Under the pieces are notes generated by a model, which had not been told where the DNA came from, did not search any database, and worked only from the letters and a program-made list of their open reading frames with translations. A stretch of DNA of 60,409 bases, counting the filler, from Dugesia japonica (Eukaryota), in assembly GCA_001938525.1 (NCBI GenBank). It is 5 parts of 5 records of this genome, joined end to end, with 100 filler letters (N's around TTAATTAATTAA, not from the genome) between each part and the next. Parts side by side here need not be neighbours in the genome. Positions count along the whole stretch, not along the records: positions 37,628 to 51,095 come from MQRL01647930.1; 4 more parts are not named here. One strand, written 5' to 3'. The position numbers and the translations under genes were made by a program. Numbering within the stretch: the first letter of the stretch is position 1; each line of letters begins with the position of its first letter. This document shows, piece after piece, positions 1 through 60,409 of the stretch.

Positions 1-47
1 ACATACAGAATATTACATAATAGACAAGTCAAAAAACATAACATATC

Positions 48-1612
48 TCAAAATTTATTTGCATTAAAGTACAGCATCATATATTTCTGTAGGTTAATAT
101 CATTGAAGTGTCTTTCTTCGGTCAACACTTTCTGCAGCAAGGAAAAACTTCTTTCTACCAATATCGATGGTCTTGGACAATTTAAAATGTTATTCTTTAA
201 ATCTAGCGAAATGTTGTTTAGATCTTCATCTTTAATATTGAATATGTCTGTTTTAATCATACCAGACATTATATAATTTTCTAAATCTAATTCATCTCCT
301 TCGAATTTCAGATTATATATTAGGTTTAGTACGTCCGTTATACTTTTATTCTCCGTCAAGGAATCATTTATGATTTTTAAAAACGGTGAGTACGTATTAG
401 AACTTCCACCAATTGTTCTTGTAAGCCGTCTCTGTGAAGAGCAGTTTTCATATTACTTACAATTATTCCATCATCAACGATATCATCAACAATATTTCTT
501 ATTTCAGATAAGTTATTGGAATAATAAATTGCGGCACGAAGCCAAGTTCCCCATCTTGTTATAATAGGTTTCGGTAGATTTCCAATACTAGAAAACAGAC
601 GTTGTCTTGAGTAATTCTCCGCATTGATATAAGCAAATTTACACACATAATTATTTTTTATTTTCATTGCACAATTATGTAGTTTGTGCAGGAAACATGT
701 TATATGTTTCATATTCTGATATACATATTTCAAATTTTTCGGAGCTTTCATCATGTAAGGTGCAGCGTCACTAATTAAAACCAAGAAATTGTTCTTCTAA
801 ATATCATATAGCCGGATAGTATCATCTATGACGTTCAACATTACTTTGGCATTTGTAGCCGTATATATCTCTGTAGAATTTACTAGAAAAGTATTTTTCT
901 GGTTTTCCACATCTCCGAATATGATATGAATAAATCGCCTATCTTGTAATTGTGTTTCATCGCAGATAACACACACACACATATATATATTTATTTTTTA
1001 AATTACATTTCAGTTTTTCGGTAAGGATTTAAAACTCTGTACACAATCTTCTTCGTATGCTGTCGGCTGAAGGCATGGTAACTCCAAGATTTTGAAACAT
1101 TTTCATAATACTTTCGTACCGTAATTTATGAATAGGTATATTGGCACCAACAAATCCTTCAAAAATTGCGCATTTTACACTCTTTCTCAAAGGTTATTAA
1201 TTTTTTATGTTTATAATTACCTGCCTTAGATTCGTGCAAACGACTTCCGTTCGCAGTTNACTATAACAGAGCAATACCNACAAATAAGTTCTTCCTTTGA
1301 GTTGATATAANATATATCACTATACATTTGTCTGTACTTCATTCCTTTATTCATTATTGAATTACTTTTGGGCATTGAATTCTTTTTCTAAACTAAAATC
1401 CTAAAACAACTAATGTATTAAAAAAATACTTTTCTTATGTATGTTTAATTTTAAAATTTGTGATTTAATTGTGATTATATAAACAANNNNNNNNNNNNNN
1501 NNNNNNNNNNNGTGCATATGTAATTATATGCATATATATGCATTTATTCTAAAATTTAATGAAATATGCACAAATATGCATTATATGCAAATATGCATTT
1601 TGCGTTGCCCTA
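48..1612 (-). mobile_element. Decayed hAT-superfamily (DUF659-type) DNA transposon
   Basis: Fragmented ORFs 797-982, 377-784 and 48-359 carry, in order, ICDET, LISDAAPYM..K, HITCFLHKLH (CxxH), P.ITRWGTW and S..VERSFS (hAT dimerisation-like C-terminus). Upstream end reads TAGGGCAACGCAAAATGCATATTTGCATAT on the minus strand from 1612, with TGCATAT subterminal repeats. Confidence 0.85.
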
Positions 1613-4020
1613 AATATAATATTTTTTTTGTTTTTATCTATTTCTCATAAACTTAATTTTATCAGAGCATTAATTTATTATAATTCTAATAATATTACCA
1701 CTGTATGTCGATGTTTCTGAATATTATAAGTTGATTGGACTCGTATATGTAATTTGATTGATTTGGCCCGTATTTATGTTGTGATTCATACGACCCGTAT
1801 GTAAATTGTCAATGAATGATGTAATATATTTATCAAAATATTAAAATGTGAAGCCTCTGGATAATATTTTTTTGTAAAATATCTTTATGTATATTCATAA
1901 AAATTTTGATATATTAATATATAAAATAAAATTTAAATATAAAATAAACTAAAATGATTTTTTAGAGATGAGTTCTATAATATTTAAAAATTATTATACC
2001 GATCAATCCAAAAATTTAATGGATTTACACTTGTTGATTGAACGCATCAATGTTTCTATGCCCTATTAAATAAGACTCGAAATTTCATCATCTCTGAGAT
2101 AACAAATGCTATGGAATAAACGATAATTTAAGGTATGATTGTTCTAATTATGATTTAATTCCTAATTGGTTAATTTTTAAGTTTGTTAACTCGATTCTTT
2201 CATGCTTCTTTTTTGCTCCTATTGAATATTTTTATCTGATCTAGTTTGAATAAGTCAATTTTAATTTTCTGAATTTTAATTTTGAATAAATAGTAAATTT
2301 TCCATTACTTTAGTACTCTTTCTCTTATTTTAGTTACTAAATATATTACCATAAACTATATATTACTCGAGTACATGTAAACCTCAAAGACTACCTATGA
2401 GACATTTGATAAATGTAAGTTTTTAATGATTTACTGCTTTACTAAACTTATATCATCTTTGAAACCTTTGCATTACGAGGACATTCTAATTATAATTGAT
2501 AACTACAGAAGTGCCACAGCGATAATTAATAATAAGATATTTAATATTAATTTTTTTCTAAAGATAATGTTCATTTTAGTAAAAAGCGAAAAAACGTATC
2601 TGGTAATTTCTTTATTTGAACAATTTAATGATATTCAAAATTTCTTGTGTATTCCATGCAAATAAAATCAATGCTATTGAGGATGTATTCTGTACGTATA
2701 GACGATTTTCTAAATCCAAATAATTTTAACACGTTTTTAATATTTTAGGATTTGGGGATAAATTATGCCTCATCTAGGTACCTTTCTCTAAATTAAGAAA
2801 ATGGTAAGGCCAGCTTTGATAGTACATGAAGCAAAAACATTTTTCCAAAAAAAATAAATATAATTAAAGTTTATGAATGTTTTTCTTAATTTTAAAGTTT
2901 CTAAATATTTTAATTAATTATGTTTAATTTTTTACATGTTTTCGTGCAATATATATTTTTTATAAATAATTAGTCACTAAAAGATGAATTTAATATTCAT
3001 TTTATATAAATTACAATTAAATAATAATTAATATACATAATAATTCGGAATATTTAAAAAATAGAATTATTTTCTATTGAAATTGAAAAAATAGAATCAA
3101 AAACATTTTAATTGAAAAATTATTTTAAATATTAAGAAATTACGAATATATTAAATGGAAAATTATACGATGAAACATTTTATTTTATATTTCCCTTTGA
3201 AATTATCATTCTGATAGTATCACTTAATGACTTTTATAATACTCATCAGGTAGAATTCAATGTTGATAATAAATAAAAGTAAACAAAATTGGCCTGCGAA
3301 AATTAAACGGAAAATAATTAAACTCAATCAACACAATTTTTATTTATATTTATATCTGTTTCCATAGAACGTTTCTATAAGTAAAAATGATTAAACTATT
3401 TGATAATTATATTACTGCAAATTATTGATCAATCTATTTTAATTTATGAATTATTATATCGTAACAATCCGACTAATACTGTGGAGCAATTTGTAAAAAA
3501 TAGAAATATCGAATAATTATCTCACTTTGTGTGAAGTAGACGTCTTCACTTACAATAATGTAGCATTTTGAAAAAACTGTTACATTTAATAAAGTCTTGA
3601 CAAAATCACTTGAATTCAAAATTTTGAGATGTCTTTGGGATTTTTCAAAGACAAATCAACAAGGGCTTGAGTTGAAATCAATTCATATACTTTTAAAATC
3701 CAATGATATATATCGTGATATGTCTGCCCTATATCTTAATATACTTATTAAAAATATAATGATAATTTTATAAACATACTGTATAGTCGCCTTATTTAAT
3801 CAGAAAGATTTACTTTAAAATTTTTTATTTCGTAATGACAATTTGTACTTAACTATATTACAATATATTATTTTAATCTTAGGATCTGCAACAATAAGTG
3901 CTTTAGATTTTAAAATTTGAAAAAGGTTGACCTACTAAAATTTCGATCACTATTTATACATATTTGTGCATGTGTGTTATTGTACAGAATAAAAAATATT
4001 TACATTGAAAATCATATTAA

Positions 4021-5800
4021 CCCGTTAACGCTCAATTTAATTTTTTTTAAGAATATTAATGCAAAAATCATAAACATGGATTATAAATATTCATAATTAT
4101 CTAAAATACATCAATTTTTTTATATAAATTAGTTTTGTAAATATAAACTGTCCTCATATGAGGACGCTGAATAATTAAATACACAAAAACATTATATATC
4201 GATTTTATTTTTATAATACAAAAATGAATACATTGTACACATAATTAGTAATATATTTTAATATTTGTTTTTAATATTTAGCAAAACATGATATACATAA
4301 AGTTACGTTGCATTTTTCACAATAAAATCGCGGTTTTCCTTTGCATCCTACTAATTGAGACCTGCGTTGGTTTTTCCTTTTCTTCAAAACATGACCATTG
4401 CCATCAAATCTGATGTCATGTGAAATATTGCCTTTTGAAGTAGACGGTAAACTCATTTTTCTTCCATTCAATATCCACTTTCCATGTCCAAGTTTGAAAT
4501 AAGGTACTGCTATATTTCTTCTAAATTTTTTTATGGATGCACTTTGCTATATATTATACAGCTGTTGACAACACACATGTCATCTATTCTTGTAAATAAA
4601 CACCAGTACCATTTCTTTCCTCTAACTGCAATATTGTGGTTTTCTAACAACCAGTCGTGATGATCAACTCCATCCATGTACTTGGTATAATTTGCAATAA
4701 GGGCGAGTTGGTGAATTGATACTTTCTCCATTTTTCCTTTGCTCTACTGAGAAACTGATGCTAGAGGTTCGATTTTATCAAAATTTGTTGCTATTGTAAC
4801 TGCTTTATTGTTCCATCGTATAATTAAAATTTTATCGCTATTTTCAAATCGAAAGTCATAAGCTCCTCTAGAATACTTCTCGATTTCTTTCGAAATTTTT
4901 AGAGTACACTTTTGTGTTCGATTGTCTCTCAGTAACTGTGGCTCTAAATCCCTGCAATTTTAATGATTTCAGAAGTTTATAACTTGTAAAATAATTATCG
5001 AAATAAATATGATAGCTATAGGGATCGTCAATAATTTGTAACATTTTCTGTACCAATCTGGTACCTAGAGGCTCTTTTATTGATTCCTGATCTTTTTCAC
5101 AATACAGAGAGTAGTGATAGCAATAACCGGTTTTCCCACACAACGACTATAGCTTGTAACCAAATCTTATTGGTTGTCCACGATGTGTTTTATTGAATAC
5201 AAGTAAAATGAACATGTATAGCATGATAATAGTTTTATATATTATTTGGTTTTTAATACTTTTTTAAATAATAAAACAAGAAATTATTACCTTATGATTA
5301 TACTTTGTTAGTTTACCCTCATGATTGGATACAATAATATGGATAAATAATATGATGGTCGACTATCTTGGAGGAATAAGATTACACTTGAAATATTTTT
5401 GGGGAAACAGCTCCGAAAAATAGTTAGATGTGTGCGAATAAGATAAATTCAAATTTGATAGGACTAATATCTGGAGCATTAGTCCATGATGTCAATAATA
5501 TCTATCCATCATTTCAGGTTCTGACAAATTTTGTTCAAAAACATCACATCTTTGAAAATTTTTTTTGTTATGTCAAATAAAGGTTTAAGTATAAAAGTCT
5601 TGTCATGTTTATATCCATTAGCATTCGAATTATTTTGAAAATGTAAATGCGATTTTATTTCGAGATAAGCATTTCGACGCAACGCATCTTTTACTAATTC
5701 CACTCCTAGATCTTCACTTTCATTTCAATAATTGCGCCCACTTGGTAATTTATGATACCCAGAGAATATCAAGAATCCTAAGAAAATCTTTTCATATTCT
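4021..5800 (-). mobile_element. Decayed piggyBac transposon (PGBD-type transposase pseudogene)
   Basis: TTAA (4017-4020) is followed directly by a CCC terminus. ORF fragments contain YFDNYFTS, Y..YMDGVD..D, KKWYW.LF and the C-terminal Cys-rich domain (CEKCNVTLCISCF). Many stops and frameshifts, with unrelated sequence at about 5185-5510. Confidence 0.9.
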
Positions 5801-7214
5801 ACAGATAATTATGTTACTATCAGTATTTCATTTATGTTGATTGATTCGCCCTTTGATTTATTCATTAAAAATGAATAAAGTAGAATGAACAACCATAGCA
5901 GCAATTATGATTTTACAAACAAAAGAAAATATTTGTTGTTTCTACTAATTTAATTTAACTTTCACAACTAAACCATCCTGACTATCAGAATTTCGAGGTT
6001 TATTTCGTTCGGCATTATTTCATAAAATCCAATTACACTAAGTAAAATCACCTGACCACCATGGTCTCCGCCGGTTTTAGAAAATAACTAAGTCCATACA
6101 TATCACTTTAGTCTGAGATTGGAAATAAAATACATATCACAATTGCCATCAGAGTCAACACCAAATATTATTATTTTATTCGACAAATCAAAGTTAAATG
6201 GCATCACCCAGGCTCATCAACTCTCACATGATTCTCGTCTCTTCTGTCTAATTCTCCAGGGCTTACTGGCCGTCTATTTTATTAGCGCTCGTTTGTTTTG
6301 TCGCCTCAAGAATTTCCATATAATTTATCTGTTGCTCGATTACACGCAAATTCGCATCCTTTATTGTGAATTGGAGTATTCGCAGTATTAAGTCCCGCTT
6401 TTAAATCAGCTACTTCTAATCTCTCTCTCTCTCTCTCTCTTTCACCAGCATCATTTGGACCTCGGTTCACTTGATGTAATGATTCCCTAATTGTACCCGT
6501 CAATCTTTAGTCGCCCATAATTTTTGAGTTGGACATTTTTCAATATATATAAATGAGTGAGCTTCATACTTTAATTATAATAAATCTCAACGCTACAAAA
6601 TAAAAAAAAATGATTTTACGAGACTTCCGCCTGCGGCCTATTATGGCTGGTTCAACCACTCATGGAGCCGAAACGAGACAAAATATGGACATCACCAATC
6701 TTTTCTCGTTCGAACTCCTACTAAGTTCTCACAAGATTTTCCTTAATCAGAGGTATTTAGATTCTAAATAGTACTTATATTTAGTTAATTATATCGTTGG
6801 TAAAAACATTTTGAACATTAGTGAAAGTAGTTTATTTTTACCATTATTTGTCGACTTCAACATTACGTGAAAATTATTATTAATTACTAAAAGTTAATTA
6901 TGAAGACTCTTTCGATTATTCAAGTCAATAGGTTATTAAAATGAGTAAACAAATTAATCCAAAACTATCAAAATTTTTCGTTCAAACATAAAAGGTTCAA
7001 CTGTTAACACAACATTAATTTATAATTGAATTATTCCTTCATGACAAAATTTAAATGAAATTACAAAATTTAAAGCAAATCAAAGCACTGGAAGTTAACT
7101 CCAGATAACTACACATATATTTAAAAATCAAAAACAAAATTCTTTTAACTATAGTTATATATATAGAAAAAACAAGTACTTAATTTGATAGTCCGGGAGG
7201 AAATTATGAATTTT

Positions 7215-7370
7215 GGTAAGAGTAACTCGAATTTAAACATCAAAGTATCTATTCGATAGGGAATTTTGTTTTGAGTAGGAAAAACATGGTTACAAGTCAT
7301 CAAACCGTTACATAAAAAACAAAGTGAAAATATAAATAGTCACTCAGGAATCGAACCACCATTATTGACC
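7215..7370 (-). repeat. Interspersed repeat with tRNA-like B-box (SINE-like)
   Basis: GAGTAACTC.AATTT..ACATCAAAGTATCTATTCGATAG recurs at about 51231 and, more diverged, at about 51590. CAGGAATCGAACC (7345-7357) is the reverse complement of the B-box GGTTCGATTCC. Confidence 0.5.
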
Positions 7371-9255
7371 ATTATAATTAAGGTCAAATATAGGTTTCAA
7401 AATGAAAAATATGAGTTTTATCTTTTCAATAAAATCCTTCACTAAAATCCTTCATCTTTGCTTGCTCATTGGTTCCCTGCGTGCACCTTAGCAAATCTGC
7501 ATGCACCTTGGTTTTTTATGGGTTTATTTTTCTTTTAAATACATAATATTCTATCAGTAAAGTCAATCATTTTGCTATAACTTATACATCATTATATCCT
7601 TTCCTTATATAAAATATGAGTTTCAATATTGGAGAATAATGGACTTATCATAGAAAAATTATGGCTTATAATAGAAAATACAAATTTTACCATTAGAAAT
7701 TATGAGTTTGGTCATAGAAAATATTTAATAGAGTTAACATCGTCACTAATTATACTACCTTTATTCTATATAAAGTCGATTAATATTCTTAATTTATCTA
7801 CTTTTATTAATTTTCACTTATATGTCAACAATTTCCCCTACTTTAGCCATTTTTCATCATTGACATATTATTTTCCTGATTTACCCATCTTTATCCACAT
7901 TTAGCTATATTTTCTCTTATTTTTCACCATTTTTCATCATTTACCACTATTTAGAGATATTTAGCTTTATTTACCCTATTTAGCCATATTTTATCTATTT
8001 CCTAATTGGTTTTAATGCATATTTTCACTTTATATTTTCATAGACCCCATTTCACTAATCTTTAAAAAATCTTATAAACTAATAAAAGTAGACAACAAGA
8101 CTATGCGAGGCCTAGTATGATATGCTTTTTATTTAAAATAATATAACAATTCCAGTATATTTTAATCGTCTTATTGTCCTGCTTCTTTGCTTGCTCTTGG
8201 TTCTCTGCTTGCTCTTTTTGGTTTTATGGGTTTCATTTTCTTTTTAATACCTAATATTCAAATATATTGTTAAAGAATAATAGTTCAACATAGAAAATAC
8301 TCGATTCATCATTAAAAATATTGATCTCAACATTAAAAATATTAGTTTCAATAAATAAAGTGATGGTCTCATCATTGGAAATATCGGATTTATCATGAAA
8401 ATATGGGTTTAATGGAAAGTAGTGAAAAATATTTTTATTATCCTGAAAATATAGGTATTATCATGAAAATATTGGTTTTAACAGGAAAATATATGTTTTA
8501 TCATAAAAACTTGGGATTTATAATTAATTATAAGATCATTAAACCAGATATATTCAATAAACAAATTGTTGTAAGTAGATACACTACATTATAATTTATT
8601 GATATTTATTACTTAGACCAACATGTTGACAAACAAGTAATACCTATTCAATTATTTCTTAACCAAATTAGGTTTCACTTCATTTTTTAATATGTTTCAT
8701 TGTTTTAAGTTAAAGCAATGATAAGTAAGAACAAGAGTGTGGGGAATCGAATAAGAATGATTACAAGGAAGAGTGAGATAATATTATCAAATTTACTTCA
8801 AGTCAAATAATTTTATCTGAAATTTACATGAAATTTTTAATTGTCATTGAAAAATGACACAAACTTTGAAAAAATTGTTGAAAATTCACTAGAACCTTTT
8901 TAAAACTAGTCAAAATGTCCACAATCTTTTTAATTATCGTTGATAATTTCCATAAACGTTTTAATCATCATTGAAAATTTCCACAAACCTTTCTATAGCT
9001 GGTTTAACTTTACATAAACTTTTCTGTATTAATGACTCTAATACTGACAATTTATTATATACAATCTACCAATTGTTCACTCAATTAATTTTTTCTTTGA
9101 TTGTACTATCGATCAAACTAAAACATTCAGTCAATCATTCACATGTTCCACTTTAATATAATAAAATTCTTTGAAAATATAGGTTCATTTCAACTTATGT
9201 CCATTATTCACCTATTAATACTTAGTATAATATTTGTTATCACAAGGTTTCAGTT

Positions 9256-9610
9256 ATAGTACACAACTCTCGCTATCATCAAGTTTTAACATACCCAATA
9301 CTCTCTATCAGTAAGTATTAACGTACAAAATACTCTCTATCAACAAGTCTTAACATACAAACAGTACAATATTCGCTTTCATTAAGTCTTAATACATAAT
9401 ATTCACTATCAGTAACTCTTAACATATACAATTCTCGCTATAATCAAGTATTAATATACAAACAGTACAATATTCGCTGTCAACAAATCTTAATACATAA
9501 CACTCGCTATCAGCAGCTCTTAACATATACAATACTCGCTATCAATAGAAATTAAAATATATAATTCTCACTATCATCAAGTATTAACATATACAATACT
9601 GGCTATCATC
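9256..9610. repeat. Degenerate ~30-bp tandem repeat
   Basis: About ten diverged units resembling ATACAATACTCGCTATCATCAAGTATTAAC. Confidence 0.85.
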
Positions 9611-10041
9611 ATTTATCTATTGATTATTCAGTTAATGGCTTAATCTATTCATCGTTTATTCTTATATTGAGGTCTATATTTCACACTGAGTATATATAAC
9701 TTGGAACCAAGAATCGCTTAACTATTCCTATATTTCCCTTTTAATTAATATAACTCCTTTGTAAACAGACCCTCTAATAAATTAATTTACCCATTGACTA
9801 TCTGCTTGTAACATTTAAATTTATTCAATCATTAAAATTCTAATCAATTATTCACAATCCTATTATTAACGTTTCAAATTAATTAATTAAATTCTGAAAT
9901 AGAAATTTTATTCAATCAAAGTAAAATAATTAATGCAAAATTTATGAAGTTTTAAAATAATTCAAACAGTAAAAACATTGGTGACTGAAGACTAGTGTAC
10001 AGTGTACAGAGTATTGATGATTGAAATTCAGTGCACAGTGA

Positions 10042-12633
10042 TCAGAGTTTTGATAACTCTCTTTCTTTTTTCATCAAACTGGTAATTATTTCTAAACTTA
10101 TATCAACTAACTCAAGAAAAAAGCTGTCAGTATCGCCAGCTACAATATTAATACTACATTTTTCTTTTCTATACTTCTCGAGCTCAATGTACTGTAGCTG
10201 GTACATTCGTAATTTGCTCAAGTCAAGTAGAGATTGACCAATGTAGCTTGGACAATCTAGGCATACTGAATCCTTATTCATCAAGGCAGCAATCAGGTCT
10301 TCATCAATGTTGATGGATTTCTTGAAGCTAGGTGTTGAAGAATATGTTATAAGCTTCTTGCTAGTATTACATAATCGTAAATCCATCCTTTTCTTTTAAT
10401 TTTCGACAGATTTCCCATACAAACTATTGTTCAATAGCTTGTAATACTTTTTCTCAAGCTCACTATTACATTCTGCTCGTAATGCAGTGTTTGCTTTAAT
10501 ATATTTTCCAAATATACGAGCTTAAGTAAACTTTACTTCTCTATGGACTTTTTAACTTCAACTCCGAATCTTTTGTACATTTATAACAGTTTCCAATGCA
10601 ATACATAATTTTCTTTAGCATAATGAGTTAACATTAGCTTTTTCACTTTACTGCCTGGAGCGCTTCGTTTTTCTGCTGCTACTGGTAGATCCTTAAGATA
10701 ATCTGAATTTCTGGTGGGATTATCATGTCTACCTTCATAGTGTACCCATATGATAATTCATCAAGATACATTGTTCTAATACTAATTCCAGTGCACCATT
10801 ATGTACCCACTCAAAGTCTTTTTAGGGTAATTTTTGACTAAGAGCCTATCCATACAGATTGTTAATGTCAATATATAACAAATCTGTGTTTTCGTTGGTG
10901 AACACATGATGTTTGTTGATAAATGTTATTCCACCTCTTATTCCACCTTCAGAAAAGGTTTACAAATCTTTGTCCATCAACAGTTATATCGGTTCATTTA
11001 ATGACATAATGCTGTAGCCCAACTCATACCTGGTATGCCAAAGAAATTCAATGGCTTTTACTTGTTGTGAGCAATTAATTTAGTTCTGAACTGTTGAAAA
11101 AAATCCGCCAATAAATATATGTCCAGCTTCAAATAGACCATCATATAATCTAGAAGGGTCTTACAATCAGTTATTTTCTACATTTCTAGTGTTTTTTATA
11201 CTCATCATCTGTGATTTCATCCAAGTTTGTAAGTTGATTTGTTAGAAAAGTTATTTACTAACAACATTCCTTCTGAAATTGGCATATGTTTCTGAAAATG
11301 AACACCATCTCCTAAAAGAACTGATTCAAAATCAGCATATATTACGAATTGTGGTGTCAAAGTCCTGGAGAAATCCTTAAACTCCAAGTTTTTCTCTGTT
11401 GGCATAGTATATAGAGTTGTACCGGTTTGAACTTTTTCACAAATTACCACATGTTTATCAAATGCTAATTTATACCTAAATCCGTTTAAGCAATTTGAGC
11501 ACCATTTTGAACAGATTTGTACNNNNNNNNNNNNNNNNNNNNGATTCATTAACCTGTTCAAATCCATTATGGCTGTATAATGGTACTTATTTCCATTTTC
11601 TAACAACAACAAATTAATTTTTTCTCCATCGATCACTTTAGACTTGTGAATAATATCTAAATTTGGATATTTGAAAACATCCTGATCGCCATCTTTTACT
11701 TCATTTGAATTCCATGAAAAGAAAATAATTGCATATCCTGGATTTTTTCGTTCAAATTTTCTTATATTGTCCAGTCTCATATGCATGTCTTATTCACCGA
11801 ACTCTAGCTCAAACATGTATTTTTCATATATTAATGCTCTGTTTCTATGATGTGGATAAACCACATTTTCTTTAATAATTGCTAAAATGATGTAAATAAA
11901 GCATTTATTTTCATTCTTGATATTAACAATGACCATTTTCTTTATCAGATTTGATGGAGTCGGATGTAGCCATGTCCTGATAGTCTACTCATATTTTCAA
12001 TTTTAGTGATTTTGAAATTAACTTCCAAAATCTTTTTCAATAACCAGCTGGAGTCGAGCTCGCTTCTTATAGCAATTTTTTCATTTAATTGCTTTAATCC
12101 ATCTTGGAAAAAATTATCACATGATTGAATGGACCTATTTGATATTCTGCACGTTTTTATTTCTCCATCCCTAATAAATTCACCGTTGATACCAAATTGA
12201 ATTTTTACATCTTTCAATTATTCAATAATCTTTAAAAAGTTGAACAATCAAATTTTCTGTGAGCCTAAGTTGATTCGTGTTCCAACTTGAAATATCAATT
12301 TTTATAATTTGATGGCATCGATATAAATCTCTTTCGATAACAACATCTTAAAATAATATCTGCATTGAGATTTACTGCTCCATCAACTTGCATGTTTTCT
12401 TCAGCATCGTTGAATTTTTTTAAAATAATATCTTCGTCCAATTCATCAATTAAATCAAAATTACTCCAGTCCTCAGATCCAACTTGATTATTTTCTTCCA
12501 CATCGACGAATTCTTTTAAAATAATATCTTCATCATTGAGATCGAAATTATTCCAATCCTCTGATGTAATATCTTGTACACTGTTGATTACATCTCCTCC
12601 TGGTTCATTAATCACTGGTTCTGGTTCCATCAT
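10042..12633 (-). pseudogene. polB: Decayed Polinton/adintovirus-type protein-primed DNA polymerase B
   Basis: Ordered motifs across broken frames: ELDSSW, INIKNENKCF, HY..I.DLNRL, C..CL..F, VIYADFES (ExoI), GIRGG, YIDINNLYG (motif A), KLLNNSLYGK (motif B), AGDTDSFF (motif C). Confidence 0.92.
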
Positions 12634-13544
12634 GATTTCTTTATCATCATCTTCAATTACGGATCATCCCCAATGACAATAAATTCTATCTTAGTTCTCT
12701 TAGTTGCTACATTTATTTCCCTATGAGTCCTATCTAAAATATATTTTAATGTTTGTTTCCTATTTTTCAAAAAACTAGATAAGTGGTCTTTATGAGTCGT
12801 ATAAAAAGTTATATAGTCGCTTAATCCTAAAACCTTACAACCTGGACAAACAGATCACCGAAAAACCATTGGCCATAGTATCCTTCCATGATACTATGGC
12901 AGTCACCATTGTGACTCGCACTGGCGTAATAGTTTTGATACAATTGACCTAAATAATAATAATTCGACTTTAATGATATATTTAATAATAAAATGATAAT
13001 AAAATTTATATATATATATATAGATATATATAAAAAATGTTATATAAAATTTTAATAACTTTATTAATTTTAATAACATTTTCTAAATAAGAATTGAATT
13101 TTCATTAAAAATAAATTGAGAAAATGTAAATTTTCTTCAAAAAATCATATGAAAATATTCTTCATAGATTATTTCATATTTTTCATGGCATATTATAATG
13201 ATAAAAATGATTAAAAATGTTATTTTTAGCTTTAAAGTGTTATTTTAAAATTTAAAATTTAAGTTTTTAAAAATTTATCATTAAAAACATTATTATTAAG
13301 CCTACTTGACCTCTTCCTTCAGCACCATATATTTTCTAAAATAATTAAATGATAATAAATAAAATCAAATTTACTGTTTTCATATTTGAATTAAAACTTT
13401 CCCCGTTTTGTTTATAAGATTTGTTCATATTTATCTAATATAAAAGTTAATAAAAAAAATAATAATATTAAGTTGTCACATATAAAATGTCCGATTACGT
13501 AATAGACAATAAAATCAATAAAAGTCCAATAAAATCAAAATTTA

Positions 13545-14010
13545 TTTAAGAAAAATAGTCCCTATCGGATTCTACACCTTTTTGCAATCTAGAAACTAGT
13601 TTCAAAATACCATTAGCAAAATAATTTCTATCTCTGGAGTCTATGAATTTGGATATGGCCATTTTGACATACTCCCGATCGGCAATGATTTTTTAACCAA
13701 AAAATTATCAAAATGCTTAAAAAAATGATAATCTGTCGGAGATAAGTCGGTCGAATATGGTGGATGTGGCAAAGTTTCAATTTTTAAGTCTATCAACTTT
13801 TGCGACGTCTTCTTTGCCACATGTGATCGCGCATTATCATTCAAGAGGATGATTCCTTTCCTATTGACCAATGAAGGCTGTTTAATGCATAATTTTTTGT
13901 GCATTAATTCAATCTCAGAACAGTATTTGTCTGAATTAATAGTTTGACCTTCTTCTAACAAAGATAAATGTATGACTCTAGCTATAGACCACCAAACTGT
14001 CAGCATTGTC
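13545..14010 (-). mobile_element. mariner transposase fragment (3' half)
   Basis: MLTVWWS, GQTINSDKYC, NDNARSH, LPHPPYSTDLSPTDYHFF (YSPDLAPSD motif). Confidence 0.92.
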
Positions 14011-14490
14011 TTTTTTTAATACATAAATTACTTTATCTCCGATAATTCACTCGATTTTAAAATAAAATTTTATCAATGATAAAATAATTAACTTTTCTTA
14101 ATGTTTTAACAACTATCCAATCGTATGCGAGTATGTATGTATGTGTGTATAAAGCATATTTATGACATGTTAAATGCATGCTTATGTCATGCATTATTTT
14201 GAAATTAATTTTAAATATAAAGATATTACTGTATTAATATTATTGTTTATATAATATTGTTGGGGTTTGTGGTGGAAAAAGCACGTCTGGGGAAAACACA
14301 GCCTTCAGGAGACCCTTTCAAAAATTTAATCTTAAGTCCCTATTTAGATTTTCAGTATGGAGAGTTTGACCTCCAACATTTATTTGAGGTGCACTCACGC
14401 ATACCTTTCGTTTGGGTTCATTATTTTCCCTTATTTGTAATTAATAAATCAATTGAGAATTCACTATTACAAGTATTTATTTAGAATAAT

Positions 14491-15905
14491 TTACATAAAT
14501 TCGAGGGCACCTGGGTCTAACCACTGGGTAAGCTCCTCGTCTAAAATGTTGAAGGCCACTTCATCGTCGTTGTCATTCCAACGAATCCACGTCTCGTTTC
14601 CTAGTTGTCTCGACAAATCCGCTATGTAGCGCTGCAAAAATTCAATTTTATGTTGTAATATTTACTTTGACTGTTCCGCCAACTCGCCTTGTTTTTTGAA
14701 GATAAGGTCGAGTTTCTTTATTAAGCGATTACGTTGAGTCAAATGTCGAAGTAAGGCCCGCTCATTTTGATGCTTAATTAATCAATCTATGACAGCGTCG
14801 TAAGCTTTTGGGTAGTTGTATGCAAGGCACTAAACAAATAATAACGATTAAGATAGAAAGTGATTTGATTACTGTTAAAATTTAATTAATCAGTGGTATT
14901 AAGAAAAAATGCGAGAAGAACAAATCAGCTTATTTCAATATGTTTTTTTATTTATAATTTAAAAAAATGAGGACATCAAGGCCGCAATGCTTGGGTACTC
15001 TTGTCTATCATAAGTGGCTCAAGGCGCATGGATTTCTTCATCAGGAGGATATCGCTCACTAGTTTATTTTCTTGGTCATGGAGACCGGATGATTTCTGCG
15101 AAGGTATTGATTTGATCCTTCCAGAGTCTCTCTTGGACATGAGAGGCCTCTGCTTCCTTCTTAAATGCGAAACACTTCTTCTTATAGCGACACACTTTAC
15201 TTTCCGCATTTGCCGTGTCAGCCTCCCAGCGACGTTATGCGAGGCGATACAGATCCCATGTAATCTCTTGTTCCTCACTTGATTCGCGTATCTTTTTCAT
15301 GGGTGCGGTTGAGGGGTTCAGAGAGGAATGCACTGTAATGATAAGAACGTTAATCAGTAATGATAGAACAATTTTAAGTTTGAAACAGCAACAACAAAGA
15401 CTATTAATCCTTATTATAATTCACGGTGAACATTAGTAAAAGATACGGAGCTAATACTTTATTATCCATCGACACAAAGAATAACAATTATTTATAAAGA
15501 AGTTTCGTTAGTGGGATCTGAGTTCTCAGAGTTAGCGTTCTCGACTGAATTACATATATTCCACAAATTATCATGTTCAAACGCAGTTAGATTGTATAAC
15601 GGAGGGAGATGACTTGTAATGATACCCACAATTGAAGGTCCTTCGTGCCATTCACGGGTAACCTGTGGCTCCCCACTGGTGCTTATCTGGGTGGTTGTGA
15701 CTGAGCGCTTCCGATCCGGACCATTCCAGCTATAATACGCCTGACGCTCGTTCGTGTCCCATTCACGTTTGTCATATGCTTCTTCAGCGGGTAAATTTGC
15801 CTGGTCCACCAGGACACCAGCATCTCTATTGTGGGGGTTCCTGTATCTTTTGAACACAGTTCGACTTGTGGTACGATCCAGTAAAACTTCCCATTTATAC
15901 ACCAT
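14491..15905 (-). other. Unidentified repeated multi-ORF cassette, copy A
   Basis: ORF 15492-15905 (YKWE..D...R..FKRY.NP.NRD.GV), ORF 14976-15278 (KLV.DIL..K..M.LEPLMID..TQ..RP) and a coiled-coil-like segment 14491-14829 (QNE..LL.HL.QRN.LIKKLD...KKQG...KI.FL.RYIADLSR.LGN..W). All three have homologues in the same order at 19879-20802. Confidence 0.75.
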
Positions 15906-15975
15906 TTCAATGTTATTTTGACTTCTAATAATGATAATTATGCAATTAAAATTAATATATTATAAGAGGGGTTTA

Positions 15976-16075
15976 NNNNNNNNNNNNNNNNNNNNNNNNN
16001 NNNNNNNNNNNNNNNNNNNTTAATTAATTAANNNNNNNNNNNNNNNNNNNNNNNNNNNNNNNNNNNNNNNNNNNN
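15976..16075. other. Artificial scaffold-joining linker
   Basis: 44 N + TTAATTAATTAA (stops in all six frames) + 44 N. Confidence 0.97.
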
Positions 16076-18745
16076 GGACGATGTTGAAAACGATTATTGT
16101 TCAAATGATTGTTCAAATGATTGTTAAATTTATTATTATTTAATAAAAAATTTGGATTTATTTTTTCTCTTTACATTAAAAACATATTAAATAAGAAATA
16201 AAAACAAGGTATAAAAAGAAATTTATTATCAATACATCAAACCACATTAACAATAATAACAACAACAAATTTTCTAAAAAGGATTAGCAATTGAAAACGT
16301 CCATCAATTTCCATACAGAAATTTTGATTCCNNNNNNNNNNNNNNNNNNNNNNNNNNNNNNNNNNNNNNNNNNNNNNNNNNNNNNNNNNNNNNNNNNNNN
16401 NNNNNNNNNNNNNNNNNNNNNNNNNNNNNNNNNNNNNNNNNNNNNNNNNNNNNNNNNNNNNNNNNNNNNNNNNNNNNNNNNNNNNNNNNNNNNNNNNNNN
16501 NNNNNNNNNNNNTTCAAAAATTGAATATTTCTATCTGTCAATTGCGATATCTGGAATCTGAATTTAACTTTTTGCAACTTGACAACATCCGGTAGAAGCA
16601 ATGACTTATGCTCCTTAAGGAAAGCTATCTTATAACCATGATAAGTTACCGTGGGATTGAAATTTACTAAAGAAAATAAAATTAATGAAATAATAGTACA
16701 ATAATAATAATAATAATAAAACCTTCATTGCTTTGTTTTTCCTCATCAAATNNNNNNNNNNNNNNNNNNNNNNNNTGTTTTTGATCCATCTGACCGTATT
16801 CATTGAATTGAGAAGAAAAATCAAGCATCCCTTTCAATCGTCTCATTAACTTGAGAAGGAATTCTACCTTTCTTCCACCTTCAGTATATGTTTGCAACTC
16901 CTCGATTGCTTCTTCAACTGGTTTTCTTTCGTGATCAACAGCAATGTACTGGCAGTTTTTATTCATCATTTCAAAATTTTTGTAAAATAAATTATGATAA
17001 AATGAATGATGACAGTTACTTATATACTATTTTGCTTAATCAACAGTATTGATGTCATCGAACAACATTTTGACAAATTAAAATATTTATTGCATTTGCA
17101 TTGTATCTGCATTGCATGTGCATTGCTACTGTATTACATCTGATTTTCAATGTAATATTTATTAACATAATTAAAAAAAAGTATTTTAATACTTAGCTAG
17201 TATACCTATTTAATTATGCCTATATTTAATAGCAAAATTTTTATTTANNNNNNNNNNNNNNNNNNNNNNNNNNNACTTTAAAAGAAAAAACATTTATTTT
17301 GACTATATTTAATAAGAATAGAAACAAAAAGAAAACATAATTCTAGAAAAAATTTATTTTCTTTTACAAAATTATAATGACAAAAAGAATATCACAATAT
17401 TTACATGAAATTAATGTTACTATTATTAATCTCATNNNNNNNNNNNNNNNNNNNNNNNNNNNNNNNNNNNNNNNNNNNNNNNNNNTTAATCTCATTTGTC
17501 ATTTTCTGGATTTTGTCTAGTGTCCAGTACATTCGATGAGCTAGGAGCTCTTGTTCGGTCCATTGATCATTTATCTGCATTCCCTGTGCCGGCATTGCTT
17601 TCTGAAACTGATAATATAATGTTGTCAACCGAGTTTTCTTGTCCATTGACAGTTCCCAGCATCGTTGCGTCGTTGTTTTGACCATTTGAGGCAGGTCAAT
17701 TGACACAATATCCGTCACATTTGAGGAACTGTGACCACTTCGATGTTGAAGACTCTGGATAACAGTGTTCCATTCACATTGAGCTTTTAAGCCCGCCTCC
17801 ATTGCTGTTACCAAATTGGCCAAATACTGAAATTTAAAAGGAGACATTCCTTTTCTGCAGGAGTCATTGTTGGATATTTATTCATTGCACCCATCAAATT
17901 GAATAGACTTGTCTTTATGGTTTTCATCGGGCATACATCTCTCGACTGTACCATACATGTGTTTTCCACCAGATGTGTCATGAGAGCATTATCATATTCC
18001 TTGCTGAAATTCATCTGATAAGCTCCCGTCGATTGTTTGAAATGACACGATGGNNNNNNNNNNNNNNNNNNNNNNNNNNNNNNNNNNNNNNNNNNNNNNN
18101 NNNNNNNNNNNNNNNNNNNNNNNNNNNNNNNNNNNNNNNNNNNNNNNNNNNNNNNNNNNNNNNNNNNNNNNNNNNNNNNNNNNNNNNNNNNNNNNNNNNN
18201 NNNNNNNNNNNNNNNNNNNNNNNNNNNNNNNNNNNNNNNNNGTGTTGTGCTTAAAAAATCATCATCAACATCATCATCATCTTCTGCATCATCATCGGGG
18301 ATGTTGTTGAATTGTTGCAATCGAACACTTGCCTTTTCGGGTAAGGAACCCAGAAATTGATTGATCACCACCATTCAAAATAAAAAGTTTCAATCTCATC
18401 CTCAAATTTCGCATATTTTTCTTATATTTTCAAAAAAAAAAATTTCAAATATCCAAACTTTTTTTTTCAAAAATATTTAAAAATTTTTTAAAAATCCGCC
18501 AATTTTTTGTTGCCATGAAAACTGTTTCCCTGGATACGGTCACCTCTGACACACACAACGCACCCATAGTTGCGACCCAGTTCCCATTAGTTACCGCGCA
18601 ATATTGATTTTTCTGTCACAGCCACGGTTGCCATGGAAACGGTCGCGATTGCCAACGCGATCACGCTTCCGCGACCATTGTCATTGGTTACGGTCGTGAT
18701 TACCCCCCCCGCCCCACTGTGCTAGACTCCTCCCTTCTATCTACT
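16076..18745 (-). mobile_element. Terminal segment of a Polinton-like element with unknown accessory ORFs
   Basis: Minus-strand terminus AGTAGATAGAAGGGAGG...GGGGCGGGGGGGG from 18745, then GC-rich subterminal repeats. Co-oriented ORFs follow: 17808-18374 and 17401-17847 (probably one frameshifted gene) and 16682-16969 (TATATAAG upstream). No hallmark gene in this segment, so the family call rests on the terminus. Confidence 0.5.
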
Positions 18746-19522
18746 ATCGAGCACAGTTGATGACAGTGAGGTACTATGGTTATATACGTAGAGGAATAGT
18801 CGGAAAACATCGGTCACGTAGATCGTTCAATGACTGATTTATTCAAAAATGTCTCCGAGGAATTGTTCAACGTACGAATCATATAAAAATTTATTCATGA
18901 GCTTGATTTTTTCCAATAATCGTTTTAACTGTCGTTCCTTAAAATTCGAGTTTGATGGAAAATACTGAAATTCTCCGTTGAATGGATTTAAATCTCTCTC
19001 TAGCCGTCATAGTCATTGATTGATATTAATACCATGATAAATATTAATAAGATTATTATTGTTATTATCTAATTAAATTATTGCTGGTATAATTTTATTA
19101 TTTTCTTTTATTTATTACTTACTTCTATTATCATTATCATTATTAATGAGTGTTCGTAAATTCAATTATTACTCAAGTTCTTATAGTTAGTTGATTTTCT
19201 CGTGTTACTATGAACAGTATTAACATTATAAACTATACTGTCGCGGACAAAATATTACCATTATTAACTATTGGTTGGAAGACAGAGTGTTGTTCCCATT
19301 CCTGTCCTCACAATCAGTTGTAAAGTGTAATTTCTTTTATGCTTACGAACATTTAGTTCTATTAAATCTGCAAAATAATCACCCAAATGTTCACGCCATT
19401 TTCAATGTCAAACTGAACCACAGTTTCTAATGTCTTAATAATTTCAACTTAGGGTGGTTTTAAATAAAGGAGCACGATGAGTTTAATATATATTGAANCA
19501 TAATCATTACCATGTTTAGGAA

Positions 19523-20802
19523 ATGCCAGTGCAATTGAGACGTGCCTTCCATTTCAAACGGAAGCAGCGCAAAATCACCCGAATGAAGCAATATCTAGCT
19601 CATATTTTTTCTTGCGGTGAAATCGAGCATCCTGACGAAACCGACTTGTGCTGTTTCACCGAAATGTTCCCGTTGACCCTTAGCGTGGACATCGATGAGG
19701 AAGCATAGGTGCTATTTGGGATAACTATTACAAGCAGCTACCTGAAAGTAACACAAATTAATAATCCTGCGGGTTATTATTATCCGTATAATAAAATTTT
19801 CTCTTTTCATTTTTCTCTTGCTATTACATTATTTTTATCTGCATGTTCATTCCTTATTAGAAGTTATTACAACCGAGAATGGAGTATAAATGGGAACTAA
19901 TCCAAGATTGAGCCCCCGGGAGAAGGCTTTTCAAAAAGGTATCTAAACCCTTATAACAGGGACGTCGGAGTAATGGCCGAGAGGTCCAACTTACCTGTCA
20001 GGGCTGCCTATGATGAAAGGGTGATGGATACTACAACTCGTCAAGTTTATTACCAATGGACCGACCCCGATCGTAGCCGCATCACTTTTTCCGCACGGTT
20101 GATATCCACCAACTATGTAAATGGTAGGCCTGTTCACGAACGAATCTGGAGAGAGAGTACACCTCTACCACTATCACCTGTCAGGACTCCTGTAGGGATC
20201 ATGGAAATCCCAACTTGAATCGTTCGCAGAAATTATCCGGTTCCGCCATGACCGTAGAATAAACTGGTCGATGACATCTTAAAGCTTAAGGAAAGAATGC
20301 TTCTTGAGCCTCTCATGATCGATAATGGGACTCAAACCTCGCGGCCGTGATTGCTTATGTATTGCTAATGATGTAAATAAATATCTCCTCTTTGATAGTC
20401 ATCTGTTTTCAGTCATCCGTTCCTTTTATTTCAATAATTTTCTTTGTAATTGAACATTAAATTATATAAGAGTTACTGGTTAATTTTGATTGTTATTTCT
20501 TTCAGTGCCGCGTATCCAATTATAGCGTAGTCTGCGTCGTTATCACAGACTTATTCAGAAACTACTATTAGAATGCCACCTTAAGAGGCAGAATGAGCAC
20601 GAGCTCTTAAAACACCTTTCTCAACGAAATAAGTTGATTAAGAAACTTGACGTCATCGTGAAAAAACAGGGAGACCTCACGGAACAAACGAAAGAACTCC
20701 TCCAAAACAAAATCGATTTTCTGAAGAGATACATCGCAGACTTATCTCGCAAGCTAGGCAATGCGTCGTGGTTACAAGGGGACGACAATGACGACGAATA
20801 CT
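19523..20802 (+). other. Unidentified repeated multi-ORF cassette, copy B (decayed)
   Basis: 19523-19708 (LAHI.S.G.I..PDETDL.CF.E.F.L, shared with copy C); 19879-20218 (MEYKWE...KRYLNPYNRDVGV); about 20260-20350 (KLVDDILKLKERMLLEPLMIDNGTQTSRP); 20506-20802 (QRNKLIKKLD...RYIADLSRKLGN). Cut at 20803. Confidence 0.75.
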
Positions 20803-20867
20803 AGTAGGTAGATAGTGATGCATGTCCCCTATTGATTTTATCCGTAAAAAGACCCCTTTCCCTCCCC

Positions 20868-21490
20868 TTCAAAAATTTTTAAAAAGGGATAAAAATTTTA
20901 AAAGAAATTAAAAAAGAAGATAAAATTTTTAAAAAAGGGATAAATTTTTAAAAAGAAATAAAAAAGGGGATAAAACTTTTAAAAAGTGGATAAAATTTTA
21001 AAAAGAAAATAAAAAAGGGGATAAAATTTTTAAAAAAGGGATAAAATTTTAAAAAGAAATTAAAAAGGGGATAAAATTTTTAAAAGAAATTAAAAAAGGG
21101 TATAAAATTTTAAAAAGAAATTAAAAAGGCGATAAAATTTTTAAAAGAAATTAAAAAAGGGGATAAAAATTTTAAAAATGGGATAAATTTTTCAAAAGAA
21201 ATAAAAAAGAGGATAAAATTTTTAAAAGAAATTAAAAAAGGGGATAAAATTTTTAAAAAATGGATAAATTTTTTAAAAGAAATAAAAAAGTGGATAAAAC
21301 TTTTAAAAAGTGAATAAAATTTTAAAAAGAAATTAAAAAAGGGGATAAAATTTTTAAAAAGCGGATAAATTTTTAAAAAGAAATAAAAAAGTGGATAAAA
21401 NNNNNAAAAAGTGGATAAAATTTTAAAAAGAAATAAAAAAGGGGATAAAATGTTTAAAAGAAATTAAAAAAGGCGATAAAATTTTTAAAA
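20868..21490. repeat. Tandem array of ~20/31-bp units (AAAAAGGGGATAAAATTTTTAAAAGAAATT)
   Basis: Over 20 GGATAAA-type cores directly visible, starting about 65 bp inside the 20803 terminus. Confidence 0.95.
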
Positions 21491-24344
21491 ATTTAACTAA
21501 AAAAATAGCTTAATTTAAATTAAATTGGATAAGAATGTTCTAATAAATACACACCTGTTCTAAAACCTATATAAACATAATATTTAATTGATTATTTATT
21601 ATTTCAACTGAAGATGCCAGTAATTCTTACCAAAGAAAATTCGTCTACACTAGAATTCAAATGTGAAAACCAAGAAATTACTTCAAGCATGAGAAGATTT
21701 TCTTAAAGAAAACAATCAATTATATTTTTCAAGTAAGATTTGATTTGCAAATTACTTTATAATTACTTTTTTATTTAGGATCCAGTAAAAGTAAAACCTT
21801 GTCTTTATGATTTGTACATACCTGAAATCAGTGACAAAGATCAAAAGACTCTTAATGAATTATTCGTAAGAATTAATGAAAACATTAAAATTGAAGATGC
21901 TGCCTTTATTAGATCTAAAGAAAAAAATGTTCAAGAAAGTAAATCAATCATTACAGTAGAAATTATTGGTTATAAGAAATTGGATGATGTAATAAAACCA
22001 ATTTGGATAGTTAAATCAACTCAAAAGTGTGAAGATAATTTTCTTGAATAAATATTAGTATAATTAATAGACTTATCTTAATAATTTCTAAGTTGTTTAA
22101 TAACTTTTATAAAACAGTAAAGTTTATTTAATTCAATTCCATGTTATGCGAAGATCTAGTGATTGTTTTGTATGGCATTTGGCAACTGAAATTATAAGAT
22201 TTAAATGAATAATTTAAGCAATAAAGATTACTTAAAGTATTTAGATCTCTTTCTATTTTACATTCATGTTGTTCTCTTAATGCAATTGCTAAAGCTTTTA
22301 GTTTGATATTCATTTGAACTGTCTGGAAATTTAATTAACTACTATGAAATTTTGAATGTGCAAAATCTAGGTTTTATTTTTAAATAACTATAAAATTATA
22401 TTTTTTTTGTAAGACCATTAGATTTGAGACCCTATGTTATTAAAACCTACCAACACATTAGTCTATAAAAAACCAATTAATTCTAATAAAATATACATAA
22501 TTTGTTTTAACGGATCAATTAAATGAACTCCATCAAACCCAGTGTTCTTCATTTAAATCAATAATTATGTTATTATTTTATCACAATTTCAGAATTATTT
22601 TACAAAAAAAGCAGTGTATTATCAGAACAAAAAAGTTAAATTATTATTTTGGTTTTTAAATCATTATTTTTGTTCTTTTAGATCATTATGCTTGAACTTA
22701 ATGTATGTTTTATTAATAAGTAACTTTAAGTTACAGTTATCTCAATATTATCATCTCGTAAATAAAGACTATGTTAAAAACCTACTAAAGAAGAATTTTT
22801 TGGATACAATTACCGAACCATTATATAATCTGAATGATATCAGTAAAATTGGTTATAACTTAATGGTTACAGAAGCAAAAGAATTGGAAAATAAACATTT
22901 AGCGCTATGCTGTGCCTTATTCGGATTATCTATTAAATATTTTCAGATACAAGAGAGGACAAACGTTTTATGATAAAAATGAAGAAATTATAGTATTAAA
23001 CAAGTCGCAATCTTTTTTAGCAGAGCATTTCGCAAAATTAAATTATGATTACATAGTTAATAAAAAATGAGAAAGAGAAGAAGAAAAACTTTATGTCGAT
23101 TCATTACAAGGATTGATTATTGGACCTGATAATTATCAGTCAATTAAAGATAAACAGATAAAATATTTTATAGAAAACCAATTTAACAGAAATATGGAGA
23201 GAATATTCAACCTGAAATTATTAATTATAAAAGATTGTAATATTTTTTAACGATTGTACATGTGTTGCATTTAATGTAATTTTGTTTAATAGACTAAAAT
23301 ATATGTATTTAAATACTGTCTTAGTTTCTTATTTTAATAAAAATAATACAAAATAACAAAATTACTTTTTTTTAAAATACAATGAACATTAAGTTTGTTA
23401 TGAACATGTCATGAACATGACGTAAGCATGCATTGTATATGACGCGAGCACACATTTTGCATGGTATGAGTATGCATGTTATATTACATGAGCATTTATT
23501 TACATTGTGATCTCATATTACCTAATTACTATGTAAATAATACACTTCTAAACCCTATAATACATGGTTGCTATATATATAATACAAGGTAACTATGCAA
23601 ATAATACACTTATAACCCCGAAATACTCATAAACCATATACACTCATAAACCCTATACAATCATAACAATATTCACTTATAAGTCTTTATATATATNNNN
23701 NNNNNNNNNNNNNNNNNNNNNNNNNNNNNNNNNNNNNNNNNNNNNNNNNNNNNNNNNNNNNNNNNNNNNNNNNNCCTATATACTCATAAACCATATAATA
23801 TATGGTTGCTATGTAAATAATACAAATAATACACTTATTAACCCAAAATACTCTTAAACCCTATACTATCATAAAAAAATATTTACTCATAACTTTTTAT
23901 TTAGCCTTATTAGTTTTATATGGAAAAGTTCCATGCTTTTACGATTTATTTTAAAGAAAGTTTCCACACTTATGAATTAATTTTTAAAAAGTTCCACTGT
24001 AATGAATTATTTTGTAAAAAGTTCTATGGTTATCTATCATTTTGCGAAGAAAAGTTCACAGTTAATATGTTTTCTAAAGAAAAATGTCNNNNNNNNNNNN
24101 NNNNNNNNNNNNNNNNNNNNNNNNNNNNNNNNNNNNNNACGAAAATGACCTAGCTAATATGTTTTTTATGAAAAAAGTGTTTTTATCATTTTCTGAAAAG
24201 AAGTTTGTATTTGAATATTTTACCATGAATATATCTCAAAGACTCCCTTCTTTTGCTATTTTTAATAGATATATTTTATCATGAAAATATCTCAAATATT
24301 TTATAATGTTAATTAAATTTAATTAATTTAATTAACTTATTAAA

Positions 24345-24975
24345 ATTTTAGACTGTCCGGAACATATAAAGACTGCAAAATATCTTTGCAATAATATGAA
24401 GACTACCCAATGTCTTGCAATAATATCATAAATATCAAGACTGCCAAATATCTTTGAAAAATATCAAGTCGACCCAATATTAAAATATTAAGGCTGCCAA
24501 ATATCATACATAAATATCAAGACTTCAAAAAAAAATTAATACTGACCAATCTCTTGCAAAAATATAAAGACTGTTAAATCTACTGCAAAATATAAAGACT
24601 ATCACAATGTTGTTTATTAATGATTGCAATAGGGATGTAATATGAATGAAATACGACAACACGTGCCTGATAATTTAAATAAATGCAATAGAGATGCAAT
24701 ATAAATGCAATACAGCAACGATTGCCTGGGAAATTTTAGACTGCCCAAAACTCTTACTAAAATATCAAGACTGTCCCATCCTTTGCAAAAAATTCTGCTT
24801 ATTCATTTATTTTAAATAAAACATCATTTTAAAAAAATTAATCATTTTTAATTAAAATCATTATTTTAAACAAATTAATCATTTTTAATTAAAATTAACT
24901 TTATCAAGACTCCCTCTATCCCATGCAAAATATAGAGACTCCCCAATACCATTCAAAATATCAAGACTGCTCAAA
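24345..24975. repeat. Degenerate ~30-bp tandem repeat (AAAATATCAAGACTGCCAAATATCTTGC)
   Basis: Recurrent AAGACTG cores at roughly 30-bp spacing, interrupted by AT-rich blocks. Confidence 0.8.
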
Positions 24976-26499
24976 AAAATTTTAAATCCCCCCCCAAAAT
25001 ATAATTTTTTAAATTTTCTGCCAAAAAAAATTTCCGTTCAAAAATATTAAAACTATCCTCTTCCCATACAAAAAATATTATTTTACACCATTATTTTTTA
25101 ACTAATTCACCATTTTAAGCAAAATACAACATTTTAAACAAAATTAAGTTTTCAAAAATTATTACGTCACAACCACCTCACAGAAAAATTTTAAATAAAT
25201 CTTATAAAATCTTACAGTTAATTTCCTTCACACCCATATACTTTTTCCCCTCCCGAAATTTTTTTAACACACTTATACTACTTACAAACATCAACCAAAT
25301 CAAATTTTACCACAACCAATCAGAAATTAAAGCACAATCGACAACCTACATTCTCCCCATCACATCACCTTTCAAACAAACCATCAATCACCAAAATCCA
25401 ACAACACCCTACCAACCTACACCCTCCCAAAAATCACCCCACGATAACTCATACGCCTGTGCCAATGCGCTACCGCACTTCTAGGACAAACCATTCATCC
25501 TACCTCATAAGTCCTTTAGACAACATATAGACAGATTTTTTGTCCCACCACAACCACATCCTAAAAATCCACAAAAAATTATTTCCAAGATCTCCACACC
25601 TCCCTCGAATACATTTCCACTTTTACACATACACACACAAACTCAACTTGACCTACTTTAAATTTACACACACAATTTTCCAAACACACGCAAATTTCTA
25701 AAATTAAAAATACAAACACACACACTTTTAGGATCAAATTTCTCTGATCCGTTCAAAAAAAAATGATCCTATCAAAAAAATTCGAACCCAAAAATCTTAG
25801 AAAAAAAACCAGCACAAAAATACCAGCTGTTTTCTCGGAGGGACGGGGTCAAATTGTGCCTGTACGCTACTATTTACCTACTGAGGATCATAAAAATTCA
25901 TATTTAAATTGTCAAAATAATTTAAAGCCCTTATAAAGAGTTTTGTTTAAATGAAAATAATAATGAAATTTTAATAAAATAATTATAGAAATTATCGATT
26001 AATGGGATGTAAGAAATTAGAAATAATGGTAATGATAATGATAATGATAATTGTGAGTATGTTTTTAAAAGCGAGTTGAAATTTTTGTGTGATTGGATAT
26101 CTTTTTTCTTAAATTTTTTTTTATATATATTGAAAATTTTATATGAAAATTTAGTAAGAAATGATTGTTTAGTTTTAAATTTTGAAAGTATTTTAAACGA
26201 AGATTTAATAATAAAGTAAAAATTTTATCTAAAATTTAAATATTTGAAAAATGATCTCCAATTAAAACATAGAATTTTAATTTGTTTGAAATAGTGATGG
26301 ATATGGTTTTGCTTTGTGAATATTTATGGAAATGGGGTTTGACATTAATTATCCGATGAGTACTCCAACTTCTTCTAACAATAATGATAATGATAATGAT
26401 GATGATGCTGTTGATGAATGCATACAACTGATAAAACACAAAATAATTACAAAATAAACCATAAATACAATAAAATGAAATTAAAGGCTAAAATTGAAG

Positions 26500-28210
26500 A
26501 AGCTATTGAAATTATTTTTGAGAATTAATATTATCCGAAAACGCATCTCTCAATGGAATATTCCACTAATTTGTTTTTGGAAAAAGGAAAAGAAAGACAA
26601 AATATTTAAAGCAATTGAACGTAGTAACAAAAAGATAATTCATTTTAATGTCTAAAGTTGATCAAATTCTCAATGAGGAATCTCAGGAAAAACAGTAGTT
26701 TCTAAATTGTTTTAATAAAATTCCATTTTGCATTGCAGTCCCATCCGGAAAATTGCAGGAGATGATAACAAAAGTGATAGGCGAAATTAATAGAGCCACC
26801 ATATATCTTGACGACATTCTGATATCTAAGAATAATAAAGATCAACGCTGTGATGTAATTAACAGAGTATTGATGGAAATAATAAAGCTGGTTTAATAAT
26901 TTTTCTGGAAAAGTGTCAGTTTCTTCAAAGCGAAATCAAATTTCTTAGGCACATACTTAACAGGAATAGTGTTAGAACTGCTCCGTTTAAAATATTAACA
27001 ATACGAACATTTGGTAAATCTAATTGCGTGAAGAAGTTTCTTATGTATTTTTAATTACTACAGGAAATTTAAAGAAAAATACTGAAGAAAATCAAGAATC
27101 TTAGAACAACTGTGTAGTGGACCAAACAACAAGAAATTATAATAGACAAGTGAAATAAGGGCCTGAAGAAAACTTAATGACTACGCTAATATTGTGTTTT
27201 CCAAACATTATCAAAAATGTATATTTGATACAGATACTAGTTTCTATACAATTGGAGAAGTATTGCCACAGAGAGATAAAGAAGAAAAAGAAAGAGTTGT
27301 TACATATGTATCACATTCAATAACGGGCCGTGAAAAGAGATACTGCGTCATACGAAGTAAGTTATTGGATGTTTATTATTTCTTCATGCATTTTAAACAT
27401 TATTTGTATGACAGAAGATCTACTCTTAGAACAGATCATAAAGCTAAAACTTTCATGATGATGACGAAGAAACAAATTACGTCTCCAGCCATGAATTAAT
27501 TATCTGAGTAGTCTACACATGGTATTAGAATATAGGAAAGGAATTCAACATAGTAATGTAGATATGTTATCTAGACCAAGATTTGAGGTGTGTACAATGT
27601 TAAATGTCACATGAAGATGCTAAGAAATGAAAGATTAAAACAAGAGTATTAAGAAACAATAGGAAACAAAAAAGAAGATCTGAAGAAAAAAATTTAATCA
27701 AGAAAATACAAATTTTGAATTACATGAGACAATAGAAGAAATACATAAATTATTATGTCATGCAGGAATCAAAAAGGTGTATGAGTATATAAAAGATAAA
27801 TACGTTGCAAATAATTTCTGGAGCCAATTGCAGAAGATAGTTTGTAGTTGTGAAATTTGTGAGAAGACCAAAGGAGTAACAATTGCAACTAAAGAGAAGA
27901 CAAAGAGATTAGAAGTTACTCATTAGCTTAAAGTCATATTCACAGATATATGTAGATTAATGTGGAAAAAGTGGATTAAGTGGACGAAAAAATACATATT
28001 TATAATAATATACTAGTTCAGTAAGTATCTGGTTCTTATATCACTGGCTAGACAAGATGAGGAAACAATACGATAAGCTATTTCTGAGAAATGAATATTG
28101 AGATTTGGATGCTCAAGAGATATAAGACTAGATTGTGAAAATCCCTTTGAATCCAGAGGTATGAAAGAGTTTGCACAGAAGCTAGACAATAAACTTCGCT
28201 TTTTGTGCCC
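26500..28210 (+). mobile_element. Decayed Ty3/Gypsy LTR-retrotransposon pol
   Basis: RT YLDDILI and KCQFL...KFLGH; RNase H DTDTS..IG.VL and RTDHK; integrase H.GIKK....C..C and downstream core. Order is RT-RH-IN; many stops. Confidence 0.88.
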
Positions 28211-28211
28211 T

Positions 28212-28731
28212 GATCATCACAAAGCTTTTTTGGTTGATTTGATCGTATACAGCTGGTGGTTAATTGATCAAATTCGAGTTTGCTCCAGCCTTTTTTCAAT
28301 ACCATTTTCAAAGCAATCAACATAATCTTGATGATGAATGTTGGTCTGTTTGAGCATTATTCCTTTGCTTTTCATTACTGATATATCCTCCTCCTCCCCC
28401 TCTGATAGTAATGAATACGATTTCGGTCGTAAAAAGATTCATTCTTTAAAACTCTTTCCCTTATTTTCATCCTTGAACTTGCCAATTTGAGCAGTTAAAG
28501 ATGTTGAAAATAGAGGATCATCTTGCTTGTAATTGGATGTGTCCATGAGTTTATCTTTAATCATCGCCGGTAAGAGTTGATCACGCAGACTCACATTTTT
28601 ACACTCTAAAAAAAACTGTCCGTATTGCCCGCGACAATGTAGATTTCGCAGTTGAAAATTTTGCGATAGGACTCCAACTTGTGATATTGCAGTTCATACA
28701 TATGCAGTTTTGAGAGATCAAGAACTGCTTG
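28212..28731 (-). pseudogene. polB: C-terminal fragment of a second protein-primed DNA polymerase B
   Basis: Manual translation (not in the ORF track): AVLDLSKLHMY...IVAGNTDSFF...MDTSNY...IGKFKDE...FLRPKSYS...KSKGI...SINHQLYTI. Homologous to 10042-10386, with two in-frame stops; runs off the scaffold end. Confidence 0.9.
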
Positions 28732-28831
28732 NNNNNNNNNNNNNNNNNNNNNNNNNNNNNNNNNNNNNNNNNNNNTTAATTAATTAANNNNNNNNNNNNN
28801 NNNNNNNNNNNNNNNNNNNNNNNNNNNNNNN
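28732..28831. other. Artificial scaffold-joining linker
   Basis: N44-TTAATTAATTAA-N44. Confidence 0.97.
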
Positions 28832-29902
28832 CAAATTTTTTGTTCTTCAAATTTTTTGAACAGACTATGGATTTTTTCCTGTGTATTTAGTTGGGAATTT
28901 TTTTTTTAATTTTATTGTTGAAGAAATTTTCGTACGTAACAAAACATTAAAAAAATAAGAAAGTCGAGATTTTGTGCACATAATCTTAAATTGTATCCAT
29001 TTTTTAGTGATAAGATGTAGAGGTTCTTAAAAGGATAGAAATCGAATATTAAATAAAAATTCCATCTGAATAATGAAAATTCCTGGTAGCGTAACTTCAT
29101 TGTTTTCCATGTAAAGAGAACCATTTAGAAGGGTAGTGAGAGAAGTTATGTGTTAATACAAATGCGAACAAATAGACACAGTAATGATGGTTAGAACTTA
29201 ACATAACTAAAATAAAATGGAAATCGCTTACAAAACAAAAGATAATACATATAGATTTCATTAAAATAAGAAAAAGCTTCGATCAAAATAAANNNNNNNN
29301 NNNNNNNNNNNNNNNNNNNNNNNNNNNNNNNNNNNNNNNNNNNNNNNNNNNNNNNNNNNNNNNNNNNNNNNNNNNNNNNNNNNNNNNNNNNNNNNNNNNN
29401 NNNNNNNNNNNNNNNNNNNNNNNNNNNNNNNNNNNNNNNNNNNNTTAATTGTCCAACAATTATTCTCACAATAATTGTAATTATAAAATAATACATATAA
29501 CTAATTATAAGAATAATATCATTATAAAACATACAAAAATTGACTGTTCAAACGTTTTTTGAAACACATTTAATTTTATCAGACGGGAAACAGGTTAAAT
29601 TAATGATAAATCAAATATTCCAGTTGCCTATACTTAAATGAAAATAGTTTTGCTAACATCTCTTTCGTTTATGTTCATGTGAAAAATTTGTTATTAAAAA
29701 AATGACAAGAAAACATTTAATGTTAATTGATGGAATTTATTTAGATGAACATATTTTTTATTTTCAAATGTTATGAAAATTACTTTTCTATTAAAAATCT
29801 CACGACCCCCTTCAAAGAAATCCGTACCTCCCAAGAGAGTTTGAAAATTACTGTTCTAATCAATATGCTTTAATAATTATAACCAAAATATTATATCAAT
29901 TA

Positions 29903-30802
29903 CAGGGTATTTCAAAAATATATGTAAAATTTAGGAAAATACTTTGTAATGGCTTATTCAATTTCATATTGATGATCTTCTTTACGATTTCCCGCATATT
30001 CAAATAAAACTTATCCAAAATATCTTAATATTAAAAATAACATGATTAACCAATAAAATATTAACATGTGTTGGATTTTAAACTTTCTGTTGTTATTGTT
30101 CTTGGTCTTATGTAACTAATTTGGGATTTGATACAGAATAAAACATTTTCAATAGGATTTAGTTACATGAATAAAGCAGAAAAAACAAGTTGTACATTAA
30201 AATCCTTTAAATACTCATGGACAACATCACAATGATGAAATCTTACACAGGACTTTTAAAAAAACACCTTTACAATTACATTCTTCCAAAAATTCAATAA
30301 GACTTCTCTTGTCATTGAACCATCCACCAATTTAAAATGATCTACTTCATTAGATGATATTAATGCACATAAAGAAATGTTTCTTCTTATGGGTTTAGTC
30401 TGGTAAATTATTGCTTCTGCATAGACGTATGTAAATTGAAACCGGACTCGTTTAAAAACAATATTCTTCTTGATCTGTCAATCTTGCTGCTTTTATATTC
30501 CTACATGGTGTGGGTTAATGAAATGTTTTTTGTTCATTTTTTAACATTGTTTTTGTGTAGACCGGATTTCAGAATGCAAAGCAGTTTTGTTAATGCTTTT
30601 TCTTTCAGCTTTATTACACGATATGCATCACAATTTTCCATTATTTCTGTGATAGATTTATTTTAATGCCATTTCTTTATTTGTTCAAATAAACTTGATG
30701 TCAGTAAAACTCTTGATTTTCTTGAAAATTCATGAATCTCTAAAAAATCATTTTAACAAAAAATTTATAAAAATATTGTACTTTTATTTATGAAATACCC
30801 TG
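29903..30802 (-). mobile_element. Internally deleted IS630/Tc1-type transposon (900 bp)
   Basis: Inverted termini CAGGGTATTTCA / TGAAATACCCTG, each flanked by TA. Residual DDE_3-type motifs ESGFNLHT, NISLCALIS and LNPIENV on the minus strand. Confidence 0.85.
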
Positions 30803-31559
30803 TATAAATTTTATTGTTGAAAAGTAATCAATATTTAAGGATATTTACGATTATGATTTTTTTTTCTTTTAACTAATTTAATTGAATTCTATTACTTACA
30901 TTTCATAGAAAATTCTATAAATTACAATCCCAATTATTCTGAATCCTACAAATCATATCTTTGTCGCAAAAACCGTTACATATCATCTCCACGAACTTGT
31001 ATTGATCATTTCAATTTATCTAATTATTATGTAAAGTGGGATTTCTTGGAAAAAAACTATAAGTCTCAAAATGGTATTATTGATAAACAGGTATGTGTCA
31101 ATAAAAGCGTGACATCTGATTCCGGAGAAAATTACTCTTTAAACGGTTATTCGATTCGTTTTTTGACGTTGTCTCGAATTTGCATGTCGTATTTATTGCA
31201 TGTTGCTTTCATTATTTATGCAACATAATATGATNTAATTAGTCTTTAATTTTTCTTGGTTTAAGGATATTATTGATTAATTTTTTTTCATTGTTTATCC
31301 ATTTGTAGCAAGTCTTTATTTTTTCCTAAATATTTTATCAAAAAAAATTATTAATTTCTCATGTTAATTCGATTTATTTTAAAATAATGTCTTAAAAGAT
31401 ATTATTGGGTTGGCAGCTAAGTAATTGCACTTTTTTAAAATAAAACAAAATAAGAAAAATGGATTTTTCAAATTAAAAACATGATATAATGGATTGTTCA
31501 AAATAAAAACATGATGAAAATTTAAATTAAAAAATTAAAAACACGATAGAAAATCAATA

Positions 31560-32150
31560 AATTTATTTTAGATTAAGAAATCTATAGATTTATTAAACAA
31601 AAAATTGAATATTTCCATTTGAACAGTTTGTCTCCACGTCCATTCGTTTAGGCAGGACTCTAGAACCGTACCATAGATTCCCTTCATTCCGACAATTTTA
31701 ATTTTCAGTTTTTCCCAAATCTACTCTATTCTTTGTGTATTGGCACCACTATTTTTGTCAATAAATAGCAATTTGAGGTTAACTGTTAGATCAATGTAAT
31801 TTTAATCATTCGCTAATTTAGTTTAAGCTTTACATTTATCACTCATTATGATAGAACCCTTCTGAACAGTGGCCNNNNNNNNNNNNNNNNNNNNNNNNNN
31901 NNNNNNNNNNNNNNNNNNNNNNNNNNNNNNNNNNNNNNNNNNNNNNNNNNNNNNNNNNNNNNNNNNNNNNNNACTCATTTTCAGGAGCACGACCTCTGTG
32001 ATGTTTTGGTTTGTATCTTAAAAAAGAAAATGGAAACAAATTAAAAAATATAAAAAAATACCGAAATAAAGATTCGTCTAATTCGACGATTCGTTGTTCT
32101 CCACCCAAGGCAATTGGATATTTCGTAAAAAAATATTCTGCATAGAAATT
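31560..32150 (-). mobile_element. Merlin/IS1595-like (ISXO2 domain) transposase remnant
   Basis: LGGEQRIVELDESLF, KPKHHRGR, D..SGANTQRIE.IW..LK, L.SCLNEWTWR. Flanked on both sides by GTTCAAAATAAAAACATGAT-type repeats (31480-31550, 32370-32530). Confidence 0.85.
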
Positions 32151-33189
32151 AACAATGACAGACTATTTTATTGTATCCAAATCCATATAATTGGCAACAC
32201 TATTTATAAAAAACTATATTACCAAAATAAAATAACTATTTGAACAAATTTTATTTAGTTTTTTTATTTGTTAAAATAATATTTTTATTTGTTAAAATNN
32301 NNNNNNNNNNNNNNNNNNNNNNNNNNNNNNNNNNNNNNNNNNNNNNNNTATTTGTTAAAATAATTTTTGTTCAATTTAAAAACATGATAAAAATGATTGT
32401 TCAAAATAAAAACATGATGTAAACAGTTGTTCAAATTTAAAACATGATGTGCTGGATTGTTCAAATTTAAAACATGATGTAAACAGTTGTTCAAATTAAA
32501 GAGATGACCCTAAAATTGTTCAAAAAAATGATGATCCGAAAAATCTTATGTAAAATAAAAATAATCCTTCCGATTGTTATTAAGCTTTATCAGCTTGTCA
32601 GAAATGAATTTTATTAAATTTCGTTAAATTTCGTTAAATTTACATCACTGAAATCATTGTCTTCTGAGAGAGTAAAACTGCCATAAGTCTCTGGCAGTAT
32701 AAGATAGNCAGTAGTGTAACATAGGAGGTTCGGTCCATCCGGGCGGTATTCTGCCGAAAACAAGAAATGAAACAAAACCAAATTAGGATTTCATTAAAAT
32801 AAAGAACAAGCTTCGATCAAAATAAAATTTATTTGTAAAAAAGTTCAAATTTTCGAAGAAGACTATTGTCTAATTATAAAACTAAATTACCTTAAAAATT
32901 AACATTTATTTTAAATAAGTTTGACTTTATATGACTTTCTTAGTCAATTCTATTTTAAAGTTTATAAACCATATTTTTAAAAAATATTCAATCACGACAT
33001 CAGGTAAATCCGAAAGTTTGTGGGGTTTTTGAATATGCCATGTAAATCACAGTATCGCAGTAAACATTTAAAAAAGTATAGATATTTAATGAAAGTTTGG
33101 TTAAAAATGTTATTAATTTTATTGTAATGAATCATTTTTTGTAATGATTTCTTTTTATTTAATTTCAAAAGGTTTGCTAATTTTGTTAA

Positions 33190-33910
33190 AATACGAACAT
33201 ACTTGCTTTATGAGTATAAACTGTGGTTAAGCGCTACAGAGGCATGATATAGAAACTTTTTTGCGTTANGACTTAATACACTAAGTAAAAAAAACTGCTC
33301 AAAAATCGTTTTCCAGCTTCTCTGAAGGCAATGAGTCTGTAGAAGATGTAAAACGCTCCTGAAGATCTTTAGTGATCTGTAACAATGACTTAAAAAATCT
33401 ATTGAAGAAAATTAAAATTTATTATGTGGAGTTGTCAAAAATATTCAATGCTGGCAAGGAAACATGTCGAGTACATTTAAAAAAATTGGGTAAGTCATGG
33501 AATCATTGCAAGTGGGTTCCAACATAATTTGTCACATGAGAACAAACTCCGAAGATTTACAATTTGCACAGATTTGTGCAAAACAGCTTGAAAGTACCAA
33601 ATAAATGTTGCTTCAGTAACAACCTATGCTAATGAATAGAAATCAAGTGGTACTGTTACACGACAATTCAAGACCTCATATGTCAAAATCACTCGACAAA
33701 AATTGAATCACTTGAATGGGAAATTCTGCCACATCCAACTTATTAACCCAACATTTCTCTAACGGTCTATCACCTGTTTTCAGCTATAGGAAATCATTTA
33801 AAAAATATTGAAGAAATTTCAGTGATAGTTGGGAGGTTTTTCGCCTTAAAATACGCCTATTTTTATTAAACTGGAATTTACAAACTTGTGTCCCATTGGG
33901 AAGGTTTTGT
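33190..33910 (+). mobile_element. Decayed mariner transposase
   Basis: Broken frames with CKWVP, VLLHDNSRPH and WEILPHPTY.PNIS.T.YHLF. Confidence 0.85.
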
Positions 33911-34389
33911 TCATGTCTTATTGTTTGAATTATACTTTATATTTTATTTGACTTCATAGTTTGATAAACAAAAATTCCACGTACTTTCGGGTTTACTGAT
34001 AATATATTGTCAATTTATTGATGACCTGTTCCTATCTTTGGGCTGCATCATAATTTCACGTTCATTTAACTTCTATTTTCATCGTCAAAAATGCATAAAA
34101 AGATGCCATTTGAGTTATACGTCATTTTTGAATTTTTACCATTCAAAAAACTTTGTAACAAATGAAATAAATAGTAATATGACGTTGATATATCTGATAT
34201 ATGTGGTAGAAGTGAGAACAGATCCCCGCCTAAATACAATCATTTTGTCAAGTATCGAAATATTTGTGGTTCTGCGTTTTCGTGGTAGCAGATGACACCT
34301 CTTTGATTTGTAAATTATGGTCGCATTTCTAGGATAATTGGCGATGATTCGGTTAATTATTGATTACTGTCATTTCGATTGATATTATT

Positions 34390-34829
34390 TAAAGTAATCC
34401 GTTTTTCATCTCCAGTTATTAATCGTTTCATAAAACGATCAGTTTTTTGTTTTTTTAACAAACTGCATATGCTAGAGCCTTGTGTTAATTTCATTAAGCT
34501 AATAAGGAGCTCATAAATCAAATTTTTTAAATTTATTTGAGTATTTTTAACAGTTTTTCAATGCATGTATTTGATACATAGAACTTTTCTGAAGATTCTA
34601 TTACTTTGATTTTATCGGCATAAACTTCAATTGGATGCACATAACATTGTTCATCTTTCAAGAAATTGGGATTACCAATTTTGACACTGCATTTCTTTAA
34701 ATGTCTTATCACCATGTATATCATAACTTTTTGTGATCTTTTTTTGCATTTTCTAGCTTTTAAGTAAAGTATAAATGAATGTGACGATAAATAATATTTT
34801 GCTTTTTCATTTATAGAGGTCATTTTCAA
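34390..34829 (-). mobile_element. Possible pogo/Tigger (CENP-B HTH) transposase remnant
   Basis: F.VSNTCIEKL resembles the F.AS.GW..KF motif; very degenerate. Confidence 0.35.
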
Positions 34830-37527
34830 AAATTAGTTACTAAAACAACAATTGAGTAAATAAATATATTAAATTTTCACTAAAAATGTTTCTTATTTCT
34901 TATCAAATTCCTCCTAAATTACTTTATAAAAATTCCTCACTTTGTTTCTAACCAAATAGATGATAATTAATTCAAGCACAGACTTTAATAAAATAATGAA
35001 CTATTATATTAATTAAATGACAGTTTGAGACGATTTTATTAATGAATCAAAAATAGCAGTCTATTGGGATACCTTTTTGAATATTTTTAGCATAATGGTT
35101 GTACATTAGTCTAATTGGTACCAGATTTTTACGTAATAACTATTGAACTAAAAATCCGTATTCATATATTATTAAATAATCATTGTTTTCGGTTTGGAAT
35201 CGGAAATCGGCACCCCATTAGTAAAAAGTATAGAAAAATTTATAAATTTTATTAAAAAATTATATAAATANTAATTTATTACAGAAATTTTATTTNTTTA
35301 TGCTAAAATATTACGTTCTCTGGTCGCTAAACAATCTAGAGATACTGACTACAATGGAATTAATATAAAATTCAAAATAAATTTAAATATTTAGCCTTAT
35401 CTAAATTTATTTCGAAAAATAAATAAGATCATAAGCAATTCTAGGATTATAAAGAATTGTTTTATTTAAAAAATCCCCAATTACACCTAATTCTATTTTT
35501 ACGGGATAATTACTTTCCCCGACAACTCGCTTAAGAACGTAATAAATGAATCCATAGAAAACATTAATTACCGTTTATTTAATTCAGTAAAATTTATGTG
35601 AAATTTTTTTAATAACTTCTTACTTTAAATATTAAATTTAAACTGCACACCTGCACTGTACATTAACCAAAACTAATGTGAAATCTCCTGCATAAGTGTC
35701 GTAATTTTTTTGTATCACACGATTTAGTGTTTATTTCTAGAAATGTGTTAAAGCAAGCATCTAAATATTTTTTCTCACTAAAATTGTTTTGAAAAAAATT
35801 TAAACCATGTAAAAACGGAGTACAATTTTTTTGGAATCGCGTAAAAACATAATTAGGTGTGTTTAGTTTTCAACCCAACAATATATAGATTTCATACTAA
35901 ACACGCTAATACTGATTATATTATTTGATTTAAAATATACGCATATAAATCTTTTTCAAAACTACTTATGGAATTATTTTTTTGGATTTAATTAGTTTTA
36001 GTTTTTTTTCAATTTTATTTCTCACAATTAAATTAATTTCATTTTTCAGTCACGCAATATTATGTTACCCATGAGTAATTTTTAATTCAATTTGATGTAC
36101 ATTGTGTAATATTATTTAACTAAAATTTTTCAATTTAATCTTCATTATCTTATTTTATTTATCTATTTAAAATCGATCTGGTTTTATTCCTAAAGATTGA
36201 ACGATATTATTTTCGACATTTTAAATTTTTGTTATGCAAGTCTGTTTATTAATAAAAAATTTACCAAATGTTATAATACATATAGTGCGCAAAAATTTTT
36301 GTTATTTTTTGTGATAGACATTCTTTAAAATTGCATTATTAAAATTGGATGTTGCATTTATATTGACAGTTAACATAAATGTCATCATTTATATAGATTA
36401 GAGTGCATTGATATTTGACTTATATTTTCTAAATCTATAACAACAAAAAAGACTCTTGTGAATTTAAAGAATTCNNNNNNNNNNNNNNNNNNNNNNNNNN
36501 NTTTGGCGATTGTTACTTTTCTTTTTATTTCTTTGAACATTTTGTTACTGTTATAATAATTATAGTTTGATAGTGATAAAGCTTTGTTGATTTATGTGCG
36601 TCAGTAAATAAAATATTACATACGTTTTCAAAATCTATTGTTTTAGGTCTTTCAAATGACATCGTTTAATCTGTTAATTTTGAATCAAATATTAAATCGT
36701 AAACTAAATTTAGATTTGTATTGTTTTATCAAAATAGTCGTTTGACATAAGAACTGACAAAAAATGACATCTTTCGAGTTTTTATTTCCTTTTCGTAGTT
36801 ATATAGAATCCTGATTTGCAACCGCTCACTTGATACTCACTATTGAAATTTATTTACTTTATTTTATATTTTATTTTATTTAATTTATTTTTATTGGAAT
36901 TTTTTATTAATAATCAACGAACTTGCGAGGATATTATAACATATGAAGTCCACTTATTAAATAATAATAAATAAAATAAAAAAATAAAAATCCCAGATGG
37001 ATTTTTATTGTAACTTTTTAATATATTCAACTTTAAATAATTAATAGATTTACTATTATGTAGCTATCTCATTTTGCTTTTTGAAAAAAGTATAATGACA
37101 ACACTATGATAATAATAACAATGTATTGGCGCATATATATATATATATATATATATCCCTCATATATATTTTCCCAGTAATATCCGGCTTAACGTTGAAG
37201 ATACTTTCAAAAATCCATGACTTCCCAATGTTATCAACGGCTTTCAAATTTCTTAATTAAGAAAAAGTTGGAAAAAATATTTTAACAATTTTTGCCAAAG
37301 ATTTGAATTACGTTATAGTGAAAATCACGCTAAAGGAGTAGCGTTAAATGAGGTATTATTGCATATTTGATATGGTTAAATACGATTTGATTTCATTAAA
37401 ACAAATATTAAAAAGTTATCAAAACTGATATTTGCATTTTCATTTATTTATAAAAATAGTAACTTATTCCTTATGGAACAGTTGTTCTCATATGGTGAAT
37501 GAAATCTCTTAGTACTTTTTCAAAGGT

Positions 37528-37627
37528 NNNNNNNNNNNNNNNNNNNNNNNNNNNNNNNNNNNNNNNNNNNNTTAATTAATTAANNNNNNNNNNNNNNNNN
37601 NNNNNNNNNNNNNNNNNNNNNNNNNNN
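37528..37627. other. Artificial scaffold-joining linker
   Basis: N44-TTAATTAATTAA-N44. Confidence 0.97.
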
Positions 37628-37811
37628 ATATTTTTTCGCATTCTGGATACATTTCATTTATTATTCTTCTTGCAAGATCTGAGAAAAAGAATAAATAAAT
37701 ACATAAGAATAAAATTTACCTCCTTTGGATATTTCTTCTCCATTTCTTAAAAGCATTTTGAAATTATCTGTGAACAGTAAAATAAATTGTATATATATAT
37801 ATATATATATA

Positions 37812-38230
37812 AGTATAGGTATATGGACGGTTTTAAGGCCGGGGGGTACCCCTCCCCACTTCAGATGAAAAATATTTTATGAAAAATGTCAAATGAAAAA
37901 TATTTCAAATGAAAAATGTCAGATGAAAAATGTCAAATGAAAAATATTTCAAATGAAAAATATTTTATGAAAATGCCGGGATGCAAATATTTTATGAAAA
38001 TGTCGAATGTAAAATATTTTATGAAAAATTGTTTTAAAGACTATTGTTTTAAATTGTATACCCAATCTCATTTCAGATGAAAAATATTTTATGAAAAATG
38101 TCAGATGTAAAATGTTTCATGAAAAATGTTCAACTAAAAATGTTCGACTAAAAAATATTTTATGAAAAATGCCAAACTAAAATATTTCAGATGAAAATGT
38201 CAAACCAAAATGTTTCATGAAATATTTAAG
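37812..38230 (+). repeat. Left terminal inverted repeat
   Basis: Exact reverse complement of the right end up to 38041/50682, then imperfect to 38230/50445. Contains a GGGGTACCCC palindrome and many ATGAAAAAT subrepeats. Confidence 0.95.
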
Positions 38231-38254
38231 CGGTTTAAATTTTTAATATAGAAA

Positions 38255-38869
38255 ATGAGTGTTAATAAAAAAGCTGTTCAAGAATTTTCTTTGGAAAATG
38301 TGATTGATGTAATGAGTGGCATGGTTGATATAAAAGAGGCAAATATAGATGAATTAATTAATTACTCAAAATGCGAATTTACAAAAGAAATTGCAGAAAA
38401 TAATTTAAAATTTATTAATCAATTATATGATAAATTAGAAGAATTGAATTTACCTGCAAAAAATAAAAATTATTTTAAAAACATTATAACTACTTTTATG
38501 ATAAAATTTACAAGTGATGAGTGCAAAAGTTTAGTGCTTGAATTACTTGAAGGAAAATATATAGCCGCTCTTCAAACTATTAAAGAAACTAATGAAAAAT
38601 ATCAATTAGAAAGAGATGAGCATAATGATTTAAGAAAAAAATATAATGAAGAATTAAAACCACAAAAAATTGGAAGGGGTTTTATTCAATATACACCTAG
38701 AAAAAGTGATGGAAAAAGACAATATGTAAAACATGAAGATGTTCTTAATTTAGTAGATAGATTATTTGCGGATCCTGAAAAATATTTACAACTTTCTAAA
38801 GATAGATTAATTAATATATCTACAAAAGGAAGCAAAAGTATTGCAAATGCACAGGCTAAATTAAGATAA
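38255..38869 (+). CDS. Hypothetical viral protein, 204 aa, helical/coiled-coil
   Basis: Intact ORF directly inside the left TIR with ATAGAAAATG start context; no recognisable motif. Confidence 0.75.
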   Translation: MSVNKKAVQEFSLENVIDVMSGMVDIKEANIDELINYSKCEFTKEIAENNLKFINQLYDKLEELNLPAKNKNYFKNIITTFMIKFTSDECKSLVLELLEGKYIAALQTIKETNEKYQLERDEHNDLRKKYNEELKPQKIGRGFIQYTPRKSDGKRQYVKHEDVLNLVDRLFADPEKYLQLSKDRLINISTKGSKSIANAQAKLR

Positions 38870-38882
38870 TAAGAAATAGCAA

Positions 38883-39194
38883 ATGGACTCAGTTTAATAT
38901 AAAACATTAATTGAATATAATTTTGAAAATAATTCAATAAAAAATTTTTGTAAAATTTATAATATTAGTAAAGTAACAGTAAAAAAATATTTAAAGAAAT
39001 GGAATATAAAATATAAAACAAACACATTTAAAATTTATCATAGAAATTTAAAAGGGCAGTTTATTTCTTTGATTGACACATTTGAAGGTGATAAAAAATT
39101 AAATGTTATTCATATTAAGAGCAATAGTGAATTATTTAATTGTGATGAAGTTGGAGAAAGGATGAAAAAATTATATGGGTTTAAAAAAAAATAA
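38883..39194 (+). pseudogene. Small HTH-like protein (104 codons) with a premature TAA at codon 5
   Basis: ATG GAC TCA GTT TAA, then an open frame YKTLIEYNFENNSIKNFCKIYNISKVTVKKYLKKW...YGFKKK*. The SI..FC....IS..TV..YL pattern resembles an HTH. Missing from the ORF track. Confidence 0.55.
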
Positions 39195-39336
39195 ATGGTA
39201 AAATGGAAAATGGAAAATGGTAAAATGGAAAATGGAAAAAAATGGAAAATGGTAAAATGGAAAATGGAAAATGGTAAAATGGAAAATGAAAATAAATAAA
39301 ATAAACACATGCATAAAAAAACACTATAATAAAAAG

Positions 39337-40665
39337 ATGATTAAATTAGATTTAGATGATAATATTCATTTTTCACATACATCAATTAAAAATGATTTAT
39401 TAATAATTTCTCCATCAGCATCATCATTAAACAAATTAAATTCTTCAGGTGAAATTGTTTTTCAATCTTTACAATCAACAAATCCACTTGATATTTGTAA
39501 TTCAATGTTATACTTTGAAATTGAAATTACAGTTGCAGATGTAACAAAAACAATATTAGAAAATAACTTCTTTCCTAGTTTATTTAGTTCAATGAGATTT
39601 ATCATAGGCTCATCAGAAGTTGAAACAGTTCATGATCCTGGTGTTATATCTACAATGTTAAATTTAATATCTACAACTGAAACATGGAAAACAGAATATG
39701 GTCAAATGTCAGGATGGATGCCAGATATAAATAAAGGTGACACTGAAGTAACAAGTTGGGATTGTAACATGGGATTTTATAACAGAAAGAAATTATATTC
39801 ATCTAAAACATTTGAAGGTTATTTTCAATTGAGAAATTTATTTGGTTTCATGCAAAATTATAACAGACTTTTATATAATACAATGATAGAGTTCAGATGT
39901 AATAGACAATTAGATGATAAATTAATATTTTATGGAGCAAAAGATGACACAGCAAAATTAACAATAAAAACTTTAGAACTTCACATTCCAGAATGTAATT
40001 TATTACCTAGAAAAGAATTATCAATATTAGAAAGAATAGCTACAGATAAGCCTATTAAAGTTTCTTATTTAAATAGAATAACTGGTAAAACTAATATTGA
40101 AACTGGTGGAAATTATANAATAAAAATTAGTAGTTTAGCATATCAACCTAGATTTGTTTTTATTTGTTTTAAAGATAATAAAATTTCAGAAGAAAAAAAT
40201 AATAATTTATTTATTCAAAAATCTACTAAAAAAGTTAAAGAAACAACCAAAGTTGGTGATAAAGAAGAAACAAAAGAAGTAATAAAAACCAGTTATTTAC
40301 AAAGTATACAATTAGTATTAAATAATACTTACTATCCAATAATCAAATGTGAATTTAACATGTTAAATAATCAAATGATTTATCCATACATGGCATATGT
40401 AAAATGTTGTCATCAATTTTTAACAGAACCACAATTATCATTAATGGATTTTGGTAATTTATATCCAATGTTTTGTTTTGACACTTCAGCGCATGATGAT
40501 AAAATGAATATTAATAATGTTGATGTAACACTAAAGATTACAAAAGATCCAGATTTTAAAGGTACTATTCATTGGTGCATACTTGAAGAAAAACATATTG
40601 AAATGAAATTATCCAACAGCAAAATTGTTATGATTGAAAATATTAGAGGTATTGATATTCAATGA
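39337..40665 (+). CDS. Major capsid protein, double jelly-roll (~442 aa)
   Basis: LNSSGEIVF, S.LYFE, NNFFPSLFS.MR..I...EVE....PG..STM, L..LFGF, PRFVFI.F, L.LN..YYP and PMFCFD.S match the Polinton/adintovirus capsid pattern. The track's 39271 start lies in a repeat, so ATG 39337 is preferred. Confidence 0.88.
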   Translation: MIKLDLDDNIHFSHTSIKNDLLIISPSASSLNKLNSSGEIVFQSLQSTNPLDICNSMLYFEIEITVADVTKTILENNFFPSLFSSMRFIIGSSEVETVHDPGVISTMLNLISTTETWKTEYGQMSGWMPDINKGDTEVTSWDCNMGFYNRKKLYSSKTFEGYFQLRNLFGFMQNYNRLLYNTMIEFRCNRQLDDKLIFYGAKDDTAKLTIKTLELHIPECNLLPRKELSILERIATDKPIKVSYLNRITGKTNIETGGNYXIKISSLAYQPRFVFICFKDNKISEEKNNNLFIQKSTKKVKETTKVGDKEETKEVIKTSYLQSIQLVLNNTYYPIIKCEFNMLNNQMIYPYMAYVKCCHQFLTEPQLSLMDFGNLYPMFCFDTSAHDDKMNINNVDVTLKITKDPDFKGTIHWCILEEKHIEMKLSNSKIVMIENIRGIDIQ

Positions 40666-40762
40666 AAAATTTTAAATATTAAATTTAAGAAATGAAAAAC
40701 TTCATATGTGACAATTGTGGTAAAATATTACGACGCTGTTAAATGATAAATTAAATAAATAG

Positions 40763-42127
40763 ATGAAGAATTTTATCTGTGAAGAATGTGGTAAAATAAT
40801 CTTAAAGAAAAATAAGTCAAGACATTTAGATTTATGCATTAATAAAGTAAAATTTCCTCCAGAATCAAGACATTTAGATTTGTGTATTAATAAAGTAACT
40901 CAATATATGGGAGGCGATATTCAAAATTCAAAATTTATATCTAAAATTTTAAAACCAATAACTACAGAAAAATATCCTGGTGAAAGACATTTATTTAAAC
41001 ATAATTACACTGGACCTGGAACGCGATTAGATATTAGATTAGATTCTGATAATATTCCAAATCCTGGTGAAGAACCAATTAATAAAGTTGATGAAGCCGC
41101 ATTAAAACATGACATTGCGTATAATTCTGAAAACATACGCGATCGTCATATTGCAGATGTAAATTTAATACATGATCTTAATAATATTGAAAATCCTACA
41201 TTAACAGAAAAATTTCAAAGAGCTCTTGTAAAATTAGCAATGAAAGGTAAAATAATAATTGGTAGCGGAGGCACAAAAAAGAATCCATATAAAAAAAGTA
41301 CAATTATAGATGAAGAATCTGATGACGAGCAAATTGAACAAAGAGATATTTTATCAAAAGAACTTCACAAAGAATATAAAAGACCTAAACATTTTAGAAA
41401 AGTAATTGTACATGCAAAAGATGACATTTGGTCTGCAGATTTAATATTTTATGGAATTGAAAGAAAAGGTAAAAATGTAATATTAACAGTTATAGATCTT
41501 TACACAAGATATGCATTCATAGAATTAACAAATCGAAAAACTGGTCCAGCAATAACAAAAGCATTTGAAAATATTATTGAAAAAAGTAATAGAGTTCCAA
41601 ATAAATTATGGGTTGATAAAGGTAAAGAATTTTATAATTCAACATTTAAANNNNNNNNNNNNNNNNNNNNNNNNNNNNNNNNNNNNNNNNNNNNNNNNNN
41701 NNNNNNNNNNNNNNNNNNNNNNNNNNNNNNNNNNNNNNNNNNNNNNNNNTTTCAACATTTTACTGCCGTTGGATCTCAACAAATAGATTTAAAATTATTA
41801 GAACAAATTGTAAATGATTACAATAACAGTGTACATTCTAGTATTAAACTTACACCTCAAAATGCTTCATTAAATCCTGAAAATGTTCTCCCTAAAAAGG
41901 CGAAGCCTTTTAATGAAAAGTTAAGATTTAAAATTGGAGATCGTGTAAGAATAACTAAAATAGGAAAAACTTTTCCTAAAGGTTATACATTTAAATGGTC
42001 AAAAAGAATTTATATAATTACAAAAATTTATCATGAGAAACCTTTTACATTTGAAATCTCAAATCTTAACGGCAACAAAATATTGGGAAGATTTTATAGT
42101 AATGAATTACAGAAATCAGGCTTTTAA
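40763..42127 (+). CDS. Zinc-finger + parvovirus-type phospholipase A2 + retroviral-like (rve) integrase fusion
   Basis: CEECGK...RH; HNYTGPGT...PINKVDEAALKHDIAY (PLA2 Ca-loop and H-D helix); IWSADL, LTVIDLYTRYA, LWVDKGKEFYN (first two catalytic D; the E falls in the N gap); FKIGDRVRI..KGY..KWS..GRFY..ELQK tail. Confidence 0.92.
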   Translation: MKNFICEECGKIILKKNKSRHLDLCINKVKFPPESRHLDLCINKVTQYMGGDIQNSKFISKILKPITTEKYPGERHLFKHNYTGPGTRLDIRLDSDNIPNPGEEPINKVDEAALKHDIAYNSENIRDRHIADVNLIHDLNNIENPTLTEKFQRALVKLAMKGKIIIGSGGTKKNPYKKSTIIDEESDDEQIEQRDILSKELHKEYKRPKHFRKVIVHAKDDIWSADLIFYGIERKGKNVILTVIDLYTRYAFIELTNRKTGPAITKAFENIIEKSNRVPNKLWVDKGKEFYNSTFKXXXXXXXXXXXXXXXXXXXXXXXXXXXXXXXXXFQHFTAVGSQQIDLKLLEQIVNDYNNSVHSSIKLTPQNASLNPENVLPKKAKPFNEKLRFKIGDRVRITKIGKTFPKGYTFKWSKRIYIITKIYHEKPFTFEISNLNGNKILGRFYSNELQKSGF

Positions 42128-42226
42128 ATGTAAAATGTAAAATGTAAAATGCAAATGTAAAATGTAAAAATGTAAAATGTAAAATGAAAAATATAAAGGG
42201 TTATGATTAAAATAAAAACATAGAAA

Positions 42227-42427
42227 ATGCGTATGTTAGATCCCACACCAAGCAAAGTTTATTATAAATATGAAGATGAAAATGATTACACACAAAGTGA
42301 AGAAAGTGAAAATGAAAATGAAAATGATTACACACAAAGTGAAGAAATTGAAGAAATTGAAAATAATTATGATAATGATAATTATCCGATTTTTAATTTA
42401 CCACGAGATAGAAATTATTTATTATAA
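42227..42427 (+). CDS. Small acidic protein (66 aa)
   Basis: Fills the integrase-ATPase gap; same ATAGAAAATG start context; internal ENDYTQSEE duplication. Confidence 0.5.
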   Translation: MRMLDPTPSKVYYKYEDENDYTQSEESENENENDYTQSEEIEEIENNYDNDNYPIFNLPRDRNYLL

Positions 42428-42448
42428 AAATTGCGAAGCTCATAAAGA

Positions 42449-43204
42449 ATGTCAACTCCTTTAGTCTGGAATAATAATTTAACAAAGTTTAATAATAAAG
42501 TTCTTCCTAATAATTTTAGATTATTAATTATAGGGTCTTCTGGTTGTGGTAAAAATATTTTATTAATGAAAATGTTATTAACTACAGATTTTTTAGATTA
42601 TGATACATTAATTTTTTATTCCACAACAATTAATCTATTTGAAATACAACTGTTATATTTAGGATTTGAAAATGGACTATCTAAAGATGAAATTTATTAC
42701 ATGTTTGAAAAACAAAGTTTAGTACCAAAAAATTTAACAACTCCAAATCAAGTTATAAATTATTATTTAGATAAAAAATTAGTAACTAAAAAATCTAGAT
42801 CAATAAATGTTACATTATCAAATAAACNTAATGAAATTATTTCATGTGACAAACTTTCAAGAGAAAAGAAAAATTTAATAATCTTTGATGATGTAGTTAA
42901 TGAAAAGAATCAAGAAATTCAAAAAAGTTATTTTACAAGAGGTAGACATTCAAATTGTAATGTAATTTATATTTCACAAACATATTATCATTTAGATAAA
43001 AACTCTATCAGAAATAATTCAAATTGTTACATATTTTTTAAGTTAAATAAAACTGATAGAGATAATGTTTATCATGAATTATTTTCTAATGTTTTTAATA
43101 ATAAATCTGAATTTGACTATGAAGTAAATTTACATTGGAAAACTAAATATAATTATTTTTACTTAAATAAAGAGACTGATGAAATGTTGGATGATTTATT
43201 CTAA
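42449..43204 (+). CDS. A32/FtsK-like genome-packaging ATPase
   Basis: Walker A LLIIGSSGCGKN, Walker B LIIFDDV, RGRH arginine finger, IYISQ, IRNN. Confidence 0.93.
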   Translation: MSTPLVWNNNLTKFNNKVLPNNFRLLIIGSSGCGKNILLMKMLLTTDFLDYDTLIFYSTTINLFEIQLLYLGFENGLSKDEIYYMFEKQSLVPKNLTTPNQVINYYLDKKLVTKKSRSINVTLSNKXNEIISCDKLSREKKNLIIFDDVVNEKNQEIQKSYFTRGRHSNCNVIYISQTYYHLDKNSIRNNSNCYIFFKLNKTDRDNVYHELFSNVFNNKSEFDYEVNLHWKTKYNYFYLNKETDEMLDDLF

Positions 43205-44317
43205 TTGTTTGATTTCAAAAAATCTTTTAATCTTTTTTAATTCCTTTTCTACTATAGTTGTAAATGACCAAGTTGATTTTAATACATCTGGATATTTATC
43301 AGCAAATTTATAAAATTTTATTATTTTATTTATAAAATTAATTTTATATGGAATTCCAAGTGAATTTATATGTTTTTCTACTTTATCATTATTTTTAAAT
43401 TTAGTTTTTATTATTTCAAAGAAATATCCCAAATTATAATAACTTATTAAAGTAATTCGTTTTCCAATACTTAAAGTAAAATACCAATTTTTAATATTAT
43501 CATCTAAATTTGCTGCAGACTGTTTGAGGTTATTATTAACATTTGGATAAACAAAAAGATTTACAATTGATTCTGAAAATCTTTTAAAAAATTCTTTATC
43601 ATTTTCAATTTTATCATCTTTAATAATTTCATCTTGAATTTCAATTATTTGAATTTCATCTTTAATAATTTCATTTTGAATTTCAGACTGTGCGGAGCCC
43701 AGCGAAGTGCATTCAGATTCAGATTCAATATTTTCATCTTTAATAATTTCATTTTGAATTTCAGATTNNNNNNNNNNNNNNNTTTCATCTTTAATAATTT
43801 CATTTTGAATTTCAGATTCAGATTCAGATTCAGATTCAGATTTAATATTTTTATCTTTAATAATTTCATCTTTAATAATTTCATCTTTAATAATTTCATC
43901 TTTAATAATTTCATTTTGAATTTCAGATTCAGATTCAGATTCAATATTTTCATCTTTAATAATTTCATCTTTAATAATTTCATCTTTAATAATTTCATCT
44001 TTAATAATTTCATTTTGAATTTCAGATTCAGATTTAATATTTGCCACATAATCTATAACATGTTTTTTAATATTATTATCTTGTCTAAGATGTGGTAATC
44101 TACTTCTTTTACGCTTTTCTTCATCTATAATATAAGGTTGTACGGAGTCCAGCGCGGCGCCTTTCGGTTTTTCAGAGCGAACATATTCATCCTCATCAAA
44201 TTTTATTTTTCCATCAACACAAAATATATTTTTATTAATTTTGATTATACAATCATCACAACATAAATTATGTATTTGTCCATAATAAATTTTTGTATTA
44301 AAATAATGAGCCTTCAT
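43196..44317 (-). CDS. Hypothetical protein (373 aa) with (IIKDE)n/SESEIQNE repeats and a helical C-terminal domain
   Basis: Long open frame convergent with the ATPase (stops overlap); 15-nt and 6-nt tandem units at 43600-44040. Confidence 0.75.
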   Translation of the reverse strand: MKAHYFNTKIYYGQIHNLCCDDCIIKINKNIFCVDGKIKFDEDEYVRSEKPKGAALDSVQPYIIDEEKRKRSRLPHLRQDNNIKKHVIDYVANIKSESEIQNEIIKDEIIKDEIIKDEIIKDENIESESESEIQNEIIKDEIIKDEIIKDEIIKDKNIKSESESESESEIQNEIIKDEXXXXXXSEIQNEIIKDENIESESECTSLGSAQSEIQNEIIKDEIQIIEIQDEIIKDDKIENDKEFFKRFSESIVNLFVYPNVNNNLKQSAANLDDNIKNWYFTLSIGKRITLISYYNLGYFFEIIKTKFKNNDKVEKHINSLGIPYKINFINKIIKFYKFADKYPDVLKSTWSFTTIVEKELKKIKRFFEIKQLE

Positions 44318-44378
44318 TTTCTATATATAAAATTTAATCATATCAACTGTTCGGATCCGAACAAATTGGGCCCCTTGG

Positions 44379-45008
44379 TTATATTCCTAATTTCAACTTC
44401 ATCTCATTAATAATTTTATTTTGATTTTCAATTATTAATTTAAAATTTTCTTCCTTCTTTTTTTTATTTCCAAAAATTAATTCATGTACTTCATTTACCA
44501 TGTTCTTACTAATAGTTAATTCTTCATCAGTTAAAATTTCATCATGTACAGCTTTCTCTTGAAATAGAAATAATTTATTTTTAACACACTCAAGATTCTT
44601 AATTAATTTTTCATATCTTTCTTTTCTAGATTTAATTAATGAAGAATTTAATGCTCCTATTACAGGCAGAACTGATACAGCTCCTGTAATACAAGATACA
44701 CCAATTGCAGCAACAGCTGCTCCAACTGGTGTGATAAATATTACTCCTGCTATTCCAATTCCTGCACTTACAACTATTTGTGTATATTTAATAGTAGAAT
44801 CTATTCTACTCCATCTTCTATGTATCTTCTTATAATGTTTAATTTTATCTTTAATAAAGTAAAGATCATTTTCAAAATCTCTAATTCTAGATAATGCAAG
44901 TTTATTTTTTAAATCACGAAGCTCACTTCCAGCATAATCTTCTTGTAAGCTAGGATATAATTGTCCGGAGGCCAGCGTAGCGAATTTATTTATATTTTCT
45001 TCTTCCAT
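44379..45008 (-). CDS. Conserved adintovirus-type hydrophobic-hairpin membrane protein ('GasderminX'-like)
   Basis: LYPSL, a helical basic region, a Gly/Ala-rich double hydrophobic segment (VSAGIGIAGVIFITPVGAAVAAIGVSCITGAVSVL) and a KA..D..LTDEE tail. Confidence 0.7.
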   Translation of the reverse strand: MEEENINKFATLASGQLYPSLQEDYAGSELRDLKNKLALSRIRDFENDLYFIKDKIKHYKKIHRRWSRIDSTIKYTQIVVSAGIGIAGVIFITPVGAAVAAIGVSCITGAVSVLPVIGALNSSLIKSRKERYEKLIKNLECVKNKLFLFQEKAVHDEILTDEELTISKNMVNEVHELIFGNKKKKEENFKLIIENQNKIINEMKLKLGI

Positions 45009-45013
45009 TTTTA

Positions 45014-47982
45014 TTATGAAAATTTTATTTTAATTATAATTTTATTAATGGAAATTCCTTTAGGTAAAGTTAATGAGAAAAAAGAAGTATTTTTATTAGT
45101 ATGCGAAAAATAAAACATTTTAGTTATATAATCATAAAAATTATTTTCTAATGAACTCCCTTCCTCACCGGTGAACATTTGTCTAATATTATTAATTTTA
45201 TATTCTATAAATTCACTTTCAGAATAACCGTTAACATAATAATTAATATTACAAACAATAAATGTATTTAAAGAAATAATTAATGGTTCTTTAAGATAAA
45301 AACATTTTTGATTGTCTATATTTTTTATTACACCTTTTCTTGTAAAATCTAAATACTTTACATTCTCTCTATTAATAGAATAATATGGAAGATTATCTGT
45401 TTCACTATCATTATCTATATGAAACCATAATATTAAATTTTTAGTTAAATTATTTTTATGTGGCAACCAATTATCAATTAAATGTTTAAGTGTTAAGTCT
45501 TCACCATTATATTCTTTTATTAAAATATTAATTCTATCAATAAAAATTTTATGAAGTTTTGGTTTTATTCTTTCATATTCTTTTAATAATTCTTCAGGAA
45601 TTTTATAACCAAGTAATTTAACATTTAAATTATTTAAAAAAATTCCTTTAGGTAAAATTATTTGTATAAAATTTATATTACTAACATTTAAAATTTCTTT
45701 ACTTTCANNNNNNNNNNNNNNNNNNNNNNNNNNNNNNNNNNNNNNNNNNNNNNNNNNCTAACATTTAAAATTTCTTTACTTTCACGATAAATTTTCATAA
45801 GATTATCATCAGGTTTAACAAATAAAAATGAAACTGCAAAATGATTAATTTTAATGATATATGTAAATTTTTCAACTTCACAAAAACCATCTANACTTAT
45901 ACTAACTTTATATTTTAATTTTGTATATAATGAAATAGTTAAAGAATCTTTAATATTAAAATAATAATCACTAAATGTTGTATGTTTTATGCAATCTTTT
46001 CTTATAAAATCTAAATCATACACATATTTATCTATAACAGTAAAATATGGAAGAGTATCATTTTTCTTAGTAGGAAGTATTGAAAATATTATATCTTCAT
46101 TAGTTATATTTGAGTAAGGTAAGTAATTATCAATTAAATGTTTTATATTTTTATTATCATATGTTTTAGATAAAATGTTAAATTTATCAATGTAAATTTT
46201 ATGTAGGTTTGGTTTTATTGTTTCATATTCTTTATTTAATTCTTCATAAATTTTTAACTTGTATGTTTTAATAATTAAGTGATTAAAATAAATTTTTTCT
46301 GGTAAAATTATTTCAATATAATTTATTTGTTCAGATACTAACTTTGCAAAATCAGTACTTTCACGATAAATTATTATTTTATTATCAGGTGTAAAATAAT
46401 ATTCCCATGATAATGCTATATGATTAATTTTAATAATGTAAGTAAATCTTTTTTCATGATGCCCTTCTATAAATATACAAAGTTTTTCATTAATGTTAAG
46501 ATATAATTTAATAATTAAAGATTCATCAAGATAAAACCCTTTTGTAATCATTCTACCGTTTCTTTTAAAATCTAAATTCTTTACTTGATTATTTATTTAA
46601 AATTGTGGAAGAATTTTTTCTCTAAAACAGATAATTGTTAATATTGAATTATCATCTGGCATAAAAACATATGGTAAGTAATTATCAATTAGTTCTTTTA
46701 AATTTTTAACTATTGTTTCAGAATATTTTTCTTTAGATGATTTAAATAAAATATTAATTCTATCAATAAAAAATTTATGCATACTTGGTTTTATTCTTTC
46801 ATATGCTTTAGTCAATCTATCAATAATTTCTAATTTATATATATTAACACTTAAATTATGTAAATAAATTCCTCTTGGTAATTCTATTTCAATAAAATTT
46901 ATATTAACATCTTTATTAACTTCAGTACTTTCACGAAAAATATCAACTCTATTAGTTATATCTTTTCTATATATAAATCTATAATATAAATTGTTAATTT
47001 TAATGGTATAAAAAAATTTTTCAATATCACAATAACCAATTATACCTATACTAATTTTTTCATTTATCTTTGTATGTAAAATAATAATTAAAGGTTCTTC
47101 AAGATAATAATATTGAATGTTAGAAATAAGTTTCATTACACCTTTTCTTTTGAAATCTAAATTGTGAATATATTTACTCATAATACTAAATTGTGGAAGG
47201 GTTTCATGTTTTTCATAACACCAAATTAAAAAAATTATTTTATTAGTTTGTATAAAATAATATGGTAAGTAATTATCAATTATTTCTTTTATACTTTTAT
47301 ATGTTACATCAGAAAGTGTTTCTTTATAAGTGTTAAATAAAACATTAATTCTATTAATGAAATAACTATGTAGTTTTATATTTCCAATTTCTTTATGCAC
47401 TTTATTAATTTTAAATCTAAAATCTTCTATATTTAATTTAATTATATTAATATAATTTAAATATTCATCAAATGTTTTCTTATCTATATCAAGATGTAAT
47501 TTTATAATTTTATTATCTAATGTGATAATTTCTTTTTTAATTTTCCATGATAAATCGTTACTACTTAACTTTTTTAAATTAAAAATTAAATCACTTCTTT
47601 TAAATGGGAAAAGTACATATTTTATTCTTTTAATATCAGAACCAACATTATCAAATGACTCATCATTAGTGACCTTTGAAAGATTTTTAATTTTAAATTG
47701 TAAATAAATTTTATTAATTGTGGATTCATTAACTTTTAATATTTTTGAGAAGATAAATTCGTGACTTTGTAATTTATCTTCTAATTGTTTAATATATTTT
47801 AAATTAACTGCATCATTGAGATCTTTTGGATCTTCTGTTATTTTTAAAGATGTAATTGTGTCACCTGTTTCATTTACATATTTATTGTCATTATTTGCAT
47901 TAGCTAATCTAATTCTAGCATCAACTCTTTTCATTATTTGTGCATTGCCTGTTTTATATATACTTTCTCCAAATCTATTCAT
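45014..47982 (-). pseudogene. Fibre/spike-like protein (~963 codons, four ~190-aa repeats) with one internal TAA; split into three ORFs in the track
   Basis: ORFs 46597-47982 and 45688-46551 share a frame and are separated by a single TAA. The 50-N gap (45708-45757) is flanked by the same 27 bp, and collapsing it puts 45014-45466 in frame. N-terminal GD..T.L....DP.D..DAVN.KYI is a fibre-shaft-like motif. Confidence 0.75.
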
Positions 47983-48409
47983 TTATTAATGATAATTTAT
48001 CATATAAATTTTTCATCTCTAAAATTATATCTTCGAAGTTGGTATGTTTAAGTGAATATAAAAAATAAATACATAAGACACCACAAATTTTAGTACCAAA
48101 ATGTTGCACTTGAATTTTATTATATTTCTTTATAAATTTTTCTAATTCTTCTAAAGGTTTCAATCCAAAAGAGTCAAAATAAAAACCTTTAGTATAGGCA
48201 ACCCAATGAGTTCCTTTTTGATTTGTATTTTGATAATTAAAAATATAATTACCTTTATTTAATATTTTACATTTTTCATTTTTCATATAAATTTCTAAAG
48301 GTAGATTTAAAAATTCCGCAATTGAATATAAATCAAAATTTGTAGTTGTAGAGATTCCAAATGTTTTTAAGAAATCAATTAAATTATACTTTTGGTCGCC
48401 TCGCTCCAT
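47975..48409 (-). CDS. Adenain-like cysteine maturation protease
   Basis: GTHWVA, YFDSFG..P and Q.Q......CG..C give the H-D-Q-C catalytic order. Confidence 0.93.
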   Translation of the reverse strand: MERGDQKYNLIDFLKTFGISTTTNFDLYSIAEFLNLPLEIYMKNEKCKILNKGNYIFNYQNTNQKGTHWVAYTKGFYFDSFGLKPLEELEKFIKKYNKIQVQHFGTKICGVLCIYFLYSLKHTNFEDIILEMKNLYDKLSLINE

Positions 48410-48426
48410 TTATTAAATGTAAAATG

Positions 48427-48807
48427 TTACATGCGATATTTTCTTAAATGAACTAAAATAGAAATTGTTTCTTGGTTAAAATCTATTGTGTTAAAGTTTT
48501 CATCTACCACATTAAATATTAAACTTGAAATGTAATTTGTATTAATTATAGAATAAATTGGAACTGATTGTCTTTCAATAATTTTATGACCAAATGGAAC
48601 TGTGTTTATTGGAAATGAATATAATAAATTTATTTGTTTAGATTCTCCATTTGGAGTTTTTACATAATTATCTTTAACAATATTACAAGTTACATTTATC
48701 ATGTTAATAGGTGAAATGTCAATTTTCGTTTCTGAATAATAATTTCCTGGTGGATAGGATTTTACTGAGAAACTGAAAATTTTATGAAAGAAAGATTTAT
48801 TATCAAA
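48427..48807 (-). pseudogene. Minor capsid protein (penton, single jelly-roll), C-terminal half only
   Basis: INVTCNIV, LYSF...VP.GHKI.E, DEN..IDF..E.I. The frame stays open upstream of the track's Met (FDNKSFFHKIFSF...SETKIDI) up to the junction with polB, with no native start. Confidence 0.75.
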
Positions 48808-50365
48808 AGTTTATTTCACCTATAAATTCTTTTATTAATTTATTTTCTTTAATATCATCTAATGTTTCACTAATTTCTTCTAAAAAGTTAAAGTAATCAT
48901 TAAAAATGTTTTCACCTGAAAATTTAATATATTTACTTTCTAATAAATTTGGATAATCACTATGAAGATAAACACCTAATGATATTGGTTTTTGTTTTTT
49001 TGTATTAATATCTGTGTAAGCTTCAAAATCTCCAACAAGTACAAATGGAATTTTATTTTTCTGATAAAATTTATTAAATGAATAATAATCAGTATGTTCA
49101 AATNCAATGTTATTTGGTTTATGTTTTATACAAAGTTCTTGATGTTTAATTAATCTTTCTTCACTTGAATAACAATTCATACATCTGATGCATGGATAAT
49201 TTTTATTTTTATTAGTTGTAAAAAATACTGTTATATCTCGACATAAAATATAATGATTTTTATATACTAACAAATTACATTTATTTTCTTCTGGATCTGG
49301 TTTTGATATGTGATGTGAAATGTGTAATGGTTCAAGTTTTTTATTATCATTTACACTGAAAACATTTATTTCTAAATTATTTAATTTCTCGAATTTACTT
49401 ATATCATCAATTTTGATTGGAAATGTAACCTTGTCATATTTTAATTCTGATAAATGTGGAATGTAATTATTTACACGAGTTGGATTTTCAAATAAATGTT
49501 TATGTGCTAAAATTGAATAAAGAAAACATTTATTATCATCTTTATTTTCTATATTTATTACTCCTGGTTTTTTAAATGGTAATTTACGATATGTTGCTCC
49601 AGCTAATGATTGATATTTAGAAAGATCTAATTTATAATCAATTATGTTCACCATTGTCCATCCTGAACCTTCCTTATCTTCATCTTCAATGTATCTTTGT
49701 AATTCATTAAATATTTCATTAACACCATTTGATATTTCATTTTCAATTGTAAATCTTTTATTTTTTGAATATGATGTAAAATCTTTTTCAACATTTTCAT
49801 TATTTATTTCTTTTTCATATCTACAAGTTACTGTCATACTTACAACAATCTTTTTACCATAATTAAAATACTTTGTAATAATTTCTTTAACTTCTTTTTT
49901 AAATGTATTAATTTCTCTAACTATTTCTTTAACATTTTTAGTCATTGACACTTTACTTTCTTTGAAATATTCAATTTCATAATCTTTATATTCTCTTAAA
50001 AGATCTCTAATTTCTGGATCAAAATCAATTGATTCTTCACCAGGTAATTCACCAAATAAAATTTTGTTAACTGTTTCTTTATGTGTTGGAGAATTGTAAT
50101 GTGCCTTTGCGGTGGATTGTCTAGAAAATGTTTTATTGCAAAATAAACACTTTAATGGAACCTTTTCGGGATTTCCACAAAGTGATGAATTTAAATGTTC
50201 ACGTAGACCATTTTCCGTTTTAAATAGCCTGTGACATTTTTGGCATTGAAATGATGATGTTTCATTTCTAAAACAAGTTCTAGATCTACTATGTCCAATT
50301 AACCCTGCTAAGTTTTTAAATAGCTTTCCACAGTTAGGACATTTATTTATGTTTCTTTCTGTCAT
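48803..50365 (-). pseudogene. polB: pPolB N-terminal part with three C2H2-like zinc fingers, truncated early in the exonuclease domain
   Basis: CPNC..H, CQKC..H, CLFC..H..H; EGSGW; INIEN.D.KCF.YSILA; FEKLN; HY; C.RC...H...C; FVLVGDFEA (ExoI). The frame then ends without polymerase motifs A/B/C. The likely start is MTERN (50365), because the track start lies in the TIR. Confidence 0.9.
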
Positions 50366-50444
50366 TTTATAATCAAATAATTTAATCACACCTACTTTTT
50401 TAGGGTTAATTTTTATTTTATAAATTACTCTTAAATTAATTCCT

Positions 50445-50911
50445 CTTAAATATTTCATGAAACATTTTGGTTTGACATTTTCATCTGAAATATTTTGGTT
50501 TGACATTTTCATCTGAAATATTTTAGTTTGGCATTTTCATCTGAAATATTTTAGTCGAACATTTTTAGTTGAACATTTTTTTATTTTGGCATTTTTCATA
50601 AAATATTTTGGTTGAACATTTTTAGTTGAACATTTTTCATAAAATATTTTTCATCTGAAATGAGATTGGGTATACCCCCCTGTCTTTAAAACAATTTTTC
50701 ATAAAATATTTTACATTCGACATTTTCATAAAATATTTGCATCCCGGCATTTTCATAAAATATTTTTCATTTGAAATATTTTTCATTTGACATTTTTCAT
50801 CTGACATTTTTCATTTGAAATATTTTTCATTTGACATTTTTCATAAAATATTTTTCATCTGAAGTGGGGAGGGGTACCCCCCGGCCTTAAAACCGTCCAT
50901 ATACCTATACT
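50445..50911 (-). repeat. Right terminal inverted repeat
   Basis: Reverse complement of 37812-38230. Confidence 0.95.
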
Positions 50912-50955
50912 TATATATATATATATATATATACAATTTATTTTACTGTTCACAG

Positions 50956-51095
50956 ATAATTTCAAAATGCTTTTAAGAAATGGAGAAGAAATATCCAAAG
51001 GAGGTAAATTTTATTCTTATGTATTTATTTATTCTTTTTCTCAGATCTTGCAAGAAGAATAATAAATGAAATGTATCCAGAATGCGAAAAAATAT
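50956..51095 (+). CDS. Two small exons of an unidentified spliced gene in the element's flank (mirrored at 37628-37767)
   Basis: CACAG|48-nt exon 50956-51003|GT..41-nt intron..TCTCAG|exon from 51045. The spliced frame is open: NFKMLLRNGEEISKGDLARRIINEMYPECEKI. Confidence 0.5.
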
Positions 51096-51195
51096 NNNNN
51101 NNNNNNNNNNNNNNNNNNNNNNNNNNNNNNNNNNNNNNNTTAATTAATTAANNNNNNNNNNNNNNNNNNNNNNNNNNNNNNNNNNNNNNNNNNNN
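51096..51195. other. Artificial scaffold-joining linker
   Basis: N44-TTAATTAATTAA-N44. Confidence 0.97.
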
Positions 51196-51224
51196 AGTTA
51201 AAGAAAAATCAAGTACTGTATTTC

Positions 51225-51720
51225 GGAAGAGAGTAACTCAAATTTCTACATCAAAGTATCTATTCGATAGAGAATTCTACACTGATTCCGAGTGTTATCA
51301 CTTAAAATCATCAATCCTTATAGAAGACGAGTAAAATGCAAAATACAAATTGCAAAATAAATGGTCATTCACAGGATTTGAACCCATCACTGAGGAGCTG
51401 TAAAAGAAAGACTATTACAACTGTATCATGTATTCAATAAAAATCTTTCAATGTTCATTATTAATACGGTTAAAATTCATTAAACTTATCCCAGTTGAAA
51501 TAAATCAAAAACAAGTACTTATTATTGTTTGCACACCAAACAATTGTAGTATCCACCGATGAACCATTGATTTCTTTAAAATATAAAAAGTAACTCAAAT
51601 TTGAACATCAATGTATCTATTAGAGAGACAATTTTACGCTGAGTAAGAAAAACATGGTGATAAACCGTCAATCATTAACCATGATGGAATTCAATTAAAA
51701 ATCAAGTGAAAAAAGTCGAC
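51225..51720 (-). repeat. Two tandem copies of the 7215-7370 repeat family
   Basis: Shared GTAACTCAAATTT..ACATCAA.GTATCTATT core. The first copy has CAGGATTTGAACCC, the reverse complement of a B-box. Confidence 0.5.
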
Positions 51721-52720
51721 CATCACATGATTTGCTTGAGTGGTNNNNNNNNNNNNNNNNNNNNNNNNNNNNNNNNNNNNNNNNNNNNNNNNNNNNNNNN
51801 NNNNNNNNNNNNNNNNNNNNNNNNNNNNNNNNNNNNNNNNNNNNNNNNNNNNNNNNNNNNNNNNNNNNNNNNNACTCAATTCGATCTTCAACCAACGCTA
51901 CCAAATCAATGCAAGAAATACAGCGATTAATCCAAAATCGTTTCTATCCTAATAATCAATTTTTAATTTTGATCCTGACAATTAATTATATTTTATTTCT
52001 GACCCTGACAATTATAGTTATTTTATTTTACTTATCTGATCATAACAATTGATTGTTGTTATTCTGTGAATACTATTTTTATTGTAAATAAATCGAAAAT
52101 TGTAAATGTATTGAAATTTAATCTAAATGTAAACAACAATTTATTTAACTATTAATTTTAGATTTCGATTTAATTTTGGATTTAAATTTGGATTTTATTT
52201 ATATATACTGTTGAAATTTTATTATCAAAGTATGTAAAATTATTTTGAATTTTCATTTAATTTTGGATTTTTATTTACTAAATCAAAGTATGTATTTCGG
52301 ATTATTTACAAAATATGTTAACATTTTATTGACAAAGTGTGTTTATGATGGATAGTGATTTGGTATAAATACCGAGTCAAAATTCATTATTTTCACCCTT
52401 TTTTAAAAGCGAAAAAAGTTTAAACCTTCTGAGGTTTACAACTTAAGGCATCAAAATAATTACTGACATTTTTTAACCTATTTGTATAACGAAAGACATT
52501 TATAAGAAAATTGTTATTTATTTATAATTTAGAAAAATAAATTTTGTTTCATTGCATAAGTAATACCATCTAGTTTATCTATATTATATAAGTTTATTTA
52601 TAATAAATATATTAAGTTTTATAAGGAAACTTTTATAACAGTGATATATTGGGATTAATATAACTTCTAAATTCAATTATTAAACTCGCGCATTGTTGAC
52701 TTATTTTGACAATTAATCTC

Positions 52721-53029
52721 TCATAGTATCTCAACATTCAATAGAATTATACGTTTTGTCCCGATATTTATCAGCTGTAAGTCAATATGATCAGTTCTAT
52801 TGACAAACTCACAAGTCTGATCGACAATGGCCTTATAACTGGTGTTGGATCTAACGAAGCTCGCAAGTAGCTCAAGCACATAATTATGTCTTCCAATGCG
52901 AAATGAAGACAAAGCACCAAAATAACAGAAAACATTTGCTTGAGTTTCAAATTGAAAAGAATATTTGCTGCATGATTTAAAAGTCATGCTATGATTACTT
53001 CCTACAGGATGAGTACTTGTTCTTACCAT
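52721..53029 (-). mobile_element. Non-LTR retrotransposon (R2/NeSL-like) C-terminal remnant
   Basis: Degenerate zinc knuckle (CSK...ETQANV.C), then RHNYVLELLA and D......RIILL.V, as in restriction-like endonuclease domains. Confidence 0.55.
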
Positions 53030-53209
53030 GTGAATGAAACTCCAGCTTTTTATATTAATACATCCGTCAAATAGCAGCTTTGTTGAAAAAGGAAAGTAAC
53101 ATTGTAGTTGACAAATTTACTTATTATTAGTATGCATAAGTTCACATCATTTTAAGATGAATAATGTATATTAATATTATTACAAATAACATAGTACATT
53201 CAATCATAA

Positions 53210-54150
53210 TATTTTCCATCGTTATTCACAACTTTTCCCATCTTTCAGGTAAATGATGAATACCCTTATGAAAAAAGTCTTTGTTCTTGGATTGAATGAA
53301 GTTGTCGATGAATTTTCGTGTATCTTCTATATTCCCGAATCGTGCATCCAAAAGACTGTGCTGCATGGAACAAAATGAGTGAAAATCTGAAGGGGCTATA
53401 TTTGGAGAATAAGCTTGGTATGGTAGAACTTCTCATTTTAATTCCATCGATGTTTCCCTAGTTTTTAATGCAACATGAGGTCTAGCATTGGCGTGCAGAA
53501 GAATAACTTTGTTCTGTTTGGTCGCATAATATAGCCGTTTTTAAATTAATTTCTCTTCCAACTGCTTCAATTGGCGACTGTATAAATCTGCAGTAACAGT
53601 TTTTGATGATTTTAACAGCTCATAATAAAGAACTCCGTGCATGTGCTACCAGATACAAAGAAGAACTTTGTGACCATGAATATTTCATTTCGGCTATGAT
53701 GTGCTTGGTTCTCCAGGATTTAACCATGATATTTTGCGATTGAGATTAGAATAATATATTCACTTTTCGTCTCTGGTCACAGTTAGATGCAAGAAAGACT
53801 TTTGTTTGTGTGTATTGAGAAGCGAAAGACAAGTGGTGAGTCGGCTGGTAATGTTGTTTTCGGATAAATCATGAAGAACCCATTTTCCTTCTTTCTGAAT
53901 CTTTCCCAACTGATATAACCGTCGAATTATGGTGCTCTGGTTTACATGTAACTTTCTTGCCAATTCTACACTCGATTGAGTAGAATTCTCTTTCAAAAGT
54001 GCTTCCATGTCATCCGAACTTATCTCATATGATCGCTCAGTGCGTTCTTTATCGTTCAAATCAGAATCACGGCTTTTCAAGCGTCGAAACCATTGACGAC
54101 ATGAGCTCTCGGCTATTGCTCCATCACCATATGTATTGCAAATTATCCGA
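53210..54150 (-). mobile_element. Decayed near-full-length mariner transposase
   Basis: ELARKL..QSTI.RRL..LGKIQKEGKWV.HDL, VTRDEK.IYY, KVLLCIW, LLHANARPH, AYSPNIAPSDF. Confidence 0.92.
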
Positions 54151-55912
54151 GTNNNNNNNNNNNNNNNNNNNNNNNNNNNNNNNNNNNNNNNNNNNNNNNN
54201 NNNNNNNNNNNNNNNNNNNNNNNNNNNNNNNNNNNNNNNNNNNNNNNNNNNNNNNNNNNNTAATCAATATTGACTTACTTAAACAAAATACAAATTTTTA
54301 GATATTATATTATTATTAATATTACTTAAATTCAGCATATACATAAGCGATGTGAACTTAAGCATACCCCTAATATTTCAATTGGTTGCTCCACTTCCTT
54401 GTGTGGGCTGAACTCAATAGATTGTGAAACAACTTAGTCAGACTTCTCCGCTCTTCGGAAAAATTTAAATAATTTCTTTTAGAAATGCAATTAATAATCT
54501 GCAAACAGATTCCAAGCTCGTTGCGCTTGAACATTATTTGTAAATAATATAATTGATACAAGTGAGCGATTGCATCGTGTACCTTTGATCACCAGCTCAT
54601 ATGATTTGAGTTAGTGGTATCTATGAAGAGTCAATCAAGAGATTCATCTATGGAATGCAATTTGAAATGCTTGATCCAACAAACTTGAAATTCTGGTATG
54701 ATTATTAACCGTTGACTATTAACCGGGTCAGGGCTCACATATTCTGTCCCTGTCACAATATATGTTGTTCACAAGAAATATTAGCCCAAGCAGCTTTTTG
54801 CATTCAAAACTATATAAAATATCAAAGCTATGAGATTTCAACTACAGAAAGTTCGTAAAAGAAATAAGTAGTGAAAAAATTTAATAGCCTCAGATAAATA
54901 AAAAAAATACACTTCTGTAGCACAATAATTGAAAGTTGATAAATGTGCTGAAAATATACATGGGCAGACCACAGGCGCTGTTCCAAAGGACCAAGATGCT
55001 CTGGAATCCTTATCGATTCAATCACATTGAAAGAGGTATTTAAATGAAAGTGATGTGATATATTACATGTGTAATCCATTGTGTAATCCATGTAATTCTT
55101 TGCCGCATCTTGTTAAAAAGAAAATTTCATGGATTAAGAAAAATACAGAAAAAAAGAATTTAAGGTTCTGAAATAAACTTGACTAAGTCGAGCTAACATT
55201 CTAGCTCGCTTAACTCAACGAAATGAATGCAACCAAGAAGTTTGTGAGAGATTCAGAATCACCGGGTCAACCACGAAAATGTAAATGTGGCATACATAAT
55301 TTCTTGTTATCTTTACAGAATAAGTCTCTAGAAGATGGTCGAAATGAATAACGAAAGAATATCGTTTGGAAATCCAATAATTCTTTAAAAAAACATGAGA
55401 ATCAGTTAGAAATTTATGTTTTTTATCATTTATATATCAATGTTTGACGCTATTTCTCAGTAGTTGTTAAAGTTCCAAAACAATTATAAATCTTCTACCT
55501 ACTTAATTATTTACAATTTACATTGTATCAAGATGCAAATGCTTTTTTAATTTATATATTCATATTAACAATCAATATTAGAAGTCATAGTTTAATATTT
55601 ATTCATAAATAATATTTAATAACATTGATCATTCTAAAAGGTTACAAGACAGTTTCGAATAATAGGTAATTTAAAAAATTATTTTTAAATTGATTTTTAC
55701 CATTGACCTCTAATATTAACCTTTTATAAATAAATATCTTTTAATGATTACCATTTAAAAATAAATTGTATGATTTTCGTATTTGAAGTTTTTAGACTAT
55801 ATTGTTTTAATATATATAATTTTGACTTAAATTTCTATCGTAAATTCTTAGGATTTAGTTATGAGTGTTAACTATTAATGTAAACTTATAATTCCTATTA
55901 CAATTTTTGAAA

Positions 55913-57103
55913 ATGTATTCTTTGTGTATAGATGTGTGGAATTTTATTAAAAACCCGATTGTATTAATGTTTTTGTTTTTATTTGGTTTCATTCAAATGA
56001 TAGTGATTCTAGCAACTATAAATTCTAACAGTATAAACACAATATCAGAAGTTAATCGAAAATTAGTTTCAAAATCTGTTCAGTTAGACTGGCGTTTTAA
56101 AACAGCAATTAAAGTTGAAATCCAATCTGACATTAAAGTGGAAACTAAAGAGAATAATACAATATTTGTTCCAGAAATTATACAGTATGGAAGCGAAGAC
56201 TATCAATATCCTTTGCTTGTAGATATGCTGGATCTTGTAGATAAGATCAAATCTGGTCAAAATGTTACTGTTAATCCTATTAATAATCTTATTTTTCCTT
56301 ACATCATACAAAACGAGAATCTTTGTCAATCAGATAATAATGTAGATTTATTAATTTTAATAAAAAGTGATCCCAGGAATGTTATTCCTCGAGATGTGAT
56401 TCGTTCTACATGGGGTAAATTAAATTGCTGGGGAAATAGAAATATAAAACGAGTATTTCTATTTGGAAATTTATCGATTAATGAAAGTAAAATCGTTAAA
56501 CATATAGAAATGGAACAACAAGTGTACAAAGATATTGTTCAAAGTGGCTTTATCGATCATTATTATAATAATACTTATAAGTTGATGTTGGGGGTTACTT
56601 GGGCGACGTCATATTGTAGAAATGCCAAGTTTATTATGTTCGTTGACGATGATTACTTTATTCATCCTCGAGCGGTTTTATCGTATTTGGAGTCTATCAG
56701 CTCACCATTACGCCATCGACTAGTCAGTGGTTATGTTTGGCGGATGGCTGTTCCTCAACGAAATAAGCAGACTAAATGGTTTGTGTCTAAGGAGGATTAT
56801 CCTTGGTCATTTTATCCCTCGTATTGTTCTGCTGGGAATTTTTTCATCTCGATGAATGTTGCAATCGATATATCGATAGCGATGAAATATACGAAATTTT
56901 TACGATTTGATGACGTCTTTCTCGGCATAGTATTACATAAATTACTCATGGTTCCAATGCATCTTAGTAACGTATTTTCATTCAATCCTATCACGAGGAA
57001 CTCACCGAGTTATCATCAAATCATTTCAAGTCATGGATATAAATCATCACATCAAATCATTGAAACATGGGTCGACCTCAACTGCACAAATTTCTGTGTT
57101 TGA
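55913..57103 (+). CDS. Beta-1,3-galactosyl/N-acetylglucosaminyltransferase (GT31, brainiac-like), single-exon type II membrane protein
   Basis: N-terminal TM segment; LLILIKS...R..IRSTWG; F.D.YYNNTYK; FVDDD (DxD); KWFVS..DYP...YP.YC.AG; DDVFLG. First ATG is 55913 (the track uses TTG 55907). Confidence 0.93.
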   Translation: MYSLCIDVWNFIKNPIVLMFLFLFGFIQMIVILATINSNSINTISEVNRKLVSKSVQLDWRFKTAIKVEIQSDIKVETKENNTIFVPEIIQYGSEDYQYPLLVDMLDLVDKIKSGQNVTVNPINNLIFPYIIQNENLCQSDNNVDLLILIKSDPRNVIPRDVIRSTWGKLNCWGNRNIKRVFLFGNLSINESKIVKHIEMEQQVYKDIVQSGFIDHYYNNTYKLMLGVTWATSYCRNAKFIMFVDDDYFIHPRAVLSYLESISSPLRHRLVSGYVWRMAVPQRNKQTKWFVSKEDYPWSFYPSYCSAGNFFISMNVAIDISIAMKYTKFLRFDDVFLGIVLHKLLMVPMHLSNVFSFNPITRNSPSYHQIISSHGYKSSHQIIETWVDLNCTNFCV

Positions 57104-58211
57104 TTTAATGGAATTTAATCGATTAAAATATTTCTATCTTATCGAATTTGATTATAAATATTGATTATTTCGACATATTTGTGTTGTAATATTGTGCTTC
57201 GGTTCTATTACGTTAAATGTGCTTTCCTGTCTGTTAAGGTTTTACAGTTAATTTTCTGACTTATTATTATATCGATTTTCTGATTTTATCGTAAAATCTA
57301 TATNCTATATTCATTTTTCATCTTTACTTTTGTTGTGTTTATACATGCAGTATAAATAATTTAATAGGTGATAATTATAAATAACGAAGTACCATATAAT
57401 ATATTGAATCAATCCTATTGGCTCACTATAATAAAACATTTTACTCTCCAAAAAAAAGGTTTAAAACTAATTTACCATTTCAAAATTTATTAAAAACATT
57501 CAAAAATAGTCAAACCTCATAAGTTTATTTTCTATCCACTTTCAACATTACTCCAATGAATTATGTCCAAATTAGAATTCTTCATTACAACTTCGGCATC
57601 TAGAACAGTATTTTGATTTCACGACAAGGCCTTTATGGAAAGTCCTGAATTAATTTTCTCAAACTTGGTCATATTCACTAACCTTGTCGGTATGTCCCTT
57701 ATATCGATCTACACGTTGAAATACAAATTAGTATGAAGTTTGGCAATCGACGACCACCAAAGATTTTCTTATAAAATGACAAACTATCTTTACTAATTGC
57801 ATTACTGACAATTTCCTTGATTCTTATATGGATAAATTGTGGTTTGTTTGCTTAATCCGATTTGATGACCTGTTAGAACTGATGATTCAACTCGAACTCT
57901 ACTAACCATCTATTTTGCTTCCAAGAATAAATGTTTTGGTTTATCATTTACTGATTCTATAGTTTGCTCTTTTCAATCGAATGTGGGCATTAACATCTAT
58001 ATTAAGATATTTGGAATGATTCATAAAATCTAATAACAAAGAACTACATAGATACCATGGTTTGATGATTTAATAGTCCTTTCTAAATATATTGGTTCCA
58101 TAGCTCATTGCACTAAGACAAATGTTCTTGGTATCTCCATTATAATTCAAAATGGTTTAATCTTAGATTTTGGAATATAAGTTTCATTTCCACCTTCAAT
58201 TTTAATGTTAT

Positions 58212-58815
58212 TTAATGTGTTGAGTTCCGAGGTTTTGATGTTTTATTTCTTCTCTCTGACTCTTGGTACTTCTTTCTCGACATTCCATTTANCTCATTAT
58301 CTTCTAGAGGCAAAAACCCCGGAACCGGCAAAAAATTGGCAACACTCCTTGTGTTGCTCCATCCACCCCGAGTCCATGCGAGACTATGTGGTATCCCGTC
58401 TTGTGTTTTCAATTTTCCTCTGGTTACACTCCATTTAATTTCTTTGAACATATTTCTTGAATAACAATTTGTAAGATGTGTGATAAAGAAAAAATTTATT
58501 CTTAGAACATGTCATTCAACCATCCGAACCGATCACTTCTTCGGCAGCCACTTGCCCAACTTCATTGTCTACTTTCGACACCTGACTGAGGGTACGAACG
58601 GTGGCAATTAGTACCCCTTCCCGATCAGCATAAGATTTTATCATGTCGGCCATTGCGCAACATGTTTGAGACAACGCCAAATCTCTTTCCCTTAATTTCG
58701 CGTTCCAATCTAGTAATTGATTGTTCTTCTGTTGTAAAACTGTGTTCTTGCTCTGCAACCTTTTGCACATTGATCACCATTTATTTTGAAGATCTGCTAT
58801 TCTTATATTTGGCAC
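58212..58815 (-). other. Two small unknown ORFs divergent from cassette copy C
   Basis: 58516-58770 is coiled-coil-like and 58212-58451 is basic; both are more GC-rich than the surroundings. Preceded by TTCAG|TGCC like the last segment of the cassette. Confidence 0.4.
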
Positions 58816-59316
58816 TGAATGAAATATAGAGGTCAGATATTTTAAGTAATAAAGAATCTTTTTTAATATAGATGGAGTTAACTACTGTGAAAATGAAAAG
58901 TTTGTTTTATTTGACCTTAATATACCACTGACAGTTTCAGCCAACGCTTAAAACACACATTTTCTTGTAATAAAACTGTTGTGGTGAAACACCCAATTAA
59001 GAAGAAAGCAAAGCCAAGGGCCCCTAATCATAAGTAGAAGGTTATTAGCAAAACAAACTAAAGAAGAACAGTAGTCAAAGGGACCGGTATGGTTTGTATC
59101 CTTAGTAATGCTAATAAAATACTATGGAAAGCTCCTGGCGATATTAGATGTAACCCTACTGACAATATAAGAGTGTTATTAGTAATGCTTTTAGAATGGA
59201 ACTCGAACCCAAGTTAATTTTAAACTATCAATATCGAATAAAATAAGCTTTACTAAATGCATTTTATTATTATATTTGTTAGGTAATCGAGCAGTATATC
59301 CTACCGTTTATTAAAA

Positions 59317-60369
59317 ATGTTAAAATTGATCCGATTCGTAAGGCGTAAGACTCGAAGGAAACAACTTTTAGCCCACATCCTCTCTAATGGCATAATTGTG
59401 AATCCCGACGAAACAGACCTCAGATGTTTCGCCGAAATTTTCCGGCTACCCCCATAGGTAGACCTCATTTTATCAACGCATTTTATTTTATTTGTACGAG
59501 AATATAAATCTAGATAGTTAACTAGTTTTAATTATTTTTGTATTCCAATTCATATTTAATCTCTATTATTACCGTAAATTAAATCAAAATGTTGTTTATT
59601 ATTTGTAGAATGGAATATCTTTGGGAAACGCTATGCGATCGTCGAACCAATAGGGTAATTTTTAAACGGTATTGAAACCTTCATGATTGTAATGCGGGGG
59701 TCCTTACCGATTACTCTAACATGCCTTCCATCGATGCGGAAAATGAAAGAGAATGGGCGGCGGCCAAACGCCGGGCTTTTTACTAATGGAGAGGTCCTGA
59801 CTGGACCAGCGAGGTTTTACATCGCGTCACCATCACCGATCCAGAAACCAGGCAGGTTACGAGTGTGTGGCGTGATGGGCCTGCATTGATCCCTATATCG
59901 GTCGCACACGTGCCACCCCCGTGAGATGGAGTGTAGAGATAAGAAATACCTTTTGGGACTTGCGGAATAGTGCAAATGGTGGGTCAGCGGAAAATAATGC
60001 TCCTTATCTACTCAACGAACATCCATAAATTCAAATAGACTTTTGTTTTATTTTAACGTAATAATAATAAATGTTGTGTAAAAGTTAATTTCGTACGTTC
60101 TTGTAAATCTGTTGTTGCCGAGTATTATAAGAAATAATCTAATAAGAGTTGGAATTTTTGAGGATTTTAATTTTTTAATTTAAATATGTTTTAATCGTTG
60201 TAATATCTTTATTTCAGTGCATTCATCGTAAAATAGACCACCGGCTCCTACCAAGAAAATAAGGGAGTCCAGTGAAGACATAGAGATGTCTTGGGAGTTT
60301 TACCGATTAGCCAAACAGCGATTTGAAGCAAAGATGGCCACAGCTAATGCCAAAGTGAAGCGTTACCGG
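59317..60369 (+). other. Unidentified repeated multi-ORF cassette, copy C (decayed)
   Basis: 59317: MLKLIRFVRRKTRRKQLLAHILSNGIIVNPDETDLRCFAEIFRL. 59609: MEYLWETLCDRRTNRVIFKRY*NLHDCNAGVL...W.GPD...QVT.VW.DGP, homologous to 15492-15905 and 19879-20218. Confidence 0.7.
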
Positions 60370-60409
60370 AGTAGGTAGATAGTAGCGCACTAGATCACCC
60401 CCTCCCCCC
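60370..60409 (+). mobile_element. Polinton-like terminus at the window edge
   Basis: AGTAGGTAGATAGTAGCG followed by C-runs; matches the 25882 terminus at 17 of 18 positions. Confidence 0.5.

Follow-up and report, generated by a model that had tools for sequence, protein, structure and literature searches.

The closest described systems are the group 2 Maverick-Polintons, or Alpha adintoviruses (Polintoviricetes; e.g., the Sf Mavericks of Spodoptera), which are bounded by terminal inverted repeats (TIRs) and carry a B-family DNA polymerase primed by protein (pPolB) with a vOTU-bearing N-terminus, an RVE integrase, an A32 ATPase, an adenain protease, a double jelly-roll capsid protein, a penton and a parvovirus-type PLA2. 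The PLA2, called common in group 2 in a passage of one report (10.64898/2026.06.19.733378), is there a separate gene, PLA2X. Polintons of Pieris butterflies that lack polB are TIR-bounded and without a working polymerase, carry LINE or Gypsy cargo, and are described as showing signs of continued mobility in a section of that study (10.1101/2025.02.07.637071). Endogenous Mavericks in vertebrates are mostly degraded, according to a passage of PMC8097293.

The element considered here lies in a 60,409-nt stretch of Dugesia japonica DNA, filler included, which is called the window. It shares the listed features of group 2, and departs from that group in having the PLA2 fused to the integrase and in having lost the polymerase core and half of the penton. 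Like the Pieris elements, it has TIRs and no working polymerase; unlike them, it is free of cargo and retains part of pPolB. We consider it an integrated, defective Polinton (adintovirus) copy, most likely a decaying fossil, with a probability of about 0.78; its integration is what we infer, whereas its gene set, capsid fold and lesions are shown.

A Polinton gene set and its relatives

Twelve genes lie in two convergent blocks, six on the + strand and then six on the − strand, in the order that an earlier note had given (Table 1), and their coding frames span 11,660 of 13,100 nt. That note had called the locus a near-complete Polinton or adintovirus. The identity holds, on gene set and capsid fold; completeness does not, as pPolB and penton are both cut short, and with only the C-terminal half of the penton present there is no full virion module.

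Table 1. Features of the element and of the DNA at its ends
Feature	Position	Strand	Remarks
Outer 184 nt, left	37628..37811		162 nt like host exon / 41-nt GT-AG intron / exon, then (TA)11
Left TIR	37812..38242	+	perfect to 38041 (230 nt), imperfect beyond
ORF1, 204 aa	38255..38869	+	sub-threshold DUF816 match only (E 5e-4)
Small HTH gene	38883..39194	+	weak HTH match (Pfam); in-frame stop 38895-38897
Major capsid protein, double jelly-roll, 443 aa	39334..40665	+	one N at 40118
Zinc finger–parvovirus-type PLA2–RVE integrase, 454 aa	40763..42127	+	without chromodomain
Acidic ORF, 66 aa	42227..42427	+	42-nt duplication; no match
A32/FtsK-type packaging ATPase, 251 aa	42449..43204	+	Pox_A32 E 8e-10
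373-aa protein	43196..44317	-	central 15-nt-repeat acidic tract; unique ends, both without match
Hydrophobic hairpin protein, 209 aa	44379..45008	-	weak SLATT_1 match (E 0.003, below cut-off)
Fibre-like gene	45014..47982	-	N-terminal fibre-type motif, then four ~190-aa helix + jelly-roll repeats
Adenain-type cysteine protease, 144 aa	47975..48409	-	E 1e-12 to Polinton loci
Penton (minor capsid protein)	48427..48810	-	C-terminal half only
Truncated protein-primed DNA polymerase B	48803..50341	-	three C2H2 fingers, N-terminal (terminal-protein) region, vOTU Cys/His motifs, Exo I
Right TIR	50433..50911	-	perfect 50682-50911
Outer 184 nt, right	50912..51095		exact mirror of left outer 184 nt; stops at scaffold linker

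Several hallmarks of Polintons are present: an RVE integrase (Pfam rve match above its cut-off), an A32 packaging ATPase with an adenain protease, and a pPolB-family gene whose N-terminal part bears vOTU Cys/His and Exo I motifs. The capsid protein scores 48 bits with PF21738 (DJR-like), above the cut-off of 27 (E 1e-12), and its AlphaFold model (pLDDT 81) has the anticipated jelly-rolls, with Foldseek matches at E 1e-12 to the double jelly-roll capsids of iridovirus, ASFV, mavirus and PBCV-1. The His, Asp, Gln and Cys motifs of the protease align with those of two relatives, while its Pfam Peptidase_C5 match is weak and below cut-off; in the ATPase, the residue that follows the lysine of Walker A is atypical, differing from all five relatives. 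The 66-aa acidic ORF may not be a gene.

The element appears most like the group 2/Alpha adintoviruses, within a comparison set whose tree is made up of unnamed relatives and misbinned loci. Its capsid is only 20-23% identical to those of three ordinary Polinton loci and 40-57% identical to 23 relatives, all unnamed (P0036-P0058), the best of which stands at 53%; the proposal of an undescribed lineage is partly supported by the latter values, which come from unnamed relatives only. A clade of environmental and genomic sequences, comprising these capsids and the PLA2-integrases P0059-P0133, has the same finger–PLA2–integrase layout at up to 52% identity. Its members are known as sequences without genomic context, from which neither the co-occurrence of capsid and fusion nor a fibre can be inferred, and GTDB yielded no capsid relative with genomic context. 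An endonuclease VII-like motif occurs in 29 of the 35 pPolB relatives, and a passage of PMC5803895 lists this domain for the Sf Maverick pPolB.

Terminal repeats and flanking DNA

The proposed bounds, 37812-50911, are borne out by AGT at the start and ACT at the end, that is, AG/AGT-type TIR ends without the vertebrate-style doubled AGT, and inverted repeats were duly found at each end, the left one built of 14-30-nt AAAATG-rich tandem units. The perfect repeat, however, totals 414 nt: it passes both proposed termini by 184 nt, to the exact ends of the contig. These 184 nt of identical outside DNA are probably an assembly mirror. Because the perfect repeat takes in this mirrored DNA, it is unusable for dating the insertion, and 100% TIR identity was rejected as a sign of recency. 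TATATA flanks both termini, yet as a 6-bp target site duplication it is palindromic, lies within a microsatellite and sits in flanks that are mirror copies; neither a true host junction nor a target duplication is readable at the element's ends.

The element occupies one linker-bounded contig with identical ends, and its GC content is 22.3% against 28.6% in the rest of the window, as would fit a free, linear virus genome, its real terminal repeats being longer than 414 nt and taking in the (TA)11. We regard this as extremely unlikely: the outer 162 nt carry an exon/intron-like pattern, albeit one defined post hoc, the AGT begins exactly after the TA tract, resembling the AGT end motif in a passage of PMC8097293, and a virus with no polymerase and with stops is an improbable one. 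None of 326 other 162-nt windows carries the exon/intron-like pattern; the corresponding control (0/3000) overstates significance, since the pattern was defined after the flank had been seen. Among 195 flanking frames scanned, only transposon remnants scored above cut-off, and an Rfam scan gave no match.

Truncations, stops and gaps

The frame of pPolB ends just past Exo I, which leaves it some 730 residues shorter than its full-length relatives (n=35, 899-1405 aa, best E 1e-24); the seven relatives that align to the frame's end extend 729-865 residues further. All 35 align within the element only at 48833-50026, apart from one chance match at E 0.49, so that a pPolB located elsewhere in the element was rejected. 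The same search recovers polymerase-domain remnants elsewhere in the window, where the two other pPolB remnants are frameshifted and distant. None of the element's six frames contains Exo II/III, Pol A, B, C or HNH motifs; PF03175, the class of the OTU-PolB in Alpha adintoviruses, is listed for only two of the 35 relatives, and the element itself is without a polymerase domain.

The adjoining penton frame matches only positions 120-242 of a profile of three pentons (243-259 aa; iE 1e-9). It was detected by blastp and profile; with the three pentons as tblastn queries, the window gave no match at E 1, and the N-terminal half was found nowhere in the window. Judged by sequence, then, the complete single jelly-roll penton of an autonomous Polinton appears to be missing. 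The junction lies at about 48810-48870, in continuous sequence (no N from 45895 to 49103), and one internal deletion of ~2.5 kb would account for the loss of both the pPolB core and the N-terminal half of the penton. Adding ~2.5 kb to the 13.1 kb of the element approximates the 14.6-15.4 kb of the related loci L004 and L003.

The HTH gene, which has no alternative ATG near its start, and the fibre gene both contain in-frame stops, the latter at 46597-46599 in continuous sequence. In a leave-one-out test confounded by relatedness, the integrase departs from eight of 75 conserved columns against a median of 2.6%, ranking second of 40, and the capsid is unremarkable (rank 5 of 16). Two catalytic Asp of the integrase are conserved, and the third catalytic residue is masked by a 99-N gap. 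It had been claimed that most ORFs are intact and the insertion recent. With pPolB and penton truncated and two genes bearing stops, the former does not survive; the same lesions, the Walker A change, the integrase departures and the undatable TIRs leave the latter unsupported. Decay is nonetheless moderate, not extreme: 8 of 12 frames have no visible break, and most are still long and open.

Gaps inside the element comprise three multi-N runs and four single Ns. The assembly is gappy, its ends demonstrably mis-resolved, and single stops could be consensus errors. The frame change of the fibre gene at its 50-N gap (45708) is probably an assembly overlap; a real lesion was rejected there on account of a 27-nt overlap at the gap. 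That the deletion and stops are likewise assembly errors, the real element being intact and recent, might be suggested by these gaps, the overlap and the mirrored ends, but the junction and both stops lie within continuous sequence, and several independent lesions would all need to be wrong, which makes this very unlikely.

A non-autonomous but mobile derivative, supplied with polymerase and penton by an intact helper Polinton that shares its cells, is also to be weighed. Both ends, the terminal-protein/vOTU region with its Cys/His motifs, the integrase and the capsid are kept, the collapse of the ends in assembly fits a multicopy element, and the butterfly elements above offer a precedent, being reported as still mobile in that section of the study (10.1101/2025.02.07.637071). 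Against this, the deletion breaks two genes within a domain, the HTH and fibre stops, like the Walker A change, suggest that selection was relaxed, and the window contains neither a second copy nor an intact helper; we think such a derivative unlikely.

The PLA2-integrase fusion and the fibre-like gene

The accessory genes had been called unusual, which suits the fibre-like gene, a sequence orphan; the others are mostly precedented, the hairpin protein being weakly SLATT-like with a weak relative in Polinton locus L001 (E 0.004). The PLA2 domain of the element (E 1e-8) is fused to the integrase, as it is in 72 of 120 relatives among the matches listed, and uniqueness of the fusion was rejected on that count. 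The literature passages searched contained no description of it; the supplement of PMC8502044 or Repbase could contain a comparable fusion or fibre. An integrase scan returned 39 loci, of which three served as comparators, none a close relative. Conserved glycine motifs flank the PLA2 on both sides; conservation of strict adenain sites was rejected, the strict adenovirus-protease consensus occurring in only three of 16 delimitable linkers.

The fibre repeats, the first of which (46822-47442) is unbroken, model as galactose-binding-type jelly-rolls (Z 10.6). The model was derived from a single repeat, with an alignment of five rows, and non-sugar-binding proteins score almost as high (Z 9.4). 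No homologue was found among 1.84 billion protein representatives (query, the first 461 aa), nor in Atlas, PDB sequences, Pfam, phage genomes or 424 further targets; neither an S74 chaperone nor a collagen domain was detected. AT-biased, divergent sequence could evade all of these searches, and orphan status is not proof of uniqueness. The N-terminal motif was absent from 5000 shuffles (0/5000), a figure that overstates significance since the motif was defined after the sequence had been seen. PLV fibres with tandem carbohydrate-binding domains (laminin-G, discoidin or lectin) have been described, and in a passage of PMC12220804 they too are large, modular proteins, encoded next to virion genes and built of repeated beta domains of carbohydrate-binding type; figure legends of PMC8502044 carry the labels "Lectin" and "Fiber". 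The present protein differs in lacking sequence similarity to any family and in having its own helical segment per repeat. It probably served surface attachment.

By analogy with its family, the parent would have had a linear genome replicated by protein priming at the inverted repeats and inserted by the RVE integrase, its ATPase packaging DNA into a double jelly-roll capsid that had pentons at the vertices and its protease maturing the particle. We further propose that the four-repeat protein may have been an attachment fibre binding surface glycans multivalently, that PLA2 and the hairpin protein may have aided membrane crossing, and that the fused PLA2-integrase may be packaged as a polyprotein and cleaved at the glycine motifs. 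A bolder variant, in which the element is a helper-dependent satellite Polinton of an undescribed clade that keeps its terminal-protein/vOTU primer, no longer carries polymerase and penton, packages its integrase and the PLA2 entry factor as a protease-cleaved polyprotein and uses a new four-domain lectin-fold fibre for attachment, seems to us decidedly unlikely. As a decaying fossil, the copy would instead have lost ~2.5 kb that took in the core of the polymerase and the penton's first half, acquired stops and become unable, alone, to replicate or form normal vertices.

Polintons in degraded form are a common sight in the genomes of eukaryotes, and the present copy is not an active-virus candidate. 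The fusion is widespread in databases and, if cleaved at maturation, would explain how integrase is carried inside the Polinton particle. The fibre gene provides a sequence-orphan candidate attachment protein in a group about whose virions and receptors little is known.

Lesions in the replication and vertex genes

By descent, the element at 37812-50911 is a Polinton, and by the criteria for an autonomous Polinton it falls outside that class. The earlier note had proposed a gene order in two convergent blocks, and we recover the same 12 genes in the same order, covering 11,660 of 13,100 nt. Within the element, all 35 long relatives of pPolB align only to 48833-50026, and the Pol B motif, present in 32 of the 35, is absent from the element. 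The search was sensitive enough, because it also matched polymerase-domain remnants elsewhere in the window (10075-11189 and 28178-28731). The pPolB frame (48803-50341, -) stops directly past Exo I, ahead of the endonuclease VII-like insert, and the seven relatives aligning to its end run on for 729-865 residues. The penton frame (48427-48810, -), which overlaps the pPolB stop, aligns only to the C-terminal half of three pentons of 243-259 aa (blastp E 3e-9 to 3e-8), its profile match being restricted to positions 120-242. A single deletion of ~2.5 kb explains both truncations. Its junction, at ~48810-48870, lies within continuous sequence, and assembly error as the source of the lesions seems improbable. 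With ~2.5 kb restored, the element would reach ~15.6 kb, near the Polinton-type loci L004 (14.6 kb) and L003 (15.4 kb) from our GTDB integrase scan.

Smaller changes are scattered over other genes. The HTH gene (38883-39194, +) and the second fibre repeat carry one in-frame stop each, the residue after the Walker A lysine of the ATPase differs from that in 5/5 relatives, and the integrase deviates from 8 of 75 conserved columns, the second-highest share among 40 (median 2.6%). The capsid, departing at 8/95 conserved columns (fifth of 16), is unremarkable, and eight frames have no visible break, which counts against heavy decay. The parent was most likely an ordinary Polinton, which would have replicated its DNA by protein priming, integrated through its RVE integrase and packed its genome in a double jelly-roll capsid, steps assigned from family knowledge in parts of PMC4028283, PMC11161782 and PMC8502044. 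The present copy cannot replicate unaided or assemble normal vertices, and we read it, with a probability of roughly 78%, as a decaying fossil. A helper-dependent mobile derivative is an unlikely alternative, for which the reported mobile Polintons lacking polB offer a precedent (10.1101/2025.02.07.637071, in part); assembly error and a free linear genome are both less likely than either.

Ends and surroundings

The whole element is contained in one contig (37628-51095), at both extremities of which stands a perfect inverted repeat of 414 nt. Its inner 230 nt open with AGT, resembling the end motif of vertebrate Mavericks (PMC8097293, in part), and an imperfect repeat extends ~200 nt further; the outer 184 nt consist of (TA)11 and 162 nt of exon/intron-like sequence. 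In this flank an acceptor is followed by a 48-nt exon, which a GT-AG intron of 41 nt separates from a second one; once spliced, the two read open. The pattern was defined after the flank had been inspected and recurs in 0/326 other windows and 0/3000 shuffles. The flank is probably a host gene fragment, and the arrangement suggests that the element landed within an intron, in a host whose introns are very short. That the contig, bounded as it is by these repeats, is a free linear genome appears very improbable. Identical at both ends and stopping at the same base, the flank is best read as one collapsed repeat placed twice by the assembler; repeat identity is therefore uninformative on insertion age, and TATATA at each side is no evidence of target duplication.

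The element has a GC content of 22.3%, against 28.6% in the rest of the window. Tandem AAAATG(T/G) units cluster in both TIRs, upstream of the capsid gene (39193-39297) and downstream of the integrase (42126-42197); the 58 units within the element amount to 4.4 per kb, against 1.2-1.4 outside, and are possibly regulatory or packaging motifs. Since the contigs are joined by artificial linkers, neighbours in the window may not be adjacent in the genome, and long inverted repeats between linkers were rejected as artefacts. The galactosyltransferase frame is the sole clear host gene of the window. Together with the transposon remnants of the flanking contigs, it is consistent with the genome of an AT-rich eukaryote, which would probably be an animal.

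Features of the window outside the genes of the element
Feature	Position	Strand	Remark
Artificial scaffold linkers	15976-16075, 28732-28831, 37528-37627, 51096-51195		N44-TTAATTAATTAA-N44
piggyBac-type transposon remnant	4534-5724	-	flanking contig
mariner-type transposon remnants, two	13644-14015, 53763-54152	-	flanking contigs
Gypsy-type transposon remnant	27167-27923	+	flanking contig
Galactosyltransferase family frame	55892-57103	+	403 aa, uninterrupted; Pfam PF01762, E 3e-45
AT-rich tandem arrays	20821-21541, 9259-9625, 32367-32542		periods ~50, 101, 30 nt respectively
Interspersed repeat, 86 nt	7218-7303, 51229-51314, 51586-51671		three copies, 72-79% identical
Probable host gene fragment	50934-51095; mirror 37628-37789	+ (50934-51095)	41-nt GT-AG intron; adjoins TA microsatellite

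Virion genes, the integrase fusion and an orphan fibre-like gene

The major capsid protein scores above the Pfam double jelly-roll cut-off, and its model (pLDDT 81, pTM 0.85) matches iridovirus, ASFV, mavirus, PBCV-1 and Sputnik capsids in a structure search (TM 0.48-0.61). Its 23 relatives are all unnamed, the best of them 53% identical. In a 22-row tree of unnamed relatives and GTDB-bin loci only, it clusters with five relatives (support 99/98) in a group nested within a 17-row clade, separate from the five loci of GTDB bins. The identities of ATPase, protease and integrase are supported.

That the PLA2-integrase fusion (40763-42127, +) is peculiar to the element is ruled out: 72 of the 120 relatives listed (231 matched), among them a pseudoscorpion protein, have both Pfam domains, and 9/120 of those listed have the N-terminal finger. 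In L001 and L002, two further loci of the scan, the domains lie side by side in differing frames. The integrase, like most of its close relatives, lacks a C-terminal chromodomain, unlike a few fusion relatives such as the proteins P0139 and P0163. In the 72, Gly-Gly-Asp precedes PLA2 (60/61, 49/61 and 63/69 aligned rows) and Gly-x-Gly follows it (72/72 and 61/72), reminiscent of adenovirus protease sites (PMC4246237, in part). Cleavage of the fusion there by the protease stays hypothetical, because only 3/16 delimitable linkers satisfy the strict consensus. The 209-aa hairpin protein (44379-45008, -) has a below-threshold match to SLATT, genes for which are widespread in Polinton-like viruses (PMC12220804, in part), and a weak relative in L001.

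The fibre-like gene (45014-47982, -) encodes a short N-terminal motif weakly resembling phage virion proteins (E 0.008), followed by four repeats of ~190 aa, 30-47% identical. The first 461 residues had 0 matches in 1.84 billion representatives, and the protein found nothing in Atlas, PDB sequences, Pfam, phage genomes or 424 local targets. One unbroken repeat, folded from a 5-row alignment (pLDDT 77, the beta part mostly near 90), is modelled as a galactose-binding-domain-like jelly-roll in its beta part. Its best structural match is a binary-toxin receptor-binding domain (Z 10.6, rmsd 2.8, 116 residues); many carbohydrate-binding modules and the STIV turret protein score Z 8-9, phage tail proteins are among the weak viral matches, and the fold is no proof of sugar binding, because ciliary proteins score 9.4. 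From this model, the product would most likely be a multivalent attachment fibre, a role for which Polinton-like virus fibres with tandem laminin-G or discoidin domains offer a precedent (PMC12220804, in part).

Classification and related loci

The presence of PLA2, together with pPolB relatives of the endonuclease VII type, hints that the element may belong to group 2/Alpha. Neither the fusion nor the present fibre is described in the portions covered of the nematode Polinton work (10.1101/2023.08.22.554363), Yutin 2013 (PMC3671162) or the coral polintovirus paper (PMC11131425), nor in the open literature as far as covered, a scope that excludes subscription papers, Repbase and the full PMC8502044 supplement. 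Polinton-type gene sets also occur in bacterial GTDB bins (L001:2788-13725, L003:1921-14945, L004:1627-14651, L009 and L020); L003 and L004 appear near-complete, with terminal repeats, and all are probably misbinned eukaryotic DNA.

Two more frameshifted remnants of pPolB, broadly similar in type, lie at 10075-12106 (-) and 28178-28731 (-), the latter truncated by a scaffold linker; they are not close to the element, with a DNA match of only 45 nt at 78%. The element is a defective Polinton of a kind already known, with one orphan gene of interest, in a host that has encountered Polintons repeatedly.

Follow-up and report, generated by a model that had tools for sequence, protein, structure and literature searches.

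A 24-base in-frame cassette of two predicted mini-hairpins in two genes of a Polinton-type element, and its probable spread by copying without a transposase of its own

The window, by which is meant the whole stretch of 60,409 nt of DNA that was analysed, contains an element of 13,670 bases (~13.7 kb) that lies between 515-base terminal inverted repeats (TIRs) in an AT-rich eukaryotic contig. The two 515-nt arms are 100% complementary. The GC content of the element is 22% as against 29% in the flanks, and CpG (window 37527-51196) is depleted, with an observed/expected ratio of 0.47 in the element and 0.90 in the flanks. The main features, counted from the first base of the window, are as follows.

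37527..38041, + strand: left TIR, 515 nt, its outer end partly N
39271..40665, + strand: double jelly-roll major capsid protein (PF21738, E 1e-12; 10 homologs)
40763..42127, + strand: ORF with a PLA2-like domain and an rve integrase core (PF08398, PF00665; rve E 4e-8)
42449..43204, + strand: A32-like packaging ATPase (PF04665, E 8e-10; 64 homologs)
43196..44317, - strand: 373-aa ORF with a low-complexity EIIKD/ESE repeat; holds cassette copies 1 and 2
44379..45008, - strand: ORF of 209 aa, hydrophobic in a central segment, whose family has a YP motif near the N-terminus; holds cassette copy 3
47975..48409, - strand: probable adenain-like protease (weak PF00770 match, E 0.01, under the family cut-off)
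48803..50512, - strand: C2H2 zinc-finger ORF, 569 aa, starting beside the right TIR
50682..51196, - strand: right TIR, 515 nt

Long TIRs, an rve integrase, a jelly-roll capsid protein and a packaging ATPase are Polinton hallmarks. The target-site duplication of Polintons is 6 bp, and the outer ends of this element read N where it would stand. The 569-aa zinc-finger ORF, which matches ORFs in two relatives, we take on the strength of a motif to be likely the N-terminal part of a polymerase gene; it may be a truncated gene, and the element appears truncated. The element is of the Polinton/Maverick type. Since no DNA polymerase domain was found in its ORFs by Pfam, PHROGs or PDB searches and the 569-aa ORF is possibly incomplete, this copy is best called a probably non-autonomous one. 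Two further ORFs, of 287 and 461 aa (45300-47982), are made of diverged repeats of ~550-660 nt (families D7, D16 and D18) and gave no family in Pfam or PHROGs.

The cassette was recognized through a 16-base motif. A preliminary description of this DNA had placed three same-strand 16-mers at 43689, 44139 and 44962, each followed by NRGYG, had read them in the same frame in two genes (as SLGSAQ, ALDSVQ and TLASGQ), and had noted that the first interrupts the ESE repeat and that a perfect 16-base palindrome with the same half-site stands between the two ORFs. All of these observations were confirmed, including the ORFs, phases and peptides. The motif TGTNCGGAGNCCAGCG lies on the + strand in 3/3 cases, with no further match at up to 2 mismatches in the whole window and no copy in the 46.7 kb of host flank; shuffled windows contain 0.01 matches on average, and none of 100 reaches three. 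The copies start with YTGTNC, and 18 of 26 aligned columns are identical across all three. A register of 24 bases fits every copy, with TT to the right of all, TT to the left of copies 2 and 3, and CT to the left of copy 1. Because TT is frequent (17-24% of dinucleotides), a 2-base TT target duplication is possible but unproven. The three copies and the palindrome are arranged as follows.

43688..43711, + strand: cassette copy 1, with G-C as the variable pair; first hairpin GCGGAGC, then GC-GAA-GT as the second unit; occupies 24 nt within the repeats of the 373-aa ORF and keeps its frame
44138..44161, + strand: cassette copy 2, with A-T as the variable pair; GC-GCG-GC as the second unit; occupies 24 nt towards the N-terminal end of the 373-aa ORF and keeps its frame
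44348..44363, no strand assigned: perfect palindrome, 16 nt, intergenic, sharing the first 8 bases of the cassette
44961..44984, + strand: cassette copy 3, with C-G as the variable pair; GCGTAGC as the second unit; occupies 24 nt just ahead of the YP motif of the 209-aa ORF and keeps its frame

Copies 1 and 2 encode residues 203-210 and 53-60 of the 373-aa protein, and copy 3 residues 9-16 of the 209-aa protein; both ORFs lie on the minus strand and all three copies share the codon phase. Copy 1 stands between two units of the regular TTCAGA/ESE repeat, which it breaks. The 373-aa protein belongs to no Pfam or PHROGs family and has no relative in the 79 Polinton loci described below, among whose proteins there is likewise no homolog for comparison at copy 2; Atlas matches to its C-terminal 139 residues are unnamed or of low confidence only. 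For the 209-aa protein a word-based search gave no homolog and HMMER gave 135; since even the best of these is only 42% identical, they do not include sister copies from the host itself. The alignment of this family is too variable to serve as a search query. The Y of the YP motif is residue 18 here, as against a median of 8 in the 102 of 135 homologs with YP within the first 60 residues, and in 8% of those 102 it stands at residue 18 or beyond. Judged from these positions, copy 3 appears to add eight residues ahead of the conserved YP motif and so to lengthen the N-terminus.

The half-site TGTNCGGA occurs five times in the element, in the three cassettes and in both halves of the palindrome, where 0.24 would be expected. 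It is also found once in the host flank (24354-24364), inside a short imperfect palindrome with no cassette after it. The palindrome in the element is centred on 44355.5, only 6 nt away from 44361.5, the point halfway between the outer ends of the element, a coincidence of ~1 in 1000 that was judged post hoc; since the element appears truncated, its present midpoint may be accidental. A relation between palindrome and cassette is plausible, and the palindrome could arise from the first hairpin by fold-back copying.

Two bases of the motif core, N and N', vary between the copies and are Watson-Crick partners in 3/3 (G-C, A-T and C-G) around C-GGA-G. Below this pair lie a conserved T/C mismatch and then two more pairs, and the first hairpin is followed by a second small unit, G-C-GNR-G-Y. 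In the predicted structure 18/18 cells pair, as compared with 28-56% in slid structures, and one stem pair is changed on both sides in two of the three copies. The complementarity of N and N' and the TT-bounded 24-base register go beyond the preliminary description. The covariation rests on three copies and was noticed after the fact, and a shuffle of the 3' letters with three rows is not significant (79/500). Matches from pattern scans that behaved as chance were used as controls (9 in viral contigs, 107 prokaryotic, and 120 and 21 loci for two patterns derived from relatives). The two bases are complementary in 16/107 prokaryotic matches, 31/120 viral matches to a related pattern and 1/9 IMG/VR viral matches, these last falling in nine loci and themselves chance-like. 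The chance rate of 15-26% in the prokaryotic and related-pattern controls gives P = 0.003-0.018 for three of three, in a test made post hoc.

Stable mini-hairpins with a GNA triloop closed by C-G are described in the part available of PMC13037366. In all three copies the first hairpin has a GNA triloop with a closing C-G and one further pair; the second unit is exact in one copy, and the other two deviate by a G-T pair or a GCG loop. It would be the + strand that folds, since it carries GGA, GAA and GTA triloops closed by C-G, the stable mini-hairpin type. In ViennaRNA the folding energies of the six cassette strands show no advantage over shuffled sequences (z -0.2 to 1.7); the minimum-energy structures of the + strand lack the full first hairpin. 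As ViennaRNA shows no special stability, the folding of the cassette into two miniature hairpins on single-stranded DNA is predicted from the pattern and the literature. A hairpin in the mRNA may form but was set aside because its loop would be UCC and its stem weak. Elsewhere on the + strand of the element, a GAA-loop hairpin with a 7-bp stem is found in the C-terminal region of the integrase (41895-41911) and, shortly before the point where the ATPase starts, a perfect GCGAAGC (42433-42439). The former was considered as an insert and rejected, relatives being longer there, not shorter.

Both variable core bases fall on codon position 2, and the five third positions of the core are all fixed, four of them as G/C, in an element whose seven ORFs have a GC3 of 10%. 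That synonymous positions are fixed and amino-acid-changing ones vary places the constraint on the DNA. The preliminary description had named conservation at the protein level with free synonymous change as the contrary outcome; what was found is fixed synonymous positions.

Evidence on other copies of the element comes from contigs of four runs (three of organism A, one of organism B) aligned to 43640-45060 with 80% likeness; the contigs are short, and repeats can produce joints of this kind. At least four distinct joints touch the cassette, among the 12 of 42 joints given with their in-between letters. Two of them set a copy-3-type cassette beside repeat units of the 373-aa gene (43684 to 44961, X1; 44988 to 44009, X2), one has copy-3 and copy-2 types in tandem (44983 to 44135, X3), and one has a copy-2 type ~40 codons further along the 373-aa gene (44163 to 44034; X1, X2 and X3). 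The reading frame, deduced from phases and the number of in-between letters, is kept in 4/4. A fifth joint, from 43936 to 44960 (X1, X9), has a 21-letter side, and X2 and X3 each have one contig with 21 extra letters inside 44010-44110. No direct empty site for copies 1-3 in an orthologous gene was seen, and no N/N' variation among the sister-contig variants listed. As read from these contigs, the cassette appears to sit elsewhere in the same gene family in sister elements, in frame. A separate joint (45046 to 44379), seen in three runs, leads from the sequence preceding the 209-aa gene into the end of a second copy of that gene and suggests tandem 209-aa paralogs in sister elements. Read depth, which is not a copy number, drops from tens of thousands in the body of the 209-aa gene to some hundreds over its N-terminal end and over the 373-aa gene.

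Related Polintons were found in metagenomic data with an ATPase alignment; the scan covered 52/64 parts, and the 79 loci used are the best 79 of 105 confirmed. Neither the capsid protein nor the capsid or ATPase alignment brought up a related locus in IMG/VR. None of the 79 loci has the exact motif, and five matches with 3 mismatches lack the hairpin. Analogous inserts are nevertheless carried by several of them. Comparing L120 with its close sister L124, there are two 24-base inserts in L120 and one of 27 bases in L124, all in frame in the ATPase, and each carries a 4-6-bp hairpin with C-GAA-G or C-AAA-G. The two inserts of L120 are absent from the other aligned ATPases, and no clean target duplication is evident at them. 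One L120 cassette is present in four copies, in one of which a compensatory change from A-T to T-A affects the stem position that also varies in the window's cassettes. At another copy the L120 integrase has a nine-residue insert relative to L119, and at a further one there is a gap with respect to two relatives, not with respect to a third. The layout of the L120 cassette, G-K-N-C-loop-G-N'-C-C, is shared with the cassette of the window; as a pattern defined post hoc it has 10 matches in the 79 loci, as against 4.6 expected, of which 9 are complementary (5/6 without L120). L117 has a dispersed GAA-hairpin repeat, and L125 (1030-1120) a 21-nt unit repeated four times in tandem where a gene starts, with one mini-hairpin on either strand of every unit. 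L121 (1241-1264) has a 24-nt near-perfect palindromic insert that is absent from the nearly identical L119. This insert resembles a direct plus an inverted copy of adjacent bases, as fold-back template switching would make. Read in this way, the alignments indicate that several related Polintons carry analogous cassettes, present or absent between the close sisters L120 and L124.

An excess of such hairpins is also found in the AT-rich relatives as a group, with the AT-rich split and a G/C filter chosen after unfiltered hairpin counts had been seen. In 42 AT-rich loci (of 71 non-redundant) there are 13 4-bp C-GNA-G hairpins as compared with 1.85 after shuffling, and 16 with C-AAA-G as compared with 3.05; none of 40 shuffles reaches either count. 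Other closing pairs number 160 against 156 in shuffles, C-other-G, a class that includes the opposite strand of the same hairpins, 69 against 49, and the host flank has none of the C-GNA-G or C-AAA-G hairpins. The 29 GC-richer loci have 12 C-GNA-G hairpins against 6.5 and 3 with C-AAA-G against 4.9. Over all 79 loci neither 2-bp mini-hairpins (260 vs 240) nor stems of at least 5 bp (6 vs 5) are enriched. The 29 AT-rich matches fall in 15/42 loci, 7 of them in L120, and several are not insertions, some being plain coding sequence; hairpin-free in-frame indels of 9-24 nt are common between relatives. In the IMG/VR contig L320 (2000-3020; 51% GC) ten four-pair C-GNA-G/C-AAA-G hairpins were seen in 4 kb, eight of them on one strand.

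Taken together, it is fairly probable that the 24-base cassette, predicted to form two mini-hairpins and in frame in two Polinton-type genes, spreads by copying without a transposase of its own. Protein-primed B-family polymerases displace a long single strand, and the cassette would fold on the strand exposed in this way during protein-primed strand-displacement replication. The hairpin might then stall or redirect the polymerase, or be recognized by a replication or repair protein, and the unit would be copied to new sites by template switching at short TT (T/A) microhomology. In genes, the survivors would be in-frame inserts in tolerant loops or termini. Polintons are described as encoding a polymerase of the protein-primed B family in the available text of PMC6431247. 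Mobility is supported by the sister joints, which put the cassette at new places in genes of the 373-aa type or in tandem; no mobilizing protein was found with Pfam, PHROGs or Atlas. Inserts made by the integrase were considered, as the first hairpin and the palindrome run TG...CA, and were rejected, the 24-base unit having no CA end and the L120 cassettes no TG...CA. Neither does an AA/TT target preference account for the shared frame, AA being evenly spread over the codon phases.

The cassettes could instead be useful signals of the element itself, single-strand hairpins free of SSB that serve in priming, pausing or packaging and whose extra copies are kept by selection. The compensatory change in the stem would be expected of such a signal, and the three copies and 6/7 perfect mini-hairpins of the element lie on one strand, with CGNAG distributed 11 to 1 between strands. 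The copies are also within 1.3 kb around the element midpoint, close to which the palindrome lies, although in an apparently truncated element that position is possibly accidental. GCGNAGC-type mini-hairpins function at the G4 origin, at RSF1010 ssiA and at N4 promoters and bind SSB poorly, according to the available part of PMC13037366. However, the analogous cassettes come and go between close sisters and land in loops of conserved enzymes, none is present in the fragments of 27/42 AT-rich relatives, and the cassette sequence is not conserved between families. A useful signal is regarded as the main rival account, unlikely but with some chance of being right.

The cassette might also be a unit of the unstable repeat of the 373-aa gene, multiplied by slippage or unequal exchange and carried once to the gene next to it; neither special mobility nor a hairpin function would then be involved. 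The 373-aa gene holds two of the three copies and takes part in all four decoded sister joints, one joint has tandem cassettes, and slippage could explain the joints within the gene; the shared frame is not explained by target choice, and indels of cassette size are common between relatives. Slippage leaves unexplained, however, the three complementary pairs at one stem position and the G/C fixed at synonymous sites, as well as the hairpin inserts of analogous kind that relatives carry in their ATPase and integrase genes, which are not repetitive. This origin is considered improbable.

The preliminary description had proposed either a cis-acting site or a tiny insert tolerated in coding DNA. 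The insert has gained support, from the broken repeat, the eight residues before YP, the positions elsewhere in sister contigs and the filled and empty pairs of analogous cassettes in relatives. A duplex half-site, TGTNCGGA, recognized by an element or host protein such as a zinc-finger or HTH protein, singly in genes and as a dimer at the palindrome, has not. The fivefold occurrence of the half-site and the C2H2 zinc fingers encoded by the element would suit such a binder, and the N-C-GGA-G-N' symmetry could in principle be a dyad read in duplex. A binder gains nothing, however, from the partnership of N and N' while each varies freely, and the compensatory change points to a single-strand hairpin rather than a duplex half-site. 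The second halves of cassette and palindrome differ, the palindrome lacking the conserved CCAGCG half, and the copies behave as 24-base inserts and not as sites built by point mutation. Duplex binding is considered very improbable. Chance, or conservation of a short peptide LxSxQ, would account for the common reading frame of the three copies and four sister joints, but can hardly be upheld when none of 100 shuffles reaches three copies, the synonymous positions are fixed and the non-synonymous ones variable, and none of six motif-derived peptide patterns is present in the fetched homologous proteins.

The cassette is best read as a mini-hairpin insertion element that would be specific to its family and would resemble REPs or mitochondrial GC clusters, with Polintons as its setting. 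Only tentatively can this be extended to the idea that Polinton-type viruses might host their own class of minimal selfish DNA, consisting of family-specific double mini-hairpin cassettes of 21-27 bases that the replication machinery would copy unaided on displaced single strands and that would write 7-9 new residues into viral enzymes. By what route very short palindromic elements (mitochondrial GC clusters, Rickettsia palindromic elements and many REPs) move without an enzyme of their own is a question of long standing. It would become testable with a version of 24 bases carried by a small linear element that likely needs only one polymerase and has many sister copies in one host. Such cassettes would also supply loop insertions in conserved viral proteins and account for the odd GC-rich octapeptides by which Polinton alignments are disturbed.

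The literature searched (subscription papers and supplements lay outside the search) yielded no description of cassettes of this kind in Polintons, and the words 'hairpin' and 'palindrom' are absent from the main text of the adintovirus paper (Polinton/adintovirus sources PMC6431247 and PMC8502044). Palindromes are reported at the termini of virophages and PLVs, not inside genes, in the available part of a preprint (10.64898/2026.07.28.741278). With Polintons/Mavericks and adintoviruses, as far as these are covered in the text available of the two sources, the element has in common the TIRs, capsid protein, rve integrase, packaging ATPase and PLA2-like gene; it differs in the polymerase domain, which is not found in the copy studied here. 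The hairpins GCGGAGC of copy 1 and GCGTAGC of copy 3 fit the definition of GCGNAGC mini-hairpins exactly, and the other first hairpins keep the C-GGA-G core. Those of G4, RSF1010 and N4 are single fixed signals whereas the Polinton cassettes are dispersed inserts, and none from Polintons is described in the part available of PMC13037366.

The closest parallels are found in very short palindromic elements, which are compared here as described in the available parts of the sources. Yeast mitochondrial GC clusters such as GC42 (PMC4478555) are similarly short GC-rich hairpin units in very AT-rich DNA, with sporadic presence and absence (seen here for the analogous cassettes of L120 and L124, and for the window's copies only indirectly), a constrained structure, a target of 2 nt, which is AG in yeast and may be TT in the Polinton, and no transposase encoded by the unit. 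They have 42 nt and long stems, in contrast to 24 nt and two C-G-closed triloop mini-hairpins in a nuclear Polinton-type element; the contig also encodes a galactosyltransferase (Pfam), which speaks against the mitochondrial location of GC clusters. The REP/BIME sequences with their RAYT (PMC2817692) are of similar size, form single-strand stem-loops, keep their palindromes by complementary changes and occur in tandem arrays, and several have GAA, GGA, GCA or GTA loops, as here. REPs differ in a GT(A/G)G head, a long palindrome and an HUH transposase that is not in the element, no Y1 HUH transposase having been found in 11 element ORFs with Pfam or in 7 with PHROGs, and the Polinton copies lie inside genes of a eukaryotic element. 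Rickettsia palindromic elements (PMC10969869) share the in-frame insertion into unrelated genes and a recurring peptide, but are ~150 bp long and bacterial, as compared with 24 nt and 8 residues for the cassette. A MITE has terminal inverted repeats on its unit, whereas the ends of the 24-base cassette are not inverted repeats of each other in the three copies. The cassette works like GC clusters, REPs and Rickettsia palindromic elements, yet lacks what defines each of them.
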